From contig OX639965.1 of the NCBI GenBank assembly GCA_951828235.1, forward strand, positions 2,970,129 through 3,034,128: DNA of 64,000 bases. The letters run 5' to 3'. Positions 1-64,000 of this stretch are shown here, in pieces (the stretch's first letter is position 1; every line of letters starts with the position of its first letter). A program made the position numbers and the translations under genes. The notes beneath the pieces were generated by a model, which saw only the letters and a list, made by a program, of their open reading frames with translations, made no database searches and was not told the DNA's origin. This DNA is from an uncultured Gammaproteobacteria bacterium (GTDB lineage: Bacteria; Pseudomonadota; Gammaproteobacteria; Steroidobacterales; Foliamicaceae).

Positions 1-402
1 CTCGGTCAGCACGATCTCGACGAGATGCTGTCCGAGCGTGACAAGCTGAACCAGGACATCCAGGTGATTCTCGACCAGCACACCGACGCCTGGGGCATCA
101 AGGTCTCCAATGTCGAAATCAAGCATGTGGACCTGGACGAGAGCATGATCCGTGCGATCGCCGCCCAGGCCGAGGCCGAGCGGTCCCGGCGCGCCAAGGT
201 CATTCACGCGAAGGGCGAACGGCAGGCAGCCACGCAATTGGCGGAAGCAGCGGCCACGCTAGGCACGGAGGGGCAGGCGCTGCAACTGCGTTACCTGCAG
301 ACGCTCACCGAGGTCGCCAACGAGGGCAGTACCACCATCGTGTTCCCGCTCCCCATCGACCTTATCCAGCCGCTGCTGAAGATGGCCGGAGACAAGTCAT
401 GA
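1..402 (+). CDS. SPFH/band-7 (stomatin/slipin-like) protein, C-terminal part; 5' end lies outside the window
   Basis: The frame is open from base 1. Translation ...[42 protein letters not shown]... is typical of the SPFH domain plus its Ala/Glu-rich coiled-coil tail. Stop overlaps the next gene start (399). Confidence 0.8.
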
Positions 403-1829
403 GCAAGGAATACGACATCATCGTGGTCGGCGCCGGCTCGGCCGGCATGCCGGCCGCCATATTCGCAGCCCAGGGCGGCGCCCGGGTGCTGCAGATCGAC
501 GCCGACACGCGCGTGGGCGGCACGCTCTACTGGTCATCGGGCCAGATCAGCGCCGCGGGCACGCGCCAGCAAGCCGCGCTGGGTATTGAGGACAGTGCCG
601 AGGAACACTACCGGGACGCCCAGCGCATCGCCTACGGAGGCATAGACCCGGTCCTCGGGCCGCTTGCAATTGGCGGCGCCGCGGATACCCTGCACTGGCT
701 CATGGACCTGGGGCTTGAGCTGGCGCCGGAAACGCCGGTCGCCGGGATGGTGCACGAACCCTACACGACGCGCCGCTACGTCTGGGGCCACGAGCAGGCC
801 ATTTCTATTCTCAAGGTGATCGAGCCGGTGCACCGGGAACTGGTGGCGTCGGGCGCGATCGAACTGCGGCTGCAGACCCGCATGACCGGCCTGCTTACTT
901 CCGCTTCAGGGGCTGTTATCGGCGTCAGAGCCGAAAGCGCGGGCGAGGAACTCGAATTCCGGGCGCCGAATGTGGCGCTGACCACCGGCGGTTACGCCGC
1001 CAATCCGGAGCTATGGAACGAGGTCACTCCCTACCCCCTGCATTCCCATTGCAACCCGTTTTCCCGAGGCGAAGGGATCATCGCGGCCCGTGACATCGGC
1101 GCAAAGATCGATCGCACCGACCAGTTTCTGGCCACCTTCGCGGGCTTCCTGCAGGACCCGGACGACCCCTTGAGCGCCTGGTTCTTCCAACTGGCCCCGG
1201 CCTACCGGGCGCCCTGGGAAATATACGTGGACGGCCAGGGCAAGCGGTTCCTGCGCGAAGATCACCCAAGCATTCATTACAGCGAGACCTCGCTGTTGAA
1301 GCAGCCCGGAATGCGCATGGTCATCGTATTCGACGAAGGCATTCGCCAGAACGCAACGCCCATGACCGTTCTGGACAAGCAGGGTCGCGACCTGCGTCCC
1401 GAATTCAATACGCACCCGGCGTTCCAGAAAGCCGACTCCATCGAGGAACTGGCCGGCCGCTTCGATATCCCCCCGGACAACCTCGCGGAAACGGTCACGC
1501 GCTACAACGAAGCCGTCGACAACCACGAGGACCCCGACTTCGATCGCCTTTTTCTGCCGCGCCGCATCGAGCGCGCTCCGTTCTACGGAATCGAAGCGGT
1601 GGGCGTAACCGTGATCAGTCCCGGTGGCGTCAAGGTCAACGGGAATCTGCAGGTGGTGGACCAGTCCGAAAAGCCGATAGGCGGCCTCTACGCCGCCGGC
1701 GAGATTCTCGGCTTCACGCGCCTGTCAGGCGCAGCCTTCGTCGGCGGCATGTCGCTGATGCCGGCCATGACCTTCGGCCGCATGATCGGTGAGCAGACCG
1801 CCGCGCAACTGCAGGCACGCGCCGCCTGA
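399..1829 (+). CDS. FAD-dependent oxidoreductase (fumarate reductase/succinate dehydrogenase flavoprotein-like fold)
   Basis: 476 aa ORF. N-terminal dinucleotide-binding motif [15 protein letters not shown]...D...VGG and C-terminal GGLYAAGE motif typical of FAD_binding_2 proteins. Confidence 0.8.
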
Positions 1830-1834
1830 CGGAG

Positions 1835-1853
1835 GGAGGGCGTCTCGCCCTCC
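1835..1853. terminator. GC-rich hairpin between convergent genes (possible bidirectional terminator)
   Basis: GGAGGGCG-TCT-CGCCCTCC is a perfect 8-bp inverted repeat located between the stops at 1829 (+) and 1870 (-). No clear U-tract on either strand. Confidence 0.3.
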
Positions 1854-1869
1854 AGACAGTCACACCACA

Positions 1870-3858
1870 CTAGTAGCCGATGTGCTGCTGGACCGGGTCC
1901 TGCGGCGGCGTGAATTGGATCGACTCCTGTGCCCTTGCCGCCCGCGCTGAAGCGGGCGCCTCGCAACTGCCTGTCTCGATGTAGCGTATCGCCGCGGCGA
2001 TACGCCCCTCTTCCGCCGTGCCAAGCTGACTGACCAGGTCATCGGGAACCTCGCACTCGACAGCCAGGCCGTCATAGTAGTCCTCGAACCCGTCCGCGTT
2101 GACGGTTGCGAAAGAAACGGGCCACATAACGCCCTTTCCAGATCCACGAACGCTGGGGCAAAAGTCGAACCCGTATTGACCCACGGGCTTGCCGTATGTT
2201 CGCTCTCCGATCAATGTCACGTTTTCGTGGGGCTGCATCGCGGTAGCGACCAACTCGCTGGCGGATGCGGAGCTTCGGCTCGTGATGAACACGACGTTTT
2301 CCAGGTCCCGCAGCGACGATTCATTCTCGCACTTGGCGACCAGCGCCTGCGAACCATAGACTCCGCAGCCGAAATAAGCAGTTTCGTTCCAGCCGTAACT
2401 CTCCAGCAGGTCGTTGTGAATTCGTCTTGACAGCACGGTCTGGCGACCGCCTTCAAAGAGTTCAGGTCCCCCGATCAATGTAGCCAGACCGTAAGCTATG
2501 GGGACGCTGCCTCCACCGTTGTAGCGCAAGTCCACGATCAGGTGCCGGATGCCCTGCCGGTTGAACTCGGCAAACTCCTCAAGCAGCCGTTCGTTGGCGT
2601 CGCCGAAAAACGTCCGGAAATGAACATACCCCGCTTTGCCTGCGTCGGTATCGAATACGGTCGCGTGTTCATCCGGCACCGTCGGAATCGAAACCAGGCG
2701 CTTGGAGACATCCAGGGTTGAGCGTTCACCCGTCACTTTTTCCAGTTCGAACGTCACTTCGTGCCCATCCTCGTTGGGACCGAACTCGGCGCCGATCTGA
2801 TCGATGCTCAGGCTTTCGATCGCCTTGCCGTTGAGCGAGAGAATCTTGTCGCCACGCTGGAAGCCCGCGTCTCCGGCAGGGGAACCCTGGTACACGTCTA
2901 GGATCTCAAGGTGCACCGGATTCATGAATTGATCGACGATGAAAATGATTCGAAAACCGAACACGTAGGCCTCTCCGGCAAATATCATGTCCGACCGGAC
3001 TCTGGTCAGCCAGTAACTGAAGCCCCGGTCATGAGTCTCCGGCTTCCAGCGGAGTTCGTCCAGCATGGCGTCGAGGGTATTGTGGTCTTCCAGCACAAGG
3101 TTCCCATACCTGGCTGCCTGCTCGCTCTCGTCATTGAAGTAATAGACTTCCTCCATGAGATCGAATATTTCCCTGCGAGCCTCCGGGTAGGTACAAGCGC
3201 CGGCGCCAAACCAGTCCTGGCTCAGGGCCAGGGACTGCGGCGAATTCGAAGCGGCGGACGCCGTCACGGTGACTTCAAGCTCCCTGTCCACGCCGCCATT
3301 CAGGCCATACTGAACAACGATTTCTCCGGAGTCCGTGCCGGACTCGCCGCTCTCGATATAGGCCCAGTCCACGTCTTCCGGCAGGCTCGCGGTCCAGTCC
3401 ATCGTGCCGTATCCGGCATTTCTGACCTGCACGGTTATGCTGCCACCATCCCCCTCGAGATCGGTGCTGCCCACGGAAAGATCAAGGACCGGAGGCGCTT
3501 CCGCCTGGCGGATGGTCACGGTGCGTGAGGCGGATTCGGTTGCCGAGACGGTCAGTTCAAACTCTCTTGCAGCGCCGTCGTTCGCATCCACCTCGATTTG
3601 AACGGTCCCCGCATTGGTCCCGCTGGAACCGCTGGAAATACGCGCCCAGTCAACGCTGGAGGGAATCGACGCCGTCCAGTTGAGCGACCCGCCGCCGCTG
3701 TTGGACACGCTTACGGAAACGTTTTCGCCGCCGGCGTCCGCGTCAATGCTGGTAACGGAAACACTGAGACTGGGGGGCGGGCCATCGTCTCCGGAACCTC
3801 CGCAGGCCGCCACCAAGATGCCTGCCGCAATCGAAACTATGGTAAGTCTTAAAGGCAT
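1870..3858 (-). CDS. S41-family (C-terminal processing / tail-specific) peptidase lipoprotein with two N-terminal BACON-like repeats and a PDZ domain
   Basis: 662 aa. Lipobox signal MPLRLTIVSIAAGILVAAC. Two tandem ~80-aa repeats (..NWTASIPSSVDWARISSGSSGTNAGTVQIEV.. and ..DWTASLPEDVDWAYIESGESGTDSGEIVVQY..). PDZ-like GSPAGDAGFQRGDKILSLNGK. S41 core VDLRYNGGGS ... TSRSSASASE. Confidence 0.8.
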   Translation of the reverse strand: MPLRLTIVSIAAGILVAACGGSGDDGPPPSLSVSVTSIDADAGGENVSVSVSNSGGGSLNWTASIPSSVDWARISSGSSGTNAGTVQIEVDANDGAAREFELTVSATESASRTVTIRQAEAPPVLDLSVGSTDLEGDGGSITVQVRNAGYGTMDWTASLPEDVDWAYIESGESGTDSGEIVVQYGLNGGVDRELEVTVTASAASNSPQSLALSQDWFGAGACTYPEARREIFDLMEEVYYFNDESEQAARYGNLVLEDHNTLDAMLDELRWKPETHDRGFSYWLTRVRSDMIFAGEAYVFGFRIIFIVDQFMNPVHLEILDVYQGSPAGDAGFQRGDKILSLNGKAIESLSIDQIGAEFGPNEDGHEVTFELEKVTGERSTLDVSKRLVSIPTVPDEHATVFDTDAGKAGYVHFRTFFGDANERLLEEFAEFNRQGIRHLIVDLRYNGGGSVPIAYGLATLIGGPELFEGGRQTVLSRRIHNDLLESYGWNETAYFGCGVYGSQALVAKCENESSLRDLENVVFITSRSSASASELVATAMQPHENVTLIGERTYGKPVGQYGFDFCPSVRGSGKGVMWPVSFATVNADGFEDYYDGLAVECEVPDDLVSQLGTAEEGRIAAAIRYIETGSCEAPASARAARAQESIQFTPPQDPVQQHIGY

Positions 3859-3889
3859 AACAGCTTCTCAGGGATAGCCGCAGCTTAAC

Positions 3890-4939
3890 TTATGCGGGCT
3901 TGTGGCAGTGCCAGGTCTTCACCACCAGGAACTGGCGCGGGCCGGGCGTGATTTCAAAGCCCGCGGACTTCAGCAGGCCGTCGAAGTCGCTTTCCATCAG
4001 GTCGATCGACCAGGGCTCGCCGTTGTCGCGGTGATCCAGTTCGAACATGTAGCGCGATTCCGGAGTCATCGGATCGCCGACCGGGAAATCGTAGATGTTG
4101 AACACGCCGCCGGGACGCAGGATCCGGTACATCTCATGCACCACTTTCTCGGTGGCGCTGAACGGAATCTCGTGAAACAGGATGTAACTGTTGACGAGGT
4201 CGAAATGGCCGTCGGCGAAACCGGTGGCCTCGCCCCTCGCCTGCTTGAAACGCACCGGCATTTCCATGCCCTTCGCTCGCTTGTGCGCGTATCGCAGCAG
4301 CGGCTCGGACGGATCCAGGCCCCAGACCTCGGCATCGGAATAGCGCTGCTTGAGCGCCGTGGCGCACTGGCCTATTCCCGTGGCCAGGTCGAGCGCGCGC
4401 GCCACGCCGCCGTTCAGGGGCTCCTGCCCGCAGTCCACCAGGCCGTTGTGTATCATGTCGCCCGCGTTGAAGCCCATGTAGAACGCGTTGGTTCCATGGT
4501 GATAGATCTCGCCCGCCAGCGAGTCGCCGACATAGCCGCCCGGCTGCAGGTGAAAGTCGAACTTGATGTAGTCCGGCATTTCGAGGTCGGGATCGAGCAC
4601 CAGCAGGGAGTCGTCCGAATCGGCCAGCAACTCCTGCTCCATTCGTTCGCGGTCCGCGTCGATGGCGCTGAAGGCCGAGTCCCAGGTCATTTCCTGGAGG
4701 CTGCGCAGCATCCGGTTGCGAATCTGCGTGTCCGGGATGCGGTCCATTACGCGGCATATCGCATCCACGTCATGCACCTGTATGCCGGCTTCCTTCAAGG
4801 CCTCGGCGCCGGCCGCGCGGGACTTGGCGCTGACGCCGCCCGCTGTGATCATCGCACGCAGGCTCAGGGCAAAGCCGAGGCGCTGCTCGGCGTCCAGTGA
4901 TGGAAGGCGGTTTTGCCCTCCGAGTTGTCCTCTATCCAT
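3890..4939 (-). CDS. Class I SAM-dependent methyltransferase with ~150-aa N-terminal extension (paralog of 5774-6979)
   Basis: 349 aa. SAM motif LDLATGIGQCA, then DLVNSYILFHEIP and LRPGGVF. Clear collinear similarity to the 5774-6979 product from LDPDLEMPDY onward. Confidence 0.8.
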   Translation of the reverse strand: MDRGQLGGQNRLPSLDAEQRLGFALSLRAMITAGGVSAKSRAAGAEALKEAGIQVHDVDAICRVMDRIPDTQIRNRMLRSLQEMTWDSAFSAIDADRERMEQELLADSDDSLLVLDPDLEMPDYIKFDFHLQPGGYVGDSLAGEIYHHGTNAFYMGFNAGDMIHNGLVDCGQEPLNGGVARALDLATGIGQCATALKQRYSDAEVWGLDPSEPLLRYAHKRAKGMEMPVRFKQARGEATGFADGHFDLVNSYILFHEIPFSATEKVVHEMYRILRPGGVFNIYDFPVGDPMTPESRYMFELDHRDNGEPWSIDLMESDFDGLLKSAGFEITPGPRQFLVVKTWHCHKPA

Positions 4940-4968
4940 TTCTTTCTCCCTGGTGTGCTGTCCAGCAA

Positions 4969-5286
4969 CTACGGTTCCGGCGGGGCCTCCTGAACTTCCC
5001 CGCCGCGGGCGAATCCGGCGTACACACGCCGGACAAACTCGTCACGCCGCGCAGCCTCTTCCTTAAGTTCTTCCGCGGATGGCAGGTAAAGCTCCACGGC
5101 GTCTTCGGGCAAGGTTCCGGCATCGGCCAGCGCCTTCTCGAGTACCTCGAGTCGCCGCCTGGTGGTCCACAATTCACTGCCGAGCTGCATGACCGTCTCT
5201 ACCAGGTGGTCCAGTACCGGATGGTCAAAATATTGCGGATCGCTCATTTGCGCCTCGCTCGGGTTCTTGCGGGTCGAGCGCGGCAT
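4969..5286 (-). CDS. Small conserved hypothetical protein (paralog of 5416-5760); start uncertain
   Basis: The ORF is open to 5397. The paralog alignment (YFDHPVLDHLVETVMQLGSELWTTRRRLEVLEKAL vs FLGNPHIDNLMSVVIALGAEIWADRQRMKVVERLL) favours an internal Met at 5286 or 5247. Confidence 0.5.
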   Translation of the reverse strand: MPRSTRKNPSEAQMSDPQYFDHPVLDHLVETVMQLGSELWTTRRRLEVLEKALADAGTLPEDAVELYLPSAEELKEEAARRDEFVRRVYAGFARGGEVQEAPPEP

Positions 5287-5415
5287 TTTAGCGTTGCGCG
5301 CGCTCACTCGAAGCAGATGATATTCTAGTGCCGTGTCCCGCTCTGATGCGACAATATGAGCAGGACGCGGCACTAGTATTGCTTCGCTGGTGATCATTCA
5401 AACGGGAGGAACACC

Positions 5416-5760
5416 ATGAGCGACAAAGTCGACAAGGGGCGCACCAAGGCAGCGCCATTCATTCCGGCGGATACTGATGCCGCCGTATTCCTGGGCAACC
5501 CGCACATCGACAACCTGATGTCGGTGGTGATCGCGCTGGGGGCGGAGATCTGGGCCGACCGCCAGCGCATGAAGGTGGTCGAGCGCCTGCTGGAGACCGA
5601 AGGCAAGGCCACCACCGCCATGATCGAGGCCTATGTGCCGACCGACGCCGAGAAAGCGGCGTGGGAAGCGGAACGCGTGGCGATGGTCGAGCGGGTCTAC
5701 AGCGTTCTGTCGCGCGACACGTCGGGTGCACGTCCGTTCGGCGAAGAACGCCAGTTTTAG
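5416..5760 (+). CDS. Small conserved hypothetical protein (paralog of 4969-5286)
   Basis: 114 aa ORF immediately upstream of, and co-oriented with, the methyltransferase at 5774. Similar to the divergent small ORF. Confidence 0.6.
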   Translation: MSDKVDKGRTKAAPFIPADTDAAVFLGNPHIDNLMSVVIALGAEIWADRQRMKVVERLLETEGKATTAMIEAYVPTDAEKAAWEAERVAMVERVYSVLSRDTSGARPFGEERQF

Positions 5761-5773
5761 GAGGTAGCAAGAG

Positions 5774-6979
5774 ATGATCAACAGACGATCCGTGATGGGT
5801 TTGTTCGCCGGAATGGCATCGCTGGCGGCGGCGCCGTTCGCGAGCCGCTCCGCCCGCGCCGATCTGCCGCCTCCGCCGAAGACGCCCGGAAACGTACCGG
5901 GCACCCTGGCGCCGCGCGGCCGCAACGGGCGCATGGAGCGCCTTCCCGAAATCGACCTGGAAAGCAGGATGGACTTCCTGATGTCGGTGCGCACCTTTGC
6001 CAACCAGACATTGAGCAATGCCGCCGGCAAGCGCGCGGACGACATTCTGGCCAGCAAGGGCATTGCGCCGGACACGGAGGTATCGATGCAGGACGCGATC
6101 GCGCTATTGCAGGACGATCCTGTAGTCAGCGCCAGAACCCGAACATGGATGTCGGTGCAGCAGTTGTCGTGGAACAACATTAAGACCGAGTGCGAGAACA
6201 ACGCCGACACCTACCTGAGCGAAATGGAAGCGGTGGACAACCGCGGGCCGGGAACGCTGGAACTGAATCCGGACCTCGAGATGCCCGACTACACCCGCCA
6301 CGAGATCCACATCCAGCCGGGCGGCTACGTGGGCAACGACTTCGCGGGGCACATGTACGACTACGGCACCAACGGCTTCTATACCGGCCGCAACGACCAG
6401 GACGCGCTGCACATGACGGCGGCCTTCGGGCTGCCGATACCGGCGGACGGCAAGGTCAAGCGCATCCTGGACATCGGCACCGGCATCGGCCAGCTGGCCA
6501 TGGCGCTGAAAGAGCGCTTCCCCGACGCGGAAGTGTGGGGCATCGACGTGGGTGGGCCAATGGTGCGTTACGGCCATCTGCGCGCCGTGGAACGGGGGCT
6601 GGACGTGAACTTCGCCCAGCGCTTGGCCGAAGACACCCGCTTCCCCGACAACTACTTCGACCTGGTGACCAGCTACATCATGTTGCATGAAGTCTCGCCG
6701 CAGGGCACGAAGGACATCGTCAACGAGGCCTACCGCATAACGCGCCCCGGGGGAATTTTCTACCCCATTGACTTCAACCTGAAGAACCCGCGCCCGCGCA
6801 CGGCATACGGCCAGTACCGCCGCTGGTGGGACCACCGCTGGAACAACGAGGTGTGGACGATCAAGTACCGCAGCAACGGGCTGCAGGACCTCGTCCGCGC
6901 CGCCGGGTTCGATCTTAACGAGGAGGGTCCGGTCGCACTGCCGCGCTTCGGCGTGATGAACGCCACCAAGCCCGCATAG
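5774..6979 (+). CDS. Class I SAM-dependent methyltransferase with predicted twin-arginine (Tat) signal peptide
   Basis: 401 aa. N-terminus MINRRSVMGLFAGMASLAAAPFASRSARA has an RR motif, a hydrophobic core and AxA. SAM motif LDIGTGIGQLA, DLVTSYIMLHEV, RPGGIF. Paralog of 3890-4939. Confidence 0.8.
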   Translation: MINRRSVMGLFAGMASLAAAPFASRSARADLPPPPKTPGNVPGTLAPRGRNGRMERLPEIDLESRMDFLMSVRTFANQTLSNAAGKRADDILASKGIAPDTEVSMQDAIALLQDDPVVSARTRTWMSVQQLSWNNIKTECENNADTYLSEMEAVDNRGPGTLELNPDLEMPDYTRHEIHIQPGGYVGNDFAGHMYDYGTNGFYTGRNDQDALHMTAAFGLPIPADGKVKRILDIGTGIGQLAMALKERFPDAEVWGIDVGGPMVRYGHLRAVERGLDVNFAQRLAEDTRFPDNYFDLVTSYIMLHEVSPQGTKDIVNEAYRITRPGGIFYPIDFNLKNPRPRTAYGQYRRWWDHRWNNEVWTIKYRSNGLQDLVRAAGFDLNEEGPVALPRFGVMNATKPA

Positions 6980-6983
6980 CGGC

Positions 6984-7817
6984 GTGCGTGACAAGAACGC
7001 GAAACTGACCCGCCGGCAAACGCTCGCGGGGGCAGGCGCCGCGCTCGTAGCTTCCGCGGCAGGGTCCACGGCGAAGGCTGAGGAGGAATCGAAGACCTTC
7101 ATCCTCGTGCACGGCACCTGGCTGGGCGGCTGGAGCTGGCAGTTCGTGCGCCACATCCTGGAGCGAGCCGGACACGACGTTTATGCGCCTTCACTGACCG
7201 GCTGCGGCGACCGCATCCACATGACCAGCCCGGACGTGGGTCTCGACACCCACATTCAGGACATCGTCAACATCATCGACTTCGAGAACCTCGATGACGT
7301 CATCCTCGTGGGGCATTCCTTCGCCGGCATGGTCATCACCGGCGTGGCGGACCAAAGGCGCGACCGGATACGCCGCATCGTCTTCTTCGATGCGCTGGTT
7401 CCGACAGAAGGCCGCATGAGCGGCGTGAGCCGTACGCCTGCGGGGGAGCTCTCCGAGTACTTCATCAAGCGCATGGAGAAATTCGTCGACGGCTACCAGA
7501 TGGACTATTTCGACTCGTACCCGCTCAAGATGGTGGTGCCGGATTCCGAACCCGAGCTTCAGGCGCTTCTGGAGGAAAAGATCACGCTGCACCCCATGCG
7601 CGCCTGGTCGGACGAACTGGAGCTCGAGAACGGCGGCTGGGAGGGCCTGCCGCGCACCTATATCCACTGCGTGGGCCAGGAATACTCCATGACCAGCGAT
7701 TTCATGGTCGGCCCGGCGCGGGGGCCCGGATGGCAATTCATCGAACTGGACACCCCGCGCGGGGGCATGCTGACCCACCCGGAGATGGTCGCCGATATTT
7801 TCGCGCAACTGACCTGA
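6984..7817 (+). CDS. Alpha/beta-fold hydrolase (esterase family) with Tat-type signal
   Basis: 277 aa from GTG. N-terminus KLTRRQTLAGAGAALVASAAGSTAKA. FILVHGTWLGGWSW oxyanion region and nucleophile elbow GHSFAG. Confidence 0.75.
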   Translation: MRDKNAKLTRRQTLAGAGAALVASAAGSTAKAEEESKTFILVHGTWLGGWSWQFVRHILERAGHDVYAPSLTGCGDRIHMTSPDVGLDTHIQDIVNIIDFENLDDVILVGHSFAGMVITGVADQRRDRIRRIVFFDALVPTEGRMSGVSRTPAGELSEYFIKRMEKFVDGYQMDYFDSYPLKMVVPDSEPELQALLEEKITLHPMRAWSDELELENGGWEGLPRTYIHCVGQEYSMTSDFMVGPARGPGWQFIELDTPRGGMLTHPEMVADIFAQLT

Positions 7818-9016
7818 TGCGCCGTGCACTGGTCCTGGGGGCGGCCTTTGCCTGGGCCGCCGCTGCACACGGGCAGGTGTCGCCGGAAATTCGCGCGCTC
7901 CATGATCGCGTGTTCACCCTCGACGCCCACGTGGACATTTCGCTGTCCTTTGCGACCGAGGAAACGGATCCGGGCGTGGACGGCTTCGAACCGGTGGACC
8001 TGCCGAAGATGGAGCGGGGCGGGCTCGACGCCGCCGCATTTGCCGTATTTGCGTCGCATGGCCCCCTGGACGAGACCGGCTACGCCCAGGCGCTTGAACA
8101 GGCCCGCACCAAGGCCGCCGCCATCCGCCGCATGACCCTTGATATGTACCCGCAACGCATCGGCCTGGCGTTGACGGCGGACGACCTGCGCAATCATGCG
8201 GCCGAAGGGCGGCGCAGCGCTCTCATGTCCATGCTGAACGCCTACAGCCTGGGCGCCGCGGGCGAACACGTCGATGAGTTTTTCGCTGCCGGCGTGCGCA
8301 TGGTCGGATTCACCCACCTCGGGCATAACCAGTTCGCCGATTCAGCGCGCCCCAGCCCCGCCCTGGGCGACGGGCCGGCGCTTCACGGGGGCCTGTCGGA
8401 CGCGGGTCGGAACCTGGTAGCCAGGCTGAACGACCTGGGCGCAATCATCGACGTCTCGCAGATCACGGAGGACGCCCTGCTGCAGACCGTCGCCCTGAGC
8501 CGCGCGCCGGTCGTGGCTTCGCACGTGAGGGTAAAGGCGCTGGTGGATCATCCGCGCAACCTGAGCGACCGGGCCCTTGAGGCGGTCGGCTCGTCCGGCG
8601 GCGTCGTGCACATCGTGGCCTTCGACGGCTACCTCAAGGAACCCTGCCCCGAACGTTCGAATGCCATTCTGGATCTGTTGAGCCGCAACCGCCGCGAGAC
8701 GGTAGAGCAGCGGGAGGCCTACTTCAGGGAAACGCGCGAGATCAACGAGCGCCTGCCCGGCGCGTCCGTCTCCGACCTGGTGGACCAGGTGGACTACGTG
8801 GTCGGGCTATTGGGGATCGATCACGTGGGGCTGGCCACGGATTTCAACCACGGCGGCGGCATCGCCGGCTGGAGGGACGAGGGCGACGTGCCCAACGTCA
8901 CGGCGGAACTGGTCCGCCGCGGCTACTCCGAACAGGAAATCGCCAGGATCTGGGGCGGCAACTTCCTGCGCGTGTTCGACGAGGTAACCGCACTGGCGCG
9001 CGCCAACCCTGAATGA
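7817..9016 (+). CDS. Membrane dipeptidase (peptidase family M19) with Sec signal
   Basis: The ORF is open from 7730. ATG at 7817 overlaps the upstream stop (TGATG) and gives the signal MRRALVLGAAFAWAAAAHG. FTLDAHVD, FTHLGHNQFADS, IVAFDGY and GLATDFNHGGG match the renal-dipeptidase fold. Confidence 0.8.
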   Translation: MRRALVLGAAFAWAAAAHGQVSPEIRALHDRVFTLDAHVDISLSFATEETDPGVDGFEPVDLPKMERGGLDAAAFAVFASHGPLDETGYAQALEQARTKAAAIRRMTLDMYPQRIGLALTADDLRNHAAEGRRSALMSMLNAYSLGAAGEHVDEFFAAGVRMVGFTHLGHNQFADSARPSPALGDGPALHGGLSDAGRNLVARLNDLGAIIDVSQITEDALLQTVALSRAPVVASHVRVKALVDHPRNLSDRALEAVGSSGGVVHIVAFDGYLKEPCPERSNAILDLLSRNRRETVEQREAYFRETREINERLPGASVSDLVDQVDYVVGLLGIDHVGLATDFNHGGGIAGWRDEGDVPNVTAELVRRGYSEQEIARIWGGNFLRVFDEVTALARANPE

Positions 9017-9031
9017 GGCGCCGGCCGAGCG

Positions 9032-9619
9032 CTATGTGCGCTGGATTCGATATACGAATGCCGGGGGTACATTTAGGGCCGCGACTCCGAGACATGATGC
9101 CCTGAGTCCGAGGCCGTCGAGCATGCGCGTGGCGACGGGACAGACGCCACCATAGGTGAACTGATGAAAGGCTCCACCCTCGCCGAGCAGCCTGAAGGCC
9201 GAAGCCAACAGCCGGCGCTTTCTGGCATCCGAAAACAGAAGCAGCGGCAAGCCGCTGATGATGAAATCGACCTGGCCCATCAGATCCTCCAGATGCTCGC
9301 CGAGCGATGTAGCGTCACCTTGCACGATGCGCGCGCCGGGGAAGCGCTCCTGGAGGGTTGCGACGAACCTCTCGTCACTCTCCACCAGGCAGAGGTCCCT
9401 TTCGGATACGCCCTTATTGAGGATCGCCGTGGTCAGCGCGCCCGTTCCCGCGCCCACCTCGACAACGCGCGCGCCCCCCTCGCAGCCGCGAGCCATGAGC
9501 CGGCCCAGTGATGGACCACTCGGCACAACGGCGCCCACGGCGCGCGGATCGCTGAACAGGCTGCGGAAGAATCCGCCAAGCTGACCGTTCCCGTACGGTT
9601 GGAATTCGTCTCTGGCCAT
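9032..9619 (-). CDS. Class I SAM-dependent methyltransferase (small, COG3963-like)
   Basis: 195 aa. VVEVGAGTGALT SAM motif followed by LCLVESDERF and IISGLPLL. Confidence 0.7.
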   Translation of the reverse strand: MARDEFQPYGNGQLGGFFRSLFSDPRAVGAVVPSGPSLGRLMARGCEGGARVVEVGAGTGALTTAILNKGVSERDLCLVESDERFVATLQERFPGARIVQGDATSLGEHLEDLMGQVDFIISGLPLLLFSDARKRRLLASAFRLLGEGGAFHQFTYGGVCPVATRMLDGLGLRASCLGVAALNVPPAFVYRIQRT

Positions 9620-9627
9620 GGCAACCG

Positions 9628-9927
9628 TTACTGAGGCGCCATCCGGTCATCAATATCTTCAAATCCCGCGCGTAAACCAAAGGTCTGGCCGACCTTAAAC
9701 TTGATCGGGCGGTGCATTGCATCCACCCAGAGATTCGAGTGCGTTTCGTATTCCTCACCGACGCCGTCCAGCGAACCTTTTTCGCCAAACACGAAATGAC
9801 GAACGGTTATCTCAGATCCATCGGCGCGGGCAAGCGTGAAATCCCGCACATGAGCAAAGCTGACGACTACGTCGAATGATCTCATGTCCTGGTTCAGCAC
9901 GAAGGCCATCCAGCGAAAGTCCTGCAC
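9628..9927 (-). CDS. Hypothetical protein; possibly the 3' part of a frameshifted secreted protein
   Basis: 99-aa ORF from GTG. A 52-aa ORF (10052-9894, other frame) encodes a signal-like MKELSGLLAVTVLATASARG and overlaps its 5' end (see findings). Confidence 0.4.
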   Translation of the reverse strand: MQDFRWMAFVLNQDMRSFDVVVSFAHVRDFTLARADGSEITVRHFVFGEKGSLDGVGEEYETHSNLWVDAMHRPIKFKVGQTFGLRAGFEDIDDRMAPQ

Positions 9928-10139
9928 TCCTCCCCCGTCGGCGTCATAGCGCCGCCCGGAGACGGCAGATACAAGCGAGGATCCACGATATCGCCACGCG
10001 CGCTTGCCGTCGCCAGAACAGTAACCGCGAGAAGTCCGGACAGCTCTTTCATTCTTGTACCTCTTGAGACGCTACAGCGAGAGTAATTTGACCCTGTACG
10101 TTGGGCGCGTCGGCATGGGCTGCACAGCTGACGGTAACG

Positions 10140-10212
10140 TGGGTCGTGCAGGAATCGAACCTGCGACCTACTGGTTAAAAGCCAGCTGCTCTACCAACTG
10201 AGCTAACGACCC
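10140..10212 (-). tRNA. tRNA-Lys (anticodon UUU)
   Basis: Reverse complement GGGTCGTTAGCTCAGTTGGTAGAGCAGCTGGCTTTTAACCAGTAGGTCGCAGGTTCGATTCCTGCACGACCCA is a cloverleaf nearly identical to the E. coli-type tRNA-Lys(UUU). 3' CCA is not encoded. Confidence 0.95.
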
Positions 10213-10246
10213 GTGGGCGGCAATTGTAGCCGTGAAGATTCGAGGA

Positions 10247-11041
10247 CTACGTAGGGTCTTGCTGCAGGTATGGCAAGGCTTCGCGCCAGGCCCCGACCTC
10301 GGGGGTGACGACATTGATGACGGTGAAGGTCTTGTTGATCGCGTTTTCTCCAACGGCGCACTCGGCCAGGACCGAGGCGCTGTCCTCACGACAGACCATG
10401 TAGGGCCCGCCAGGCGGGATGGGATCCATTTGCAGGAGCAGGATGCCGTACTCGCCCCCTGGCCGATCCGAGAGACCGGGTGTGCGCGAGATGGTGTAGT
10501 GAATTCCGGATGCGCGCAGCGCAGCCTCGCCTTTCGCCTTGGCGTCCATCGAGGGACGGAGGCGTTCGGGAAATTCGCCGTCGAGCAGACGGCCGGCGGA
10601 CGAGAGCAGGACGAAGCGTTTTACGCCTGCCTGCCGGGCCACAGCCGCCGTATCGGCAACACCCGTGTGATACACGTCGTAGAGGGCGCCGACTTCGACT
10701 CGAGTGTAGGTCACGCCCACCGCGTACACCAGCGCATCCACGTCCTCGAGCGCCGGGCGTAGCGTTTCCGGTTTGCGCACATCGGCGCTGATCCAGGTCG
10801 CGCCGTCTCGCGGGGGCTGCTGGCCGGCGCTCCTGGAAATACCGCGCACCGAATGCCCGCGCGCAAGGAGATCTTCGACAACAAACCTGCCGGTGCGACC
10901 GGTCGCGCCCAATACCGCAATAGTGAGCGGGTTCTCGTCCGCGGCGCGCGCCAGGTCGGCCCCGCTGGAGAATCGGGCGCCCAGGAATCCGGACGTACCC
11001 AAGGCGAGGCCGTTCATGATGAGAGTCCGGCGTGTGGTCAT
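10247..11041 (-). CDS. NAD(P)-binding (atypical SDR / NmrA-like) protein with Tat-type signal
   Basis: Start taken at MTTRRTLIMNGLALG... (ATG 11041). Rossmann motif IAVLGATGRTGRFV. The listed 488-aa ORF upstream of this Met is an out-of-frame read across cpoB. Confidence 0.75.
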   Translation of the reverse strand: MTTRRTLIMNGLALGTSGFLGARFSSGADLARAADENPLTIAVLGATGRTGRFVVEDLLARGHSVRGISRSAGQQPPRDGATWISADVRKPETLRPALEDVDALVYAVGVTYTRVEVGALYDVYHTGVADTAAVARQAGVKRFVLLSSAGRLLDGEFPERLRPSMDAKAKGEAALRASGIHYTISRTPGLSDRPGGEYGILLLQMDPIPPGGPYMVCREDSASVLAECAVGENAINKTFTVINVVTPEVGAWREALPYLQQDPT

Positions 11042-11060
11042 GGCAGTCGCGCTTGAGGTG

Positions 11061-11894
11061 TTACCGGGAGCGGGCTTCAATCTGGGCCAGGCGGATGGTC
11101 GCGAGGTTCGCGGCGTCGGCGCCGGCGAAGTCCTGGCGGACGCGCTGCAACGTTCCGGTGGCAGCCTCCTTATCGCCCAGTTCATCCTGCGTGTATCCCA
11201 GCTTGAGCAGCGCGTCCGGGAGCTTGTTGGAATCGGGGTGGTCGGAAACGACCTGGGCGAACTCCGCGCCCGCTTCCTGGTACTGGCCTTGCACGTAGTA
11301 GGTCTCGCCCAGCCAGTAGCGGGCGTTGGCCGCCAGTCCCCCGCCGGGGTTAGCCTCCAGATAGCGCAGGAATTCGGCCCCGGCCGCCTGGTATTGGCCC
11401 TGGCTGAGCAGTTCGCGGGCCTGCTCGTAGTTCTCTTGACTTCCGGCTTCAATTGCAGACTCTCCGCCTTCGCCCGGCTGCGCGCCGGGAATCGGGCCCT
11501 GGGATGCGTCTGCAGCATCCGCTGTTCCCGGGGCCTGTCCCGCCGCATCCTCTGGTCCCGCCGGTGCGGGGGTGAATCCGCCGGCTTCAAGCACGGCCAG
11601 GCGCTCCTCCAGCACCGCAAACTGGCTGCGCCGCAACTCGGCGTTGCGCCGCAGGTCCTCATCGAGGCGCTCGACCGCATCGCGCAGCGCCTGGATCTCG
11701 CGCCTAAGTTCATCCTGTGCGTTGATCAGCGCCACGACGTTGTCGGCCCGGATCTGCTGCTCCAGCACGCCTACGCGGATCTCCAGTTCCTCAAGAACCT
11801 CGCGGTCGCGGCGGCGTTGCGCATCGGCCGGCGCCGCCAGCACGGCGGCAAGCGCCAGCGCTACCGCCATGACCGGCCAGCTAGTTCGTTTCAT
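11061..11894 (-). CDS. cpoB: Tol-Pal system protein CpoB/YbgF (cell-division coordinator)
   Basis: 277 aa. Signal peptide, N-terminal coiled coil and C-terminal TPR region (ARYWLGETYYVQGQYQEA...LLKLGY). Positioned downstream of pal. Confidence 0.85.
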   Translation of the reverse strand: MKRTSWPVMAVALALAAVLAAPADAQRRRDREVLEELEIRVGVLEQQIRADNVVALINAQDELRREIQALRDAVERLDEDLRRNAELRRSQFAVLEERLAVLEAGGFTPAPAGPEDAAGQAPGTADAADASQGPIPGAQPGEGGESAIEAGSQENYEQARELLSQGQYQAAGAEFLRYLEANPGGGLAANARYWLGETYYVQGQYQEAGAEFAQVVSDHPDSNKLPDALLKLGYTQDELGDKEAATGTLQRVRQDFAGADAANLATIRLAQIEARSR

Positions 11895-12480
11895 ATACCA
11901 ACTCCACGCGGCGATTCTTCGACCATGCTATCTCGTCGGCTCCCTCCGCGGCAGGGCGTTCCTCGCCGAAACTCACCGCGTTCAATTGTGCACTGCCCGC
12001 GCCCAGTGCGGTCAGCGCCTGGGCCACCGCGTCTGCCCGGCGCGATCCCAGCGCCAGGTTGTATTCGGGCGTTCCGCGTTCGTCGGCGTGACCCTGGAGC
12101 AATACGGCCTGGCCCTGGTTGGCCGCCAGCCAGGCGCCATGAGCCTGGAGTATCTCGCCGTATTCCGCGCGGATCGAGCTGCGGTCATAGTCGAAATAGA
12201 TCACCAGCGTGCCCTCGGGCCCGCCGATCCAGTCGCCGGTCGCGCTCCGCCCCGGTTCAACTGCAGCCTGGGGACCCTCGCGGTTGATCATCGTGCCGCT
12301 GGCGGTGGCGCCGGATCCCGTTCCGGCCGCGGTGGCCCCGCCGGCGGCTGTTCCGGCAGCGACGCCCGCTGGGTCCGCGCCCGGCTCAGGCCGCGCCGCG
12401 GTGCCGGAGGTCTCGCAGGCGGCCAGCGCGACGGCCATCAGGATGGGGAGACAGGCTTTGGTGTTTCTCAGGAGTTTCAT
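11881..12480 (-). CDS. pal: Peptidoglycan-associated lipoprotein Pal (OmpA-like)
   Basis: 199 aa. Lipobox LAAC. OmpA-C motifs YFDYDRSSI, LQGHADERGTPEYNLALGSRRA, NRRVELVY. Confidence 0.9.
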   Translation of the reverse strand: MKLLRNTKACLPILMAVALAACETSGTAARPEPGADPAGVAAGTAAGGATAAGTGSGATASGTMINREGPQAAVEPGRSATGDWIGGPEGTLVIYFDYDRSSIRAEYGEILQAHGAWLAANQGQAVLLQGHADERGTPEYNLALGSRRADAVAQALTALGAGSAQLNAVSFGEERPAAEGADEIAWSKNRRVELVYETN

Positions 12481-13862
12481 GGCGTTGGTCCTTGCAGATT
12501 TGGTTGTGTTTCATGCGGGCCCCAGGCGGGCTCGCGCAGGATTCCCTCAGGCGCTCGCAGCAGGCGCAGAATGCCGCTGTCGATGAAATAAACGCCCAGT
12601 CCCCTGCCGGCGGCCGTGCCCGCGCCGAATATCAGGGCGCGGCCGTTTGGGGCGAAGCTGGGCGATTCGTCCAGCGGGCCGTCGGTGAGCAGGCGCAGCG
12701 ACTCGTCGCGCAGATCCAGAAGGCCGATCCGGAAACGGCCGTCCTGCTGGTGCACGATCGCCATCTGGTTACCCTCCGGCTGCAGCCGCGGCCGGGCGTT
12801 GTAGGACCCGGTAAAGCTAACCCTTTGCGCCCTGCCCCCCTGAACCGGCACGCCATATACCTGCGGGCCGATCCCGCGGTCCGAGGTGAAGTACACCCGG
12901 TCGCCGTCAGCGGAGAACTCCGGTTCGGTCTCGGTGGCCGGATGGCGCGTCAGGCGCCGCGGCGAGCCTCCGTCAACCGAATAGACGTAGATGTCGCTGT
13001 TGCTGTCGACGTTGCGCGCTACCGCCAGCAGCTTGCCGTCCGGCGACCAGGCCGGGGCGCTGCTCGTGGCCCGCTCCGGCGACAGCGGCCGGCGACTGCC
13101 GGTCACCACCTCCTGCACGAAGACTTCGGCATAGCCGGCTTCGAACGACACGTAGGCGAGGTAGGCGCCGTCCGGCGACCAGCTCGGCGACATGATGGGC
13201 TCCGCCGAGCGCAGCACGACAATCGGGTTCTGACCGTCGGCGTCCGCCACGATCAGCCGGAACTCCTCGCGGCCCGGCGTCACCTGCACATAGGCCAGAC
13301 GGGTGGAGAACATGCCCCGGGCGCCGGTCAGTTGCTCGTAAACCAGGTCCGCGATCCGGTGGGCCGTGGCCCGGAAGGCGTCGCGGGTGCTCTGCAGGCG
13401 ATACACAAGAAGGGACTTGCCCGCGTAGACGTCCACCAGCTCGAACTCAATGGCCGGGTTCGCTTCGCTGCCGGACACATGGCCCACGAGCACGGCCTCC
13501 ACATCCATGATGCGCCAGTTGTCGAGCCGCATTTCGCTGAAACGGGTCGGCCGGGTGATCATCGTCTCGCGGCCCATGGGCGCAAACTGCCCGGTGCGCT
13601 CGAGATCCGCCTCGACGATCCGGGCAAAGTCATACGGCAGACCCAGCGTGACGCGCCACTCGAAGGGCACGACAGCGATGGGTATTGCCCGCTGGGTGGA
13701 TCGGGTGATGACGATGTCAAGCTGGGCGGAAGCTGCCAGCGGGAGGAGCGCGAGGACGGCGAGGCAAAGCGCCCGGGAGCGAGGACGTCTCGTCCTCGCG
13801 GAGGGCGGGTACACCCTACTTCCCAGCGACGCCATTTCCCCCGGGAGTTTGAAGAGTTTCAT
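12477..13862 (-). CDS. tolB: Tol-Pal system beta-propeller protein TolB
   Basis: 461 aa (start may be later). Repeated SPxWSPDG propeller motifs (SPSWSPDGAYLAY, APAWSPDGKLLA). 4-nt overlap with pal. Confidence 0.9.
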   Translation of the reverse strand: MKLFKLPGEMASLGSRVYPPSARTRRPRSRALCLAVLALLPLAASAQLDIVITRSTQRAIPIAVVPFEWRVTLGLPYDFARIVEADLERTGQFAPMGRETMITRPTRFSEMRLDNWRIMDVEAVLVGHVSGSEANPAIEFELVDVYAGKSLLVYRLQSTRDAFRATAHRIADLVYEQLTGARGMFSTRLAYVQVTPGREEFRLIVADADGQNPIVVLRSAEPIMSPSWSPDGAYLAYVSFEAGYAEVFVQEVVTGSRRPLSPERATSSAPAWSPDGKLLAVARNVDSNSDIYVYSVDGGSPRRLTRHPATETEPEFSADGDRVYFTSDRGIGPQVYGVPVQGGRAQRVSFTGSYNARPRLQPEGNQMAIVHQQDGRFRIGLLDLRDESLRLLTDGPLDESPSFAPNGRALIFGAGTAAGRGLGVYFIDSGILRLLRAPEGILREPAWGPHETQPNLQGPTP

Positions 13863-14877
13863 CAGCCGGCCTCCGGAGGCGGGTAGCGCAGCCGCAATTG
13901 CCGCTCGAACAGTTCCGGCACCGGTGGAGCCGGCAAGGGTGAGGACCTGCGAATTGCGGTTTCGATCGAGCGCTGATCAATGACCGTGCCGTTGAATTGC
14001 TCGAATCTGATTTCGGCAACCTCGTTGCCGGGCAGAATGTCCAGCAAGACCACCCACATCAGGTCATCCCCGCTGCCGGCCGGCCGCTGCCAGTTGCTCT
14101 CGATCCTCTGCCGGATGCGGGCCTTGTACTCGTCGAGCAGACCGGATTCGATCGCTTCGCGCCGCCGCTCTTCCTCCATTTCCTGGCGCATGCGTTCCGC
14201 CAGCTCGGCCTCGCGCTTCCTGCGCTCGGTCTCTTCCAACTGGCGCTGCGCCGCCTGGGCCTCCTCGGCCAGCCTGCGGGTCTCTTCCTCGGCCCGCAGC
14301 CGTTCGGCTTCCGCCCGTTGCCGCTCAGCCGCGGCCGCCCTGGCCCTTTCCTCTTCTTCCTGGCGCTCCCGCTCAATCCGTTCAAGACGCTCGGCCTCTT
14401 CCTGTTGCCGCTGCTGCATTTCGCTGAGCTGGCGGCTGGCCCGGGTCTGCTGCTCGCTCAAGTCGCGCCGGGCCTGTTCGGTCTGCGAACTCAGGGCGCT
14501 CAGTTCCTGTTCCTGGCGGACCTGGCGCTGCTCCTGCTCCTCGATCTGCCTGCGAAGGCGCTCGACTTCCTGTTCACGCTCGATGACCGCCGCCCGCTCC
14601 AGTTCGTCCAAACGCCGAATCTCTTCCTGGACGGCCTCGTCGTCCAGCACGATGCCGTCGATGGCAATGGTGCCGAAGGCCGGCTCGCCCGGCTCGATGC
14701 GCCCGGCAAAACCGATCAGCATGAACGCCACCACCGCAACATGCCCCACGACCGAATACGTGCAGGGCCGCAGCATGGGCAGCGGGGGCGCGTTCGGGTT
14801 GGCGCCGGGCGTGCGCGCAACGGGGCCCGTTCGCAGGTACTCGATCGCACGCTCAATCGGCGCCTTGAGGCGGTCCA

Positions 14878-14881
<4 letters not shown>
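13862..14881 (-). CDS. tolA: Tol-Pal system protein TolA
   Basis: 339 aa. N-terminal TM helix, a long Glu/Arg/Ala/Gln-rich helical domain II and a small C-terminal domain. Lies between tolR and tolB. Confidence 0.8.
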
Positions 14882-15303
<422 letters not shown>

Positions 15304-15313
15304 AAGATCCGTC

Positions 15314-16018
15314 CTATTCCACCAGCTCGAGATCGGAGTGGGCGTGCTCGCTCAACAGCGTCACGCACTCTTCCCGGTAGGCCTGGTAGCGGATTTCCAG
15401 GTTTCCGACGCGGTAGGCATAGCGGTTGTACGCGATGACCGCGGGAATCGCGGCGAACAGGCCCATGGCGGTTGCGATCAGCGCCTCGGCGATGCCCGGC
15501 GCCACCAGCGAGAGCGTAGCCGAATCGACGTTGCCCAGCGCCCGGAAGGAATTCATGATCCCCCACACGGTCCCGAACAGCCCTACGTACGGGCTGACCG
15601 AACCGATCGTGGCCAGCCAGGGAAGGCCGCGCTCCAGGCGTTCGAGTTCGTTCATTTGCGCCAGGCGCATCTCCCGGCGGCCGACTTCAACCAGGCGCTC
15701 GGGGTCGGATTTGCCGCGCGCGGCCTGGCGATGGAACTCGCGCATTCCGGCCTCGAACACCCAGGCCATGCCGGTGGTGCTGCGGCTCTTGTTGCGCGAC
15801 AGCGCGACGAACAGGGATTCCAGGCTGTCGCGTTGCTTGAACGCCTGCTCGAAATCGCCCAGGTCGCGCTCGGCCCCTCCTAGGATCACCCGCCGTTGCA
15901 GGATGATGACCCAGGACAGTATGGACGCTGCAAGCAGCAGGGCCATGATCATTTGCACCAGCAGCGTGGCCTGGCTGATCAGGTCCCAGAAACCCATGTC
16001 AACGCTTACTTCACCCAC
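15314..16018 (-). CDS. tolQ: Tol-Pal system protein TolQ (MotA/TolQ/ExbB proton channel)
   Basis: 234 aa. Three TM helices and the conserved SPYVGLFGTVWGIM and IAEALIATAMGL motifs. Confidence 0.9.
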   Translation of the reverse strand: MGEVSVDMGFWDLISQATLLVQMIMALLLAASILSWVIILQRRVILGGAERDLGDFEQAFKQRDSLESLFVALSRNKSRSTTGMAWVFEAGMREFHRQAARGKSDPERLVEVGRREMRLAQMNELERLERGLPWLATIGSVSPYVGLFGTVWGIMNSFRALGNVDSATLSLVAPGIAEALIATAMGLFAAIPAVIAYNRYAYRVGNLEIRYQAYREECVTLLSEHAHSDLELVE

Positions 16019-16050
16019 ATTCGCGCCTCGCCTGTTGCATCACCTGCTCC

Positions 16051-17112
16051 TCAAATATCCAATCCTTCCAGCGGCGGATTATCGCCCTGTTTTCCGGGCC
16101 TCCTGAGACCCAGGGCCGAGTAGGCGGCGGGGCCCGCCACACGGCCGCGCGGTGTGCGCAGAACATAGCCGGCGCGCACCAGGAACGGCTCGTAGACGTC
16201 CTCGATCGTACCCCGGTCCTCCCCGATTCCCGCGGCCAGCGCCTCGACGCCGGCGGGCCCCCCGTCGAAGCGCTCGATCAGCACGCCCAGAAGCCGCCGA
16301 TCCATACGGTCGAGGCCATTGGCATGCACGTTGTACAGCTCCATGGCCGCGGCGGCGGTCTTGCCGCTTACCTTGCCGTCGGCGCGCACCTCCGCGTAAT
16401 CGCGGGCCCGCCTCAGCAAGCGGTTGGCCACCCGGGGCGTACCCCGCGCGCGGCCGGCGATCTCCGACGCTCCCCTGGGCGTGCAGGGGATGTCCATGAT
16501 TCCCGCCGACCGCTGCACGATGCGTTGCAGCTCGTCCCTGGAGTAAAGCTCCAGCCGCTCCTGTATGCCGAAGCGGTCGCGCAGCGGCGATGACAGCAGG
16601 CCAGCCCGTGTAGTCGCTCCCACAAGAGTAAAGGGCTTGAGTTTCAGCCGCATGGTATGCGCGGCGGGCCCCTCGCCGATCACGATGTCGAGACGGAAAT
16701 CCTCCATGGCCGGATACAGCAGCTCCTGCACCACCGGGTTCAGCCGATGGACCTCGTCCACAAACAGCACGTCCCGGGCCTTGAGGTTGGTGAGCAGCGC
16801 GGCGAGGTCGCCCGGGCGTTCCAGGACCGGTCCCGAGGTATGCCGCAGACCCACGCCCAGTTCGCGCGCGATCACCTGCGCCAGGGTGGTCTTGCCGAGG
16901 CCCGGCGGACCATACAGCAACGTGTGGTCCATGGCCTCGCCACGCTTGCCTGCCGCTGTCACGCTGATCTCGACGCGTTCCTTGACTTGGCGCTGGCCAA
17001 GAAACTCGGACATCTGCCGTGGACGGACCGAATTTTCCACCTCGCGCTCGTCCGACCGAAGCTCCCCCGAAAGGATGCGCTCGTCCTTAGTGCGGTCGTC
17101 CTTTTCGTTCAC
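16051..17112 (-). CDS. ruvB: Holliday junction branch migration ATPase RuvB
   Basis: 353 aa. Walker [16 protein letters not shown], and the arginine finger region. Confidence 0.95.
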
Positions 17113-17684
17113 GACGCGCCGACGCCTCCCGAAAGCGCCTCGCGCACCAGTTCCTCAACGTCGCGACCGCCGGGATCACCGACCTGCTTGAGCATGCGCC
17201 CGGCTTCCACGGGCGAATAGCCCAACCCCGTAAGGGCCTTGAGCGCCAGGCTGGCGGCGCTGGACTCGCCATGCACCGGAACCGTTTCCAGCCGGCCCCG
17301 CATCTCGACGATGAGGCGGCTGGCGGTCTTGGGACCGATGCCCGGCAGGCGCGTCAGGGCCTTGACGTCGCCGGCCTGGATCTGTTCCGCGAATTCGGCC
17401 ACGCCGCTTTGCGACACGATATTTAGCGCCAGCTTGGGGCCGATGCCCGGAACGCGGATGAGTTCGCGGAACCAGGCGCGGTCGGCCGGCTTCCGGAAGC
17501 CGTACAGGCTGAGTTCGTCTTCCCGCTGCACAAGTTGAGTCGAGACCTTGAGGTCCTGCCCCACCGCCGGTAAATCCGACAAATCGCTGAGCGGCAATTG
17601 CAGTTCGAAGCCCACGCCGTGCACGTCCAGAAGGATCATCGGCGGCTCCACCGCCAATAGCCTGCCTCTGAGGGCCCCGATCAT
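17109..17684 (-). CDS. ruvA: Holliday junction DNA helicase subunit RuvA
   Basis: Start at MIGALRGRL (ATG 17684), forming an ATGA overlap with the ruvC stop. HhH motifs [12 protein letters not shown] and [12 protein letters not shown]. The ORF upstream of this Met is read-through. Confidence 0.9.
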
Positions 17685-18214
17685 GAAACGGCCTCTTCTT
17701 CCTGGCTCAGGGCAAGCTTCGCCGCCTGCGCCATGCGCCGATGGTGCGCATGGCAGATGCCGAGCGCCAGTCCGTCGGCCTCGTCCTCGGTAAATTCCCC
17801 GTCGTGGTCCAGGAGCCGCGCCACCATCGCGCTCACCTGGTCCTTGCCGGCGGCGCCGTACCCGCACACGGCCTGCTTCACGCGCCGTGGCGAATACTCG
17901 GCCGGTTCGCTCACTCCCGCCATGATCAGCGCGCACAGCGCCGCGCCACGCGCCTGGCCGAGCTTGAGCGCGCTTTGTGCGTTCTTGTTCATGAACACGG
18001 TTTCGATCGCGGCTTCATCGATCCTCTCATTGCGGGCGATATCGCCCAGCTCCGTGAATATCTGCGCCAGCCGTTCCGCCATCGGCTTGCCGCGCGCCAG
18101 GGCGATGCAGCCGCTATCAACGTAGCGGCATTCCATGCCGTCGCTTTCGATGACTCCCCAGCCGGTGAATCGGGAACCGGGATCCACACCCAGGATCCTC
18201 ACCAGAGCCTGCAC
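17681..18214 (-). CDS. ruvC: Crossover junction endodeoxyribonuclease RuvC
   Basis: 177 aa. ILGVDPGSRFTGWGV and the catalytic D/E/D/D pattern of the RuvC family. Confidence 0.95.
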   Translation of the reverse strand: MQALVRILGVDPGSRFTGWGVIESDGMECRYVDSGCIALARGKPMAERLAQIFTELGDIARNERIDEAAIETVFMNKNAQSALKLGQARGAALCALIMAGVSEPAEYSPRRVKQAVCGYGAAGKDQVSAMVARLLDHDGEFTEDEADGLALGICHAHHRRMAQAAKLALSQEEEAVS

Positions 18215-18217
18215 CGC

Positions 18218-18955
18218 TCAGTCCCCCTCCAGGGGCTGCAGTTCGGCGTTGGTCCACACGTCCTGCACGTCATCCAGGTCCTGCAGGTACTCCAGAAGTT
18301 TCAGGGCCTGCTCCGAGCGCTTGTTGTCCAGCGGCGCGTCCATCGACGCGCGCATCGTGACTTCGGCGTTTTCCGGAGGCAGTTCCGCGGCGCGCAGCGC
18401 TTCCAGCACGCCGGTGAAGTCGCGCGGGTCGGCCAGCACCTCGATCGTCCCGTCGTCGTCGCTGACCACATCCTCGGCGCCGCCCTCAATCGCCGCGTCA
18501 ATGATCGCCGCCTCGTTGGAGCCCGGCGAATAGGTGAACACCGCGACCTCGCTGAACAGGTAGGCGACGGCCCCGTCGGCGCCCAGGTTGCCGCCGTGCC
18601 GGCTGAAGCCGTGGCGGACCTCGGCGACAGTGCGGTTGCGGTTGTCGGTCAGGCAGCGCAGCAGGATCGCGGCGCCGCCGGCGCTGTAGCCTTCGTAGGT
18701 GACCTCCTCAAGGTCGGCGCCTTCGCCACCGCTGGCGCCGCGGCTGATCGCCCGATTGATGTTGTCCTTGGGCATGCTCTGGGCCCGCGCCTTCTCGATG
18801 GCGAGCCGGAGCTGGGCGTTATTAACGGGGTCCGGTCCGCCCATGCGCGCGGCTACGGTGATTTCGCGCGCCAGGCGTGTAAAGAGTCGACCGCGTTTGG
18901 CGTCCTGCCGGCTCTTGCGGTGCTGGATGTTGGCCCACTTTGAGTGCCCCGCCAT
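18218..18955 (-). CDS. yebC: YebC/PmpR-family DNA-binding transcriptional regulator
   Basis: 245 aa. MAGHSKWANIQHRK... N-terminus is diagnostic of the YebC/TACO1 family. Conserved position upstream of ruvC. Confidence 0.9.
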   Translation of the reverse strand: MAGHSKWANIQHRKSRQDAKRGRLFTRLAREITVAARMGGPDPVNNAQLRLAIEKARAQSMPKDNINRAISRGASGGEGADLEEVTYEGYSAGGAAILLRCLTDNRNRTVAEVRHGFSRHGGNLGADGAVAYLFSEVAVFTYSPGSNEAAIIDAAIEGGAEDVVSDDDGTIEVLADPRDFTGVLEALRAAELPPENAEVTMRASMDAPLDNKRSEQALKLLEYLQDLDDVQDVWTNAELQPLEGD

Positions 18956-19039
18956 GGGACCCCCATGATACCAGCCCGGGGGTGAAGGCGGGACGGTCCC
19001 GGTCCCGGCTCTTGAGGGCGGGACGCCCTCGGTCCCGGC

Positions 19040-20467
19040 TTAGCGGTTTATTGCGTGGATGGCGCGCTTGTCGACGGAGAGGGCCGCTTCGTGCAGAGCC
19101 TCGCAAAGTGTCGGATGCCCATGCACGGTGCGCTGCAGGTCCTCGGTGCTGGCCTCGAACTCCATGGCCAGCACGGCTTCCTGTATCAGTTCGCCGGCCA
19201 TGGGGCCGACGATGTGCACGCCCAGGATCGCGTCGCTGTCGGGGTCCGACAGAAATTTCGCCAGACCCGCGTCCTGCGCCATGGCCTTGGCCCGGCCGTT
19301 GGCCGCCATGTTGAATGCCCCCACCTTGTAGGCCTGTCCGGATTGCTGCAATTCTTCCTCGGTCTGCCCCACCCAGGCGATTTCCGGAGAGGTGTAGATC
19401 ACCGAAGGAATCGCGCCGTAATTCACCTCGGCGGAACGCCCGGCAATCATCTCCGCCACCATCATGCCTTCCTCGGACCCCTTGTGCGCCAGCATCGGCC
19501 CGCGCACCAGGTCGCCGATCGCCCAAACGCCGTCGGCGCTGCTGCGGCAGTTCTCGTCCACCTGCACGTGGCCCCTTTCGGTCAGGACGATCCCGGCGCT
19601 TTCGTCGATCAGGCCTTCGGTCGCCGGCGCCCTGCCTACCGCCACCACCAGTCTGTCCACGGTGATGTGATGATCGCCCTCGCGGTCGCTGAACCGCACC
19701 TCCACGTGATCGTCCATGCGCCGGGCGTTTTCGACCTTTGCGCCCAGGCGCGTGTCCAGCCCCTGGCGCTTGAACTGGCGCTGCGCCTCGCGGGCAACCT
19801 GGCTGTCGGCCATGAACAAAAAGCGGTCCATCGCCTCCAGGATCGTGACTTCGGAGCCCAGCCGATTCCAGACGCTGCCAAGCTCCAGGCCGATGACGCC
19901 GCCGCCGATTACGCCCAGGCGTTGCGGCGGCCGGTCGAACTCCAGGGCGCCTTCAGAATCCACGATGTATTCGCCGTCGAACCGCGCGATCGGCAACTCC
20001 ACCGGCCGCGAGCCGGCGGCCAGGACGACGTGCCCGGCATGCAGCAGGTGAGGATCGCCGTCGTGCGAAGCGACTTCCACCTGCCGACCGGCCAGCAGTT
20101 TGCCGCGGCCGCTCACGGGCGTCACCCCGTTGGCGCGAAACAATGCGTTGATTCCCGTGGTCAGCTGGCGGACGATGCGGTTCTTGCGGCCCTGCATGGC
20201 CGTGAGGTCCAGCTTCACTTCCGGGATCATGATGCCGTGGCCTGCAAACTCTTCGCGGGTCCGGTGATACAGCTCCGACGACTCCAGGAGGACCTTGGAA
20301 GGAATACAGCCGGCATTGAGACAGGTGCCGCCCAGCGCCGGCTTGCCCTTGTCGTCGCGCCAGTCATCCACGCAGGCCACGGACATGCCCAGCTGCGCGG
20401 CACGAATCGCTCCGACGTAGCCGGCGGGCCCACCACCGACTACAACTACATCATATTTATCAGACAT
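19040..20467 (-). CDS. lpdA: Dihydrolipoyl dehydrogenase (E3)
   Basis: 475 aa. GGGPAGY FAD motif, redox-active GGTCLNAGCIPSK, C-terminal HAHPT-like HGHPT. Confidence 0.9.
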   Translation of the reverse strand: MSDKYDVVVVGGGPAGYVGAIRAAQLGMSVACVDDWRDDKGKPALGGTCLNAGCIPSKVLLESSELYHRTREEFAGHGIMIPEVKLDLTAMQGRKNRIVRQLTTGINALFRANGVTPVSGRGKLLAGRQVEVASHDGDPHLLHAGHVVLAAGSRPVELPIARFDGEYIVDSEGALEFDRPPQRLGVIGGGVIGLELGSVWNRLGSEVTILEAMDRFLFMADSQVAREAQRQFKRQGLDTRLGAKVENARRMDDHVEVRFSDREGDHHITVDRLVVAVGRAPATEGLIDESAGIVLTERGHVQVDENCRSSADGVWAIGDLVRGPMLAHKGSEEGMMVAEMIAGRSAEVNYGAIPSVIYTSPEIAWVGQTEEELQQSGQAYKVGAFNMAANGRAKAMAQDAGLAKFLSDPDSDAILGVHIVGPMAGELIQEAVLAMEFEASTEDLQRTVHGHPTLCEALHEAALSVDKRAIHAINR

Positions 20468-20485
20468 ATAAAAAGACTTTCTAAC

Positions 20486-21754
20486 TTATATACTAAGAAT
20501 TATGCGAGCCGGATCTTCAATCGATTTCTTGATTTCCGAAAGAAACAGCACGGCTTCGCGGCCATCCACGATGCGGTGGTCGTAACTGAGTGCGAGATGC
20601 ATCATCGGCCGGGCGACGACCTCGCCGTCCACGACCACGGCCCGCTGTTCGATCCGATGCATGCCGAGGATTCCGCTCTGCGGCGGGTTCAGTATCGGCG
20701 TGGACATCAGCGAGCCGAATACGCCGCCGTTGGTGATCGTAAAGGTGCCGCCGGTCAGCTCGTCCAGCCCGATGGTTCCTTCCCGCGCCCGCGAAGCGAA
20801 TGTGCCTATGGTCTGCTCGACGTCGGCGAAACTCAGCCGGTCGGCGTCACGCAGCACGGGAACCAAAAGCCCGCGCTCGGTGGATACGGCAACGCCGACA
20901 TCGTAGTAATCGTGGTAGACGATCTCATCGCCCTCGACGCTGGCGTTGACTACCGGATAGCGCTTCAGGGCCGCGACGCTCGCGGCCACGAAGAAGCTCA
21001 TGAAGCCCATGCGCACGCCGTGCCGGGCCTCGAAGGCTTCGCCGTGGCGGCGGCGCAGATCAAGCACGGCGCTCATGTCCGCGTCGTTGAAGGTGGTCAG
21101 CATGGCCGCTTCGCGCTGCGATTCCACCATGCGCTGGGCGATGCGGGCCCGCAGGCGGCTCATGGTCTCGCGCCGCTCGCGCCGGGCCGGCTGCGCTGCG
21201 GGAACGGCCGGCTCTTCGACCGTTTCACCGGCATCCGCTTTCGCAGTGTCCGGTTCCTCGACCCGGGCCGCGGTGGCCGCGCCGGCCGCGCTGCTCAGCA
21301 CCGCCAGCACGTCGCGCTTGAGGACCCTGCCCCGCTTGCCGCTGCCCTTGATCGAGGAAATGTCGAGATCGTGTTCTTCCAGCAGGCGCCGGACCGCCGG
21401 CGACATCGCAACGGTGCCGTTTCCGCCGGCCGCCTGCTGCGTTTCCGCCTGCGCTTCCCTGCCTGTGGGGGCCGCGTCCTCCACGTCATCAGCCGAGGCG
21501 CCGGCGTCCGCTGCCGCGCCCAGCACGGCCAGGGGCGTCCCCGCATTCACGACCGCTCCGGTCTCGGCCAGGATTTTTTCCAGCACGCCGTCCGCCGGGG
21601 CCGGCACTTCAAGCACCACCTTGTCCGTCTCCAGGTCGGCGAGGTTCTCGTCCCGCACGACGGACTCGCCCGCCGACTTGTGCCAGGCCAGGACCTTGGC
21701 GTCGGCCACCGATTCGGGAAGCTCCGGCGTTCGAATCTGGATTGAATTGCTCAT
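20486..21754 (-). CDS. sucB: Dihydrolipoyllysine-residue succinyltransferase (2-oxoglutarate dehydrogenase E2)
   Basis: Start at [16 protein letters not shown] (ATG 21754). Lipoyl site [10 protein letters not shown], Ala/Pro-rich linkers, E3-binding SPAVRRLL, catalytic DHRIVDG. Confidence 0.9.
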
Positions 21755-21780
21755 AGCCAATGTCCTGTCCTGCTGCCGTG

Positions 21781-24588
<2,808 letters not shown>

Positions 24589-24642
24589 GGCACAAGGAAT
24601 TGTATAGCGCCGACAATAACTGTAGAGGACAATACGCAGCCG

Positions 24643-25383
24643 ATGAACGAACCGGGAATCAGCATCGTGGCGCCGGCCCACGAGGAGGCGGACAACCTGC
24701 CCGGGCTGGTGCGCGGCGTGGCCGACGCCTTTCTTGGTCTGGACGCCTGGGAGCTGATCGTGGTCGATGACGGAAGCCGGGACAACAGTGCCGGTGTGCT
24801 GGCGGGCCTGCAAGGCGAGCACGCCACGCTGAGAGTGGTTCGGCACCTGAACCGGAGGGGCCAGAGCGCCGCCATGTGCACCGGTGCGGACGCCGCTCGA
24901 TTTGCCTGGCTGGGCTTTCTCGACGCCGACGGGCAGAACGATCCAGCCGACCTGGCCCGGCTATATTCCGAAATGCTCCGGAAAGGCGATGCGGCGCCCG
25001 GCATGATCATGGGCCACCGGCAAGAGCGCAAGGACGGCTGGCTGACGCAGGTTTCTTCGCGCGTTGCCAACACAGTGCGCGCCGCCTTGCTAAGGGACCG
25101 AACGCCGGATACGGGCTGCAGCCTGAAAGTCCTGGCCCGGGACGACTTCCTGGCGCTGCCTCGGTTCGATCACATGCACCGTTTTCTGCCGGCGCTCCTG
25201 CTGCGGCAGGGCCTGCAAACCGTTTCCCGCCCGGTGGCGCACTATCCCCGCCGCGCCGGGCGCTCAAAATACGGCTTGGGTAACCGGCTCTGGGCCGGTA
25301 TTGCCGACCTGCCGGGAGTCTGGTGGCTCGGCAGACGGCGCTTCCGTCCCGGAACATCCGAGGAGATACGACACGATGAATGA
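24643..25383 (+). CDS. Family-2 glycosyltransferase, polyprenyl-phosphate sugar synthase type (ArnC/DPM1-like)
   Basis: 246 aa. ISIVAPAHEEADNL, VVDDGSRDNS, DADGQND (DxD), and a C-terminal basic amphipathic tail. Confidence 0.8.
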   Translation: MNEPGISIVAPAHEEADNLPGLVRGVADAFLGLDAWELIVVDDGSRDNSAGVLAGLQGEHATLRVVRHLNRRGQSAAMCTGADAARFAWLGFLDADGQNDPADLARLYSEMLRKGDAAPGMIMGHRQERKDGWLTQVSSRVANTVRAALLRDRTPDTGCSLKVLARDDFLALPRFDHMHRFLPALLLRQGLQTVSRPVAHYPRRAGRSKYGLGNRLWAGIADLPGVWWLGRRRFRPGTSEEIRHDE

Positions 25384-25684
25384 GTTGATTCAGCAATGGC
25401 TGGCGCTGCCCACCGCCGACCTGGTCTGGCTGGCGGTAGGGTTCGGAGGGCAGGCCATATTCGCGTCGCGCTTCCTCTACCAATGGATCGTGAGCGAACG
25501 CGCGGGCCGCAGCCATATTCCGCGGGCCTTCTGGTACCTGAGCCTGGCCGGCGGACTCACGCTGCTCAGCTACGCCATTCATCGCGGCGACCCCGTGTTC
25601 ATCCTGGGCCAGACCACCGGCGCCGTGATCTATATCCGCAACCTGGCCCTCCTGCACCGCCGCGGCCAGCTTGAGTCCACCTGA
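25376..25684 (+). CDS. Lipid-A-disaccharide-synthase-N-terminal-domain (LAB_N) small membrane protein
   Basis: Start at MNELIQQW (ATG 25376, overlaps the GT2 stop). ~102 aa, 3 TM helices, QAIFASRFLYQWIVSE motif. This family typically sits between a GT2 and an ArnT-like gene. Confidence 0.7.
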   Translation: MNELIQQWLALPTADLVWLAVGFGGQAIFASRFLYQWIVSERAGRSHIPRAFWYLSLAGGLTLLSYAIHRGDPVFILGQTTGAVIYIRNLALLHRRGQLEST

Positions 25685-25687
25685 CGT

Positions 25688-27370
25688 TTGCAAATAAGAA
25701 AGAACGAAATCTGGCTCGCAGCGGCCGCCGTGATGATGATCGCCGCGGGCCTGGGCCTGCGCGATCCCTGGGCGCCCGACGAGCCCCGCTACGCGCTGAT
25801 CGCCGCGGAAATGCTCCAATCGGGCGACTGGTCGGTGACCCGGCTCGGCGGAGTGATCTACGCGGAAAAGCCGCCGGTCTATTTCTGGCTGCTGGCCGCG
25901 GCCCAGTGGCTGGCCGGTCTCCGCCCCGGGTTCCAGTTGCCGTCTCTGATGGCCGGCATGGGAAGTCTTGTGCTCGTCTGGGACCTTGCCCGGAGGCTGT
26001 GGTCGCGCGAGACAGGCTGGTGGGCGGCCCTGGGGCTGCTTGCCTGTTTGCAATTCGCGATGCAGGCCCGCAGCGCGCAGATCGACGCGGTCCTGTGCTT
26101 CTTCACCACGCTGAGCCTGTACGGTCTGCTACGCCACCTCCTGAAGGGGCCGGACTGGCGCTGGTTTTGCCTCGGCTGCCTTGCCGCGGGAGTGGGTGTA
26201 ATGACCAAGGGCGTGGGCTTTCTGCCGCTGCTTGTGCTCCTGCCGTGGGCCGGATTGCGTTGGGCCGGCTGGAGCCTTCCGCGGATTGGAGGCGGCCTGC
26301 GCTGGCTGCTGGGACCGGTGGCGTTTTTCGTGCCCCTGGCGCTCTGGCTGGTCCCGCTAATGCTCAGGGCCCAGGGCGATCCTGAAATCGCCGGTTACCT
26401 CGACAACCTGCTGTTCCGTCAGACCATTACCCGCTACGCCGACCCCTGGCACCACCTCCAGCCGTTCTGGTACTTCTTCGTGGAAGTCATTCCATGGGCC
26501 TGGTTCCCGCTCGTCCTCCTGTCGCCCTGGCTTGCCGTGCGCTGGGCGCGCCGCTGGCGCGACCGCGACGCGAGCCTCGTACTGCTTGGCGGCTGGATCG
26601 CACTGGTCCTTGTGTTCTTTTCGATCAGTTCCGCCAAGCGCGACGTCTACCTGCTGCCGGCGGCGCCCGCACTGGCGCTGCTTTCTGCACCTTATCTCTC
26701 CGAGCTCGCGACCCGCTTGTCCTGCCGCCGTGTCCTGCGCGCCACGGCGCTGCTGCTGTCGCTGATCCTGGCTGCCGGTTCCGCATGGCTGCTTTTCGTG
26801 GACCTGGAGCGGCTGTCCGAATTGTCGGCCAGGTACGAGACCGGAGTCGCACCTCTCTGGACGCTGTTCTTCGCGGCGCTGACCGGCGCCGTGCTTGCGC
26901 TGGCTGTGCCGTCGAGCCGCGCTGCGGCAATGTTCGCGACGTTCATGCTTCTCGGTTGCCAAGTCTGGGGCTGGGCGCTGCAACCCCAGATCAATGACGC
27001 CCGCTCGGGAGGCCCCATCGCGGCCCGCGCCCTGAACGCCATGCCCGCCGGCGCCTCATTGGGGTTGGCCCACTGGCGTGCCCAGCAGGTACTGCATCTT
27101 GACCGGCCCGTCGTGCATTTCCAGGCCGGCGGGCTTTCAGGACAGGCAGAAATGGAACAGGCCGCCGCGTGGCTCGCGATGGACGGGGAGCGCCGGCTGC
27201 TGGTGCCGTCCGAACACCGTCAGCCGTGCTTCAGAGCGGAGAGCGGATTGCGCCTGGGACACGCCCATCGGCGCGACTGGGTGCTGTTGTCGTCCGAGGA
27301 CGCGAGCGGCGCCTGCGCCGCGAATGCCGATCCCGCGAGCTGGATCCACCTTCCGGCGCTGCGACCCTAG
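25688..27370 (+). CDS. ArnT/PMT-like (GT39/GT83-type) polyprenyl-phosphate-sugar-dependent glycosyltransferase
   Basis: 560 aa from TTG. More than 10 TM helices, DEPRYALIAAEM (DE motif in the first periplasmic loop), YAEKPPVYFWL. Confidence 0.75.
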   Translation: MQIRKNEIWLAAAAVMMIAAGLGLRDPWAPDEPRYALIAAEMLQSGDWSVTRLGGVIYAEKPPVYFWLLAAAQWLAGLRPGFQLPSLMAGMGSLVLVWDLARRLWSRETGWWAALGLLACLQFAMQARSAQIDAVLCFFTTLSLYGLLRHLLKGPDWRWFCLGCLAAGVGVMTKGVGFLPLLVLLPWAGLRWAGWSLPRIGGGLRWLLGPVAFFVPLALWLVPLMLRAQGDPEIAGYLDNLLFRQTITRYADPWHHLQPFWYFFVEVIPWAWFPLVLLSPWLAVRWARRWRDRDASLVLLGGWIALVLVFFSISSAKRDVYLLPAAPALALLSAPYLSELATRLSCRRVLRATALLLSLILAAGSAWLLFVDLERLSELSARYETGVAPLWTLFFAALTGAVLALAVPSSRAAAMFATFMLLGCQVWGWALQPQINDARSGGPIAARALNAMPAGASLGLAHWRAQQVLHLDRPVVHFQAGGLSGQAEMEQAAAWLAMDGERRLLVPSEHRQPCFRAESGLRLGHAHRRDWVLLSSEDASGACAANADPASWIHLPALRP

Positions 27371-27410
27371 CGCCGTGTCAGGCAGGCAATGGCAGGCTGA
27401 ACCGCAGAAT

Positions 27411-28382
27411 TCACCCGCAATACTCCCGGAACCAGCGGGCGAACTCGCGCAATCCTTGCTTCAGCTCCGTTCCCGGCTCGAATCCGAGGTCCCGGCGCAT
27501 GGCGGAAATGTCCGGCAGCGTCGCCCGCATCTCGCCGGGCGGCTCCGGATGAAACTCGATCTCGTACTCGCAGCGCATTTCCCTGGCGAGAATCCGGATG
27601 AATTCCAGCAGTTCCACGTCCTGATCGGAACCGAGATTGTAGAGCGCTGCCGCAGGCTGCCGGGCAGGCGCTCCGCGCTCAAGTATGGCCAGCGTTCCCA
27701 TAACGGCATCGTCGATATACGTGAACGCCCGCCGTTGCCGCCCGTCGCCGAATACCTTAAGCGGCCGTTCCGCCCGCAAATCCTCGGCAAAGGTCATCGC
27801 CGCCATGTCCGGGCGTCCCCAGGGACCGTACACCGTAAAGTAGCGAATGCCGGTGCTGGGCAGCCCATGTATACAGGCATGGGAATAGGCCAGCAGCTCC
27901 CCAGCGCGCTTGGTGGCCGCATACAGGCTCCTGGGTCGATCGGCAGCGTCTTTTTCGGAAAAGGGCGTCTCTTCCGTGTCGCCATACACCGACGAGGACG
28001 AGGCATAAAGCAGATGCCGCACGCCGTTTTGGACGCAGCACTCCAGCAGCGTGCAAAAGCCGGCGATGTTGCTTGATATGTATTGCTGCGGCGCATCGAT
28101 CGAATAGCGCACGCCGGCCTGCGCCGCCAGATGCACGACCTGCCGGAAACGGTGCTTCGCGAACAAGGCTTGCATCCCATGCTGGTCCGTCAGGTCCAGC
28201 CTGTGAAACGAAAAACCGTCATGCTGCCGCAACCGGGCGAGTCGGGCGTGCTTCAGCGCCGGATCATAGTACGCATTCAGGTTGTCCAGCCCGACAACCT
28301 CCCCGCCATCGGACAATAGCGCCTCCGCGACTGCGTGACCGATAAAACCGGCCGCGCCAGTAATCAGAATCGGCGCGCTAAT
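27411..28382 (-). CDS. NAD-dependent nucleotide-sugar epimerase (UDP-glucuronate 4-epimerase-like); start codon non-canonical or damaged
   Basis: VVGLDNLNAYYDPALK, YASSSSVYG and YAATKRAGEL (YxxxK). The Rossmann motif ILITGAAGFIGH is encoded upstream of the first ATG/GTG/TTG (28316), in frame, with only ATT (28382, 28370) and CTG available before the in-frame TAA at 28400-28398. Confidence 0.75.
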   Translation of the reverse strand: MSAPILITGAAGFIGHAVAEALLSDGGEVVGLDNLNAYYDPALKHARLARLRQHDGFSFHRLDLTDQHGMQALFAKHRFRQVVHLAAQAGVRYSIDAPQQYISSNIAGFCTLLECCVQNGVRHLLYASSSSVYGDTEETPFSEKDAADRPRSLYAATKRAGELLAYSHACIHGLPSTGIRYFTVYGPWGRPDMAAMTFAEDLRAERPLKVFGDGRQRRAFTYIDDAVMGTLAILERGAPARQPAAALYNLGSDQDVELLEFIRILAREMRCEYEIEFHPEPPGEMRATLPDISAMRRDLGFEPGTELKQGLREFARWFREYCG

Positions 28383-28406
28383 CGGCGTATCGGACCGTTA
28401 CAAATG

Positions 28407-28745
28407 CTACTGGATGGCCGCTTCGGAAGTCTCGCGCGAAGAAATCAGGATTCCTTCCATACGCGCCACGCGTTGGGCAACCTCGCTAATGCTGGACGCA
28501 AAGCTGTCGAACCGGGCTTCAATCCGGTCCATGCGGGCTTCAATCCGGTCCATGCGGGCTTCGAGCGCATCCAGGCGGGCTTCAATAGCATCCATCCGGC
28601 CTTCCAGCATGCCCACCCGAGCGTCCAGATCGCTGAGCCGGGACTCGATGCGATCCAGGCGGGCAACGGTTCGCAACTGCAGCGGAAGGACAACGGCAAG
28701 CACCGCGCCCGCCGTCCCGATAATGGTGATGAACTGCTCAATCAT
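28407..28745 (-). CDS. Small membrane-anchored coiled-coil protein with heptad tandem repeats
   Basis: Start at MIEQFITIIGTAGAVLAVVL (ATG 28745), ~112 aa. One TM helix followed by RLDRIESRLSDLDARVGMLEGRMDAIEARLDALEARMDRIEARMDRIEARFD. The longer listed ORF would overlap the MFS gene. Confidence 0.5.
   Translation of the reverse strand: MIEQFITIIGTAGAVLAVVLPLQLRTVARLDRIESRLSDLDARVGMLEGRMDAIEARLDALEARMDRIEARMDRIEARFDSFASSISEVAQRVARMEGILISSRETSEAAIQ
28514..28597. repeat. 21-bp tandem repeat (4 units, the first two identical) inside the coiled-coil gene
   Basis: gggcttcaatccggtccatgc occurs twice exactly (28514-28534, 28535-28555), followed by two degenerate units. Encodes the ARMDRIE heptads on the minus strand. 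Confidence 0.85.
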
Positions 28746-28834
28746 GGGGCTTTCCCTGCTCCCGCTTCCTGCACGCGATTCTGTACGCTGCCAGGAAAAA
28801 AGACAATACAGAAACCGCAGGCTGAACGCACAAT

Positions 28835-30145
28835 TTACGTCGAGGTGCGGACCTCCTTCGCGGACATGCCCGGTGCACGCACCAGCACGAACAGCGCAAC
28901 CAGGACGACAAGGAAATTGATGACGCCCATCATCGCAAACGGCGCGCCCCTGCCGATCTTGTCGAACACGATTCCGCCAATGAAGCTCGTGCACAGGATC
29001 GAAAATGCCCCCACGAGCCCGAACACGCCCACCACCGCGCCCCGCCGCTCCCTGGGCGCTTCCTGGCCCAACAGGGCGCCGCCCGATAACAGCGCGGCAA
29101 TCTCACCGATGCCCACGGCAACACTGGCCAGAAGGGCGCCGGTAACAAAGGGGTCCTTGGCCAGGTACATGGCGAAATAGGCGACTCCGGCCATGCTGAA
29201 ACCGAGGCACACGGTCACCACCCGGTTCAGGCGGTCGGCGATGAATCCCATGATGGGAGACCAAAGGACGCTGGTCCCGAAAACGAGGGCGAACATGATG
29301 CCCGCTCTTTGCATGCCCTCGGCACTGGTCAGCCCCACGTCATTGCTGTGCTGGACCACCCACAGCGGAAGGAAAATGCCCACGGCCACCAGGTCGCCCC
29401 TGGAAGCGAAGGATGTCATGTAGGCCAGGGCGATCCGGGGATTTCTCGCGGCCTCGGAAAACCCCTTGCCGACGTTTTTCCAGAGGGGCTCGCGTGGCTT
29501 GCTCTGCGCAACCCGTCCCGAACGCCAGGCCAGGCGGATCACCAGCGCGACGAACAGCGCAAACCCGACCATCAGCCAGCACGTGTAGATCCCCGCGTCC
29601 GCCGGGCTGATTCCGTATTCCTGCAGGTAACCGGGCAGATTGCCGATATTCCGCGACATCACCGCCATGCCCACAGCAGTGCAAATGCTGCCGAGTCCGA
29701 GGAGCATTCCGCGCGAACGGTTGGCGGGCAGGTCCTGCAGCGACGCCCCGTACATTACCGGGGCAATCGCGGCGCCTATGGCGAACACCGCGCGGTAGGC
29801 GAAAATCTGGAATTCACTCTGCGCCAGCGGGTAGATCAGCAGGCCCAGGGCCACGAAGCCCAGGCCGATGACCATGATCACGCGGCGGCCGAAATTGTCC
29901 GAGGCCGCGCCCACAATGCCCATCAGCAGCAGGACCACGATCTCCTGCATGGACGCCAGTTGTCCGGTCAGTTGCCCCTGGTTCTCGGTGATGCCAAAGA
30001 CTTCCGTCAGGAGATACGGCTGGATGAAACCGATGAAGCCAAGAAGCGGAATGACGGTGAGTCCGGCAAACATGACGCCTCCGGCATTCAGCCAGGTATA
30101 CCCGACCGTCAGGGTCAGCGGACCGATTCGCCGGGGTTCGCTCAT
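28835..30145 (-). CDS. MFS transporter (tandem paralog 1)
   Basis: 436 aa, ~12 TM helices, MFS motif A-like GAASDNFGRRV. Collinear similarity to the 30179-31492 product. Confidence 0.85.
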   Translation of the reverse strand: MSEPRRIGPLTLTVGYTWLNAGGVMFAGLTVIPLLGFIGFIQPYLLTEVFGITENQGQLTGQLASMQEIVVLLLMGIVGAASDNFGRRVIMVIGLGFVALGLLIYPLAQSEFQIFAYRAVFAIGAAIAPVMYGASLQDLPANRSRGMLLGLGSICTAVGMAVMSRNIGNLPGYLQEYGISPADAGIYTCWLMVGFALFVALVIRLAWRSGRVAQSKPREPLWKNVGKGFSEAARNPRIALAYMTSFASRGDLVAVGIFLPLWVVQHSNDVGLTSAEGMQRAGIMFALVFGTSVLWSPIMGFIADRLNRVVTVCLGFSMAGVAYFAMYLAKDPFVTGALLASVAVGIGEIAALLSGGALLGQEAPRERRGAVVGVFGLVGAFSILCTSFIGGIVFDKIGRGAPFAMMGVINFLVVLVALFVLVRAPGMSAKEVRTST

Positions 30146-30178
30146 TTCATTATTCCTGGTGTCGTGTCATGCCTGTAG

Positions 30179-31492
30179 TCAGGTCGAGTTGCGAACGTCC
30201 TGCGCCGACATGCCCGGTGCGCGGAAAAATACATAGAGGGCAACCACCGCAACGATGAGGTTGACGATGCCCATCATGAAAAACGGCGCCGTACGGCTTA
30301 TTGCGTCGAAAACAATGCCGCCAAAATAGCTGGTGCAGAGGATCGAGGACGCCCCGATAAGACCGAACACGCCGACAACCGCACCGCGCCGGGCTTTCGG
30401 TGCTTCCTGGCCGAGAAGGACATTGCCCGTGATGATTACGGAGATTTCGCCGATGCCCACGAATACGCACGCGACAAGCGCAATGTTCACGTACGGGTCC
30501 TCTATCATCGACATGCCCAGATATGCGGCGCCGGCAACCGTAAACGCAATGCACACTGCCAGAACGCGATTCATGCGGTCGACAAACCTCCCGATAAACA
30601 CGGACACCAAGAGCCCAATTCCCTGAATCGCCGCAATCATGACGCCCGCCCGCTTCAGTCCTTCGGCGGTACTCAGGCCAGCGTCCCTGCCGTCCTGCAC
30701 GACCCAGAGCGAAAGGAAGGTAAGAATCACGACCAGGTCGCCCCTGGAAGCGAAAGACGTCAGGTAGGCGAGAGTCATCCGCGGATTCCGGACGGCTTCG
30801 GAGAACCCCTGCCCCACGTTTTTCCAGACGGGCTCGCGCGGTTCGCTTGCGGCGACGCGGCCGGCGCGCCAGGACAGGCGCACCATCACCGCAACCACAG
30901 CAGCGAAACCGACCATGCACCAGCAGGTATAGATGCCGGCATCCTGCGGCGTTACGCCTTGCGCCACCAGGTACTCGGGCAGCCTGCCGACGGTCAGCGA
31001 CATCACCAGGATGCCCAGCCCCGTGGCAATGGCGCCGAATCCTATGAACAGGCCGCGGGAACGATTTGCCGGCGTGTCCTGCACGGAAGTCCCGTACATG
31101 ATGGGGGCCGTCGCCGCACCGAGCGCGAACACCGCCCGGTATCCGTACATCTGCAATTCGTTGTCGGCCAGCGGATACAGCAACAGGCCAAAGCCCACCA
31201 GGCATAGCCCCAGGACCATGATCACGCGCCGTCCGAAATTGTCGGATGCTGCTCCTACCACGCCCATCAGCAGAAGCACGATAACTTCCTGCAGGACCGC
31301 CAGCTGCCCCGTCAGCCGCCCCTGGATCGCGGGGTCGATCCGAAAAACCTCCTCGAGAAGGAACGGCATGATCAGGCCCATGAACCCGAGCAGGGGGATG
31401 ATCGAGAATCCCCCAAGCAGCACGCCGAACGCGTTCAGCCGCGTGTAGCCGTCCGCAAGGACGATCGGCCCGAATTTTCTCGTCTCGCTCAT
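30179..31492 (-). CDS. MFS transporter (tandem paralog 2)
   Basis: 437 aa. Same architecture and motifs (GAASDNFGRRVIMV) as the downstream paralog. Confidence 0.85.
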   Translation of the reverse strand: MSETRKFGPIVLADGYTRLNAFGVLLGGFSIIPLLGFMGLIMPFLLEEVFRIDPAIQGRLTGQLAVLQEVIVLLLMGVVGAASDNFGRRVIMVLGLCLVGFGLLLYPLADNELQMYGYRAVFALGAATAPIMYGTSVQDTPANRSRGLFIGFGAIATGLGILVMSLTVGRLPEYLVAQGVTPQDAGIYTCWCMVGFAAVVAVMVRLSWRAGRVAASEPREPVWKNVGQGFSEAVRNPRMTLAYLTSFASRGDLVVILTFLSLWVVQDGRDAGLSTAEGLKRAGVMIAAIQGIGLLVSVFIGRFVDRMNRVLAVCIAFTVAGAAYLGMSMIEDPYVNIALVACVFVGIGEISVIITGNVLLGQEAPKARRGAVVGVFGLIGASSILCTSYFGGIVFDAISRTAPFFMMGIVNLIVAVVALYVFFRAPGMSAQDVRNST

Positions 31493-31547
31493 GAGCTACG
31501 CACCAGGGAAAGAGAGCGCCCCGCCCTCACGCAGCCGCTTGCCGGAA

Positions 31548-32816
31548 TCAACCGCCGCGCCGCTTTGCCTGCACGGCATCCAGTATCGAGATATTTGCTT
31601 CTGTACTTCCCTGCTTCTGTGCCTCGGCGATGACCGCGCTGATCGCCGCCCCGCGGAACATGCGGGGAATCTTCTCAAGCCGTGCCGCCGCTCCCGCCGT
31701 GAACGCAATCCCGTGCCTGTTGCCATTCAGCTTCTCCAGGAACTTCCGGTCAACCTCGGCGGCGTACTCGTCTTCCGGATCCGCTGCGCCATTGCCCGAT
31801 TCGGTAGCCGCGCCGTTTCCTTGCGCCGGCTCCTCGCCGTCAACGTGGTAAGTCAATTCAGGCTTGTTGACGAACAGGTCCTCCACGCGGATGAAGTCGG
31901 CGTTCCTGTCGTATGGAAGGCGCGGCTCATTGTCCGGATCCAGCGACGGGCGCCGGTCGTCAACGATGGCGATGCGGTGCATCAGCCGGAACGCCGGCGT
32001 GAAATCGTTGATCCCGCGGTGCTGCGTGCAGCGGTTATCCCAGATCGCCACCGAGTTGTCGCGCCAGAAGAAACGGCACTCGTGCTCCGGCTGGTAGCTG
32101 TGTTCCAGCAACATTTCCAGCAATGCGTCGCTTTCCTCCTTGTTCAGTTCCAGGAAGCGCGAGGTCAACATCTCATTCACGTACAAGCACTTCCTGCCCG
32201 TTTCGGGATGCGTGCGAATCACGGGATGAACGACCGGCGGGTTGCGCTTCATCATGTCCTCGTAAGCCTTCGCTCCGCCGCCCTCGAGTATTCCCTGCCC
32301 GAAGTTCTTGGAGAGCGTGTGCTCCGCGGTCAATCCCTCCAGGAAAGTCTTCATGGGCCCGGACAGGCTCGCGTATGCCTTTTCCATGTCGCACCAGATC
32401 GTGTTCCCGCCGCCGATCGGCATCGTCAGCCCGCGCAGGATGGACATGCGCGAGGGATAGTCGCGGTAGGAATCATCCGAGTGGTAGTTCACGTCGCCGC
32501 CGATGGTCTGGTACTCGTCCATGCGCTGCAGGCGGATCATCGGGTAACCCTCCACCTGCGGAATCGAGCCCGGCCCTTGCGGCATGCCGAACTTGCGGGC
32601 CAGCCGCAGGTGCTGTTCGTCGGTCATCTCCTGATCACGCAGGAACAGGACCTTGAATTCCAGGAGGGCCGCGTAGATTTCGTTGATGACGTCCCGGGAA
32701 AGGTCATCAGCCAGGTCGACGCCGCTGATCATCGCGCCCAGCGCCCCCGACAGCGGCTCCGCTTCAAGGTGCCTGTAACTCGGCAGTTCGCGTTGCGAGG
32801 TAAAAAGATATGACAT
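31548..32816 (-). CDS. TauD/TfdA-family Fe(II)/2-oxoglutarate dioxygenase with ~120-aa C-terminal extension ending in a PCP_red-like domain
   Basis: Start at MSYLFTSQ (ATG 32816). HSD facial-triad region NYHSDDSY, and WDNRCTQHRG. The C-terminal segment AFTAGAAARLEKIPRMFRGAAISAVIAEAQKQGSTEANISILDAVQAKR resembles the protochlorophyllide reductase B C-terminal domain (PF08369). Confidence 0.8.
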   Translation of the reverse strand: MSYLFTSQRELPSYRHLEAEPLSGALGAMISGVDLADDLSRDVINEIYAALLEFKVLFLRDQEMTDEQHLRLARKFGMPQGPGSIPQVEGYPMIRLQRMDEYQTIGGDVNYHSDDSYRDYPSRMSILRGLTMPIGGGNTIWCDMEKAYASLSGPMKTFLEGLTAEHTLSKNFGQGILEGGGAKAYEDMMKRNPPVVHPVIRTHPETGRKCLYVNEMLTSRFLELNKEESDALLEMLLEHSYQPEHECRFFWRDNSVAIWDNRCTQHRGINDFTPAFRLMHRIAIVDDRRPSLDPDNEPRLPYDRNADFIRVEDLFVNKPELTYHVDGEEPAQGNGAATESGNGAADPEDEYAAEVDRKFLEKLNGNRHGIAFTAGAAARLEKIPRMFRGAAISAVIAEAQKQGSTEANISILDAVQAKRRGG

Positions 32817-32936
32817 AGGAACTCCCCCAATGCCCGCGCTTCCGACATACTTTAACCTGCCCCCCTCCCCCGGGAAAGATGGCGTACCGCCCTCCAAAGG
32901 CAATCCCATTCGAAACCATCATGCTATCGTCGCGGT

Positions 32937-33461
32937 ATGCCCCAGACCGGCAAAAGGCGCCTGTTCCTTGCACTGTGGCCCGACGACCAACTGCTCACCC
33001 GCATTGTCCGCGCTACCCGCGCCGAGGTGAGGGGGACGGGAGGCAAGCCGACGCCCCCGGAAAACCTGCACATGACGCTGCACTTCTTCGGGGCGACTCC
33101 CGACGAACTCATTGCGCCCCTGATCGAGCGGGTTGCAGCATTGCCGTTGGATCCGTTTGAGCTGACCCTTGACCAGTACGGCTACTGGCAGCGCGCAAGG
33201 ACCTTGTGGCTGGGGGTGCATGAAACGCCTCCCGCGCTGGCGGAACTTGCCCGCGACCTCAGCCAGATTTCGCACGAACTGGGACTGCCTCGTAACCGGC
33301 GCGTCTTCATCCCGCACATGACCCTGGCGCGCAAGGTCAGCCGCCTCACGCCCAGGGAACCGCCCCCACCCATGCATTGGCCGGTAAACGAGTTCGTGCT
33401 GGTGGATTCGACGCTGGGAGGCCTCCACTCCCGCTACACCATCCTGGAGCACTTCGGCTGA
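32937..33461 (+). CDS. thpR: RNA 2',3'-cyclic phosphodiesterase (2H phosphoesterase, LigT/ThpR)
   Basis: 174 aa. Two HxT motifs (HMTLHFFG and HMTLAR) with the correct spacing. Confidence 0.85.
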   Translation: MPQTGKRRLFLALWPDDQLLTRIVRATRAEVRGTGGKPTPPENLHMTLHFFGATPDELIAPLIERVAALPLDPFELTLDQYGYWQRARTLWLGVHETPPALAELARDLSQISHELGLPRNRRVFIPHMTLARKVSRLTPREPPPPMHWPVNEFVLVDSTLGGLHSRYTILEHFG

Positions 33462-33518
33462 CCTGCCTTGCCGCCCCTTTCCCTTGCCCCAGGATTTTCT
33501 ATTAGCTATGATAGATGA

Positions 33519-33770
33519 ATGTATGACATTGCTTATAGCAAGTCAGCAACCAACTTCCTCAAGAAGGTCCCAACAAAGGAGCAAAGGCGAATTCGCACAG
33601 CAATTACCGGCTACGCGAAGCGGCCAAAGGTTCACTCGCACCAGGTCAGGAAGCTGAAAAGCCGCAACGGCCATCGGCTGCGAGTCGGAAGGTGGCGGGC
33701 GATTTTCGATCTGGACGGCAAGACAATGCGGATACTCGATATTGGCCCGCGAGGGAGCATTTATTCCTAG
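33519..33770 (+). CDS. RelE/StbE(ParE)-family type II toxin
   Basis: 83 aa. Y..S..A...L.K...... then ..KLK...GHRLRVGRWRAIFDLDGKTMRILDIGPRGSIY is typical of RelE/StbE. Lower-GC segment. Confidence 0.8.
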   Translation: MYDIAYSKSATNFLKKVPTKEQRRIRTAITGYAKRPKVHSHQVRKLKSRNGHRLRVGRWRAIFDLDGKTMRILDIGPRGSIYS

Positions 33771-33782
33771 GAGATAACTGTT

Positions 33783-34157
33783 ATGACCGATCCGCAAATC
33801 ATTAGCACACCGGCCGGCGAACAGATGGCGGTCTTACCATTGGAGGAATACCGTCACCTTCTTCGAAGCGCCGAAGAACTGACGGATATCCGTGCGTATG
33901 ACAAGGCTATAGAACGACTTGCCAGAGGGCAGGACGAGATGATTCCTTCAACTTTCGCTGACCGTATTCTTGATGGCGAAAGCGCCGTTCGGGTCTGGCG
34001 TGAGTATCGCAATTTGAGCGTTAAGGAATTAGCCCGCAGAGCAAATATCAGTGCTTCCTATCTCTCGCAGATCGAGGGCGGCAGCCGGGCTGGCTCCCTG
34101 CCCACTATGAAGGCCTTGGCGCAGGCGCTGAATCTGGAACTTACAGACCTGACCTGA
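33783..34157 (+). CDS. Antitoxin with C-terminal XRE-family HTH domain
   Basis: 124 aa, 12 nt downstream of the toxin gene. HTH LSVKELARRANISASYLSQIEGG. The N-terminal ~45 aa look like a Phd/YefM-style partner-binding region. Confidence 0.75.
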   Translation: MTDPQIISTPAGEQMAVLPLEEYRHLLRSAEELTDIRAYDKAIERLARGQDEMIPSTFADRILDGESAVRVWREYRNLSVKELARRANISASYLSQIEGGSRAGSLPTMKALAQALNLELTDLT

Positions 34158-34229
34158 AAAAACCTCGGACAGGGTGCGCATTGACTCTCCGAAGCGCGCA
34201 GCCCGAAAGCCTAGGCCACGGTCGTCCCT

Positions 34230-35147
34230 CTAGTTCTCGAACGGAGTCAGGTCCACGGTGAGCAGCTCCGGATTGTCCCGCTGGATGCGGGTGTGGTACT
34301 CGGCCGGCAACTGATGCACGCCATCGAGCTTCTTGCCGCTCCAGATGGCGAACATGTGCCCCGGGATTTCGCCCATCTCCAGCCAGCGGGGGTACGGAAA
34401 GACGTAGCCGCCGGCGGTTCCCATGGGCAACCGTGTGATCGACAGGTCCTCGAACAGGGACTGCGCCGTCCAGTTGTGCGACGTTTCGATGAACGGCGTC
34501 AGCCAGTTGTCCGGCGGCACGCGGATCTGTTCCGCCTTCACGATGTCGTCTTCGATGCGGAAGACCGTGTTGGTGGGCGTGTAGGAGTCGCCTTCCCGGT
34601 CCAGCGGATGCTTGCCTTCGGGCGAATACAGCATGCCCGGGTCGTCGGTGAGGATTGTTGGATCCACCCTGACGGTCTTGCCGGTTACGGGATTGTGAAC
34701 ACGTTCAATGAACTCACCCGTCACCGGGTGGCGCGGATACGAGGTGTTGTGGCCGTGCACGCGGTAAACGTGCGTGTCGATCCTCTTATGGCGTGAATAC
34801 TCTATGCCTTCGTACCGAACCACCGGCTCGACGCGCCGGCCCTCGGCGACGATGAACATGGTGAAGTGATACCAGAGCAGCACATCCGCTTCGTCGGCGA
34901 GATCGCGGTAAATGCGAAACTCGGCGGTCATCTTGTCCAGCGGGTCGTCAAAGGTGAAGAATTCCGATCGCACCCTCCCTTCCGAGGGCGGCAAATGCGT
35001 GGTTTCCGGGTGGGCGGCCGCGTTTGCCGAGCAAAACGGCGTGAACGCCGATGCGGCCGCCGCGGCGACCGGCAGCACAAGCGCGTCGCGCCGCGAAACC
35101 GACAGCGCCTCGCCGCCGCCAAAAGCCCGTTTCATGATGTCGAGCAT
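34230..35147 (-). CDS. Secreted hypothetical protein (possibly DUF1838 family), Tat-like signal
   Basis: 305 aa. N-terminus ...VSRRDALVLPVAAAAASAFTPFCSANAAA. No catalytic motif recognised. The family assignment is from memory only. Confidence 0.55.
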   Translation of the reverse strand: MLDIMKRAFGGGEALSVSRRDALVLPVAAAAASAFTPFCSANAAAHPETTHLPPSEGRVRSEFFTFDDPLDKMTAEFRIYRDLADEADVLLWYHFTMFIVAEGRRVEPVVRYEGIEYSRHKRIDTHVYRVHGHNTSYPRHPVTGEFIERVHNPVTGKTVRVDPTILTDDPGMLYSPEGKHPLDREGDSYTPTNTVFRIEDDIVKAEQIRVPPDNWLTPFIETSHNWTAQSLFEDLSITRLPMGTAGGYVFPYPRWLEMGEIPGHMFAIWSGKKLDGVHQLPAEYHTRIQRDNPELLTVDLTPFEN

Positions 35148-35198
35148 GTCCCCTCCCGTTAGTCCTCAGGCGCGATGTGAAACAGAATTCGCCGGCGA

Positions 35199-35870
35199 CT
35201 AGCGCCGGAACCAGAAGTAGGCAATAGAGATTTCCGGACCGACACCCCTGCAGAACTCGCCCCTGTTGTCACAGGTTTCGCCCTTGCAGGTACGGCACAC
35301 ACGCGATTCCTTGCGCTCGAACCGCTCAACCGACGAAAACTCCGGCGCCAGGAAGGCGATCAACTGTTCCTTGCTGGAACGCCTGGGTCCCTTGAAAAGC
35401 CGGTCGTGGTCGCCGCGGCTTTCCCAGTGGACCAGTATGAAATCACCGTCCTCCTTAAGCCAGCGAAGAACACGGCTCTTGTATTCCAGCAGATTCTCCC
35501 TGGGCAGGTTGTGCATGAGGCCGGAATCCACCACCAGATCGAACTGCTGGCCGGGTTCCCACTCCAGCACGTCGGTGAGTATGTATTCCACGGCCACGGC
35601 TTCCTGTTCGGCCAGTGCAGTGGACATGGCGATCGCCTTCTCCATGAAGTCGATGCCCTTGACCGTCCAGCCAAGCTTCGCCAGGGCCACGGTATCGACG
35701 CCGGAACCGCTCCCCAGATCGACGGCGGCGCCGGGCTCCTTGCGCGACTCATGGACCAGAGGAATGAAACGCGTGGGTTCGGCATGGTGCCAGGCCAGCC
35801 CCTCCCTGCCCTTCGCCTCCTTGTAGTAGCCCTCAAACCTGGCTTTCTGGTTCATGGCATGCGCTCCCAA
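35199..35870 (-). CDS. Class I SAM-dependent methyltransferase (TPMT/TehB-like) with Cys-rich C-terminus
   Basis: 223 aa (start may be MNQKARF at 35855). [15 protein letters not shown] motif. C-terminal [18 protein letters not shown]. Confidence 0.75.
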
Positions 35871-36081
35871 GACCTGGTTGACAACAGCTTGTACCGCGCC
35901 CCGACCAAGATCAGAAATGCGAGCATAAGTGCCTATTAAATGGCACTTTCCCCACGACCGAACTTCCTTATTCCAACAATTTATCCAACGCCACCCACAA
36001 TGCGTGAAGTTGGTTCATAGCCGAGACATAGAACTCAGTATAAGGGGCTTTGCTCTGGTCGAGCGCAGCATCCTTTCCGAG

Positions 36082-36327
36082 GTTCCGGGCGAGCAGGACC
36101 TGGGCGACCGCGTGGCGCAGCCATCGGCAGCCGCTACCGGACAGGTTCTCGGTGCTGAGTACCTCCTGCAGGTCGTTATCACCGACTACGAGACAGGCAC
36201 CAAAGAGGCGGGAGGCGGCGCCATTGGCGCGCTGCTCAAAGTCCCTCTGATCGGCGGAGTGGGCATCAAGAAGGAAGGAAGCCAAAAGCAAGTGGTGCGG
36301 TCGCCCGCTCCCAAGGAAAGCGGATGA
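36082..36327 (+). pseudogene. Possible CsgG-family lipoprotein gene remnant (very tentative)
   Basis: Translation ...TGQVLGAEYLLQVVITDYETGTKEAGGGAIGALLKVPLIGGVGIKKEG resembles the central CsgG/COG1462 segment. There is no signal peptide or full-length frame, and a 107-aa ORF on the opposite strand (35968-36291) is equally open. Confidence 0.25.
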
Positions 36328-36644
36328 AGAAGACTCACCATCGCGGGCGACCGCACCGGAGGCATTCAGTCCATCAAGATCACAATCCTGGACACATGGC
36401 CCGGCACATAATCGCGCATTAGTTCGTCATCCTGAAATCTGAATTTTTCGGGACAAGTGTGTCCCCTACCAAGGGGTTGCCGGTGCAATCAGCATATGGA
36501 AAATTTGCGATTGGCTTGAAGCGGCGGGAGTGGTTGCGACGTTTTGCATTCTGCGCGGCGAGCTTCCTTCCAGACGAGCACGGTCTGATGTTAGCGGCTC
36601 CAGAGGCGAACGGCTATACTCACCGTTTTCCAGTTAACGAAACG

Positions 36645-38918
36645 ATGGAACGCCGTGTGAATCCCCAGTCGAATGAAGTGGAGGCGACGCCCGGACCCCA
36701 GTTCCCCTCCGCTCTCCCCGAACCCAATCTGCGCGAGGTTCTTCGCCTGCTTTGGCGGCGCAAGATGCTGATTGCATCGACGATCCTTCTGACCATGCTT
36801 GTCTCCGCCCTGATCGTATTTCAGCTCACCCCGCTGTACACCGCCGAGACGCAGATTCTCATCGGAACCCGCGCATCTAACGTGGTGGACATCGAGAGCG
36901 TGCTCGAAGCATTGCGGCCGGATCGCACGACACTCCAGAGCGAGGCGGAGGTGCTCGCCTCCAGGTCGCTGGCGGAACAGGTTGTGGACAAGCTCGAACT
37001 GATAGACAACCCCGAGTTCAACCGGCTCCTGCGCCCGCCTTCGTTGCGCAACCCGCTCCAGTGGCTTCCCCCATCGCTGCGCTCGGCGCTTTTCGGCGCC
37101 GACCCGGCGGCCCCCACCACCCCGCAAGAAGCGGAACGCCGGACCCGTAACGATGTCGTCACCGCATTGCAGGAGGCCATCGCCGTGGATCTGGTCAGGA
37201 TATCCCGGGTCGCCGCCGTTGCCGTGACATCCGAGGATCCCCATCTTGCCGCGGCGATCGCAAACACACTGGCCGAAGTCTATTTGCAGGAACAAATCCG
37301 GCAAAAACTCGACGCAGGCGACCAGGCGGCCGTCTATCTGACCGAACGGGTGGAGACGATTCGAAACCAGGTCGAACAGTCGGACAGGGCGGTCGAGGAC
37401 TATCGCCAGCAACAGGGCCTGACCGAAGCAAGGGACACCACCCTGATCGAGCAGCAGATATCGGAGGTCAATACGCTGTTGATCGCCGCGCAGGCGCGGA
37501 CTGCCGAAGCGGACGCCTCGTTGCGGCAGGCCCGTGCGCAGATGCGGGCAGAGGGGGACATTTACGCCGTTCCCGAAGTGCTGGCCGCGCCGCTGATTCA
37601 GAATCTCAGAATGCAGGAGGCCGGACTGGCCGGCGAAGCCGCGCAAATGGCGTCCGAATACGGCCCGCGGCATCCGCAGCTAATCAACGTCACGGCGGAA
37701 CTGGCGGATATCCGGAGCAAGATCTCCGTGGAGGTGGACCGCATCGTGCTGGGCCTGCAGAACAGCCTTGAGGTCGCGCAGACGCGGGAGCGCGCGCTGG
37801 TGCAGAGTCTGGACGACCTCAAGGCGGAGGCCGCGCAGCTTACCGCCTCGCAGGCCCGGCTGCGGATACTGGAACGCGAGGCGGAAGCGAACCGGACCCT
37901 GTTCGACGTGTTTCTCTCGCGATACAACGAAACGGGACAGCGGGAGGAGCTCCAGAGCGCGGACGCGCGGGTGATTTCGCGGGCCACGGTGCCAGGCGAG
38001 CCCTCCTGGCCGAACTTCCGGGCTGCGTTGGGGATCGCGTTGGTGGTTTCCCTTCTGCTGTCGCTATTACTGGTATTCCTGATCGAGCAGGTGTTCGACC
38101 GCGGATTTCGGCATACCGAGCAGATCGAGAACCTGTTGAACGCCGGAACGCTTGGCGTCGTTCCGATGCTGACCGAATCCGAAGAGTCGCTGCCCAACTA
38201 CGTGCTGGACAAGCCCGTCTCCGCCTTCGCCGAATCCCTGCGCATGCTCCACACCGGTCTGCTGCTGACCGATACCGAAGACACCCCGCCGGTCTCCGTC
38301 CTGATCACGTCCTCGGTTCCGGAGGAGGGCAAGACGTTCATAGCGCTTGCCTGGGCGCGACAGGTCGCCCGCAGCGGCCGAAAGGTTCTGCTTGTCGATG
38401 CGGACCTGCGCCACGGCCAGATCGGCAAACGACTTGGAATGTCCGACAAGCGCGGGCTCCTCCAGCTGCTGACCGGGCATATTGAGTCGGCTGAAGAAGC
38501 CATTCAGCACGATGAACGATCAGGTCTGGACGTACTGACGGCGGGCCGCACGGTCGAGGTGCCCACGGACATTCTCCGCTCGCGCTCAATGTCGGAACTG
38601 ATGGCCACGCTCAAGTCCTCCTACGAACTGATCATCGTCGATTCGCCACCGTCGCTGCTGGTGTCCGACTCGCGGACACTGGCCAGGTTGCTGGACAAGA
38701 CGGTGTTCGTCGTGCGTTGGGCGGACACGGTGCGCAAGGTTGCTGCGAACGCATACAAGCAGCTTCTGGAGTCCGAGGCGCAAATGGCCGGCGTCGTGCT
38801 GAGCATGGCGCTGGTCAAGCGGCGCGGGAAGTACGGATACGGATACGGATACGGATACGGGTACGGGTACGGATACGGCAGATTGTCGTCCAAGTACGAG
38901 CGGTATTACACCCGGTAG
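36645..38918 (+). CDS. wzc: Polysaccharide co-polymerase / tyrosine autokinase (Wzc/GumC/EpsG-type, PCP-2a)
   Basis: ORF open from GTG 36459; ATG 36645 (MERRVNPQ) preferred. Wzz domain with TM helix, long coiled-coil periplasmic region, second TM helix, Walker A SSVPEEGKT, Walker B IIVDSPP, and a C-terminal Tyr cluster KYGYGYGYGYGYGYGRLSSKYERYYTR. Confidence 0.85.
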   Translation: MERRVNPQSNEVEATPGPQFPSALPEPNLREVLRLLWRRKMLIASTILLTMLVSALIVFQLTPLYTAETQILIGTRASNVVDIESVLEALRPDRTTLQSEAEVLASRSLAEQVVDKLELIDNPEFNRLLRPPSLRNPLQWLPPSLRSALFGADPAAPTTPQEAERRTRNDVVTALQEAIAVDLVRISRVAAVAVTSEDPHLAAAIANTLAEVYLQEQIRQKLDAGDQAAVYLTERVETIRNQVEQSDRAVEDYRQQQGLTEARDTTLIEQQISEVNTLLIAAQARTAEADASLRQARAQMRAEGDIYAVPEVLAAPLIQNLRMQEAGLAGEAAQMASEYGPRHPQLINVTAELADIRSKISVEVDRIVLGLQNSLEVAQTRERALVQSLDDLKAEAAQLTASQARLRILEREAEANRTLFDVFLSRYNETGQREELQSADARVISRATVPGEPSWPNFRAALGIALVVSLLLSLLLVFLIEQVFDRGFRHTEQIENLLNAGTLGVVPMLTESEESLPNYVLDKPVSAFAESLRMLHTGLLLTDTEDTPPVSVLITSSVPEEGKTFIALAWARQVARSGRKVLLVDADLRHGQIGKRLGMSDKRGLLQLLTGHIESAEEAIQHDERSGLDVLTAGRTVEVPTDILRSRSMSELMATLKSSYELIIVDSPPSLLVSDSRTLARLLDKTVFVVRWADTVRKVAANAYKQLLESEAQMAGVVLSMALVKRRGKYGYGYGYGYGYGYGYGRLSSKYERYYTR
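38832..38879. repeat. Hexanucleotide microsatellite (TACGGR)x8 encoding the (YG)n tail of Wzc
   Basis: tacgga x4, tacggg x2, tacgga, tacggc read directly in the sequence. Confidence 0.9.
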
Positions 38919-38920
38919 CC

Positions 38921-39583
38921 GTGTTCCGATTCATCCCGACCGCCCGGCTGTCGTTGCGCGTGCTGATCGGCATGGCGGCGGGGGGGGTTGGCGCGGGCAT
39001 GTCCGTCGCCGCGTTGCCGCTCGCGGTGGCGAGCCTGATTGAAGCCTCCGGCAATTCGGTCCTGAGGCAGATCCAGGACCAGGGCGCGGTGGAGGCGCCC
39101 GCCCTGCGCGAATTCATCCGCTCGCGCGAGGCCGCCGCGCAGTGGCGCCGCTCCGCCCGCGCCTATACCGACCTAGCCCTGGGCCGCGTGCTGCTCACCG
39201 AATACGAAGACGCCTCGCGCCGCCGGGAGAATCTGGCGCTCGCGGAAAAAGCGCTGGCCAGGGGGCTCGGTCTGGCGCCCATGGACCCGTACGGCTGGAT
39301 GCGCCTCGTGCAGGTACGCACCATGCGCGGCGCGAGCGCGGCGGAGATCGCTCCGCCGCTCCGGCTGGCGTTGCGCAGCGGGCCGCACGAGGACCGGCGC
39401 GACGCCATGCTGCTGCTGACTCTCGAGGCCGGCCTGCGGGCATGGGGCGATCTGGACGGCTCCCAGCGCCGGCTGATCGCGGACAAGGCGCGGGAAGCCT
39501 GGCGTCGCAATGCGCGCGCCGCCGCGGCGGCGGCCGTCCGGGCGGGGGAGACGGAACGGCTGGCCAGCCTGCTCGGCTTCTGA
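38921..39583 (+). CDS. Hypothetical membrane-anchored protein in the EPS locus
   Basis: GTG at 38921 lies 3 nt after the wzc stop. N-terminal hydrophobic segment, then an Ala/Arg/Leu-rich helical (TPR-like?) region. No family recognised. The listed ORF upstream of 38921 overlaps wzc out of frame. Confidence 0.5.
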   Translation: MFRFIPTARLSLRVLIGMAAGGVGAGMSVAALPLAVASLIEASGNSVLRQIQDQGAVEAPALREFIRSREAAAQWRRSARAYTDLALGRVLLTEYEDASRRRENLALAEKALARGLGLAPMDPYGWMRLVQVRTMRGASAAEIAPPLRLALRSGPHEDRRDAMLLLTLEAGLRAWGDLDGSQRRLIADKAREAWRRNARAAAAAAVRAGETERLASLLGF

Positions 39584-39584
39584 C

Positions 39585-40601
39585 TTGAAGGTGCTCTTCC
39601 TGCAGCCCGCCGCGCATGTCGCCGCGATGGGAGTGGACATCAATCGGTTACGCCATACCGCCCGTTTCGGCGTCGTGAACCTTGCATCGCTGCCGCGCAA
39701 GCTCCGCGCCACCGGCGCCGTGGTCAACTGCATCGACACCAGCGCCACCGCGCGGCGGATCCTTGAATTGGCCGCCGGCCATGGCGTCCCGCGCATCTAT
39801 CTGTTCGACGGTATCTACGACGTGGCCAACGCCTACTACAATCCCGCGCACCGCGGGCTGGGCCAGATGGACCCCCTGCTCTATACGCACGTCGCGTGCG
39901 TGGACCGATGGTCCCACAGGGCGTTTGCCGCGCTGGGCGCGCACACTCACGCCTGGCTTCCGCCCCACGCCGAGCCGGATGACGGTCCGGACCCCGCGCA
40001 CGGCGCCGAGGCGGCCTTCCTCGTGGCAACCGCCCGAAGTCCCGCGTTTGACGCCGGGGAACGCGGAAGGCTGAGGAAGCTGCTCGCGCTGACGATCGCC
40101 GCCCTCGACCGCCTCGGCGCCGAATACCGCTTTCGGACCGGCGACACGGACCTGCTGACCTCGCTCGGAGTGCCCGCGCGCCGCAACGACGCGCGCGATT
40201 CCTTCGCCCGCTGCATCCGCCGCTACAAGTGTCTGATCACGACCCCTTCCACCGTTGCAACGACGGCAATGCTGACCGGGAAACCGACCGCCATCCTAGA
40301 CTACCGGGACGGCCCGCTGACGCAGCAGGCGGGGTGGCGCATTCACCGCTCCACGGATATCGACGCCACTCTGGCGTCCATGCTTGAGCCATCTCCGGAG
40401 CGGATGACGTTTCAGGCGCGCGAAGTCGCTCATCTGACCGGCCGCACGCCGGTCGAGGATTTCATCCTGCGCGCCGCCACTGGACCGCCGCCAGGCCAGC
40501 CGCCTGCGGACCCGCCTGCAAAGGGACGGCGCATCAGTATCGAGTACCCCTTGCGATGGATTTACGTGAACTGGCTGAAGCCGTTCAGGAAGGGGTTTTA
40601 G
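39585..40601 (+). CDS. Hypothetical protein in the EPS locus (Rossmann-like N-terminus; function unknown)
   Basis: TTG at 39585 (LKVLFLQPAAH...) lies 2 nt after the upstream stop. ~338 aa, no motif I can assign. Confidence 0.5.
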   Translation: MKVLFLQPAAHVAAMGVDINRLRHTARFGVVNLASLPRKLRATGAVVNCIDTSATARRILELAAGHGVPRIYLFDGIYDVANAYYNPAHRGLGQMDPLLYTHVACVDRWSHRAFAALGAHTHAWLPPHAEPDDGPDPAHGAEAAFLVATARSPAFDAGERGRLRKLLALTIAALDRLGAEYRFRTGDTDLLTSLGVPARRNDARDSFARCIRRYKCLITTPSTVATTAMLTGKPTAILDYRDGPLTQQAGWRIHRSTDIDATLASMLEPSPERMTFQAREVAHLTGRTPVEDFILRAATGPPPGQPPADPPAKGRRISIEYPLRWIYVNWLKPFRKGF

Positions 40602-40605
40602 GACG

Positions 40606-41826
40606 ATGCTTCCAACCTTGGCGTTGGCGACGATGATTGCCGGCTTTGCGGCCTGGCACTATGCCCGCCAGCGGCACGTGCTCACGTTGAGCTTCTACTT
40701 CAATATCTGCGCCATGGTCTACATGGTTTTCGGCATGGCCATCGCCCGCAACAACATCAACGTACAATTCGAGGGCGATCTGGATCTCATCGGCTGGATG
40801 TCCGTCGCGGCGGTCGCCGGATTCAACGTCGCTTACCTCATTGCGAACCTGCGCAGCACCCCGGTTTACAAGAACCGGTCCGGCTACCTTCCAACCCACA
40901 TGTCGATGCTCGTTGTGGTGAGCGTCGGCTTCGCCTTCGAGGCCGCCTGCCTTCTACTGGTCGGCCCCCTGGAATTCCTGTTCGCCGATCGCGTTGCGCG
41001 TTTCGGCAAGTTGCAGACCATGACTGCGTTGCTCTACATGGCCAACCTGATAAATGTCTGCCTGCCGATTGTCTTCATGCGTTATCTGGAGTATCGGCAG
41101 CGGCGCGACTACCGGTTACTCCTGGTCCTGGTGGCCCACGGCCTCTTTCTGGGGCTCGCGACCATTTCCAGGTACGACCTGATGATCGTGCTGCTTGTCG
41201 CAGGTTACTTCCTGGAGAAGTACTACGGAATTCGCCCGGTTCCTCTTCTGTGCATTATGGCCGCGGCGATTGCATCGACACTGGTGTACAAGCCCGTGCT
41301 CTACGGCGTCCTGCTTGAAAGCGCATACCCATCCACCATCGACATGGGCGAGTACACCAACTGGATCAGGCATACGTTCCTGCTGCTCCAGCGTCCGGAA
41401 GTGGAATTACCCCACGACGGTTACGCTCTGGCGCTCATGTCGCTGTTCGTCATCCGGCCGGAGAAGGATTCTCTGTCCGAGTGGTTTTTCGAGGAGTTCT
41501 TTCTGGATCGCACGCTCCTGTTTCCGGGAGTCAGTTACGGCTTTACCGGCGTATGGGAGGGGTATTCGGCGAACGGCCTGATCGGCGTGGCGATGCATTT
41601 TGCCTTTTTCGGGGCCTTTTTCGGATGGCTGGAACGATCGCAGACCCCCATGCGGCGCATCCTGATCGTGTTCGCCATGATCCTGACCTATCGGCTCTTC
41701 CGTTCCGAGGCGTACAACTTCGTCAAGACATACGCGTGGTATTTCGCCTATCCGACAGCCGCCATCGTGCTCGCCGACAGATTTCTGACCTGGGCGTCCG
41801 GGGTCCGTGGCGCCGTTTCCGATTGA
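40606..41826 (+). CDS. Polytopic membrane protein, candidate Wzy-type polysaccharide polymerase
   Basis: 406 aa, ~10 predicted TM helices and no soluble domain. The locus otherwise has a flippase, Wzc and a separate O-antigen-ligase-like protein. Assigned by context only. Confidence 0.55.
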   Translation: MLPTLALATMIAGFAAWHYARQRHVLTLSFYFNICAMVYMVFGMAIARNNINVQFEGDLDLIGWMSVAAVAGFNVAYLIANLRSTPVYKNRSGYLPTHMSMLVVVSVGFAFEAACLLLVGPLEFLFADRVARFGKLQTMTALLYMANLINVCLPIVFMRYLEYRQRRDYRLLLVLVAHGLFLGLATISRYDLMIVLLVAGYFLEKYYGIRPVPLLCIMAAAIASTLVYKPVLYGVLLESAYPSTIDMGEYTNWIRHTFLLLQRPEVELPHDGYALALMSLFVIRPEKDSLSEWFFEEFFLDRTLLFPGVSYGFTGVWEGYSANGLIGVAMHFAFFGAFFGWLERSQTPMRRILIVFAMILTYRLFRSEAYNFVKTYAWYFAYPTAAIVLADRFLTWASGVRGAVSD

Positions 41827-41841
41827 GTTTCGCCGTACTGC

Positions 41842-43104
41842 TCACCGCGCCAGCCAGCCGAACTCCCGCCGGCGCCGCAGCAACGCCAGCGTGAACAGGC
41901 AAGCCAACGCCTGCGGCAGGGCGAAACCAACCAGCGCCGCCGCCATGCCGAATCGCGGAATCAACAGCAGGTACGCCACCTGCTGGAGCGCCAGCACCGC
42001 GCCGGCCGCCTTGAGGTGGTCAATGGCCCGGCCCGACATCTCCGCCAGATGACCGATCGGCATCAGCGCTACGCGCACCGCCATAAGCGCCGCGGCGACC
42101 CGGAGAATGCCGGCGGAATCGGAGTAGGGCGGGCCGAGACGGTCCAGAACGTACGGCCCAACCAACGCAATCGCCGCCACAGCGAGCACCGCAAACACGG
42201 CTGACGCCGCGCACGCCCGAACAAATTCCATGCGCAGAGCGCTCACCTGCGCCCGCCCGTGATGCCGCGCGAATCGCGGCGCCGCGATGGAATTGACGGC
42301 GTGGCCGATGAAGGTAATGCCGCCGGCGAGCCTTGTACAGATCGCATAGACCGCAACGGCCTTAGCGTCGATCCACCACCCAAGCCACAGCGTATCCGAC
42401 CAGCGGATGAGCACATTGCAAACGGACAGGGCGGCAAGCGGCGCCACTTCCCGAATCTGCGCTGCGGCCGGCGCGGCGCGGCTGGGCGTGGACGGCTCCC
42501 AACTGAAGGTCAGGCGCTTGGCGGCGGTCAGGAACAAGCTGAACACCAACGCCGAACCGGCCGCGAAGCAGGTCGCGACGAGGAGCAGCGAGTCGCTGCC
42601 GGCGTAGCGCATCAGAATCGCGCAGATGCACATCGCGCTCTGCCACCCGCCGGTCTCCAGGAACACCGCGGCGGCGGGATAATCCCTGGCCTTCAGCAAT
42701 CCCGCCAGCACGTAGCACATGGCCAGGAACGGGATCGCCACATGCAACACGCCGAACGTCAGGGCTGAGGCGGGACGAACCTCCGAACCGACCATGGCGC
42801 TGCCGATCCAGAAAAGCGCGCCAACGACGCCCGCCACCGCCAGACAGCGCGAGGCAACGCGCCAGGCGACTTCCGGGCGTTCCGCGGCGCGGCGCAACGT
42901 ATAAACATCCAGCCCGCATTTTGCGAACGTGGCGGCGATCAGCGCCACCGAAACCGCGAGTACGAATTCACCCATGTCGGCCGGCGCGAGCACGTCGGCC
43001 AGCAGCAGCCCGTAAACCAGGCTGGCCGCAGCGCCCACACAGCGCATGAGAAACGCCCTCGATACGGAAGCGACCCAGCTCAAGGCCGCAGGCGCGCCAG
43101 TCAT
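41842..43104 (-). CDS. Polysaccharide flippase (Wzx-like, MOP superfamily)
   Basis: 420 aa, ~12 TM helices, Ala/Leu-rich. Typical size and topology, in an EPS operon. Confidence 0.7.
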   Translation of the reverse strand: MTGAPAALSWVASVSRAFLMRCVGAAASLVYGLLLADVLAPADMGEFVLAVSVALIAATFAKCGLDVYTLRRAAERPEVAWRVASRCLAVAGVVGALFWIGSAMVGSEVRPASALTFGVLHVAIPFLAMCYVLAGLLKARDYPAAAVFLETGGWQSAMCICAILMRYAGSDSLLLVATCFAAGSALVFSLFLTAAKRLTFSWEPSTPSRAAPAAAQIREVAPLAALSVCNVLIRWSDTLWLGWWIDAKAVAVYAICTRLAGGITFIGHAVNSIAAPRFARHHGRAQVSALRMEFVRACAASAVFAVLAVAAIALVGPYVLDRLGPPYSDSAGILRVAAALMAVRVALMPIGHLAEMSGRAIDHLKAAGAVLALQQVAYLLLIPRFGMAAALVGFALPQALACLFTLALLRRRREFGWLAR

Positions 43105-43120
43105 TGGCGTCGCGCCGCCT

Positions 43121-44209
43121 TCACTCGCCGGCCTGCGCCTGCCGGTAGATGCGCGCCAGGTCCGCGGCGAAACGCGCCTGGGAGAATCGTTCCCCCGCGG
43201 CTGTCCGTGCGGCCTCGGCGGTTTCCCGGCGCCACGCCGAATCCGCCGACAACAGCGTCTGCACGGCAGACCGTGCGTTATCGAACAGACGCCCGGTCAC
43301 CCCGTCCCGCACGATCGCCTCGCTCCACTCGGCGCGCCGGCACAGGACAGGCACCTTCAGCATCATCGCTTCCAGCACGGACACGGGCATCCCTTCCCAA
43401 CGGCTCGTGGAGAGATACACACAGCTCTCGGCAACGTGGCGAAGCGCATCTTCGCGGGCCATCCAGCCGGTCACGAGCACGCCGGCGCGCTCCAGCATCC
43501 GGCGTTGCCGCCGATCGCCGTCTCCGATCCACATGAACTCAATCTCCGGGCGCTCATCCCGAACTATCCTGCAGATGTCCGCGAACAACGCCGGATCCTT
43601 CTGCTCCGCAACGCGCGCACAGGTCACAACCCGCCGCACCTCCAGGCGTGGCGCGCTTCGGCGCCCGCGCGCAGCGTCAAGATCCTCTTCAAGCGCGTTT
43701 TCCAGTAGGAGCGCCGGCACCCCGATTTCCCGGGCGATGACCGCCCGCTCGGGTTCGCTGCAAGCAACATAGACCGCCGGACAAACCGTGTTCGCAAACC
43801 GCTCCAGCGCTCGGTACAGAACGTGCTCGGCTGCGGACAAGTTCGTACGCATCGGCCAGAAGCCGTGCGTGCTTTGGAACGCGCGGCGCGCAAAGCGCCG
43901 CCCCGCCACCAGCCTCCCCATGAAGCCTGCCCTGGACCCGTGAAAATGCAGCACGTCCGGATTCCAGCGACGCAACAGCGACGCGAAGCGCCAGCACCAG
44001 GCCGCAAGATGCAGCGCCAGCGGCCTCATCCTTAAATGCGCGAGTTGGATCCCCGGATTCACCAGGGCGCGCAGGTCGGCGGGCGCTCCGGGGCGCCGAG
44101 AATAGACGATCAGCACCTCGTCGCCCATCCCGCGCTGGATTTCGGCCGTGATCAGCACCATCTGCAGCGCGCCGGTCGCACCGGACTCGATGACATGGCA
44201 TACCCGCAT
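43121..44209 (-). CDS. Glycosyltransferase family 4 (GT-B, group 1)
   Basis: 362 aa. C-terminal SRWEGMPVSVLEAMMLKVPVL (EX7E motif region). Confidence 0.8.
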   Translation of the reverse strand: MRVCHVIESGATGALQMVLITAEIQRGMGDEVLIVYSRRPGAPADLRALVNPGIQLAHLRMRPLALHLAAWCWRFASLLRRWNPDVLHFHGSRAGFMGRLVAGRRFARRAFQSTHGFWPMRTNLSAAEHVLYRALERFANTVCPAVYVACSEPERAVIAREIGVPALLLENALEEDLDAARGRRSAPRLEVRRVVTCARVAEQKDPALFADICRIVRDERPEIEFMWIGDGDRRQRRMLERAGVLVTGWMAREDALRHVAESCVYLSTSRWEGMPVSVLEAMMLKVPVLCRRAEWSEAIVRDGVTGRLFDNARSAVQTLLSADSAWRRETAEAARTAAGERFSQARFAADLARIYRQAQAGE

Positions 44210-44223
44210 GGAATTCGCGCCCT

Positions 44224-44892
44224 TCAGCGTTTAGCCGCGACCATGGCGCGGGCGAGCCGATCCTGCCGGTCCAGCGGCACTTCAACGGCATCCAGAACGC
44301 GCCCTCCGTCGATCGCCTCGACCATCTCGTGAACGGTAACGACGGCAACGGACTCGCCCGCGAGCAGTTGCCAGAACACGGGCATCATACCCCGATAGGC
44401 GGGCAGGCGTCCCGAGTGGACATTCAGGCACCCCAACCGCGGCATCGACAGCAACGCCGTTTTGAATATCTCCGGCGCCGCCACGGACACGATCACGTCC
44501 GGCGCCAGTTCCGCGACGCGGCCCAGGTAGTCATCGCTGTTCACCGAGCGCGTTTCGATCCGAGCAAGGCCCGCTTTCTCCGTGAGCCGCGAGACGCTGC
44601 GCCGGCAAACACGGGCGAGCGCATAGCGCAGACACAATCGCGCGAAATCCATCGGACCGTAGAGGCCGAGAACGCGCCTGGCGGTATGGAAGAGGGGTTC
44701 GTGGAATGCCGGCAGCAAGGTGACGCCCACGACCTGGATTGTGCCGGGAAGGGCGGGGATCAGCGCCTCGAAAAAGAACGGCACGTATATGGGGTTGTCC
44801 GCCGTGACGACAAGCACGCGAATAGACTCGCCGATTGCCTGATTCCGCCCGCTATTCGGCCGGGGTTTTCCGTGCGGCGCCGGGCCTGTCAT
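44224..44892 (-). CDS. Formyltransferase-family protein (Fmt/PurN-like N-terminal domain)
   Basis: Start placed at MTGPAPHG (ATG 44892), which forms an ATGA overlap with the galE stop. LNVHSGRLPAYRGMMPVFW corresponds to the formyl_trans_N HxSLLPxxRG motif. Confidence 0.75.
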   Translation of the reverse strand: MTGPAPHGKPRPNSGRNQAIGESIRVLVVTADNPIYVPFFFEALIPALPGTIQVVGVTLLPAFHEPLFHTARRVLGLYGPMDFARLCLRYALARVCRRSVSRLTEKAGLARIETRSVNSDDYLGRVAELAPDVIVSVAAPEIFKTALLSMPRLGCLNVHSGRLPAYRGMMPVFWQLLAGESVAVVTVHEMVEAIDGGRVLDAVEVPLDRQDRLARAMVAAKR

Positions 44893-45899
44893 TCCGGGAA
44901 ACCGTTCGGGTGCGAGGACAGGAAGCGCCACTGGTCCGCGCAGATGCGGTCCAGCCCCCGCGTCGCGGTCCAGCCGAGTTCGGCCCGAGCGCGGGCCGGG
45001 TCCGCGCGGCTGATGGGTGCATCCCCCGCGCGGCGCGTCACGATACGGAACGGAACGGTTCGCCCGCTGGCGCGCTCGAACGCGCGTATGAGCTCCAGCA
45101 CGCTGTGGCCGCGGCCCGTTCCGAGATTGTGAACCGCCAGGCGCGGTTCGGGGCGAAGGAACTCCAGGGCCGCGATGTGCGCGTTCGCAAGATCCATGAC
45201 GTGCAGATAGTCACGCACGCAGGTGCCGTCCGGCGTCGGATTGTCATCCCCGAACACCTCCAGCCGCTCGCGCAGGCCCAGGGCGACCTGGCCGATGCGC
45301 GGCAGAAGGTTCGTCGAAGTCCGCGTGGGGTCTTCCCCAATCAGCCCGCTCGGGTGCGCGCCGACGGCATTGAAGTAGCGCAGAATCGAGATGCGCCATT
45401 CGGGGTCCGCCGCATGGACGTCCCGCAGGATTTCCTCCTCGAAGAGCTTGACGCGCCCGTAGGGACTGGACGGCTCCGTCGGAAGCGTCTCCGTTAACAG
45501 TTCAGGGGAGTCGCGGTAAACGGTGGCGGACGAACTGAAGATCAGCGTCCTGACTCCGTGCGCCGCCATGCGCTGCAGCAGGGAGACGGTGCCGGCCATG
45601 TTGTTGGCGTAGTAGCGCAACGGATTCTCTACCGACTCGTCGACCGACTTGAGGGCGGCCAGGTGCATGACCGCGTCGAAGCCGCCACCTTCGAACACGC
45701 CGTCGAGGAAACGGCTGTCGCGGACGTCGCCCTTCAAGAACGGCGCCGTCCGTCCGGCCAGTCCGGCGAGCGCGGACGTCGCCCCCGGCGATGCGTTCGA
45801 AAGATTGTCGAGCAGCACCGCCTCGTGGCCATTCTCCAGCAGCGCCGCAGCGGCATGCAGCCCGATATAACCCGCTCCGCCGGTGACGAGGACCTTCAA
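44889..45899 (-). CDS. galE: UDP-glucose 4-epimerase
   Basis: 336 aa. MKVLVTGGAGYIG, SSSATVY, YGRVKLFEE (YxxxK), DGTCVRDYLHVMDLA. Confidence 0.9.
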   Translation of the reverse strand: MKVLVTGGAGYIGLHAAAALLENGHEAVLLDNLSNASPGATSALAGLAGRTAPFLKGDVRDSRFLDGVFEGGGFDAVMHLAALKSVDESVENPLRYYANNMAGTVSLLQRMAAHGVRTLIFSSSATVYRDSPELLTETLPTEPSSPYGRVKLFEEEILRDVHAADPEWRISILRYFNAVGAHPSGLIGEDPTRTSTNLLPRIGQVALGLRERLEVFGDDNPTPDGTCVRDYLHVMDLANAHIAALEFLRPEPRLAVHNLGTGRGHSVLELIRAFERASGRTVPFRIVTRRAGDAPISRADPARARAELGWTATRGLDRICADQWRFLSSHPNGFPE

Positions 45900-46567
45900 G
45901 GCTCACCCTCCCCCCCGCTGTTCGGGTTCGGGAGAATCCCTATCGAAATCAAAAAGCACGCCGCAAGGAGCTTCAGGTCCAGCAGCGGGCTCATCTTCGC
46001 GATGTAGAGATTGTCGTAGTGATGCTTCTGCCGCGCGGATGCGTAGTGAGATCGGCGGGCCTGAGCCAGCCCCGCGATTCCCGGACGGACGCGCAGGCGT
46101 CGAGCGAATTCGGGCTGCTGCCGTTCGATCAGGCTTGCCAGCTCCGGCCGTTCCGGGCGGGGCCCCACCAGGCTCATGTCTCCCTTCAGCACGTTCAGGA
46201 TCTGGGGAATCTCGTCGAGATGGAGCGGCCGCAGAATCCTGCCCACCCGGGTGATCCGCGAATCGTTTTCCTCCGCCCAGACCGGGCCGGTCGATTTCTC
46301 CGCTTCCTCCACCATAGTACGGAATTTGAACATCTCGAAACGGCGTCCAGCCCGACCCAGCCGGGTCTGAATGTGAAACACGCGGCCGCGATCCTCAAGC
46401 CGGATCGCCACCGGGATCGCGACGCAGAGAAATAACCACAGGGGCGCGAGCAGAACGCCCGAGAGGACGATCACGGCCATGTCGAAGGGACGTTTGTAGC
46501 GTGCGCGAATGCTTGCGGGCTCCTGCCCGAACCCATGCGAACTCCCGGATTTCATCCGTGGCGTCAT
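45896..46567 (-). CDS. Undecaprenyl-phosphate sugar-1-phosphate transferase (small bacterial sugar transferase, WbaP-C/EpsL-like)
   Basis: Start at MTPRMKSG (46567) or MKSG (46555). One TM helix, then FKFRTM ... DEIPQILNVLKGDMSLVGPRPERP. Confidence 0.85.
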   Translation of the reverse strand: MTPRMKSGSSHGFGQEPASIRARYKRPFDMAVIVLSGVLLAPLWLFLCVAIPVAIRLEDRGRVFHIQTRLGRAGRRFEMFKFRTMVEEAEKSTGPVWAEENDSRITRVGRILRPLHLDEIPQILNVLKGDMSLVGPRPERPELASLIERQQPEFARRLRVRPGIAGLAQARRSHYASARQKHHYDNLYIAKMSPLLDLKLLAACFLISIGILPNPNSGGEGEP

Positions 46568-46580
46568 GAATGCAGGCTTG

Positions 46581-47966
46581 TCAACCGCGGTCGGAGCGCC
46601 GGGCCTGTGCGACCGACACCCCCAGCACGAGCGCAAAAGTGGCGGCCACGGCCGGTATCTGCAGGCTGAAGTCAACGAGCGCGTGTGCGCCCACCAGGGT
46701 GCAGGCTGCGATGCCCACGGCAGGAAGCACTGCGTCGCGGCGCCCCCTCCCCCGGACGCCCAGCGCGCAGCCCAGGGCCAGCACCATGATCGAGAACACG
46801 AACAGAACGGCTGCGGGAATGCCGAGTTCCAGCGCCAGCTCCAGGTAGTCGTTGTGCGCCATGTTCACGCCGGGTCTGATCTCCTCGCTGCGGTGACTTC
46901 GATATACCGGCCCGAACGTGCCAAGTCCGGTGCCGAGCAGGGGGGACTCCTCGATGGCGCTCAGTGTCTGGGCGTATATCTCAGAGCGCCTTTGCCAGTC
47001 GGTGCCGGTATCCAATACCCGCCGCTCCAGGCCCTCCCCGATCAGCAGAAACAAGGCTGCGCCGGCCAACGCCGGCCCGATCGAACTCAATACTATTTTA
47101 CGCAATCGAACGCCCCGCCCTAAGGCCAGCACCCAGAAGAAGACCAGCAGCGACAGGGCCGTTGCCGCCGCGCCCGCGCGCGAGAGGCTCAGCAGCAACG
47201 CGCCGGCCAGCACCAGCCACATTGCGAGAAACAAGGCGTTGCGGGGCATGAATTCCGCGAAAAGATAATTCAGCCGCAGCCTGAGACCGGCCGCGCCCGG
47301 AGCCCCGCGCTCGAATCGGTACCGGAGCACGGCCGTGGCGCACAACAGGCCTATCCCGGCGTAAGTCGCGAAAGAGTTCGGGTTCACGAACGTGGCGGTC
47401 ACTGCATCGTGATACACCGTCTTTTCGAACCACAGGGTGCGTTTGAGGCCCAAGAACGATACGCCCAGGCCGTAGAGCGCATAGCAGGCCGAGCCTGCGG
47501 CCAGGGCGCGCAAGGCGTACCGGGCGCGCCCCGAATCGCTGCCGTACTGCAACGCCAGCCAGAATATCCCCGCGTACGACAAGACGCGCAGGATGCTCTC
47601 CCGGCTTGCCGAAGGATCCAGCGATATCGCTCCGCGGTATGGCATGCCCAGCGCCTGGGCGGCGTCCCGCCACACGGGGTGATGCCAGCCCTCCGGCATG
47701 AACCCCGCGGTCTGAAGCGCCGCCCACAGCATGGCCAGCGCCAGCGCCGACGCCGACCACCACACGAAGGGCGCCGGCGGTACCGCTGCCGCGCGCACGG
47801 TGAGCGTCGACACGGCTCGGCAAATGACCAGCGCGCCGCAGATGGCAGCCATGCTCGCCCATGCCCAGTCGGCGTAAGCCCCCAAGGGCAACGGAGCGGC
47901 CAGCGTCAGCGCAACAAGCGCATGAAACACCGGCGCGCGACGCTCGCCGGCGGGCGCTTCCCTCAT
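46581..47966 (-). CDS. O-antigen ligase / Wzy_C-family membrane protein
   Basis: Start at MREAPAGERR (ATG 47966, ATGA overlap with the upstream stop). Polytopic, with NMAHNDYLELALELGIPAA in the large periplasmic loop. Confidence 0.75.
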   Translation of the reverse strand: MREAPAGERRAPVFHALVALTLAAPLPLGAYADWAWASMAAICGALVICRAVSTLTVRAAAVPPAPFVWWSASALALAMLWAALQTAGFMPEGWHHPVWRDAAQALGMPYRGAISLDPSASRESILRVLSYAGIFWLALQYGSDSGRARYALRALAAGSACYALYGLGVSFLGLKRTLWFEKTVYHDAVTATFVNPNSFATYAGIGLLCATAVLRYRFERGAPGAAGLRLRLNYLFAEFMPRNALFLAMWLVLAGALLLSLSRAGAAATALSLLVFFWVLALGRGVRLRKIVLSSIGPALAGAALFLLIGEGLERRVLDTGTDWQRRSEIYAQTLSAIEESPLLGTGLGTFGPVYRSHRSEEIRPGVNMAHNDYLELALELGIPAAVLFVFSIMVLALGCALGVRGRGRRDAVLPAVGIAACTLVGAHALVDFSLQIPAVAATFALVLGVSVAQARRSDRG

Positions 47967-48700
47967 GTGGACAGGAATCGCCTCGCCGTGCCCTCCAGAA
48001 CGAGGCAGGTCAGGCGGCCGGTGACGTAGGCGCCGGTGTCGATGCCGATCCGGTTGCGAGCGACGACGGGCTCGGGAGCAAACGCATGGCCATGGACGAT
48101 GATCTTGCCGTGATTGCCGGGGTCCTCCATGAACCCGTCCACGCCCCATAGCAGATCCTCTTCCCGTTGCGCCGCCAGCGGCGTTCCGGGCCGCACGCCT
48201 GCATGCACGAACGCGTAGCCCCCTTCGACGTGCAGCGTCGCAAGCCCGTTCAGGAAGTCCCTGTGGGCGTCGGGCAGCGCCTCGGCGAACGACACCCTCA
48301 CCGCCTCCAGGCAATCGGCGTTGCGCGGCCCGGGCGGCAGCGATACCCCGTAGCTGAGCAAGGTACCCTGGCCCCCCGCGGCCAGCCACTGCCGGGCGAC
48401 CCCGGCGTCATCGAGAAACGCGAGCACCCAAGCCTCATGATTGCCCTTGAGGAACACCGTCTCGAATCCCGGCGCGGGATCGCCCAGCAGGAACTCGATC
48501 ACCTCGCGCGACTGCAGGCCGCGGTCGACATAGTCGCCCAGGAAGACCAGCACGCGCCGCTCAGCGCGCGAGGTATCTCGGCGAACCATTGCCACCAGTC
48601 TGGCCAGCGGCCCGAGTTCGCCGTGAATATCGCCGATGGCGTAGACGCAAGTATCGTGCGGAACGGAGTATGTCTTTCGCGTCGACATCGGGGCGTTCAC
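47963..48700 (-). CDS. PPP-family metallophosphoesterase (Ser/Thr protein phosphatase, PrpA/ApaH-like)
   Basis: 245 aa. GDIHG, GDYVDRG, GNHE, then HGH near the C-terminus. Confidence 0.85.
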   Translation of the reverse strand: MNAPMSTRKTYSVPHDTCVYAIGDIHGELGPLARLVAMVRRDTSRAERRVLVFLGDYVDRGLQSREVIEFLLGDPAPGFETVFLKGNHEAWVLAFLDDAGVARQWLAAGGQGTLLSYGVSLPPGPRNADCLEAVRVSFAEALPDAHRDFLNGLATLHVEGGYAFVHAGVRPGTPLAAQREEDLLWGVDGFMEDPGNHGKIIVHGHAFAPEPVVARNRIGIDTGAYVTGRLTCLVLEGTARRFLST

Positions 48701-49484
48701 GGTCCGCCGCTCAGGGATTGCAGTCTTCGCCGCGCGGGTTTTCCCCGAACTGCGTTCGATATCGCGATCGAAGCGACCTCGCCGCCTGCGCCGCCGATGC
48801 GCGCAGTTTCTGCCATCCCCCGTCGAGATACCAGGTCAGCATCAGCGAGTTTCTCGGCGACTCCCCCCCCCGGAATCCGGTCCACCCCGTGCCAGCTGCT
48901 CGGCGTGACCCCGAACGCATACCCGGTATTTGGCAAGAATGGCAGCCTCACGAGCCTCTCCAGTTCTCCGACACCGTTGCGGCGGTACAAGGAGGTACCC
49001 AAATGGATTTGGCTCAGGTCCGCTGGCAGATAGAACTGCACCGTGATGAGCTTTGGGGGATGTCCTGATGCGGTCGGATGCGGTAGCCGGGCAGATCGCG
49101 CAAAAGTGAGATGCGCAAGTTGGTCCTTGCATCCGCAGGGATGGATCTGCTGGCGATAGAGGCGGCAAGTTTCTTCGCAAAGGCATGCTTCACCAGCGGA
49201 TGCCGCAAAGCGTCCGCGACCGCCTTCCAGAAACGGCGACGGGTTCCCTCCAGCGTCCGCAGACTCTCCTCTGTCAACGGGAACTCGAGCCGAGCGCAGC
49301 TTCCGTCCGCCAAAATCGCATCTTTGTGGCGCAGTTCGGCGTAATGGGTGGCGCGCGGCAGTAGACCGATCAGTTGCCTGTAGCTTTCCTCCGCAAAGAG
49401 GCGCTTCAACACGACGTAGTTGAATGGGCGGGGATTCAGAGGCGCGGCTTGGATGGCCTGCACGATTCGCTCGGTTTCAATCAT
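48697..49484 (-). pseudogene. 2OG-Fe(II) oxygenase-like gene split by a frameshift at a G5/C5 run
   Basis: ORFs 49484-49014 (..GYRIRPHQDIPQ..) and 49041-48697 (..QFYLPAD...SWHGV..) together give the HxD...H pattern. Reading one extra C at 49055-49059 would produce ..HQDIPPKLITVQFYLPAD.. in a single frame. Confidence 0.6.
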
Positions 49485-49707
49485 CGCGTCACGGTCCAGG
49501 CCGCGAACCGAGTCCGCCTGTCCGGTTCCCCGCTATTCGACCGTTAATTCGAATTTCCATAATGCCGCACTCGCCAAAGGATGGATTCTTATACCTTGAA
49601 CGTCCAGGCAGATCAAGCAGTTTCGCCTTGCCCAGATCGGTGGGCCTGCGCTATGGTTGTTTCGCAAACCCTGAAGGGCTGCAACCCACAGACTCGAAGG
49701 AAATTCA

Positions 49708-49926
49708 ATGAAACACCGCACCAGCGAACCGAAGCACTCTCCCGCGCGCCCGGCGGGAGACGCCGTGGCGCCGCACAACTCACCCCCGCCCCCGAATTTC
49801 AAACCAAGCTGGGCACGTCCGACAATCCGGGTCCTGCCGGTAGTCACGCACACGGCGTCCGGTACGCAGCCGTACACGGGCCCCAATCTCGAGGATCAAT
49901 CAGGGCACTACGTGACCACCTCCTGA
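49708..49926 (+). CDS. Candidate lasso-type precursor peptide P (72 aa)
   Basis: AAGGA lies 6 nt upstream of the ATG. MKHRTSEPKHSPARPAGDAVAPHNSPPPPNFKPSWARPTIRVLPVVTHTASGTQPYTGPNLEDQSGHYVTTS carries the shared leader motif WxRPx(V/I)R and the TxSG junction, with a C-terminal Ser. 177 nt upstream of the PqqD-like gene. Confidence 0.65.
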   Translation: MKHRTSEPKHSPARPAGDAVAPHNSPPPPNFKPSWARPTIRVLPVVTHTASGTQPYTGPNLEDQSGHYVTTS

Positions 49927-50102
49927 TGCTCCTCCGCGGCGCCGGCTCTAACGCGCGTACGTTAACGAGACATTCAACGGCTGCTCAAGCCAGCAGTATT
50001 TGCGCGCCGGCCCGCAAGAATCGGTCCGCTGCGCTTTCGCATATCCCGCTGGCTTAAAATGACGCCCGAAGGCACAACCGCCCACAACGAGGTAGCATCG
50101 GC

Positions 50103-50384
50103 ATGCAGGTTGAACCGGAAATGCGCGTCGCGCGCAACGACGACATCATCTTCACCGCACTCGACGATACGGTAGTCATGATGGACGTCGACAAAGGACG
50201 CTACTACGAACTCGACCCAACGGCCGCCTCCGTCTGGGCGTTGCTGGAGCGCGAATCCCTTGTGGCCAGCCTGTGCGACGCCTTGCTGGAGCGCTACGAC
50301 GTCTCCGCGGAAACCTGCCGCCGCGACTTACAGGCGTTTCTGGGCGAGCTCGCCGACCTCGGCGTCGTGCAAATCCGGGCGTGA
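50103..50384 (+). CDS. PqqD-family RiPP recognition element protein (lasso B1)
   Basis: 93 aa. ...DDTVVMMDVDKGRYYELDPTAASVWALLERESLVASLCDALLERYDVSAETCRRDLQAFLGELADLGVV is a typical PqqD/RRE winged-helix pattern. Confidence 0.85.
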   Translation: MQVEPEMRVARNDDIIFTALDDTVVMMDVDKGRYYELDPTAASVWALLERESLVASLCDALLERYDVSAETCRRDLQAFLGELADLGVVQIRA

Positions 50385-50449
50385 ACACGACACGTAGGAG
50401 GTAAAGATGAATGAGGCCGGGACCCACCGCCTCACGCAAGGATGTGAAT

Positions 50450-51271
50450 CTATGCGCCGGGCACCAGGAATTCGTATCCGAAATACTCGAAGTTGTCCCG
50501 GTGGCGCCGGAACACGCGGTTGAAGGTGTCAATCTCGGCAGCGCCGAGGCGCCCGATCTGGCGATCGTTCATGTTGGTGAGCATTTCGTTGTACCGACCC
50601 TCCTTCACCCATAGGCGCTGGCGCAGTACAAGGTCGTCGAGTTCCGGCGCCAACGCGCGGATTTTCTCTTCTACCCTTGCCGGTTCATCGCACATCTCCT
50701 CGTAGGTGAAGAACACCCCGCGTTCGCCGTGGCGCTCCAGGTTGCGGCGCTGATAGGAGAAACAGTTCGATACGTGCGTCGCCGCCAACGTGGGCAGGTC
50801 CTCGCGGTTCCCCAGGGAAGAGCCCCGCAGATTGCGGCAGATGCCCTCGCACACCGCGTACGGGTTGCGCACCATGAACAGGAACTTCGCGTTGGGAAAG
50901 TGCCGGACCAGCTCGCCGACGTAGAGCAGAAAGGGCGGGGCCTTCGTATAAAAGACCGACGCCCGGGAGTTGCGCGCGAATGCCTGGAAATACCACGCCT
51001 TGCGCGTGCGCGGCCAATCGTAGGCGCCGGGGTCGGTCAGCCGGGCAAGCCAGTCCGGCTGCGCGCTCCAGATGAGGGGGACTCTCCCCCGATTGACCGG
51101 CCCGACAAAGCCGAGCATCCTCTGACCTTCGTGCACAAGGTTCCAGGTCCCCCGGCACGTCGCCAGCGCTTCCTTGAGGAAGCTCGAACCGCTGTTGTTC
51201 GCCGCGATGCCGAATAGGTGCGTCCCCACGGCGCCCTCGACATCATGCTGGGCTCCGTATATCCGGCTCAT
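50450..51271 (-). CDS. Sulfotransferase-family protein
   Basis: Start at MSRIYGAQ (ATG 51271, 4-nt overlap with the GT8 stop). PAPS 5'-phosphosulfate-binding-like loop IAANNSGSSFL, later FMVRNPYA (3'-PB-like). Confidence 0.7.
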   Translation of the reverse strand: MSRIYGAQHDVEGAVGTHLFGIAANNSGSSFLKEALATCRGTWNLVHEGQRMLGFVGPVNRGRVPLIWSAQPDWLARLTDPGAYDWPRTRKAWYFQAFARNSRASVFYTKAPPFLLYVGELVRHFPNAKFLFMVRNPYAVCEGICRNLRGSSLGNREDLPTLAATHVSNCFSYQRRNLERHGERGVFFTYEEMCDEPARVEEKIRALAPELDDLVLRQRLWVKEGRYNEMLTNMNDRQIGRLGAAEIDTFNRVFRRHRDNFEYFGYEFLVPGA

Positions 51272-52218
51272 TCGGCTTCCCCCGGTTGCGGCGCCGCCCC
51301 TCCCGCGCCCCTTCCGGCCACCCGCGCCACGGCCCGCAGGTGGCCGCTGGCCAGACACTCCAGCCACGCCTCGTACCACAGCCCGAAAAAACGACTCGGA
51401 GGGAAACGCCCGTCTCCCATCAATTGCCACATCATCCGGTCCGGCATCCAGGGCTTGACCGCACCGGTGAAGTGCAGCACCTTCGCCTCTTCCGCACGAA
51501 TACCCTCGCGCGCCCGGATGGCGTCGACGAGGTGCGTTCGATAGTTGTAGGTTGAGCTGACCAGCGTCTGCTGGCCGGCGAAGCGCCGGTTCAGGAGAAA
51601 CTGATCGGAGTGCACCGTATCGGCGCCATGCCACGACTCCGTCGTCACCAGCTCCGCCAGTTCCGAGTACGCGCGTTCGCCCGTCAAGCGCCCGTCGATG
51701 AGCAGCACACCGCAGCTGAAAGTCCGTTCGAGCGCGCCTCCGGGACCGGCGCGCGACGGACTCTCGATTGGCCGATACGTGTCCGCATCGTGGCACCAAC
51801 CCCTCATGAACTCGGTGTCTCCGCAGCACAGCAACGACTCAGCGGAGTCGAAAAGCTCGTCGACCGGCCCGCGAAACAGGAGGTCGCAGTCACAGTAGAA
51901 AACTTTCCGGAAGCCCTCCATCCGGAAAGCCTCGAGGGAATAGAAATCCGGCAGCTTCGAGCGCATGGCCGGACGGGCCTCGCCGAGGCGGATGAGCCGC
52001 TGCTCAAGGGCGGCGCCCACCCGCTCGAAACGCAGCGGCGGAAACGCCGATTCGAGCGATTCGCGCAGTTGCCCGGGCAATCCATCATGGCAGAACACGA
52101 TGTCCCCGCCGAATCGCGGATGCTGTTTCAGGAAGGAGCCGATGCTAACAACGGCTCCCGGCAGGAAATTCTCCGTTGCCGCGAAAACGAGGCAGACATC
52201 ACTCCATCGTGCGCTCAT
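51268..52218 (-). CDS. Glycosyltransferase family 8-like (retaining GT-A)
   Basis: Start at MSARWSDVCLVFAATENF (ATG 52218, 4-nt overlap with the upstream stop). FYCDCDLLF (DxD), GVLLIDG, VLHFTGAVKPW. Confidence 0.75.
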   Translation of the reverse strand: MSARWSDVCLVFAATENFLPGAVVSIGSFLKQHPRFGGDIVFCHDGLPGQLRESLESAFPPLRFERVGAALEQRLIRLGEARPAMRSKLPDFYSLEAFRMEGFRKVFYCDCDLLFRGPVDELFDSAESLLCCGDTEFMRGWCHDADTYRPIESPSRAGPGGALERTFSCGVLLIDGRLTGERAYSELAELVTTESWHGADTVHSDQFLLNRRFAGQQTLVSSTYNYRTHLVDAIRAREGIRAEEAKVLHFTGAVKPWMPDRMMWQLMGDGRFPPSRFFGLWYEAWLECLASGHLRAVARVAGRGAGGAAPQPGEAE

Positions 52219-54158
52219 CGCGAATTCCCCCCTGCGTTGCGCCCGGCCGATCCATCCGCAAGAAACGCTTTCGCCTCGCCGAGGTAGCCGAAGCGTTCCA
52301 TGATCGGACCGTTCGCATCGATGACCGCCCGTACCTGATCCCGCGTAAGCTCGTCGCGCCATGCCCCCGCCCCGCCCGACCGGAAGAACAGGCGCGCCGT
52401 CGGCGGCTTCTCGAAGAACCCGGAACGCTTCTCCTGGGCGCGCAGGCGCTCGAAGCGGGCGCGCTCCACCGCCCGCGAAAGGCGCCCTGCCTCCGGCTCA
52501 AGGCCCGCAAAACGCAGCACCTCCTCAAAGGCGGCCGCCGGGTTCGCCAGCAGATTCTCGTAACGGGCAACGTGAACCGGCAGCTCCCCCTGGTCCAGCC
52601 AGCTCGCTACGTGGCCGCTCCAGGTGAGCAGGGGCTGCGGGAGCACATGGTGGATGCCCCCGACCGGCTGCGACAGAGCGGCGTCGGGACGACATAGTTC
52701 CGCCACGCTACGGGCGATGGACCAGTTCCAGAAGTGCGCGTTGGAAACCGCCACGTCGAGCGGGTTGCGAACGAGGTAAACCGCCCCGCAGGTCACGGAC
52801 GAAGGGAAGAGAAGGCTCCCGCCCGCGGTGCGCAGGCAGGCGTCGTGGACCTTGACGAAGGTTGGGCGCCGCAACTCGGCGGCCAGCAGTTCGTGAAGCC
52901 GCGGCCGCGCTCGCAGGATCTCGTCCGCGGTCAGGTCGGATGAGGGCAGCCCCAGCTGATCGTCGAAAACCTCGCGCTGTTGGAAGTCAAGCCTGCCCAC
53001 GAGCGCGTCGATGGAAGCCGGTCCGTCGCCGTCCTCCAGGTAGTTTGTCAGCAGCGCCCGCAGCCAGGTGTTGCCGGACCGGGGATAGGAAGCAAGCCAG
53101 ACGATGGGCCCTGCATTCCCCTCACGCAAGGCAACATGCTCCGCAACCTTCAGCCGCGGGCGGCTCTTGCCCGTCCGCCACGGCGATGCGTTCGCACCAT
53201 CGATGAGCCTTGGCCACCCGTCGCGCAGACAAGCTTCGACCTCGTCCGCCAGCGCATAGATAGGGCTGCGCCACACGGGTTGCACCAACCGGGCGACCGG
53301 CGCCCGACCCACCAGCGCCACGAGCGCCCGAAACTGGGCGCGCCCCTGTCCGAGCCCGTGCGCGTACCGCTTGCGGTAGATTCGCCCGAGCAGTTGCTCG
53401 AACGCCGCGCCGCGCGAAGGCGCATCGATCCTGAAGCCGTCCTTGTTGTGGTGCATGAGCGTGAAGACTCCGCGCACCGTGATCGGCGCCTCCCGGAAAC
53501 GCGGGGCGGGCGCCAGGTACTTCTCCATTCCTTCCCGCACCCGCCCCTGCACCCGGCTATTCCATCCCAGCGACTCCACCGCATCGGCCCACAGCCGAAG
53601 CCGTGGGTAGGCGGGCAGGGCCACGGGATGACCGCCTCCGTTCGGCACGATGCCCACCACGTCGTCGCAGAGCATCTCGTGCCCGCGGTCGAGCAGCGCC
53701 GCGAGCAGCGTGGATTTGCCGCTCCCGGAGTGGCCCGCAAACAGTACCGCGCCGGAGTCGGTGGCGATCGCACTCGCGTGCAGGGTGAGGACGCCGCGCT
53801 GCTTCAGGCACGCGGCCAGCACCGATCCGAGCAGGAAGGCGCTTACCGATGCGTCCCCGTCCCGGGCGGGTTGGACCGTGATCTCCCGCCCATCGCGGAC
53901 CAGGTAGCGGGCCACCGCGTCCACCACCATCAGGAAAACCCCGGGCGCAGCCTCCCAGGCACCGCGCCGCACCCGGGGTTTGGGCAGCGTATCCGGCACC
54001 GCGCCAATGCGGATGTCCACCTCCGTATCTGCCGTCGGGGAGGCGAGAGGAAGAGGAAGAGGAATCTCGGAGCGTATGACGAGCCCGTAGGCCGCGTAGT
54101 GGCGGGCGCCATGATCCATGGCGCTTTCCAGCGCCCGCACATTGTCCAGCCCGGTCAA
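52215..54158 (-). CDS. Fusion protein: HPr-kinase-like (HprK C-terminal domain-related) kinase plus C-terminal sulfotransferase domain
   Basis: 647 aa. N-terminal half has LHASAIATDSGAVLFAGHSGSGKSTLLAALLDRGHEMLCDDVV (HprK-like P-loop). C-terminal half has LASYPRSGNTWLRALL (sulfotransferase 5'-PSB) and YLVRNPLDVAVS (3'-PB). Confidence 0.8.
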   Translation of the reverse strand: MTGLDNVRALESAMDHGARHYAAYGLVIRSEIPLPLPLASPTADTEVDIRIGAVPDTLPKPRVRRGAWEAAPGVFLMVVDAVARYLVRDGREITVQPARDGDASVSAFLLGSVLAACLKQRGVLTLHASAIATDSGAVLFAGHSGSGKSTLLAALLDRGHEMLCDDVVGIVPNGGGHPVALPAYPRLRLWADAVESLGWNSRVQGRVREGMEKYLAPAPRFREAPITVRGVFTLMHHNKDGFRIDAPSRGAAFEQLLGRIYRKRYAHGLGQGRAQFRALVALVGRAPVARLVQPVWRSPIYALADEVEACLRDGWPRLIDGANASPWRTGKSRPRLKVAEHVALREGNAGPIVWLASYPRSGNTWLRALLTNYLEDGDGPASIDALVGRLDFQQREVFDDQLGLPSSDLTADEILRARPRLHELLAAELRRPTFVKVHDACLRTAGGSLLFPSSVTCGAVYLVRNPLDVAVSNAHFWNWSIARSVAELCRPDAALSQPVGGIHHVLPQPLLTWSGHVASWLDQGELPVHVARYENLLANPAAAFEEVLRFAGLEPEAGRLSRAVERARFERLRAQEKRSGFFEKPPTARLFFRSGGAGAWRDELTRDQVRAVIDANGPIMERFGYLGEAKAFLADGSAGRNAGGNSR

Positions 54159-54182
54159 GAGTCAGGCAGATGCCAAGGGCTA

Positions 54183-54374
54183 TCAGAAGAAAGGAAAATA
54201 GGTCGGGACGTGGTGCTCACCGCTTGGGTTCACATTTGAATCGCCACTTTCGGTGTGCTGCATTCCCATGATCCGAACGGCGGGACGGGTCCAGTGTGAT
54301 TTGCGCTGGATCGAGCGTCGTGGCGAGTTGTCAGCATACCCCCTCCCCCGCGTTTTCAGAGGAATGCGCTGCAT
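54183..54374 (-). CDS. Candidate lasso-type precursor peptide A (63 aa)
   Basis: MQRIPLKTRGRGYADNSPRRSIQRKSHWTRPAVRIMGMQHTESGDSNVNPSGEHHVPTYFPFF. Its stop lies 25 nt upstream of, and co-oriented with, the kinase-sulfotransferase gene. Shares the leader motif. In a hand alignment with the 59482 copy, 8 of 17 substitutions fall at codon position 3. Confidence 0.55.
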   Translation of the reverse strand: MQRIPLKTRGRGYADNSPRRSIQRKSHWTRPAVRIMGMQHTESGDSNVNPSGEHHVPTYFPFF

Positions 54375-54394
54375 CCGAAAACGGCACGGCCTTT

Positions 54395-55171
54395 ATGCTC
54401 GGTCGATTGTCAGACATTTCATTCACCTTGTTCCAGCAGGAAGACGCACCGTGCCAATACTACCACTCTCGCGGCTTTTCCGGCGCGGACCGCAATGCTA
54501 CACTCCGGCGCGTGGAGACGCACGAAGGACGTTCCGCTGCCCCGCCGGCGGCCGAACCCAGCGGGATCGCCCGCGTCCGGAAGCCGACCCGATTTCGTGC
54601 CCTCGGTTCGGTTGACGTGCAGGCGTTGCGGCGCCAGGTCGGGCGCCTCTCGGAGCGGGTCTGGAGGCAGGAAGACGCGATAAAGGAGAACGCCTATCGC
54701 TGCTTTGACCATACTCAGCACATCGTTTTTCGGTTCATCGAGGGCAACCGCGACCCGCGGCGGTTCTACTCGCAGCCGAGCTGGGCAGTCTGGAGTCCGA
54801 TGCTGCTCGCGGTAATGGAGCCGGCCGCGGCGCCGTACCGGTTTCAGGAGCCAGCCTTCCCCAAGGTGATGCTTGCCCGGCTCAAGCCGGGTCACGTGAT
54901 CGAACGGCACGACGATGGCGAGACCGACTGCTCGCACCCGTTCGTGCACAAAATCCATGTGCCGCTGGAGACGAATCTCGGAGCCCTGGTGCACGTGGAC
55001 GGCGAAGACCTCCACCTGGAGGTGGGACAGGCATGGGAGATCAATAACCTCGCGCGGCACGGAGCCGTGAACCGGGGACGAACGGATCGCATCCACCTTG
55101 TTTTCGAGGTCTTCGAAGGGGCGCAGGTGACGATGCCGGAAGATCGTCAACGCACAGCCGCCCGCACTTGA
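54395..55171 (+). CDS. Aspartyl/asparaginyl beta-hydroxylase-family (cupin) protein
   Basis: The ORF is open from GTG 54296; ATG 54395 is the conservative start. LARLKPGHVIERHDD...HKIHVPLETN...EVGQAWEINNLARHGAVN matches the Asp_Arg_Hydrox pattern. Confidence 0.75.
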   Translation: MLGRLSDISFTLFQQEDAPCQYYHSRGFSGADRNATLRRVETHEGRSAAPPAAEPSGIARVRKPTRFRALGSVDVQALRRQVGRLSERVWRQEDAIKENAYRCFDHTQHIVFRFIEGNRDPRRFYSQPSWAVWSPMLLAVMEPAAAPYRFQEPAFPKVMLARLKPGHVIERHDDGETDCSHPFVHKIHVPLETNLGALVHVDGEDLHLEVGQAWEINNLARHGAVNRGRTDRIHLVFEVFEGAQVTMPEDRQRTAART

Positions 55172-55241
55172 CGGACCGCCCGATGCCGCCCGCAGGCACG
55201 GCTGGCGTCCGATTTCGGCATCCGCAGGACACAAACACACC

Positions 55242-57089
55242 ATGAGCACGATCTGCGGCATCCAGGATCCTTCCGTCGCCGCCGCCCCCCAACTGGACGG
55301 CATGCTGGACGCACTGCCGGGCCGGGAGACCGACGCGCGCGCCGCGTGGGCGGGGACCTCGGCGGTCCTCGGCTGGCGGGGCCGGCCCGATGTCGGGGCC
55401 GGCGAGGCGCAGGGCGTGCCCCACTTCGACGCCGAGAGCGGACTGACGATCACCGCAAGCGTGCGCCTCGACGGGCGGAACACGCTGTGCGAGGCACTCG
55501 GCGTGCCCGGCGCGCAGCGGCACACGATCGCCGACAGCGTGCTCGTCCTCAAGGCCTACCAGCACTGGGGCCTGGAGTGTCCTCGGCATCTGCTTGGCGA
55601 CTTCGCGTTCGCGCTGTGGGATGAAAAGCGCCGGAGGCTGTTCTGCGCACGCGACCATGTGGGCGCGCGCGCCTTTTGCTATGCGTTCGCGGGGGAGCGC
55701 TTCATTTTCGCGAGCGACATCGACACGGTATTGGCCGCGCCCGGGGTCTGCGAGGAATTCGACGAGACCGTGGTCGCGACCCGCCTGACATACGGCGCCC
55801 GTCCCCTTGGGGACCGCACCTGCTACCGGTCCATCCGCCGGCTGCTCCCCGGTCATGCTCTCGTCGTCGAGCGCGGCGCGCGGCGCTTCAAGCGCTGGTG
55901 GCGTCCCGAGGAGTTGCCTGAAGTCCGGAACGCCTCCGACGACGCCATAGCGGAGGAGTGCCTGGCGATTCTGAGCGAAGCGGTGCGGGACCGCCTGCGG
56001 GGACGCAGGCCCGTTGGCGTGCACCTGAGCGGAGGCCTGGACTCGTCCAGCATCGCCGTCCTCGCGGCTCGCGAACTCGCGCGCCAGGGGAGCGCGCCCC
56101 CGGTCGCCTTCGGTTGGCATCCGCCGCCCGGCCGCGGGCCGCGGGACGCCGCGGCGGACGCCGAGTACGGACCCATCGAGGCGGTGTGCCGTCAGGAGGG
56201 CATCAACATCGTCTACCAATCTCCGCAGGCCCGCGACGTGGTCGATTTCCTGCGCCGCGACGGCACCCGCCGCGCGGACGAGGGCTCGCTGATCCACGAA
56301 CAGATCGTGCAGCGGGCCGCGGCCGCGCGGGGCGTCGGCCTGCTCCTGTCCGGGTGGGGAGGCGACGAAGGCATCTCCTTCAACGGCCGGGGCTACTACC
56401 CGCTGCTGCTGCGAACCGGCCGGCTGGGCAAGCTGTGGCGGGAACTGCGGGAGTGCAGCTCCCGCCCTCTCGCCATGCTTCTGGAGCACGCGGCGCTGCC
56501 GCTGCTCGCTCCCGGCGCGGCGCGCGCGTCAAGGCGGTTGCGCCTTGGAGAGTCGGCCTTGCGGAAAAACATCACGTTCATTCACCCGGAATTTGCGCGT
56601 CGGGCCACGCTGCTGCCCGCAAAATCCCGGCCCTCTCCGGGAGGGCGGGGCGAGCAACTGCATGTGCTCCAGCTCGGCCACCTGAGCCGGCGCATGGAGG
56701 GGTGGGCCGCCAGCGGCGCAAGCCTCGGGCTTGAGTACGCCTATCCCCTGCTGGACCGGCGGGTGCTGGAATTCGCCCTCGGCCTGCCGCCGGATCAGTA
56801 CCGGCGCGGACGCTGGAGCCGTTGGCTGATACGTCACGCGCTCGGCTCGGTCCTTCCGCCCGCGGTTCGGTGGAACCGGCAAAAACGAGATCCCGCGCGC
56901 TACGAGCCGGCACTCGACGCCCTCGCGGAGGCGCTGCCGGTGGTGCGCGGGATGATCGCGGAACGACCGCCGCCACGGGGCCGCTACCTGGACCTGCCGC
57001 GCCTGTTGGAGCAGATGGAACCGAAACGCTGGCGCGACGGCGGAAGGTATGGGCCGGTCCTGAACGCCTTGCGTTTCCTGGATTTTTAA
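55242..57089 (+). CDS. Asparagine synthetase-like lasso peptide cyclase (lasso C)
   Basis: 615 aa. N-terminal MSTICGI (Ntn-type Cys), PP-loop HLSGGLDSSSIA, and AsnB-like architecture, next to RRE/B2/ABC genes. Confidence 0.9.
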   Translation: MSTICGIQDPSVAAAPQLDGMLDALPGRETDARAAWAGTSAVLGWRGRPDVGAGEAQGVPHFDAESGLTITASVRLDGRNTLCEALGVPGAQRHTIADSVLVLKAYQHWGLECPRHLLGDFAFALWDEKRRRLFCARDHVGARAFCYAFAGERFIFASDIDTVLAAPGVCEEFDETVVATRLTYGARPLGDRTCYRSIRRLLPGHALVVERGARRFKRWWRPEELPEVRNASDDAIAEECLAILSEAVRDRLRGRRPVGVHLSGGLDSSSIAVLAARELARQGSAPPVAFGWHPPPGRGPRDAAADAEYGPIEAVCRQEGINIVYQSPQARDVVDFLRRDGTRRADEGSLIHEQIVQRAAAARGVGLLLSGWGGDEGISFNGRGYYPLLLRTGRLGKLWRELRECSSRPLAMLLEHAALPLLAPGAARASRRLRLGESALRKNITFIHPEFARRATLLPAKSRPSPGGRGEQLHVLQLGHLSRRMEGWAASGASLGLEYAYPLLDRRVLEFALGLPPDQYRRGRWSRWLIRHALGSVLPPAVRWNRQKRDPARYEPALDALAEALPVVRGMIAERPPPRGRYLDLPRLLEQMEPKRWRDGGRYGPVLNALRFLDF

Positions 57090-57178
57090 TCTTGTATGAC
57101 CGCTGCTGCCCTTGCCTCAAGCCTCTTGTATACTTCCCTTGGACCGACGGTAGTTGCAGCAAGTCAGAGGCGATTGGA

Positions 57179-57403
57179 ATGAACGACACTCCACATAACG
57201 CAGGGAAGGCGGTGCCTTCCGGTACTGCGAAGTACCCCAGATTGGGGGGGCAAGACTCACCCGGCCGTAAAGAGCACCGAGGCGACAGGCTACCGTGGTC
57301 TCGCCCCGCGGTGCGCGTAATGACAGGAGTCCGATCAACCAAGAGCGGACCAGAGGCTAACAATCCATCTGTGGAGAACGAATTTTATCGACCAACATCT
57401 TGA
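57179..57403 (+). CDS. Candidate lasso-type precursor peptide C (74 aa)
   Basis: AGAGG lies 8 nt upstream of the ATG. MNDTPHNAGKAVPSGTAKYPRLGGQDSPGRKEHRGDRLPWSRPAVRVMTGVRSTKSGPEANNPSVENEFYRPTS. Lies between the cyclase and the ABC exporter. Has the leader motif, the TKSG junction and a C-terminal Ser. Confidence 0.7.
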   Translation: MNDTPHNAGKAVPSGTAKYPRLGGQDSPGRKEHRGDRLPWSRPAVRVMTGVRSTKSGPEANNPSVENEFYRPTS

Positions 57404-57655
57404 CCCTGCACAGACGACATAAGCACATAACACGGCAGAACAGGCTCTCTTGAACGCGCGCCATCGTCCAGGGCATTGCTATAGGGCGTGATTCAATTCT
57501 CCCTGTTCGCCTCGGCATTGCCATCGCGCCAGCGCATTGTTACGGTAGCCGCAGGTTCCCTGCCTGATTTCCGCGAGGCAATTGACACCGATTCAGATTT
57601 TGCCTGCCTCCGCGCCGGTGTCACGCACCACTGAAACCCGGACCCGGCTGGCGCC

Positions 57656-59491
57656 ATGACGGCGCAACCCACGCCCCAGAACCCCACAATGCCCCGCTCG
57701 GCCGAAGGCGCGTTTCGCGGCGCCGGCGCCCTCGTCGCCGAACTGCTCGCCCGAGCGCCCGGCCTTTCCGCGCTTGCGCTCGCGCTGCTCCTGACCGCGG
57801 CCGTGACAGAGGCGTTCGGCCTTGCGTTGATCGTTCCCCTGCTGTACGTCACGGGTCTTGCCGAATCCTCCGGCAACCGTCCCCCCGTAGTGGACGCCGT
57901 CGCCGCCGCCGCCGAACGCATCGGCCTGGAACTCACGCTGCCGTCGGTTCTCGCCATCTTTCTGGCGCTGGCTGCCGTGCGTGTCGCCGCCGCATGGCAG
58001 CGGCAGCAGGTCCTGGCCCGCCTCGCGCACGGATTCGAGGACCGGCTTCGCGGCGATCTATACGCCGCGACGGCTTCGGCGAAGTGGTCCCACCTGATCC
58101 GCTGGCGCCGCTCCGACATCCACCATGCGCTGACTCGGGAAATTCGCCGCGCCGGGAGCAGCGTCAACCTGCTCTGTCAGCTCGCCGCAGGCTCAGTGCT
58201 TGCACTGGCCCAGTTTGCCGTCGCCGTCGCGATCGACCCGCTGGTCTCGCTCGGCGCGTTGGTCGCCGGCGCCGCACTGGCGTTCCTGACGGTCCCGCTG
58301 GCTTCGCGCTCCTCGCGCCGCGGCACGCAGTTGACGCGGCGCAACGAGGCGCTGCACGCCCTGGTGTCGGACTTCCTGGCCGGTCTCAGGCTCGTCAAGA
58401 GCCACAACGCCGAAGGGCGCCACCTCGGGGACTTCACGGCCGCGGCGCGCGCGACCCGGCAAAGCGAGCTGGCGTCCCGGGCCACGCTCGCCGCCGCGCG
58501 CGCCGTCATGGACCTGGGCGCGGCATGTACGCTGGCCGCCCTGGCCTACGCGGCGATCATCTTTTCCGGCCTGGCTCTGCCCGAACTGCTCGTTCTGGTG
58601 CTGGTCTTCGCCCGCCTGATACCGTCCCTCTCGCGCCTGCAGCAGTTCGCCCAGCAGCTGGCCCAGCAATTGCCGGCCTACGCGCACGCCACCGGCATGA
58701 TCCGCCGGTTGCGCCGGGGCGCCGAGCCGATCCCGAAGGAAAGCCGCTTCCCGCTGCGCCTGCGCGACGCCCTGAACGTGTCCGGCCTTTCGTTCGCTTA
58801 CCCATCCTCGCCCGAAACCCCGGTCCTGACGGACGTGAACCTGTGCGTTCCGACCGGCCGATTCGTCGCCGTCATGGGTCCGTCGGGCGTCGGCAAAAGC
58901 ACGTTCGCAGACCTTCTTTTCGGCCTCCTGGAGCCCTGCCGCGGCGAGATCGCGATCGACGGCGCGCCGTTGACGCCTGCCAACGCGCGGCGCTGGCGCG
59001 ATTCGGCCGCCTACGTCCCCCAGGAGCCCTACCTGTTTCACGAATCCATCCGCGCCAACATGCTCAGAGCCAACCCGAAGGCTTCCGGCGCCGAACTTGA
59101 ACGGTCGCTCTCCCTCGCCGACGCCCGCCGCTTCGTCGATGCCCTGCCCCGGGGACTCGACACGGTGGTCGGTGATCGCGGCGCCCGCCTTTCGAGCGGC
59201 GAGCGCCAGCGCATCGCGATCGCTCAGGCGTTGCTCCGGAACCCGGCGCTGCTACTGCTCGACGAACCCACCGCAAATCTGGACGCCGCCTCGGAGCGCC
59301 GGATCGTGGCGACGCTGGCCTCCCTGTGCCCACGCGTCACGGTCGTGACCATGACCCACCGGCCGGAGCCCGCCAAGCACGCGGACAACATCGTCCTGCT
59401 ACGATCCGGCCGCGTTGCCGCCACCGGACGCTGGAGTGAACTCGAAGCCGCGCTCGAGGGTCCGCTAGATGCCAAGGGCGATCAGGAGTAA
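57656..59491 (+). CDS. ABC transporter, fused permease/ATPase (lasso D-type exporter)
   Basis: 611 aa. 6 TM helices, then Walker A GPSGVGKST, signature LSSGERQRIAIA, Walker B LLLLDEP. Confidence 0.9.
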   Translation: MTAQPTPQNPTMPRSAEGAFRGAGALVAELLARAPGLSALALALLLTAAVTEAFGLALIVPLLYVTGLAESSGNRPPVVDAVAAAAERIGLELTLPSVLAIFLALAAVRVAAAWQRQQVLARLAHGFEDRLRGDLYAATASAKWSHLIRWRRSDIHHALTREIRRAGSSVNLLCQLAAGSVLALAQFAVAVAIDPLVSLGALVAGAALAFLTVPLASRSSRRGTQLTRRNEALHALVSDFLAGLRLVKSHNAEGRHLGDFTAAARATRQSELASRATLAAARAVMDLGAACTLAALAYAAIIFSGLALPELLVLVLVFARLIPSLSRLQQFAQQLAQQLPAYAHATGMIRRLRRGAEPIPKESRFPLRLRDALNVSGLSFAYPSSPETPVLTDVNLCVPTGRFVAVMGPSGVGKSTFADLLFGLLEPCRGEIAIDGAPLTPANARRWRDSAAYVPQEPYLFHESIRANMLRANPKASGAELERSLSLADARRFVDALPRGLDTVVGDRGARLSSGERQRIAIAQALLRNPALLLLDEPTANLDAASERRIVATLASLCPRVTVVTMTHRPEPAKHADNIVLLRSGRVAATGRWSELEAALEGPLDAKGDQE

Positions 59492-59637
59492 GGAAAATAG
59501 GTGGGGACGTGGTGCTCACCGCTTGGGTTCACGTCCGGATCGCCACTTTCAGTGCGCTCCATTGCCATGACCCGGACCGTGGGGCGAGTCCAGTGTGATT
59601 TGCGCGGGGCTGCGCGTCGTAGCGAGTTGTCAGCAAT
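59482..59637 (-). CDS. Precursor-like coding segment B1 (paralog of peptide A); start codon unresolved
   Basis: ..IADNSLRRAAPRKSHWTRPTVRVMAMERTESGDPDVNPSGEHHVPTYFPYS, stop at 59482. No ATG/GTG/TTG lies between the G14 tract and the leader motif. Only the frame through the G14 tract (TTG 59769) is open. The A-like upstream frame (GTG at about 59686) would need 13 or 16 G. Confidence 0.45.
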   Translation of the reverse strand: MADNSLRRAAPRKSHWTRPTVRVMAMERTESGDPDVNPSGEHHVPTYFPYS

Positions 59638-59834
59638 CCCCCCCCCCCCCCAATTTCCAGGGAATGCGCTGGTGGATGCGCCACACCGAAGGACACCGTA
59701 AAGAGCACCCAGGCGACAGGCTACCGTGGTCCCGCCCCGCCGTGCGTTTTTTGGAAGGAGTCCGATCAACCGCGACCGGACCAGAATTCTATAGGGTAGA
59801 GAATACGCCTCACTATGGACCTACTGCGTCTTAG
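59595..59834 (+). CDS. Candidate lasso-type precursor peptide B2 (79 aa from GTG 59595; alternative ATG 59664 or 59676)
   Basis: MICAGLRVVASCQQSPPPPNFQGMRWWMRHTEGHRKEHPGDRLPWSRPAVRFLEGVRSTATGPEFYRVENTPHYGPTAS. Shares GRKEHxGDRLPWSRPAVR with peptide C and SPPPPNF with peptide P. Gly-to-Glu spacing of 8 and a C-terminal Ser. Confidence 0.6.
   Translation: MICAGLRVVASCQQSPPPPNFQGMRWWMRHTEGHRKEHPGDRLPWSRPAVRFLEGVRSTATGPEFYRVENTPHYGPTAS
59638..59651. repeat. Homopolymer C14 (G14 on the minus strand)
   Basis: Read directly: ...cagcaat cccccccccccccc aatttcc. Lies in the overlap of the 5' regions of the divergent ORFs B1(-) and B2(+). Confidence 0.95.
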
Positions 59835-59871
59835 CCCGATGCGGCTCGCGTAAATGCCGAGGAGCCAAGGC

Positions 59872-61188
59872 TCATGGGCGTACTGGGCATTTCGGCTTCT
59901 CTTTCGCATCCCCCGCAACCTGCAGACGTCCCGTACCGCCCCGGCGCGTTGTAGCTTGGCCGGAGCGTTTCCTGTTGCGCTCCAGCCTGCTGGCCAGCCA
60001 CAGGATCGGGCGCAGCGGCAGGTAGAGGAAGAACAGCCGATCAGGCAAATCCACCCTCCCCAAATCGTACGGCGCTACGCAAAGCCGGGCCAACTCGTGC
60101 GCCGCGCTGCGCCAGGACGGGTTCATCGCCTGACCGAGCCACAATTCGTCCATCCGTCGATCGAGGCCCTCAAGCCCTTTGCCGCCGTGCGGCCGGTTCC
60201 AGAGACGGCGAGTCGAGCGCATTGCGCGGCCGGCCCAGGCGCCCGGCGGCGGAAAAGCCGCAGGCGGGTCCACATGGAACATTTCCGAACACAGGAGAAG
60301 AGCCGCTCCGAACGCGGGCTCCAGCCGCAGTCCCTCGCGCCTGCACCGCTCGACGGCCGCAACGAGGTGGTCCTCGTCCATGGAAGCGAGCAGCGCAGCC
60401 ATGTCGCAAAGCCACTTCAGCCGGCTCCAGCGATGAAGCTGGCCGTGGATGGCCAGGTAGACCATCAGGTCGCCGTCGCCCAGGGAGGCGAAGGCTTGGC
60501 CGCCGATCTCGACGCTGACCGTGCTGGCGCTCAGCGTTTCAAAGGACGCGCGCAACAGGAACGGGTTGTTGACCAGGCGATGGTGCAGTTCCAGCTTGCC
60601 GTGGGGGCCGATAAAGAGGCGGTCCTTGACAAACCGGTCGTAGTGGCGGATGCGGGCCGGAGTCGGGTGAAATGACGGCTTGACAAGGCGCCAGCCACCC
60701 GACGCCAGAGCTTGGGCAGCCTCCGCGGCCTGCTCCCGCGGGACCAGCAGGTCAATGTCGATACAGTCCCTTGCAAGCGGCGTGCCGAACAACCGCATGC
60801 TCAGCGGCAGGCCCTTGAGCACCAGCGACGGAATACCGCTTGCGGCCAGACGATCCGTAGCCTCACGCAGGTCCGCGAGCTGCCGCAACCCTCGTCTCAT
60901 CCTGTGCTGTCGGAAGGGCTCCAGTGCAGCTTGCGCGTCGGGACTCGGGTCCGCGACGGCGCTCACGCCGCGGAGCAACAGCGAACCGACCCGGTGGCGC
61001 CTGGCGAGAGCGGCTACGGCGTTCCAGTCGGCGACGCCGTCGAGCGCCGCGGTATCCGCCTCCCGTGTGCCGACGCCCATGCCAAGGCGCAGCCCGGCAA
61101 GAAGGCCCGCGAACGGCGGCGTTCGAGCGCTGCGTGCGTTCCGCCGCTGCGCCGCCGCCGATGTTCCCATCAGGCCTTTCGGCATCAT
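59872..61188 (-). CDS. Uncharacterised nucleotidyltransferase-family protein (PF14907-like)
   Basis: 438 aa. ...LVLKGLPLSMRLFGTPLARDCIDIDLLVP... (GS/DxD nucleotidyltransferase-fold motif). 4-nt overlap with the upstream B2 gene. Confidence 0.7.
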   Translation of the reverse strand: MMPKGLMGTSAAAQRRNARSARTPPFAGLLAGLRLGMGVGTREADTAALDGVADWNAVAALARRHRVGSLLLRGVSAVADPSPDAQAALEPFRQHRMRRGLRQLADLREATDRLAASGIPSLVLKGLPLSMRLFGTPLARDCIDIDLLVPREQAAEAAQALASGGWRLVKPSFHPTPARIRHYDRFVKDRLFIGPHGKLELHHRLVNNPFLLRASFETLSASTVSVEIGGQAFASLGDGDLMVYLAIHGQLHRWSRLKWLCDMAALLASMDEDHLVAAVERCRREGLRLEPAFGAALLLCSEMFHVDPPAAFPPPGAWAGRAMRSTRRLWNRPHGGKGLEGLDRRMDELWLGQAMNPSWRSAAHELARLCVAPYDLGRVDLPDRLFFLYLPLRPILWLASRLERNRKRSGQATTRRGGTGRLQVAGDAKEKPKCPVRP

Positions 61189-61844
61189 GGCGATCTGGTC
61201 GACGAACGTCCCGGTTCGTCACCGTTGGGATACAGTGGCGACAGTGGAACGTAGGTGTCAAGTTCCCCGCCCCCGATGACGCACTGCCCGGCGACCATCA
61301 GCCAGGCGTGGTACTCGAGAGTCCGCTCCGGCGTTCGGCCTCGCCGCGCGCCGAAGACAAGACGGCTCGGGATACTCCGCCGGCGCAGCATCCATTGCGC
61401 CGCCATGGCCTGCGGCAGACAAAGCGCCTGGAACGGCAGGCGGCGGGCCACCTTGCGGACGACGCGCGCCATCTTTCGGGGGATACGCAGTCTCGCTGCC
61501 GCGCGCCGCTCTTCGTCGGCGCGTTCAGCCGGCCGCTCATCCGCGCCCGGGAGCATAGTGGAGCGCCGTTGCCTGGGCGATTCGGCGCGTTCGGGACAGG
61601 GCGAAGACTCCGGCACCATATCAAGACGACGGCGCCAGAACCGCATCGGCACATGCGCGACAAGCAGTCGCGCCAGCAGCAGGGTGAACGCCGCTTCCAG
61701 CGCCAGCGCCTGCGTTGCGGCCGGCAGGCGCAGAAAACTGCGAAGTCCGTTGACGGACGACGAAGCCCCGCGCTTTGCTGCGGCAAGCCGGCCCGCCCGC
61801 CGTCCCTGTTTCTTCATTTCGTCCTCGCCCACCACCTGCGCCAA
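61185..61844 (-). CDS. Lasso peptide biosynthesis B2 protein (transglutaminase-like cysteine protease, PF13471-like)
   Basis: 219 aa. ...LPFQALCLPQAMAAQWMLRRRSIPSRLVFGARRG....LEYHAWLMVAGQCVIGG gives the Cys...His pattern and the overall signature of leader peptidases of split-B lasso clusters. Confidence 0.85.
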   Translation of the reverse strand: MAQVVGEDEMKKQGRRAGRLAAAKRGASSSVNGLRSFLRLPAATQALALEAAFTLLLARLLVAHVPMRFWRRRLDMVPESSPCPERAESPRQRRSTMLPGADERPAERADEERRAAARLRIPRKMARVVRKVARRLPFQALCLPQAMAAQWMLRRRSIPSRLVFGARRGRTPERTLEYHAWLMVAGQCVIGGGELDTYVPLSPLYPNGDEPGRSSTRSP

Positions 61845-62058
61845 TTACGGTAAGGTACCGACCTGTGGTGTGCAAGTCGGCCGCGCGGGGCGCAGGTTAA
61901 ACGAAGAGTGAGCGATATACGGACACGCGCCGGCTGTCCGCTGGTGTTGAGCGGCTACCTGCCCGAGGCAGAGGCGTTTCTCGCAGCGCGTGGGGCGCTG
62001 GGACCGTGATCGTAGCGCCGCCGGCGTGCGCTGGGGCGAACTCGAACCGGAAGAAGTC

Positions 62059-62658
62059 TTACAAGAATCGCTCGGTGACCCTTACGACGTCGCCCGGCAG
62101 CACCTCATCGGTAACCGGTATAGGGCGTTCCGCGCGCGTGTCGTCGGTTGCGCGAATAATCATTACGCGGTTTGTGCGGGCCCGGTAGGTAAAGCCGCCG
62201 CCCAGCGCCACCGCTTCCCTAACGGTCATGCCGCTGACGTAGGGGTAGGGGCCGGGGTTGTTCACCTCGCCGATGATGTAGAAGGGCCGGTACTCCAGCA
62301 CCTCGACGCTGACCCTGGGATTCAGCAGGTAGTCGGGCTTGAGCGCCTCCACGACCATTTCCTGCGCTTCGCTGACTGTTGCTCCGCTAAAATCCAGCAC
62401 GCCAACCAGGGGCATGGCGATGGTACCGTTTTCACTGACCAGGAACTCTCCGCTCAGATCCTCGTGGCCAAAAACCGTGACGCGGATTCGGTCGCCGTGA
62501 CCGAGCACGTATTCTGATGCGGGCGCCTCGGAGGGCGTCTGATCCGTAGCGATCGCTTCGAACGAGTACGCCATTGCGATGCAAATAACTGCGGCGATGC
62601 TGAAACAACGCCGGTTTGCGGGAGTGCTGGTGGAGGGGCACGTCCGCGGCAAGCTCAT
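62059..62658 (-). CDS. Polysaccharide export protein (Wza/GumB/EpsA-like; Poly_export plus SLBB)
   Basis: 199 aa. YVLGHGDRIRVTVFGHEDLSGEFLVSENGTIAMPLVG and RPFYIIGEVNNPGPYPY. Confidence 0.85.
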   Translation of the reverse strand: MSLPRTCPSTSTPANRRCFSIAAVICIAMAYSFEAIATDQTPSEAPASEYVLGHGDRIRVTVFGHEDLSGEFLVSENGTIAMPLVGVLDFSGATVSEAQEMVVEALKPDYLLNPRVSVEVLEYRPFYIIGEVNNPGPYPYVSGMTVREAVALGGGFTYRARTNRVMIIRATDDTRAERPIPVTDEVLPGDVVRVTERFL

Positions 62659-63998
62659 AGGCTGAGCCGGACGTCCAAGAAAACGTAGTTCTTGGCGTAG
62701 TCGTCCCGCCGAACCGTTGAGTCCCTGCGCTGCCCCCGATAGCCGAAATTGGCGCTAACGGTCCTGTTGAACTTCCACGTTACCCAAATCGTGCTGGTCA
62801 CGATGTCGTCTTCGCGCTCGATTCCCTCGTAGCTGTTGGTGGTCACGCTCATATCGGCGCCAATCAGCACGTTGCGGCGCAATTCATGGTCCAGTCCGAT
62901 CTCCCAGGTTGACGAAAGATAGCCGGAAGCCTGCCGCAGCGCGGATTCGTTCACCGTGCGGCTCACCGCGCCCCGCACGGTGGTCAGCGGCGTAACGTTC
63001 CATGTCAGCACGCCACCGTATCCCAGCCCGTCCACGTCAGGAAGCCTTTCGTCCCGATCGTAAGACTGGCTGCGGTAACCGGCGAACACTTCGACCGCCA
63101 GCACCGCGCCGAGCTCCAGCCGTGAGCCAAGCACCGCTTCCGTGCCGTCGGAATCCCTCAGGTACCTATCCTCGCCCTGCGGGCGGTCGTACCGGCGGCT
63201 GTACCGTGTCGCGCGCAGGTACATCTCACTGGCGGACGCCACCTTCCAGCCCAGCCGCGCCGAAACCTCGCGCTCCGCCCGGTCACGGTCGTTCTGTACA
63301 AGCGGCCGGCCCGTGACGCTATCGACCGTATCATCGAACGCCACGTCCGTATAGCTGCCCTCCAGACCCACTGTCAGGCGGTTCATGCGCCGGAAGGCCT
63401 CCACCTGAACGCCCGACATCCGCCTCGACACGGGCCGCAGCGCAGTGGCGGGGGACTCCGGGTCGCCGCGTTCCTCGTGCAGTTCGCGCATGTTCACTTG
63501 GGCGCGCACCCAGGTATCGCGCCCAATATCGAACCTTCCCCCGGCGCCCAGGAACCAGTTCCTGACATCTTCATCGTCCGCTTCCTCGAAGGAACTCGCG
63601 TCAAGCCCTGCATCCAGCTCGATTTCGTGGCGGCTCCACCGCGAAACGCCGAAGATTCGCGGACGCGCGGCGCGCACGATGTCGCGCGTCGGCGCCTCGC
63701 GCAGCCTGTAGATGTTGTCGTCGTTGGCAAGGCCGAGTTCCACGGACGGAAACACCAGGAAGCCGCCAACGCCGATTCCGGCGGCATCCCAGTCCGGCCT
63801 GGGCCGGTTCGCGACAGTCATTTGCGATGCGCCGCCGTCCTCTTGCGCCATTGCGACCGGCGCCGGCAGGGCAGCGAGGATCAGCATTGCCCAGACCAGC
63901 CGCCTAAAGCTGCACAATGGATTCAGGATTATGCTCCGCCGGTGCTGCGCAAGGTGTACGGGTAAAGTCATTTCGCCCCCGCACACAAAAAAATTCAT
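62655..63998 (-). CDS. Outer-membrane beta-barrel protein associated with EPS loci (start uncertain)
   Basis: 447 aa ORF. Signal-like MLILAALPAPVAMAQ, alternating beta-strand pattern throughout, terminal ...YVFLDVRLSL. 4-nt overlap with the Wza-like gene. Confidence 0.6.
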   Translation of the reverse strand: MNFFVCGGEMTLPVHLAQHRRSIILNPLCSFRRLVWAMLILAALPAPVAMAQEDGGASQMTVANRPRPDWDAAGIGVGGFLVFPSVELGLANDDNIYRLREAPTRDIVRAARPRIFGVSRWSRHEIELDAGLDASSFEEADDEDVRNWFLGAGGRFDIGRDTWVRAQVNMRELHEERGDPESPATALRPVSRRMSGVQVEAFRRMNRLTVGLEGSYTDVAFDDTVDSVTGRPLVQNDRDRAEREVSARLGWKVASASEMYLRATRYSRRYDRPQGEDRYLRDSDGTEAVLGSRLELGAVLAVEVFAGYRSQSYDRDERLPDVDGLGYGGVLTWNVTPLTTVRGAVSRTVNESALRQASGYLSSTWEIGLDHELRRNVLIGADMSVTTNSYEGIEREDDIVTSTIWVTWKFNRTVSANFGYRGQRRDSTVRRDDYAKNYVFLDVRLSL

Positions 63999-64000
63999 GT

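Follow-up and report, generated by a model that had tools for sequence, protein, structure and literature searches.

Do genes scattered over both strands encode a lasso-peptide-type pathway, and would such a pathway form the rings known from lasso peptides? The genes lie at 49708–61844 of the window (the whole stretch of 64,000 nucleotides analysed here), which is part of a metagenome-assembled genome, so that expression of the pathway is a prediction. The analysis confirms a real gene cluster of the lasso-peptide type, in which five genes encode precursors, and the region very likely encodes a working lasso-type RiPP pathway that belongs to the kinase-type group. The cluster falls in a widespread clade. 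The clade's product has never been isolated (the literature reports no mature product for any member), and the predicted rings seem to exceed in size those of all known lasso peptides. We consider the position of the ring-acceptor acid, the C-terminal Ser, and the homopolymer tracts in the leaders to be more unusual than the dispersed layout.

Core enzymes and precursor genes

The preliminary description had assigned the four hallmark functions of a lasso pathway, and profile matches found each of them where it had been placed. B1, a PqqD-like RiPP recognition element of 93 aa (50103–50384, plus strand), matches PF05402 (E = 2.7e-21). Its top NCBIfam matches are the two lasso PqqD models, lasso_PqqD_Bac (60.6 bits) and lasso_PqqD_Strm (49.5 bits), both under their curated cut-offs; the former score against a cut-off of 80 counts against the lasso reading. 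B2, a transglutaminase-like Cys protease and putative leader peptidase (61185–61844, minus strand; likely start at ATG 61817 or later), matches PF13471 (Transglut_core3, E = 9.1e-22) and scores 73.4 bits on the lasso B2 model NF033537, over the curated cut-off of 33. The strings CLPQAMA and EYHAWL quoted earlier for this protein are present, and the catalytic Cys and His are kept in 88% and 100% of 41 homologues, respectively. The Asn-synthetase-like macrolactam synthetase C (615 aa, 55242–57089, plus strand; PF00733, E = 9.8e-31, and GATase_7) begins with MSTICG, having no N-terminal Cys, and its PP-loop SGGLDSS is invariant across 40 homologues. A genuine AsnB is disfavored, since the lasso cyclase model NF033535 gives 325 bits and the asparagine synthase model TIGR01536 gives 163; that the former score is below its cut-off of 525 counts against the lasso reading. 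The exporter D (611 aa, 57656–59491, plus strand; PF00005, E = 1.4e-30, and PF00664) has fused membrane and ATPase domains and falls in the NCBIfam exporter families HepA/CydD/MsbA.

The five precursor-like ORFs noted earlier proved to be paralogues of one family (A1–A5), which has 137 unique members in 64 loci. Their leaders carry W-x-x-P-x-(V/I)...T-x, and their cores of 19–22 residues begin with S/T-G. A1 (72 aa, 49708–49926, plus strand; precursor HMM E = 1e-10), with the leader ...SPPPPNFKPSWARPTIRVLPVVTHTA and the core SGTQPYTGPNLEDQSGHYVTTS, starts at an ATG with a GAAGGA Shine-Dalgarno-like site. A2 (74 aa, 57179–57403, plus strand; E = 9e-15; core SGPEANNPSVENEFYRPTS) starts at an ATG with a GAGG site. 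Between the window and L005, genomes that are 98.7% identical, the A2 core is hypervariable, with 10 differences in 57 nt against one in 165 nt of the leader (17.5 versus 0.6 per 100 nt). Family cores end in Ser in 111 of 117 cases, carry Gly at position 2 in 99 of 117, and have a Tyr 3–4 residues before the C-terminus in 72 of 117.

The ends of the remaining three precursor genes count against the lasso reading. A4 (63 aa, 54183–54374, minus strand; E = 4e-12; core SGDSNVNPSGEHHVPTYFPFF) precedes the kinase-sulfotransferase gene by 60 nt on their common strand. Its core terminates in Phe (FF) without the terminal Ser; the counterpart in the 98%-identical relative L005 ends in ...YFPFS. A3 (95 aa, 59482–59769, minus strand; E = 1e-11; core SGDPDVNPSGEHHVPTYFPYS) is a DNA duplicate of A4 (85% identical) with neither ATG nor GTG, TTG being the sole available start. 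For A5 (79 aa from GTG, 59595–59834, plus strand; E = 7e-10; core TGPEFYRVENTPHYGPTAS), the ATG at 59567 may lie in another frame; it reads into a C tract that would join the two in frame at C13 or C16. These features, together with the shuffled layout, could be taken as pseudogenisation of a decaying, non-functional remnant, and the neighbouring ORF pair at 48697–49484 looks broken, with a 280-bp deletion there in L005. Decay is nevertheless very improbable. None of the nine enzyme genes is disrupted; they retain their catalytic residues and have a coding-type GC3 of 0.74–0.85. A1 and A2 have the normal starts described above, and an independent metagenome-assembled genome keeps the same arrangement at 98–99% identity, its substitutions clustering in a single precursor core.

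Tailoring enzymes and the conserved cassette

All five tailoring genes proposed earlier could be assigned to families. The largest product is a fusion of an N-terminal HprK/ScmC-like peptide kinase with a C-terminal Sulfotransfer_1 domain (635 aa, 52215–54122, minus strand; PF00685, E = 1.6e-21), which also matches Hpr_kinase_C and a P-loop; the ORF reaches 54158, and the start was assigned by alignment. Its kinase domain conserves H125, K146, D163, and D164, the H-K-D-D motif essential in lasso kinases (PMC9266682). The nearest PDB entries to the sulfotransferase domain are Teg12, Teg14, and StaL, and its PAPS-binding motifs align to Teg12. The family, which comprises at least 2,151 clusters at 50% identity, includes fusions of kinase and sulfotransferase in both orders as well as separate proteins. 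The fusion gene is joined via overlapping stop and start codons to that of a family-8 glycosyltransferase (GT8; 316 aa, 51268–52218, minus strand; PF01501, E = 9.4e-17), and this in turn to that of a stand-alone sulfotransferase (Sulfotransfer_3, 273 aa, 50450–51271, minus strand; PF13469, E = 6.9e-11), whose ATG was assigned by homology. The Asp/Asn beta-hydroxylase-like (AspH-like) Fe(II)/2OG dioxygenase (Asp_Arg_Hydrox; ORF 54296–55171, plus strand; PF05118, E = 4.7e-11) has a conserved portion beginning near 54520 and keeps the RH-x-D...HG triad in comparison with L001, L003, and L004. The proposed PF14907 search gave a match of E = 1.6e-46 to a nucleotidyltransferase-like enzyme of 438 aa (59872–61188, minus strand), in which D138-x-D140 is kept in 97% of 31 homologues. 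We infer that this enzyme is PsmN-like; in PsmN, D134 and D136 are essential for hexose addition (PMC6993621).

A terminal Ser in the precursors, H-K-D-D in the HprK-like kinase, and D-x-D in the PF14907 enzyme lead us to assign the cluster to the kinase-type lasso group, with paeninodin, pseudomycoidin, and SyanK of S. yanoikuyae, whose compound is described as a putative lasso peptide only (PMC8498205). It differs from them in the fusion of the kinase to a Teg12/StaL-like sulfotransferase and in the addition of GT8, a second sulfotransferase, and the AspH-like dioxygenase.

This gene set is found again at 83 loci with homologous cyclases, which represent at least seven bacterial phyla or classes. 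Within 10 kb of these cyclases we found the kinase in 70 loci, Sulfotransfer_1 in 58, PqqD in 47, Sulfotransfer_3 in 44, GT8 in 43, AspH in 39, B2 in 36, ABC in 32, and PF14907 in 30. The cluster is far beyond chance because this set is syntenic across many unrelated genomes; that B2 is within this distance in only 36 of the 83 counts against the lasso reading. Comparison with related genomes found the conserved cassette in L001, L003, and L004. The dispersed split-B layout pointed out in the preliminary description is true of the window, where the genes lie on both strands and B1 and B2 are 10.8 kb apart (earlier given as about 11 kb), but it is not a property of the system. As the cassette is a compact co-directional operon in L003 and mostly co-directional in L001, the window holds a rearranged copy. 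At the family level, the distance of B1, B2, and ABC from the cyclase is often greater still, and the arrangement is one of hub and satellites.

From these assignments a pathway can be proposed. The five paralogous precursors would be produced and their leaders bound by B1. C-terminal Ser phosphorylation precedes cyclisation with PadeK, ThcoK, and SyanK, and by analogy the HprK-like domain may phosphorylate the terminal Ser before ring closure. The fused Teg12/StaL-like domain would most likely O-sulfate the conserved Tyr upstream of this Ser, while the PF14907 enzyme, if it acts as PsmN does, would attach a hexose to the phospho-Ser. GT8 and the second sulfotransferase may extend or sulfate a glycan or a Ser/Thr, and the AspH-like dioxygenase may hydroxylate an Asp/Asn beside the ring acid. 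B2 would then cleave after T-x, the cyclase would adenylate the core Glu/Asp and link it to the new N-terminal amine, and the ABC pump would export the anionic product.

Ring size and topology

Core positions are numbered from the conserved T-x/S-G junction. Four of the five window cores and 66 of the 117 family cores have no Asp/Glu at positions 7–9; natural lasso peptides are not known to use any other acceptor position (PMC9266682, PMC13352647). Among the window cores, only that of A5 has an acid there (E9), and the acids of A1 are E12 and D13 only. The candidate acceptor is at 9–12, as with E11, the single candidate of A2; counted from this junction, the predicted rings have 9–13 residues. 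An acceptor outside 7–9 is unexpected and non-canonical, and counts against the lasso reading. The distance from the N-terminus to the acid (9.8 ± 1.4) is tighter than that from the acid to the C-terminus (10.0 ± 2.8), which would follow if the position of the acid were set by the new N-terminus.

The rings might still be canonical, of 7–9 residues, if the precursors are cleaved elsewhere or trimmed later at the N-terminus, or if only precursors such as A5 are true substrates. An acid is present at 7–9 in 51 of the 117 cores as numbered and in 75 when the cut is placed one residue later (the conserved Gly as residue 1), and members from Sphingomonadales have canonical-looking cores such as GGPITSAPE. 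In the canonical lasso leader, YxxPxL...Tx, the Y-to-T spacing is 15, versus a W-to-T spacing of 13–14 here; therefore the cut register is not certain. However, an acid at 7–9 is missing under either cut from 41 of the 117 cores, among them four of the five window cores, the spacing described above is against canonical rings, and the non-canonical precursor copies are conserved, A2 having a hypervariable core behind a conserved leader. Canonical rings are thus possible but doubtful.

Less likely still is an N-terminal macrolactam that is not threaded. The products would then be branched-cyclic (lariat) peptides, possibly because a ring of at least 10 residues is unable to trap a tail. The large predicted rings and the short tails past the acid (about 10 residues on average) fit such products, and wild-type pseudomycoidin purified from E. 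coli acted as branched-cyclic unless it carried something bulky, either a residue or a modification (PMC6993621). Against this, a conserved aromatic residue 3–6 residues past the acid (86 of 116 cores) and the predicted bulky anionic C-terminal modifications are possible plugs, and the characterised products of this enzyme family are all made threaded (PMC13352647). A threaded topology with enlarged rings is the form that we predict.

Neighbouring exopolysaccharide genes and leader tracts

The cluster is embedded in a Wzx/Wzy-type exopolysaccharide (EPS) locus (Wzz/GNVR, flippase, GT4, Bac_transf, Wzy_C, Poly_export, BBP2_2). The genes could belong to that locus, with the Asn-synthetase homologue as an EPS-associated amidotransferase and with GT8 and the sulfotransferases making a sulfated polysaccharide. 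EPS genes adjoin 9 of 40 loci carrying B2 or PF14907, and the XrtA/PEP-CTERM amidotransferase model TIGR03108 matches the cyclase partially. This match is only 139 bits against a cut-off of 817, far below the score on the lasso cyclase model, and 74 of the 83 loci have the cassette and precursors without any EPS gene. Moreover, GT8 and the sulfotransferases stay with the cyclase and precursors even at satellite loci, and PqqD, B2, and the conserved precursor family play no part in making EPS. An EPS origin of the genes is thus largely refuted and extremely improbable.

The cluster boundaries should probably be widened. Poly_export/SLBB (62059–62658) and the outer-membrane beta-barrel BBP2_2 (62655–63998), both Pfam matches on the minus strand with weak EpsE and EpsL matches, are directly upstream of B2, PF14907, and A3 on that strand. 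The block adjoins B2/PF14907 also in L001, L015, and L041, from three phyla or classes. It is a possible member of the pathway.

Another unexpected feature of the clade is in the leaders. A C14/G14 tract at 59638–59651, read directly in the sequence, is shared by two leaders: on the plus strand it gives PPPP in A5, and on the minus strand GGGG in A3. About 80 of the 137 family precursors carry such a C or G homopolymer of 9–27 nt in the leader. The tracts are slippage-prone. Across the family they show codon bias and an enrichment of about 120-fold; their length is hypervariable, and they often cause frameshifts.

Gene content, conservation and neighbourhood of the 49.7-61.8 kb region

The GC content of the window is 59-68%, and genes were called from third-position GC and then assigned by profile searches. 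From 49.7 to 61.8 kb, these searches recovered the gene set that the preliminary description had claimed for a lasso peptide pathway. The PqqD-like RRE, B1 (50103-50384, plus strand), belongs to PF05402 (E = 2.7e-21), and the transglutaminase-like leader peptidase, B2 (61185-61844, minus strand), to PF13471 (Transglut_core3; E = 9.1e-22). Both HMM placements had been named beforehand as tests of the lasso reading, and neither refuted it. The Asn_synthase/GATase_7 cyclase, C, occupies 55242-57089, and the ABC exporter, D, 57656-59491. The other enzymes are a Sulfotransfer_3 protein (ST3; 50450-51271, minus strand), a family-8 glycosyltransferase (GT8; 51268-52218, minus strand), a two-domain protein, HPr-kinase/ScmC-like in its N-terminal part and Sulfotransfer_1 in its C-terminal part (K/ST1; 52215-54122, minus strand), an Asp/Arg-hydroxylase-like protein (AspH; ORF 54296-55171), and a nucleotidyltransferase-like protein (59872-61188, minus strand) that matches PF14907, one of the profiles suggested for the check, with E = 1.6e-46. 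The SGGLDSS motif of C is invariant in 40 homologues. Of 41 homologues of B2, 88% keep the Cys of CLPQA and 100% keep the His of HAW.

Since Asn-synthetase-like amidotransferases also occur in exopolysaccharide (EPS) loci, the proteins were scored against NCBIfam. C is nearer to lasso cyclases than to AsnB by these scores, with 325 bits for the lasso cyclase model NF033535 against 162.6 bits for TIGR01536, whose cut-off of 267 it fails. Kinship of C with genuine AsnB enzymes had been the other refuting condition set beforehand, and the scores did not bear it out. It also fails the XrtA/PEP-CTERM amidotransferase model TIGR03108 (139.4 bits, cut-off 817). On these scores, and on synteny that is independent of EPS genes, the reading of C as an EPS amidotransferase was rejected. 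Judging from its N-terminus, M-S-T-I-C-G (MICG in homologues), where the Cys is not the terminal residue, C is without the Cys that glutamine-hydrolysing enzymes use as their N-terminal nucleophile. With 73.4 bits, B2 is above the cut-off (33) of the curated lasso model NF033537. The two top NCBIfam matches of B1 are lasso PqqD models, each under its curated cut-off, and the score of C is below the NF033535 cut-off (525); the two proteins therefore represent a divergent branch. The HPr-rel-A equivalog models were not passed (TIGR04352, 35.4 bits, cut-off 200; TIGR04353, 23.8 bits, cut-off 35). A PDB sequence search with B2 gave no meaningful match and one with C gave generic amidotransferases only (7ylz, AsnB), so that a search by sequence detects no solved lasso cyclase. 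An exact look-up of the window cyclase returned no record. A scan of 48.5-64 kb was uninformative, with one promoter (1.3 expected) and 12 terminators (10.8 expected).

The closest relative of the cyclase (99%) lies in a Gemmatimonadetes MAG (contig JAGWBR010000032.1), and the gene set is also present in three relatives at 62-75% identity. When one genome per species was scanned by pattern, at least 571 relatives were found, and the best 79 of the 571 loci were retained. The retained loci span Gemmatimonadota, Acidobacteriota, Binatia, many Gammaproteobacteria/Pseudomonadales MAGs, Alphaproteobacteria including Sphingomonadales, Chloroflexota and Verrucomicrobiota. Iterated profile searches within 10 kb of the cyclase in 83 loci found the kinase domain in 70, the Sulfotransfer_1 domain (ST1) in 58, PqqD in 47, ST3 in 44, GT8 in 43, AspH in 39, B2 in 36, the ABC exporter in 32 and the PF14907 protein in 30. 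The genes of the window are spread over both strands, as had been described. This dispersion does not extend to the whole system, because the relative L003 is a compact, co-directional operon in the order PqqD, cyclase, GT8, ST3, AspH, kinase-ST1, B2 and ABC. The recurrence of the gene set around homologous cyclases and its compactness in L003 thus make the layout of the window a local rearrangement of a conserved cassette.

We infer that the co-directional runs in the window are transcription units: A1-PqqD (plus), A4-K/ST1-GT8-ST3 (minus), AspH-cyclase-A2-ABC-A5 (plus) and BBP2_2-Poly_export-B2-PF14907-A3 (minus), where A1-A5 are the precursor genes. Stop and start codons overlap between K/ST1, GT8 and ST3 in the second run. 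A hub-and-satellite arrangement is seen in L007-L066 (e.g., OY282353.1 with L016, L019, L021, L026, L045 and L060): genomes with 2-6 cyclase loci usually hold B2, ABC and PF14907 in one locus only, and each satellite locus keeps a cyclase of its own, together with precursors and part of the tailoring genes. The 75% relative L001 has at least seven precursors and, at the cluster edge (1-3719), a second, divergent cyclase paralogue, 61% identical to that of the window, with an ABC exporter. In L003, one ORF (9154-9675) encodes the PqqD/RRE domain joined to a whole precursor, with leader and core (...PQPAWATPTVRVMSIKRTKSGPHTNYLPGEQFVYAPPPS); it is the sole RRE-substrate fusion among the 83 loci.

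Taken together, the evidence supports the lasso reading, and the cluster is best described as a heavily tailored form of the known kinase-type lasso clusters. The clade is large and uncharacterised, with no known mature compound. The main interest of the cluster is the acceptor position outside the canon, the predicted sulfation and the homopolymer tracts, more than the dispersed layout.

The window flanks form a Wzx/Wzy-type EPS locus. The left flank encodes a Wzz/GNVR kinase, a flippase, GT4, a formyltransferase, an epimerase, Bac_transf, Wzy_C and Metallophos, and the right flank Poly_export and a BBP2_2 barrel. EPS-type genes adjoin nine of the 40 loci having B2 or PF14907 and none of the 43 loci without them. 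The recurring ones (Poly_export, BBP2_2, Metallophos, Wzy_C and Bac_transf) flank "complete" loci on their B2/PF14907 side, in four phyla or classes (window 46581-48700 and 62059-63998; L001, L015, L041, L042, L039, L043, L057 and L006). L001 and L015 (Alphaproteobacteria) also have the block B2/PF14907-BBP2_2-Poly_export, and in L041 (Pseudomonadales) B2 adjoins Poly_export/BBP2_2. Poly_export of L015 and L041 is 63-64% identical to that of the window, and the cyclases there are 44-48% identical. Co-transfer, a common site of insertion or a shared route of export across the outer membrane may explain the association. In the window, the EPS locus is interrupted by the lasso genes; in L001, they lie beside it.

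Some other flanking genes were also inspected. Two adjacent ORFs of 156 and 114 aa within 48697-49484 (minus strand) read as halves of a broken gene (...RIRPHQDIPQ / QFYLPADL...GTSLY...WHGV). A C9 run lies at 48863-48871, and 280 bp of this region are absent from L005, a relative about 98-99% identical to the window. The proposal that the ORFs (49014-49484 and 48697-49041) are a frameshifted 2OG oxygenase is unsupported, as neither Pfam nor NCBIfam gives a match to the merged sequence. Upstream of the EPS locus, at 28835-32909, a TauD/TfdA-family dioxygenase (E = 2.4e-59) adjoins two MFS transporters and is unrelated to the cluster.

Precursor family and position of the candidate ring acid

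Small ORFs were compared across loci to find the precursor family, which was then extended by an iterated HMM. It comprises 137 unique members in 64 loci, with up to nine per locus. The five precursors proposed for the window are indeed members of this one family: A1 (49708-49926, plus), A2 (57179-57403, plus), A3 (59482-59769, minus), A4 (54183-54374, minus) and A5 (59595-59834, plus). The precursors have an N-terminal stretch, often with PPPP or GGGG, followed by (K/R)RPW-x-x-P-x-(V/I), by T-x about 14 residues past the Trp and by S/G/T-G. All five window precursors show W-x-x-P-x-(V/I)...T-x and then S/T-G. We take the T-x|S-G junction as the presumed cut and number the core from the residue after T-x. 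Core residue 1 is Ser in 64, Gly in 25, Thr in 13, Asn in 9 and Ala in 6 members. The median core length is 19 residues, the C-terminal residue is Ser in 111 of 117 cores, and a Tyr stands 3-4 residues before the end in 72 of 117.

Four of the five window precursors terminate in Ser. A4 ends in ...YFPFF, against ...YFPFS in the 98%-identical L005 (7998-8171); the near-invariant Ser at the C-terminus, on which the kinase presumably acts, has therefore been lost from the window copy.

The divergence of A2 between the window and L005 should be noted. The core (57344-57400) reads SGPEANNPSVENEFYRPTS in the window and SGPDELTPAVENEFYRPTS in L005, with 10 differences in 57 nt, all of them inside the presumed ring segment, against one in 165 nt in the leader and about one per 100 nt in the enzymes (the genomes are 98.7% identical). 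A conserved leader with a diversifying core is the classic RiPP pattern and argues that these genes are functional. Further hot spots of difference between the two genomes are found at 57068-57127 and at 58088-58207, the latter within the ABC gene.

Natural lasso rings close on Asp or Glu at position 7, 8 or 9 (PMC9266682, PMC13352647), and the fusilassin enzymes tolerate engineered rings of 7-10 residues (PMC13352647). The core acids of the window are E12 and D13 in A1, E4, E11 and E13 in A2, D3, D5 and E11 in A3, D3 and E11 in A4, and E4 and E9 in A5. Counted from the T-x|S-G junction, A1-A4 have no acid at positions 7-9, and only A5 (E9) fits the canonical range. The same holds family-wide, where 66 of 117 cores are without an acid at 7-9 under this cut. 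The first acid at position 7 or later is at 7 in 8 cores, 8 in 12, 9 in 31, 10 in 25, 11 in 29 and 12 in 11. If the cut lies one residue later, with the conserved Gly as residue 1, 42 of 117 cores are still without an acid at 7-9, and 41 of 117 are so under either plausible cut. The distance from the N-terminus to the acid (9.8 +/- 1.4) is tighter than that from the acid to the C-terminus (10.0 +/- 2.8), as would fit an acid placed relative to a new N-terminus. Judging from these positions, either rings of 10-13 residues would be made, or cleavage or trimming would depart from the canonical rule.

The acceptor position differs by 2-5 within one locus, so a single cyclase would need tolerance. 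Caulosegnin and fusilassin are comparable, in that one enzyme set serves several precursors or ring sizes, the caulosegnin rings being 8 and 9 (PMC13352647). In the family of the window, by contrast, the acceptor varies by 2-5 within a locus and reaches position 12, whereas known natural rings have 7, 8 or 9 residues. Our literature search found no lasso rings above 9 residues. The precursors of the clade mostly have their sole available acceptor at 9-12, and, if the larger rings are real, the clade would test both the limits of ring size and how threading is kept. This bears on a class of peptides prized as very stable scaffolds.

Mining tools whose scoring requires an acid at positions 7-9, such as RODEO, would miss or down-rank most of these precursors. 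A search of NCBIfam with the five window precursors matched no curated model, even at E <= 10. The clade is probably under-counted by mining tools, because the 7-9 acid rule misses its precursors and no curated NCBIfam precursor model detects them.

Tailoring enzymes and predicted modification of the tail

On sequence grounds, the cluster belongs to the kinase-type group, given the near-invariant Ser at the precursor C-terminus and the HprK-like kinase. A His-Lys-Asp-Asp motif is common to PadeK, ThcoK and SyanK, which phosphorylate this Ser while the precursor is still linear (PMC9266682, PMC8498205). The corresponding residues of the window kinase, H125, K146, D163 and D164, are kept in 81-95% of 88 homologues, and the domain gives Hpr_kinase_C and ScmC-type matches. 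The paeninodin (Paenibacillus dendritiformis, PadeK) and ThcoK systems of Firmicutes resemble the window in the split B1/B2, the cyclase, the ABC exporter, the H-K-D-D kinase and a precursor that ends in Ser and is phosphorylated there on the linear peptide (PMC9266682, PMC8498205). They differ in that the window kinase is fused to a sulfotransferase, five precursors replace one, and the leader and core families are unrelated. The candidate ring acid is at 9-12 in the window, while that of paeninodin was aligned with the Ala1-Asp9 ring of pseudomycoidin.

The pseudomycoidin cluster psm (Bacillus pseudomycoides) also resembles the window, as it pairs a kinase (PsmK) with a D-x-D nucleotidyltransferase (PsmN) (PMC6993621). 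PsmN, an "uncharacterised nucleotidyltransferase" with essential D134 and D136, adds hexose to phospho-Ser, and its authors proposed that bulky C-terminal groups help to keep the tail in the ring (PMC6993621). The PF14907 protein of the window, a putative PsmN homologue by family description and motif, keeps D138-x-D140 in 97% of homologues. Unlike the window, psm is without GT8, sulfotransferases and an AspH-like gene, and its ring is Ala1-Asp9.

The cluster of SyanK in Sphingobium yanoikuyae is a proteobacterial kinase-type "putative lasso peptide" cluster, for which the kinase step alone was demonstrated and the mature product is undescribed (PMC8498205). It is probably the nearest studied relative, because the cyclases of Sphingomonadales loci (L059, L061, L062, L073-75 and L081-83) belong to this family, with 35-40% identity. 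These loci share with the window the kinase-sulfotransferase, AspH, PF14907, PqqD and Ser-terminated precursors, though their cores carry acids at canonical positions, unlike most window cores.

The fused ST1 domain has Teg12, Teg14 and StaL as its nearest solved structures (PDB, E = 2.7e-13), and the PAPS-binding motifs align. The next PDB relatives are aryl and tyrosine-ester sulfotransferases. Teg12, Teg14 and StaL sulfate phenolic hydroxyls of a peptide natural product (glycopeptide antibiotics); these enzymes are stand-alone and act on non-ribosomal glycopeptides, whereas ST1 in the window is fused to the kinase. An exhaustive search (E <= 1e-30) placed the kinase/sulfotransferase family in at least 2,151 clusters at 50% identity. 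The two domains occur fused in the order of the window, fused in the reverse order, or as separate proteins (P0121, P0138-P0141 and others), a Rosetta-stone pattern which argues that both activities act on one substrate. K/ST1 would catalyse O-sulfation of Tyr beside phosphorylation of Ser, and the conservation of a Tyr 3-4 residues before the C-terminal Ser points to this Tyr as the sulfate acceptor.

Sulfotransferases in lasso clusters have been mentioned only as putative (PMC8498205), and our literature search found no sulfated lasso peptide. The conserved Tyr would offer a candidate substrate and site for enzymes labelled merely "putative" in lasso clusters since 2016, and, if the assignment is true, sulfation would be added to lasso chemistry.

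GT8 and ST3 are translationally coupled and co-occur. The AspH-like protein retains the H-x-D...H triad. An Asp or Asn directly follows the ring acid in 30 of 80 cores with AspH present and in 5 of 36 without it (Fisher p = 0.015, with copies that are phylogenetically non-independent), which gives only a hint of a link between AspH and this residue. The Metallophos protein (47963-48700) weakly resembles Ser/Thr protein phosphatases and ApaH and adjoins PF14907 in five loci. Its substrate could be the (poly)phospho-Ser of the peptide rather than polysaccharide.

Homopolymer tracts in the leader-coding DNA

A run of 14 C (59638-59651) lies in the overlapping antisense leaders of A3 and A5 and specifies PPPP or GGGG, depending on the strand. 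C- or G-runs of 9-27 nt are present in the leader-coding DNA of about 80 of the 137 precursors. Codon usage within the tracts is strongly skewed, with CCC making up 91% of Pro codons (29% in neighbouring genes) and GGG 82% of Gly codons (24%). Of 112 such runs in the 1.69 Mb examined, 83 fall within precursor ORFs or immediately before them, where these ORFs make up 2.3% of the DNA, an enrichment of about 120-fold. Since poly-Pro and poly-Gly are chemically unrelated, the DNA tract is a likelier conserved feature than the peptide segment.

The position of the tracts relative to the start should be considered. The tract lies 7-73 nt past the in-frame ATG in 36 of the 38 copies having one; with ATGs sought within 120 nt, 36 copies have one in frame, and in 41 the sole ATG reading into the tract is in a different frame. 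An out-of-frame N-terminus in L001 is homologous to the in-frame N-terminus of an adjacent copy. Tract length is unequal in 13 of 16 copy pairs whose flanks are at least 90% identical, with differences of up to 11 nt, homopolymer lengths being error-prone in assemblies. This pattern is the signature of slipped-strand contingency loci and suggests that single precursors would be switched ON and OFF stochastically.

Simple-sequence contingency loci, such as those of Haemophilus, Neisseria and Campylobacter, are phase-variable genes that contain homopolymeric tracts. The likeness consists of a G/C homopolymer of at least 9 nt just past the start, a length that varies among near-identical relatives, and many copies out of frame. 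The difference is that switching in the family of the window is a prediction from assemblies, in which the ON/OFF state of any single one may be a sequencing artefact. Our literature search found no phase-variable RiPP precursors. If switching occurs, it would be stochastic choice among alternative secreted peptides, a regulatory mode found nowhere in the RiPP literature searched, and relevant to host-associated bacteria, e.g., sponge-type symbionts, where the loci are most multiplied.

The most far-reaching reading joins these features. Lasso-type rings of 10-13 residues, beyond any natural lasso ring, would have their tail held by bulky anionic groups at the C-terminus, namely sulfo-Tyr and a phospho-Ser-linked, possibly sulfated, glycan, and the choice of precursor would be switched stochastically by poly-C/G slippage, giving the first phase-variable RiPP repertoire. 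As a whole, we consider this combination tentative and rather unlikely.

The organisation of A3 and A5 deserves mention. The two genes, on the minus and plus strands, respectively, overlap antisense over leader-coding DNA (59482-59834), and the L005 assembly has an N-gap exactly at this overlap and its tract. A3, which duplicates the A4 locus at 85% identity, has neither an ATG nor a GTG start. Each of A3 and A5 is the last gene of its own co-directional run, and the two runs converge at this point.

Follow-up and report, generated by a model that had tools for sequence, protein, structure and literature searches.

Organization of the cluster

A complete lasso-peptide cluster spans 49.7–61.9 kb of the window (the whole stretch of 64,000 nucleotides that was analysed) and encloses five small open reading frames (ORFs), termed P, A, C, B1 and B2. 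The cluster encodes the components by which lasso clusters are recognized, namely a cyclase, a transglutaminase-like leader peptidase (B2 protease) and a PqqD-type RRE, along with an ABC exporter, a kinase-sulfotransferase fusion, a second sulfotransferase, a family 8 glycosyltransferase (GT8), an Asp/Asn hydroxylase and a nucleotidyltransferase. The features are as follows:

49708–49926, +: candidate precursor P, 72 aa; SD and ATG, N-terminal extension, C tract, leader, core
50103–50384, +: PqqD-family RRE, the lasso B1 protein, 93 aa (PF05402, 76 bits)
50450–51271, −: sulfotransferase (Sulfotransfer_3, Pfam match; limits from sibling gene calls)
51268–52218, −: GT8 (PF01501, E 9e-17; limits from sibling gene calls)
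52215–54119, −: HPr-kinase/ScmC-like P-loop kinase fused to Sulfotransfer_1 (PF00685, E 1.6e-21; PF07475, weak)
54183–54417, −: candidate precursor A; leader and core at 54183–54338, tract at 54339–54349, SD, ATG and extension at 54352–54417
54395–55171, +: aspartyl/asparaginyl beta-hydroxylase family protein (PF05118, E 4.7e-11; limits from sibling gene calls)
55242–57089, +: lasso cyclase, asparagine-synthetase-like, 615 aa (NF033535, E 1e-96; also PF00733 and GATase_7)
57179–57403, +: candidate precursor C, 74 aa; SD and ATG, MND... extension, G7 tract at 57244–57250, in frame
57656–59491, +: ABC exporter, 611 aa (PF00005, PF00664)
59482–59637, −: candidate precursor B1, a paralogue of A; leader and core only, no credible in-frame start in the window
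59638–59651, unstranded: homopolymer tract that separates B1 from the divergently oriented B2; reads C14 on the + strand and G14 in the B1 sense
59664–59834, +: candidate precursor B2, 56 aa from ATG 59664; leader common to C and B2, core different
59872–61188, −: nucleotidyltransferase (NTP_transf_5; PF14907, E 1.6e-46)
61185–61844, −: lasso B2 leader peptidase, transglutaminase-like (NF033537, 73 bits, cut-off 33; also PF13471)

In this cluster, PF05402, PF13471, PF00733 and NF033537 match above their cut-offs. The cyclase reaches 325 bits against NF033535, below the curated cut-off of 525 despite its E value, and the PqqD protein reaches 60.6 bits against NF033536, below the cut-off of 80. 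The best solved relative of this RRE is TbiB1 (5v1u/5v1v; E 1.9e-10), which is itself a solved lasso RRE. The kinase-sulfotransferase fusion matches TIGR04352/04355 with E values of 1e-8 to 1e-9, under their cut-offs, and is also found in loci L002, L004, L006, L007 and L042. More than 1100 homologues of the cyclase were found.

Five small ORFs with a common architecture

The initial annotation had described the five ORFs as paralogous precursors that share a leader motif and a T-x-(S/T)-G junction. The peptide strings lie where they had been placed (P 49708–49926, +; A 54183–54374, −; C 57179–57403, +; B1 59482–59637, −; B2 59595/59664–59834, +), but the start codons proposed for three of them (A, B1 and B2) are unreliable. 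In a six-frame translation of the 64-kb window, the pattern W-x-R-P-x-[VI]-R-x(6-8)-T-x-[ST]-G matches five times, always within the cluster, whereas 60 random sequences of the same 64-kb length, generated by a first-order Markov model, contain no match. For the short pattern alone, the window has 6 matches and the random sequences have a mean of 0.38. P carries the leader WARPTIRVL, followed by T-A-S-G, the core and a C-terminal Ser, while C carries the leader WSRPAVRVM, followed by T-K-S-G and the core. No NCBIfam precursor model matches any of the five peptides at E ≤ 1, and P is the only one with a public gene call (P0001).

At the DNA level, A and B1 form a repeat (54152–54349 and 59451–59648, 83%). 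An earlier hand count for this pair is reproduced exactly: the last 39 codons contain 17 differences, of which 8, 5 and 4 fall at codon positions 3, 1 and 2, respectively, and 5 codons differ only synonymously. The DNA common to C and B2 is limited to the leader (57265–57354 and 59696–59785, 87%). P, for which an absence of DNA similarity had been noted, indeed shares no DNA repeat with the other four ORFs in the window.

The peptide architecture recurs, with divergent DNA, beside every cyclase homologue examined. Nine distinct related loci (L002, L004, L006–L010, L040 and L041; cyclases 52–75% identical) all contain one to seven such small ORFs. Peptides of the same architecture number seven in L002, five in L004, four in L042 and one in each other locus; several precursors on both strands are normal in this family, although five had at first seemed unusual. 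The family pattern opens with W-x-x-P-x-(V/I/L), which is followed by T-x-(S/A/T/G)-(G/A); a variable core comes next, then an aromatic residue and, at the C-terminus, Ser. The first of these elements, a predicted RRE-recognition motif, is present in 30/30 members with W and P invariant; it departs from Y-x-x-P-x-L in having W for Y and V/I for L. Both the Thr and the aromatic position are nearly invariant, and the C-terminal Ser is found in 28/30 members, in 4/5 peptides in the window and in 5/5 in sibling strains. The stop codon directly follows the conserved Ser, and conservation is at the amino-acid level while the DNA diverges.

In three loci, six genes carry the W-motif peptide joined through a linker to a PqqD domain, as single proteins from continuous ORFs, and these fusions appear to tie the RRE to the leader. 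The reading of the five ORFs as lasso precursors with a candidate RRE-binding leader is thus supported by cluster context, by recurrence beside cyclase homologues in other loci and by the PqqD gene fusions. As judged from sequence comparison, they are very probably genuine genes for the precursors of a lasso-peptide cluster with extensive tailoring. That they are the precursor (A) genes of a cluster of the kinase/sulfotransferase type is the best explanation, and one in which we have considerable confidence.

Core peptides and strain variation

The conserved Thr lies 14 or 15 residues after the W, and x-(S/T/A/G)-(G/A) comes directly after it. A cleavage register with Thr at position -2 and Ser at core position 1 would fit this arrangement, as one possible register. 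With the core counted from after T-x, an Asp or Glu at positions 7–9 occurs in the window only in B2 (E9); the acidic residue is E11 in A, B1 and C and E12/D13 in P. Family-wide, 10/30 members have Asp or Glu at positions 7–9, and a core start shifted by +1 or +2 raises this to 18 or 25 of 30, the +2 shift placing Pro, Asp or Thr at position 1. The conserved acidic residue is thus frequently beyond core position 9. One cyclase may conceivably close 9- to 12-residue rings, outside the known range of 7–9.

The window was compared with six sibling strains that are ~99% identical. Frame-disrupting indels, which the initial annotation had named as evidence that would speak against its reading, do occur upstream of the leader in A and B1, at the homopolymer. 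Within the leaders and cores there is no indel in any of the seven strains (98.7–99.2% identity), nor is there any stop in the out-of-frame copies. P is intact and in frame in 7/7 strains, and B2 is intact in the five siblings with the region assembled, in which the leader and core of B1 are identical. The C leader carries one synonymous change among 7 strains. The C core is hypervariable between strains: codons 59–65 (core positions 4–10) include 6 variable codons, all of them non-synonymous. The C-terminus of A reads ...PFS in 6/6 siblings and ...PFF in the window, and the window allele is therefore the outlier.

Start codons and homopolymer tracts

Genes of this family have their own SD and ATG, an N-terminal extension of ~22–25 aa, a G/C homopolymer and then the leader, an arrangement that is newly described here. 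The tract upstream of the A and B1 leaders had been passed over in the initial annotation. Even near-identical strains have tracts of different length, and it is this length that places the start in or out of frame with the leader. Between the SD and ATG and the leader, tracts measure 7–14 nt (27 nt in L010), and SD-like purine runs precede 14/14 N-terminal ATGs. Seven tract-bearing genes are in frame and seven are out of frame. A simple-sequence tract in the 5′ coding region that governs frame, and tract lengths that are polymorphic amid conserved flanks in close strains, are both found here and are both hallmarks of contingency loci.

In the window, P has an interrupted C tract (49783–49794) translated as PPPP. 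The conserved SD, ATG and N-terminal extension of A (MSDNRPSIKAVPFSDAAHSSEN, 54352–54417) are out of the leader frame, a +1 shift being needed to join them across the interrupted G tract GGGGGAGGGGG at 54339–54349. The other candidate start of A, ATG 54374, has no SD and is in frame in the window only, in 0/6 sibling strains. For B1, no ATG or SD-preceded start is in frame with the leader in the window; its N-terminal start has been lost because a duplication boundary lies ~25–35 nt upstream of the tract, and the leader and core persist. The start of B2 is most likely ATG 59664 rather than GTG 59595, with the C14/G14 tract 12 nt upstream. As read from the DNA, P, C and B2 are intact in the window, A is doubtful and B1 is without a credible start.

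The B1/B2 tract measures 14, 10, 11, 10, 12 and 14 nt in six strains, while its ~380 nt flank carries only 0–3 substitutions. The A tract is 11 nt in the window, 12 nt in five siblings (leader frame without a start) and 13 nt in L038, where A is one continuous 78-aa ORF, the sole in-frame allele of the three. A further tract at 48863 has 8/8/8/8/9/9/11 nt across the seven strains. The closest strain pairs (99.8% identity) have 23–34 substitutions in 15.2 kb, yet they differ at 2–3 of the 3 long tracts. The G7 tracts are stable, that of C being constant in 7 strains, and tract lengths are identical between L002 and L003 and between L004 and L005. The A tract (G5AG5), being interrupted, should be only weakly mutable. 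The order of start, tract and leader is common to L002, L004 and L007 (cyclases 62–75% identical), and a C run is found in P and in L010 (52%). This shared placement across divergent loci argues for maintenance of the tract.

Proposed biosynthesis and switching

By analogy with known lasso pathways, the leader W-x-R-P-x-(V/I)-R-(V/I/F)-(M/L) would be a W/V variant of YxxPxL that docks on the PqqD-type RRE (50103–50384), and the conserved Thr would be the recognition residue for the B2 peptidase (61185–61844). The cyclase (55242–57089) would then link the new N-terminus to the conserved Glu/Asp, with the conserved aromatic residue as a putative plug. The HPr-kinase-like domain could phosphorylate the C-terminal Ser, which the nucleotidyltransferase, GT8 and sulfotransferases might decorate further. 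The hydroxylase would modify some residue of the peptide, and the ABC transporter would presumably export the product.

The tract may be a hypermutable switch, as in contingency loci, that turns individual precursors on and off, a proposal to which we give an even chance. Under such switching, P, C and B2 would be ON in the window and B1 would be OFF. The conserved start of A would leave that gene OFF, with the ATG that lacks an SD as at best a rescue. More tentatively, and short of an even chance, the whole precursor repertoire may consist of contingency genes, in which hypermutable G/C tracts stochastically switch precursors and the ring segment diversifies at the strain level. If this is true, sibling cells would export different subsets or variants of a heavily decorated lasso peptide.

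The tract differences could instead be real but non-adaptive, homopolymers being mutational hot spots and the out-of-frame copies being decaying duplicates in a birth-and-death precursor family. The decaying set would then comprise B1, roughly half of the L002 and L004 copies and, in most strains, A, and only in-frame copies would matter. The lost start of B1 and the duplication boundary beside it, the interrupted tract of A together with its out-of-frame state in 6/7 strains, the patchwork of P-like and C-like pieces in B2 and a neighbouring gene that is also indel-broken in several strains are all in keeping with decay. It is nevertheless unlikely, since out-of-frame leaders and cores lack stops and indels in every strain, tract placement is kept across the divergent loci, and L038 restores a perfect 78-aa A ORF. 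Frame-independent expression, in which slippage of RNA polymerase or -1/+1 slippage of the ribosome yields some in-frame product at any tract length, would remove selection to keep copies in frame and would fit the seven-to-seven split between frames. Tracts of 10–14 nt are longer than the RNA:DNA hybrid, the run of Gly codons in A permits perfect re-pairing after a -1 slip, and slippage at poly(A) tracts is known to rescue frameshifted genes in endosymbionts. However, slippage is documented mainly at A/T runs, no stimulatory RNA structure was found at the tracts (fold z-scores of -0.4 to -1.3), and the out-of-frame G7–G8 and interrupted tracts (L004-9110, L004-8782 and A) are short for efficient slippage, which together make this explanation improbable.

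Long G/C tracts are error-prone in Illumina and long-read assemblies, and some of the variation in length and frame could therefore have a technical origin. The B1/B2 tract coincides exactly with a scaffold gap in L001, the seventh strain, the L003 contig ends within a G tract, and the long tracts of L002 come from one short-read assembly. That artefacts explain all of the variation and every precursor is really in frame is nonetheless very improbable: length differences reach 4 nt, two contigs of the same sample (ptg000989l and ptg002920l, whose names suggest long-read assembly) differ at all three tracts, the three alleles of A consist of G4–G5 runs plus an extra A and are not error-prone, and the out-of-frame G7 and G8 of L004 have the same lengths in L005, an independent assembly from another sample. 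It is extremely improbable that the small ORFs go untranslated and that repeated regulatory DNA or RNA accounts for the conserved elements. Gene callers do call only P, and 1.84 billion representative proteins include only 6 true family members, but amino-acid conservation over divergent DNA with a stop right after the conserved Ser, a synonymous versus non-synonymous pattern that fits coding sequence, and the continuous ORFs of the PqqD fusions all argue for translation.

Comparison with known systems

Paeninodin-type clusters (PadeA/PadeK, ThcoK and SyanK) likewise have a B protein split into B1 (PqqD RRE) and B2, a cyclase and an ABC exporter. In PadeA, the spacing from the aromatic residue to Thr is 14 residues, the same as here, and the A-G with which its core starts resembles the S-G of the present peptides. 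The present cluster differs in the W for Y and V/I for L of its leader motif, in the fusion of the kinase to a sulfotransferase, in its extra sulfotransferase, GT8 and Asp/Asn hydroxylase, in its five precursors, in an acidic residue that is often beyond position 9, and in peptides that no NCBIfam precursor model matches. The paeninodin type also has no counterpart of the N-terminal extension and homopolymer tract. The C-terminal Ser of paeninodin-type lasso peptides receives its phosphate at the linear precursor stage, from an HPr-kinase homologue (PMC8498205). Both an HPr-kinase homologue and precursors ending in Ser are present here, with kinase domain matches that are weak and below cut-off. 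In pseudomycoidin, from Bacillus pseudomycoides, a kinase and a nucleotidyltransferase add phosphate and hexoses to the C-terminal Ser (PMC8498205). Both enzyme types are also encoded here, but the pseudomycoidin cluster is from a Firmicute and has a single precursor and no sulfotransferases, GT8, hydroxylase or tract.

BsfA (Bradymonas) and predicted kinase-type precursors of Acidobacteriaceae and Sphingomonadales, which also belong to Gram-negative kinase-type lasso clusters, have a conserved YxxPxL whose spacing to the core is constant (PMC10368454). They feature Ile/Val at -2, a Gly1-Asp8 ring and Y at -17, whereas the present peptides have a conserved Thr, and W precedes the presumed cleavage site by 15–16 residues. 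The supplements of PMC10368454 contain none of WTRP, WSRP, WARP, RPTVR and RPAVR. Caulosegnins I–III show that one enzyme set can serve several precursors, with rings of 8 and 9 residues (PMC13352647). Their three precursors are in tandem on one strand and their ring sizes span one residue, while the precursors here lie on both strands and, within one cluster, the distance between S-G and the acidic residue varies by 3–4 residues.

A literature search found no report of homopolymer phase variation in RiPP precursor genes. In contingency loci, for example those of Neisseria, Bordetella and M. tuberculosis (PMC5084427, PMC1891110, PMC10334774), changes in the length of a 5′ coding G/C homopolymer shift the reading frame. 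As in the present cluster, tract length varies among closely related strains amid conserved flanks, but the known cases are surface structures, restriction systems and metabolic genes of pathogens.

Probable Precursor Genes and Their Cluster

All five precursor-like peptides quoted in the initial annotation were found where it placed them, with exact match. They are encoded by small ORFs on both strands:

49708–49926 (+), precursor P
54183–54417 (−), precursor A
57179–57403 (+), precursor C
59482–59637 (−), precursor B1
59664–59834 (+), precursor B2

The shared leader motif and T-x-(S/T)-G junction attributed to these peptides also hold. In six-frame translation, the window contains five instances of the combined pattern, W-x-R-P-x-[VI]-R-x(6-8)-T-x-[ST]-G, always between 49.7 and 59.9 kb, compared to no match in 60 random 64-kb sequences that keep the window's dinucleotide transitions. 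At the DNA level, A and B1 form a repeat (83% over 198 nt), for which the earlier hand count was reproduced: 17 differences, with 8, 5 and 4 at codon positions 3, 1 and 2, and five codons that differ only synonymously. C and B2 are 87% identical over 90 nt, in the leader only, and their cores diverge. P, as had been claimed, shares no DNA repeat with A, B1, B2 or C. B2 looks chimeric (59652–59726 compared with 49783–49830 of P). Its upstream part, with a C tract, AATTTC and a degenerate W-M-R-H-T, resembles the tract, N-F-K-P-S and W-A-R-P-T of P, while the rest, from CCGTAAAGAGCAC on, duplicates the C leader. The C tract of B2 doubles as the G run of B1 on the opposite strand.

To judge from database matches, the five ORFs sit inside a complete predicted lasso-peptide cluster, very probably as its precursor genes.

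Cluster genes in the window
50103–50384, PqqD-type predicted leader-binding protein (RRE; PF05402; best solved relative TbiB1, E 1.9e-10)
50450–51271, sulfotransferase (Sulfotransfer_3)
51268–52218, GT8 (PF01501)
52215–54119, HPr-kinase/ScmC-like and Sulfotransfer_1 fusion (PF00685; kinase matches weak)
54395–55171, Asp/Asn beta-hydroxylase (PF05118)
55242–57089, cyclase (NF033535, E 1e-96, under cut-off)
57656–59491, ABC exporter (PF00005, PF00664)
59872–61188, NTP_transf_5 nucleotidyltransferase (PF14907)
61185–61844, B2 peptidase, distinct from precursor B2 (NF033537, over cut-off)

A polysaccharide synthesis and export locus surrounds the cluster, with Wzy_C and Metallophos on the left and Poly_export and a BBP2 porin on the right. 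Such a locus (Wzy_C, Metallophos, Bac_transf, epimerase, Poly_export, BBP2 porin) recurs around or beside the lasso cluster in related loci.

Polysaccharide-locus stretches
window, 46581–48700 and 62059–63998
related locus L002, 15629–21848
related locus L040, 7913–10029
related locus L009, 1–2662

Together with the GT8, the nucleotidyltransferase and three sulfotransferase domains, this locus invites the speculation that the peptide might carry, or be linked to, a sulfated glycan.

Sibling strains were collected by an exact-sequence look-up of P, which gave five further assemblies; with L001 there are six, 98.7–99.2% identical to the window. A genome scan with the cyclase returned a single match, a near-identical public contig (98–99% identical and labelled a Gemmatimonadetes MAG), in which the B1/B2 region is a run of N. 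At 52247 the window has one extra C (GGCCGATCC vs GGCGATCC in five aligned sibling strains), in the 3′-terminal part of the kinase-sulfotransferase gene and at its overlap with the GT8 start, which alters the C-terminal residues of the fusion protein.

A Probable Precursor Family in Related Loci

More than 1100 cyclase homologues were found. Nine distinct loci, with cyclases 52–75% identical to that of the window, were compared, and L042 was added later; most share several of the window's accessory genes. Small ORFs of like build occur in every locus, with seven in L002, five in L004, four in L042 and one each in L006–L010, L040 and L041. In an alignment of 22 family ORFs the W and P are invariant, and conservation reaches 90% or more for the Thr and for an aromatic residue late in the peptide. 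The C-terminal residue is Ser in 28/30 family members, and the kinase of a paeninodin-type cluster phosphorylates the C-terminal Ser of the linear precursor (PMC8498205). Directly after the conserved acidic residue there is very often an Asn (VENE, VENT, PENP, LENP, AENA, SENA, LENA), and it may be speculated that this Asn is the target of the Asp/Asn beta-hydroxylase. Several loci contain two cyclase genes (L002:1881–3719 and 10001–11848; L040:109–1980 and 3358–5199; L042:2845–4680 and 10001–11839). These pairs, along with several PqqD-precursor fusions in L042, suggest sub-clusters dedicated to different precursor groups.

The family has left little trace in protein databases. When 5.8 billion proteins were searched with a profile of the five peptides, only P itself was recovered, and among 1.84 billion representatives an exhaustive HMM search turned up six true members. 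None of the five matched the NCBIfam precursor models, and on the sibling contigs gene callers had called only P. A metagenome pattern scan gave 41 matches, none confirmed as a family member; the 21 loci from a metagenome DNA-pattern scan were all unrelated conserved sequences; and the leader-motif strings were absent from the supplements of the Ile(-2) paper. The clade occurs widely in Gemmatimonadota and Acidobacteriota-type MAGs, and its precursors are nearly missing from protein databases; this is an overlooked family.

A Variable Tract between Start Codon and Leader

In 14 of 14 cases, the precursor genes open with a Shine-Dalgarno (SD)-like purine run and an ATG, followed by an N-terminal extension, M-(N/S/K)-(D/E)...(D/G)-A-(A/V)-(E/H)-x-S-S-(E/K)-(K/N), and then a homopolymer tract. 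The tract is G7–G14, sometimes interrupted, or a C run, as in P (CCCCCGCCCCCG) and L010 (C27), and usually lies about 15 residues before the Trp (range 4–23). The C27 tract (L010:12268–12294, on a 4.1-Mb contig) is the longest seen and is of the C type, like that of P; read as a Pro run, it separates start codon and leader in the only precursor of that locus. Downstream of the tract there is no conserved start codon, so translation must run through it, and internal initiation after it was rejected; in L004-9110 the tract lies only 12 nt before the Trp codon, with no start between. A CCUCC...GGGGG hairpin can be drawn at the tract, but its z-scores are just −0.4 to −1.3, and a structured RNA there was dropped as a candidate. 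Other G/C-rich runs in the window (32861, 38980) bear no relation to precursors.

Whether the start is in frame with the leader varies from gene to gene, and the two lists tell which precursor copies to express.

In frame (7): window C, window P, L002+1681, L002+12809, L002+14763, L002-3896, L007
Out of frame (7): window A, L002+9149, L002+12446, L002+12109, L004+15315, L004-9110, L004-8782

In the window, P, C and B2 are intact genes with SD and ATG, while A would be readable only from the SD-less ATG at 54374, in frame in the window strain alone. The A tract here (54339–54349) is G5AG5, and the conserved start would have to be shifted by +1. In five strains it reads G5AG4AG, with a stop two codons before the tract in the leader frame, which offers no start, and L038 has G5AG5AG, giving a continuous 78-aa ORF. 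The B1/B2 tract is C14 here (59638–59651) and 10, 11, 10, 12 and 14 nt in siblings, within about 380 nt that are almost identical. B1 has lost the conserved start and would be in frame with the GTG at 59708 only at a tract length of 12 or 15; in L037 this length is 12. Tracts of G7 do not vary among siblings. In strain pairs separated by just 23–34 substitutions over 15.2 kb, two or three of the three long tracts are of unequal length. Roughly compared in this way, the per-site rate of change is far higher in the tracts than at ordinary bases.

Tract variation also occurs in the gene just upstream of P:

48697–49484 (−), split into two ORFs in the window

It has no Pfam match; its H-x-D...H motifs allow the guess of a 2OG-oxygenase-like enzyme. 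Its G tract (48863–48871) measures 8, 8, 8, 8, 9, 9 and 11 nt across the seven strains. The gene also shows a T3/T4 polymorphism in a T run at about 49051, a deletion of about 280–294 nt of its 5′ part in L001 and L036, and a 2-nt deletion in L032.

The chances are about even that the tract acts as a hypermutable on/off switch, a figure that applies to the switch as a component of the overall best explanation (itself rated very likely), the rivals being rated independently. Alternatively, the tract may be a neutral mutational hot spot in duplicates that are decaying, to which we assign a rather low probability. It is unlikely that slippage at the level of RNA or the ribosome makes the DNA frame irrelevant; no supporting RNA structure was found around the tract. 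Least of all do the tract-length differences look like an assembly artefact. The lengths differ by 4 nt, two contigs of one sample (whose names suggest long-read assembly) disagree at all three tracts, the alleles of A are non-homopolymeric, and out-of-frame G7/G8 states were reproduced in a second sample.

No publication that connects homopolymer-driven variation with the precursors of lasso peptides or other RiPPs was found. If the tract is a switch, this would be, to our knowledge, the first phase variation on RiPP precursor genes and a way of diversifying a secreted peptide at the level of the population.

Diversification of the C Core

The leaders and cores of all five genes are free of indels and stops in every strain. 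Among the strains, the 57 codons of the C extension and leader carry one synonymous change, and so does its tail. Core positions 4–10, by contrast, contain six variable codons, all non-synonymous, and as many as five alleles occur at a single codon; the segment reads EANNPSV, DELTPAV, DELSPAR, DELAPAQ or DELEPAV between the fixed flanks S-G-P and E-N-E-F-Y-R-P-T-S. In codons 59–65 (57353–57373), the presumed ring segment, the five alleles in seven ~99%-identical strains arise from multi-nucleotide changes. This pattern reads as the signature of a translated, diversifying peptide, and the core variation points to diversifying selection or gene conversion.

PqqD-Precursor Fusions

Six genes in L006, L041 and L042 each run, in a single continuous ORF of 170–181 aa, from a PqqD domain through a low-complexity linker (about 40 aa) to the W-motif leader and a core; at these places the precursor is not a separate gene.

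L006: 9154–9675
L041: 6139–6684
L042: 751–1266, 2214–2726, 9388–9933 and 16043–16570

The existence of such fusions argues that the RRE and the W-motif leader work together. For lasso systems, no published case of a natural fusion between RRE and precursor was found. At L004:18556–19087 (−), a PqqD gene (19087–18779) overlaps by 23 nt, in a different frame, a W-motif peptide ORF (18801–18556) without its own start codon; the arrangement looks like a fusion broken by a frameshift.

Proposed Biosynthesis and Ring Register

The gene set, the conserved peptide architecture, the RRE fusions, the diversifying core and the tract polymorphism with its frame consequences were observed directly. By analogy with characterised lasso systems, a pathway may be proposed. 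The RRE would bind the W-x-x-P-x-V leader, and the B2 peptidase would cleave, guided by the Thr. The isopeptide would then close on the conserved Glu/Asp, with the aromatic residue as plug. The Ser would be phosphorylated and then decorated with glycosyl and sulfate groups, some residue of the peptide may be hydroxylated, and the product would be exported.

The Thr lies 14 or 15 residues after the W. With the Thr taken as residue −2, the core opens with S-G (T-G in B2), and the conserved acidic residue has position 9 (B2), 11 (A, B1, C) or 12/13 (P); only 10/30 family members then have Asp/Glu at positions 7–9. Shifting the core start by one or two residues brings 18/30 or 25/30 into positions 7–9, and the two-residue shift makes the first core residue Pro, Asp or Thr. 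Lasso rings are described as having 7–9 residues (PMC10368454), and a change in ring size of even one residue is poorly tolerated (PMC13352647). The hypervariable C segment is exactly the stretch from S-G-P to the acidic Glu. This placement and the acidic spacing imply that either the cleavage register varies or the cyclase closes unusually large, variable rings.

Comparison with Kinase-Type Lasso Systems

Lasso peptides form one of the major classes of RiPPs; they are mined as a source of antibiotics and used as engineering scaffolds. The natural RRE-precursor fusions and the spacing anomaly bear on how ring size and cleavage site are set. In its working and cluster-level membership, the window cluster is a kinase-type lasso system of the paeninodin/pseudomycoidin kind. 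It differs from that type in its W/V leader motif, in its kinase-sulfotransferase fusion and rich tailoring set, in its many precursors on both strands, in its start-tract-leader genes whose frame varies by strain, and in the spacing of the acidic residue. These five differences are what is new here.

Follow-up and report, generated by a model that had tools for sequence, protein, structure and literature searches.

What would an enzyme that carries a kinase-related domain and a sulfotransferase domain in one polypeptide do beside five lasso precursor genes? The enzyme is encoded within a complete lasso-peptide gene cluster of the split-B type at 49.7–61.8 kb of the window, the 64,000-nucleotide stretch of DNA that was analysed. 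The core set of the cluster consists of a PqqD-like B1, a B2, an Asn-synthetase-like cyclase, an ABC exporter and five paralogous precursors, to which are added the kinase-sulfotransferase fusion, a GT8 glycosyltransferase, a second sulfotransferase, an AspH-family hydroxylase and a PF14907 nucleotidyltransferase. All of these elements lie where an initial annotation of the DNA had put them. The genome that hosts the cluster is placed as Gemmatimonadota-like, and a split ORF is found at 48697–49484.

B1, the PqqD-like RiPP recognition element, is encoded on the plus strand at 50103–50384 (PF05402, 2.7e-21, 76 bits against a gathering score of 23.4; lasso_PqqD_Bac, 1.2e-16). The cyclase, C, is found on the same strand at 55242–57089, with matches to PF00733, GATase_7 and lass_lactam_cya (1.1e-96), the last at 325 bits falling under the strict 525-bit cut-off; it has no paralogue in the window and is the sole cyclase there. 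The exporter D (57656–59491, plus strand) contains PF00005 and PF00664, and the transglutaminase-like leader peptidase B2 (61185–61844, minus strand) matches lasso_biosyn_B2 (73 bits, cut-off 33) and PF13471. The best explanation is a split-B, class II-type system of the C-terminal-Ser (paeninodin/SyanA) kind in which a single B1/B2/C/D set attends to five precursor genes, and a lasso product with threaded lariat topology is predicted.

Three of the precursors are encoded on the plus strand. Precursor P (49708–49926; profile E 5e-14) has a leader ending in WARPTIRVLPVVTHTA and the core SGTQPYTGPNLEDQSGHYVTTS, and a second possible start, GTG 49765, follows GGGAG. Precursor C (57242–57403, TTG start) has the core SGPEANNPSVENEFYRPTS, and its paralogue, precursor B2 (59664–59834), has the core TGPEFYRVENTPHYGPTAS. 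On the minus strand are precursor A (54183–54374; core SGDSNVNPSGEHHVPTYFPFF) and its paralogue, precursor B1 (59482–59637; core SGDPDVNPSGEHHVPTYFPYS). The leader motif W-x-R-P-x-[VI]-R-[VIF]-[LM]...T-x occurs in all five, with E-values of 1e-13 to 1e-17 from a profile built partly from these same five precursors, and T-x is followed by S-G or T-G in each. Of 27 family members, 26 have a Trp-to-Thr spacing of 13–14 residues and one has a spacing of 15. The cores end, as annotated, in TTS (P), PFF (A), PTS (C), PYS (B1) and TAS (B2), so that the C-terminal Ser claimed for four of the five is indeed seen; with 22 of 27 precursors across the fusion loci ending in the same way, it is a family-wide feature.

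Not everything about these precursors is regular. An acidic residue at core positions 7–9 is present only in precursor B2 (E9), the first acidic residue past position 6 being E11 in precursors A, B1 and C and E12 in P; family-wide, Asp or Glu is missing from positions 7–9 in 10 of 27 precursors. No canonical in-frame start lies between the G-run and the conserved Trp of precursor B1, none was found in the copy of precursor A in a related MAG, and the start codons of A and B1 are doubtful. Given these starts and the four acid-less cores, processing of all five precursors is unproven. The same features could be signs of decay in the cluster as a whole or in most of its precursor genes, with one product at most being made and the tailoring set largely silent, an idea to which the split ORF and the C-terminal Phe of precursor A, a Ser in the 98%-identical MAG, also lend themselves. 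Yet the enzyme genes are all intact, with a GC3 of 0.75–0.85, and their proteins are 97–99% identical to those of the MAG, whilst the leader motif is kept at the protein level in every precursor. Moreover, the core of precursor C, hypervariable in its ring region, differs from the MAG at 13% of nucleotides compared with about 1% in the flanks and still keeps its frame and C-terminus, which has the look of diversification. Decay is regarded as very unlikely.

The fusion gene occupies 52215–54158 on the minus strand and encodes an HprK/PEPCK-fold domain (approximately residues 17–320), a disordered linker (322–341) and a PAPS-type sulfotransferase (350–635). The annotated ORF of 647 residues is present, though translation most likely begins at ATG 54119 to give a protein of 634 residues, since GGAAAG lies 6 nt upstream, homologues start there and residues 1–15 are modelled with a pLDDT below 50. 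With this start, precursor A lies 63 nt upstream of the fusion and does not overlap it. Within the minus-strand operon that precursor A was said to head, the 4-nt overlaps between the enzyme genes are as annotated: the ATG of the GT8 gene overlaps the fusion stop and that of the second sulfotransferase gene overlaps the GT8 stop, both junctions being a 4-nt ATGA. An AF2 model of the full-length protein (pLDDT 88, pTM 0.87) gives two domains joined by the disordered linker.

A domain-level HMM search of the gene leaves the N-terminal half under threshold. Hpr_kinase_C (PF07475) matches residues 127–170 with 22 bits, under the gathering score of 33.3, and the NCBIfam models HprK_rel_A (6e-9; 35 bits against a cut-off of 200), HprK_rel_B (5e-8) and ScmC (7e-5) all fall far below their cut-offs; homologues have precomputed matches to PF27840 (ScmC) and PF07475. 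The kinase assignment is kept despite these scores on account of the catalytic motif, H127-x14-G142-x2-G145-x-G147-K148-S149-x15-D165-D166, and of the modelled fold, which in an AF2 model of this half (pLDDT 91.6) is matched by Foldseek to PEPCK (E 7.6e-9, query-normalised TM-score about 0.5). As had been proposed, the N-terminal half is best assigned to the HprK-family kinases, whose lasso-peptide members share its complete catalytic motif, and no other kinase domain is encoded in the window. Phosphorylation of a precursor by this domain is predicted.

A P-loop next to a sulfotransferase might have another use, namely as an APS-kinase-like domain that supplies PAPS locally and does not act on peptides at all. 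A transferase fused to the synthesis of its own donor is a familiar arrangement, and the GHSGSGKST of the fusion resembles the APS-kinase P-loop. Nevertheless, the APS_kinase family gave no match to the fusion among the HMM families searched, the best families being those of the HprK group and ScmC, and the PEPCK/HprK-like fold comes with an N-terminal beta-rich lobe. The His...DD motif is exactly that of the peptide kinases, the stand-alone homologues of which phosphorylate peptides in lasso clusters according to the literature, and a role in PAPS supply appears highly improbable. In the lasso kinase BsfK (PMC10368454) the same residues recur at identical spacing as H148/G163/G166/G168/K169/S170/D186/D187.

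The identity of the C-terminal half is borne out directly by the HMM search, with Sulfotransfer_1 (PF00685) covering residues 353–621 (E 1.6e-21, 77 bits against a gathering score of 22). By sequence the domain matches Teg12 in the PDB (2.7e-13), by Foldseek it matches 3mgb (9.8e-11), and it also resembles StaL and the SULTs. Its PAPS motifs are YPRSGNTW (358–365), H438, R464...S472 and FFRSGGAGAW (591–600), and across 23–65 homologues conservation is complete or at least 90% for the corresponding elements, namely the 5'-PSB YP[KR]SG.TW, the catalytic His438, the 3'-PB R464-x-P-x-D...S472 and FFR.G..G.W. In sequence and model alike, this half is a PAPS-type sulfotransferase with its motifs intact, its nearest relatives being the glycopeptide enzymes Teg12 and StaL, and sulfo-transfer is predicted for it. 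Teg12, Teg14 and StaL (PDB 3mgb, 3nib and 4eec), the best matches in sequence and fold, share the PAPS motifs and the catalytic His and likewise act on peptide natural products, but they are only 19–24% identical to the fusion, stand alone and use non-ribosomal glycopeptide aglycones as substrates.

Downstream of the fusion, the GT8 glycosyltransferase is encoded at 51268–52218 (minus strand; PF01501, 5.9e-17, 62.5 bits against a gathering score of 24.3) with DCD as its DxD motif, its closest solved structure by sequence being glycogenin (1.3e-4). The second sulfotransferase, of the Sulfotransfer_3 type (50450–51271, minus strand; PF13469, 2e-11), has weak sequence matches in the PDB to the CurM sulfotransferase and TPST1. 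The Asp/Asn beta-hydroxylase-family cupin protein (54395–55171, plus strand; PF05118, 3.6e-11, 43.6 bits against 22.6) gave no match to solved structures; in an alignment of seven homologues its H172-x-D174...H222 iron triad and R232 are invariant and conservation is absent from the N-terminal 60 or so residues of the ORF. The proposal that this enzyme serves Asn/Asp-rich cores finds no backing in a conserved Asn or Asp position. Finally, the PF14907 nucleotidyltransferase (59872–61188, minus strand; 1.6e-46, 159 bits against 31.2) is coupled to the leader peptidase gene, as annotated, its start overlapping the B2 stop by 4 nt.

The fusion architecture, which had seemed unusual, is not so in sequence space. 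The database search returned more than 100 full-length homologue clusters and more than 500 metagenome relatives, and the kinase/sulfotransferase pair exists in both domain orders as well as in adjacent unfused genes. An unfused kinase and Sulfotransfer_1 lie side by side in two lasso clusters (L003 cluster 2 and L087) and likewise at L088, where no cyclase, B1 or B2 occurs within 9 kb. The fusion is thus shown to have arisen repeatedly and independently, as judged from these arrangements. When fusion loci spanning 5 kb or more are counted, 35 of 38 contain a cyclase, B1 or B2 (a cyclase at 30, B1 at 29), whereas all 21 loci that have only the sulfotransferase lack these genes. The family is widespread, unstudied and found almost only beside lasso genes. 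In a pseudokinase subclade the fused kinase domain is without the His and the second Asp, and at both of the two loci examined a stand-alone kinase that keeps these residues is encoded directly upstream, from which it may be argued that the fused domain has a docking role too.

These counts also bear on whether the GT8, the sulfotransferases and the fusion belong instead to a flanking pathway for a sulfated or phosphorylated exopolysaccharide, lying close to lasso genes by chance. Polysaccharide genes do flank the cluster on both sides, Wzy_C and Metallophos recur inside the lasso cluster at locus L002, as do Poly_export, BBP2_2 and Wzz beside the one at L005. Across the family, however, Wzy_C, Metallophos, Poly_export and BBP2_2 are each present at only 2 of the 38 loci. 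At L003 the genes PqqD-GT8-sulfotransferase-fusion-ABC form a chain linked by 4-nt overlaps that begins directly at PqqD, at L021 the GT8 gene sits between cyclase and PF14907, and in the window the operon begins with a precursor gene. The polysaccharide assignment is consequently rated extremely unlikely, and the lasso co-occurrence places the tailoring genes in the lasso pathway, in agreement with the initial annotation. The full tailoring set that it listed is present in the window and is not a constant companion of the fusion: PF14907 occurs at 16 of the 38 loci, the hydroxylase at 8, the second sulfotransferase at 6 and GT8 at 5, the last three mainly among closer relatives, with several contigs too short to show them.

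Comparison with known systems suggests how such a set may work. Like the window, paeninodin/SyanA-type clusters have split B1/B2, precursors ending in Ser, a leader motif W-x-x-P-x-[VI]-x-[VI]-[LM]...T-x and a kinase with H...G..G.GKS...DD (PMC8498205, PMC9266682), but the window differs in the covalent fusion of its kinase to Sulfotransfer_1, its five precursors, its Gemmatimonadota-like host and the extra GT8, second sulfotransferase and AspH-like hydroxylase. In linear precursors the C-terminal Ser is the phosphorylation target of the kinases PadeK, ThcoK and SyanK, to which the rest of the peptide matters little, and PsmN, of the same PF14907 family as the window nucleotidyltransferase, adds a hexose to that Ser phosphate (PMC8498205, PMC9266682). 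The pseudomycoidin cluster resembles the window in having a kinase (PsmK) and the PF14907 enzyme PsmN beside B2, and its product is a phospho-Ser with one or two hexoses (Zyubko et al. 2019 via PMC8498205); its kinase stands alone, and the literature consulted on it mentions no sulfotransferase, GT8 or hydroxylase. CanE of canucin A, an Fe/2OG hydroxylase acting on a C-terminal Asp (PMC8498205), shows an oxygenase at work on a lasso precursor in its linear form, the role predicted here for a member of the different PF05118 AspH cupin family.

Taken as a whole, the locus is probably best explained by a two-domain enzyme that modifies the tail of the precursor. The fusion would act on the linear, leader-bearing precursor held by the PqqD-like B1, its kinase half phosphorylating the C-terminal Ser and the tethered PAPS-dependent sulfotransferase domain O-sulfating one of the hydroxyls of that tail. 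The conserved tail Tyr would be the likeliest acceptor in this clade, failing which a Ser/Thr or the region of the phospho-Ser could serve, with a sugar and a beta-hydroxy residue as further candidates; Tyr is not a universal acceptor, as 6 of the 27 cores with the fusion are without it. In this lineage the PF14907 enzyme would probably place a hexose onto the phosphate in the manner of PsmN, the GT8 and second sulfotransferase could extend and sulfate that glycan or modify another hydroxyl, and the AspH-like enzyme could hydroxylate a core residue. Cleavage by B2 after the conserved T-x, ring closure by C and export by D would follow. The order of events is inferred, like the sulfate acceptor and the phospho, sulfo, glycosyl and hydroxy decorations themselves. 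Precursor A, without a terminal Ser, is a point against the C-terminal Ser scheme. BsfK of Bradymonas sediminis also speaks against a simple reading of the site: it has the same catalytic motif, depends on the B1 recognition element and comes from a cluster with a PF14907 gene, but it phosphorylates Ser3 of the ring, in a system with a precursor ending in Asp, a leader Ile at −2 and no sulfotransferase (PMC10368454). Homology by itself therefore does not tell where phosphorylation takes place.

The two domains might alternatively meet on the C-terminal Ser itself, with sulfate replacing phosphate to give mixed products or with a Ser-O-phosphosulfate being formed. That Ser is the only near-universal hydroxyl of the family, and the tight coupling of the domains has been selected repeatedly in both orders. 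The separate kinase upstream of the pseudokinase fusions at the two loci examined would fit a fused domain that holds the (phospho)Ser, and in the polyphosphorylation described for ThcoK and SyanK a phosphate already serves as nucleophile. On the other hand, at L034, where the fusion is kept, the precursors have F, V or D as their last residue, and a TS lies internally, four residues before the end. Furthermore, Teg12, StaL and the SULTs, to which the sulfotransferase domain is structurally closest, transfer sulfate to hydroxyls of the phenolic or alcoholic kind, and we know of no sulfotransferase that forms a phosphosulfate on a peptide. A shared Ser is judged unlikely. Still less likely is its stronger form, a chemical coupling of the two modifications on the Ser, with the kinase-like domain, fused or docked, holding phospho-Ser while the sulfotransferase adds sulfate on or beside it. 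If true, such a coupled modification, Ser-O-phosphosulfate for example, would be an unprecedented post-translational modification, and it would sit on macrolactam rings that may here be of 10–12 residues, beyond any described size.

An HPr kinase together with a sulfotransferase was noted in lasso clusters of anaerobes and Firmicutes in 2014 (PMC4289311) and again in 2016 (Zhu 2016c via PMC8498205), both times with the sulfotransferase's role left unexplained. These pairs were separate genes and never characterised, and these notes do not mention a fused form, its two domain orders or a pseudokinase subclade. Neither a sulfated lasso peptide nor the kinase-sulfotransferase fusion is described in the searchable literature, reviews to mid-2026 included, as the initial annotation had supposed for the fusion. 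With the two-domain, tail-modifying enzyme as the preferred reading, the fusion points to sulfation, a peptide modification so far unreported for the lasso class.

The lasso genes and the tailoring genes associated with them span 49.7–61.8 kb of the window, a GC-rich region (about 65%) in which ORF calls were judged via third-position GC and gene families were assigned with Pfam and NCBIfam. The plus strand carries precursor P (49708–49926), the PqqD-like recognition element B1 (50103–50384), a PF05118 hydroxylase (54395–55171), an asparagine-synthetase-like cyclase (55242–57089), precursor C (57242–57403), an ABC exporter (57656–59491) and precursor B2 (59664–59834). On the minus strand a single operon is formed by precursor A (54374–54183), a kinase-sulfotransferase fusion (54158/54119–52215, with the ATG at 54119 as the likely start), a GT8 gene (52218–51268) and a second sulfotransferase gene encoding a Sulfotransfer_3 protein (51271–50450), with ATGA overlaps at the fusion/GT8 and GT8/sulfotransferase junctions. 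The same strand also carries precursor B1, which ends at 59482 and is transcribed divergently from precursor B2, and the leader peptidase B2 (61844–61185), which is coupled through a 4-nt overlap to a PF14907 nucleotidyltransferase (61188–59872). The cyclase, the B1 element, the B2 peptidase and the kinase domain are each present once within the window. The Pfam and NCBIfam matches and the 4-nt overlaps bear out the gene content and coordinates of the initial annotation, and a promoter and terminator scan returned nothing beyond shuffle expectation. Next to the cluster, at 48697–49484 on the minus strand, are two ORFs (156 and 114 aa) that overlap in different frames and resemble one gene broken by a frame change; neither ORF (49014–49484 and 48697–49041) has a Pfam match, leaving the idea of a split oxygenase-like gene unsupported. 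The window segment 49228–49514 has no counterpart in L001, a near-identical metagenome-assembled contig (MAG).

The N-terminal half of the fusion had been proposed to be an HprK-related kinase. The PF07475 match to this half reaches 22 bits, below the gathering score of 33.3, and among NCBIfam models HprK-related kinase A, HprK-related kinase B and ScmC score best. The catalytic domain of HprK belongs to the PEP carboxykinase fold superfamily, and an AlphaFold model of residues 1–330 (pLDDT 91.6) matches PEP carboxykinases with an E value of 7.6e-9. Close homologues of the fusion carry precomputed matches to both PF27840 (ScmC) and PF07475. Moreover, residues H127, G142, G145, G147, K148, S149, D165 and D166 are spaced identically to H148, G163, G166, G168, K169, S170, D186 and D187 of BsfK, residues that mutagenesis has identified as essential in lasso-peptide kinases (PMC10368454); it is solely through this motif that the kinases PadeK, ThcoK and SyanK were compared with the fusion. 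The kinase assignment is thus supported by motif spacing, fold and homologues, in spite of the sub-threshold Pfam score. A reading of the P-loop as that of an APS kinase was considered and rejected.

The C-terminal half matches PF00685 strongly (77 bits), as expected for a sulfotransferase, and its best alignments are to Teg12, Teg14 and StaL, sulfotransferases that act on glycopeptides. The 5'-phosphosulfate loop, the catalytic His, the 3'-phosphate Arg/Ser and the C-terminal G-rich motif are all kept, and are invariant or nearly so across 23–65 homologues. In the full-length model (pLDDT 88, pTM 0.87) two compact domains are connected through a disordered linker (residues 322–341). The protein is a putative bifunctional tailoring enzyme, uncharacterised but widespread.

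Database searches show the fusion architecture to be common. A word-indexed search found 115 homologue clusters, most of them full length and 40–98% identical, nearly all being metagenome proteins, whilst exhaustively searching representatives clustered at 50% identity gave about 30 fusion-length proteins among the best 150 matches and a metagenome scan more than 527 relatives. When the window proteins were compared by tblastn with 86 loci, counting those fusion loci that extend over 5 kb or more (n=38), a cyclase, B1 or B2 was found in 35 of the 38; individually, the cyclase is present in 30, B1 in 29, the ABC exporter in 18, PF14907 in 16 and B2 in 12. By the same tblastn comparison none of the 21 loci with a sulfotransferase domain only has lasso genes. 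The fusion is common, and it is specific to lasso clusters.

The two domains also occur in the reverse order, sulfotransferase followed by kinase, in the homologues P0240, P0241 and P0243 and at two of the compared loci (L006 10001–12052 and L032), which implies, at the level of domain order, more than one independent fusion event. Stand-alone kinases 40–62% identical to the N-terminal half are abundant, and at the loci examined they adjoin a stand-alone Sulfotransfer_1 gene: the order is B2-kinase-sulfotransferase...cyclase-precursor-PqqD at L087 and kinase-hydroxylase-sulfotransferase at L088, and a second lasso cluster lying beside the first in L003 (13853–21878) has an unfused ScmC-like kinase with two Sulfotransfer_1 genes. 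This second L003 cluster also encodes a GPP34 and P450 fusion protein and two near-identical precursors ending in ...PPPPES. That adjacent genes have fused repeatedly, and in either order, is classic evidence for two activities working together.

One branch of the family (P0048, P0051, P0059 and P0072) appears to consist of pseudokinases, as Arg stands in place of the kinase His, and Val, Ala or Asn in place of the second Asp, with the sulfotransferase motifs remaining invariant. At the two pseudokinase loci examined (L089 9054–11938 and L090 8529–12079) a separate kinase with an intact His and Asp-Asp lies immediately upstream; in L089 the two genes share a 4-nt overlap. The fused N-terminal domain of this branch has probably turned into a docking module. 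These loci suggest that the sulfotransferase exploits peptide-tail binding by the kinase domain, even where that domain is catalytic, as in the window.

All five precursors share a leader of the form W-x-R-P-x-[VI]-R-[VIF]-[LM]-x4/5-T-x, followed by S-G or T-G, which is also found in small ORFs beside homologous enzymes of unrelated metagenomes; in low-GC cases it directly follows an obvious start, for example MKKEW.... On this shared leader the five window precursors can be considered true paralogues, with chance ORFs excluded. The start codons of some are less straightforward. In precursor B1 and the MAG copy of A there is no in-frame ATG, GTG or TTG between a G-rich Shine-Dalgarno-like run and the conserved Trp (59600–59640, minus strand; L001 9329–9400), and in the window precursor A (54300–54345, minus strand) the G-run is preceded by the sole in-frame ATG (54374). 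All three have an ATG or TTG 1–2 nt past the run in the +1 frame, and no slippery site was seen that would support a programmed frameshift in A and B1. Between the divergent B1 and B2 precursor genes lies a homopolymer of 14 C (59638–59651; G on the minus strand), and variation in its length could alter expression or reading frame.

The MAG, assigned to Gemmatimonadetes bacterium 277c_38, is 98% identical to the window and allows the precursors to be compared. The core of precursor C (57344–57403; L001 6296–6595) differs by 13% of its nucleotides, SGPEANNPSVENEFYRPTS vs SGPDELTPAVENEFYRPTS, against about 1% in the flanking genes. Despite this divergence both the frame and the terminal ...YRPTS are retained, as a RiPP core undergoing diversification would be expected to do. 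The end of precursor A reads PFF (TTC) in the window vs PFS (TCC) in the MAG (54183–54191; L001 9329–9502), a single C-to-T change by which the expected kinase target has been lost. Precursors B1 and B2, which are paralogues of A and C, lie on a segment (59510–59867) that the MAG lacks; an unrelated 209 bp takes its place there (L001 3999–4208), which indicates a recent gain or loss of the pair.

An iterated profile search yielded 30 precursors in fusion loci and one more was added by hand from the unfused-kinase locus L087; leaving out near-identical copies (three from the MAG and one L003 duplicate) gives a set of 27, 22 of which end in Ser. Three tandem precursors beside the fusion in L034 (2988–3523) end in F, V or D, and each keeps a conserved T-S at a distance of four residues from its end (..TSYVPF, ..TSLEPV and ..TSLEMD), which may point to trimming of the C terminus or to a target inside the peptide. 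PadeK, ThcoK and SyanK (poly)phosphorylate the C-terminal Ser of linear precursors, with the remaining sequence mattering little, and the PF14907 enzyme PsmN adds a hexose to that Ser phosphate (PMC8498205, PMC9266682). Such low sequence demand fits with one kinase serving the five dissimilar cores of the window.

In the reading adopted here the fusion alone would do both, phosphorylating the Ser and O-sulfating the precursor tail. The main rival, in which phosphorylation and sulfation both take place on the same Ser, is considered unlikely. It has in its favour that the C-terminal Ser region is the sole near-universal acceptor candidate and that six fusion-linked cores have no Tyr, but the Teg12/StaL-like relatives would favour a phenol as the sulfate acceptor and a tail Tyr is found in 21 of the 27 cores, including all those of the window. 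The cluster would represent a new variant of the lasso family with a phosphorylated C-terminal Ser.

The hydroxylase adjoins or lies near the fusion in L002, L004, L005 (with a 4-nt overlap), L006, L009 and L021, and its H-x-D...H triad is invariant. As to its target, no residue is conserved solely in precursors from hydroxylase-containing loci; Tyr is present in 13/13 of these precursors and also in 8/14 of the others. GT8 and the second sulfotransferase are embedded in the lasso operons of L003 and L021. The initial annotation had linked an unusually rich tailoring set with Ser-terminated precursors. The linkage of the fusion to lasso genes and the Ser ends of the precursors hold across the family. 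The hydroxylase, GT8 and second sulfotransferase, each found in just 5–8 of the 38 fusion loci, mark the sub-lineage of the window and not the whole fusion family. Polysaccharide genes flank the cluster (41842–48700 and 62059–63998), encoding Wzx, GT4, formyltransferase, epimerase, sugar transferase, Wzy_C, Metallophos, Poly_export and BBP2_2. Within the lasso cluster of L002 there are again Wzy_C and Metallophos genes (14176–15528 and 20276–21037), and next to that of L005 are Poly_export, BBP2_2 and Wzz (1–2165). Polysaccharide genes are found in just two of the 38 fusion loci, which argues against the tailoring genes serving the polysaccharide pathway.

If cleavage after T-x is assumed, the first acidic residue beyond position 6 is E11 in the cores of A (54183–54248), B1 (59482–59547) and C, and E12 in that of P (49861–49926); precursor B2, with E9, is alone among the five in fitting the known 7–9 rule. 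Across the family, 10 of the 27 cores have no Asp or Glu at positions 7–9, which implies rings of 10–12 residues, leader cleavage at a different site or peptides that do not serve as substrates. Should these cores truly cyclise, the accepted rule of 7–9-residue rings would need revision.

That some lasso clusters contain a sulfotransferase together with an HPr kinase has been noted since 2014–2016, with the role of the sulfotransferase described as unclear (PMC4289311, PMC8498205). Full-text searches of the openly accessible literature returned neither a sulfated lasso peptide nor a fusion of kinase and sulfotransferase, in agreement with the initial annotation, which knew of no such fusion, and sulfation is not among the modifications covered in a mid-2026 review of lasso tailoring. 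The window shows the two activities to be linked strongly enough for repeated fusion in both domain orders. What had been a loose association thereby becomes a hypothesis open to direct test, involving a single enzyme, two cofactors and a short peptide as substrate. How a catalytic domain can turn into a substrate-docking module is hinted at by the pseudokinase subclade, and a charged sulfate is a possible new handle for lasso peptide engineering. More broadly, the fusion is the mark of a large set of lasso clusters, spread widely over the phylogeny and wholly uncharacterised, whose precursors end in Ser.
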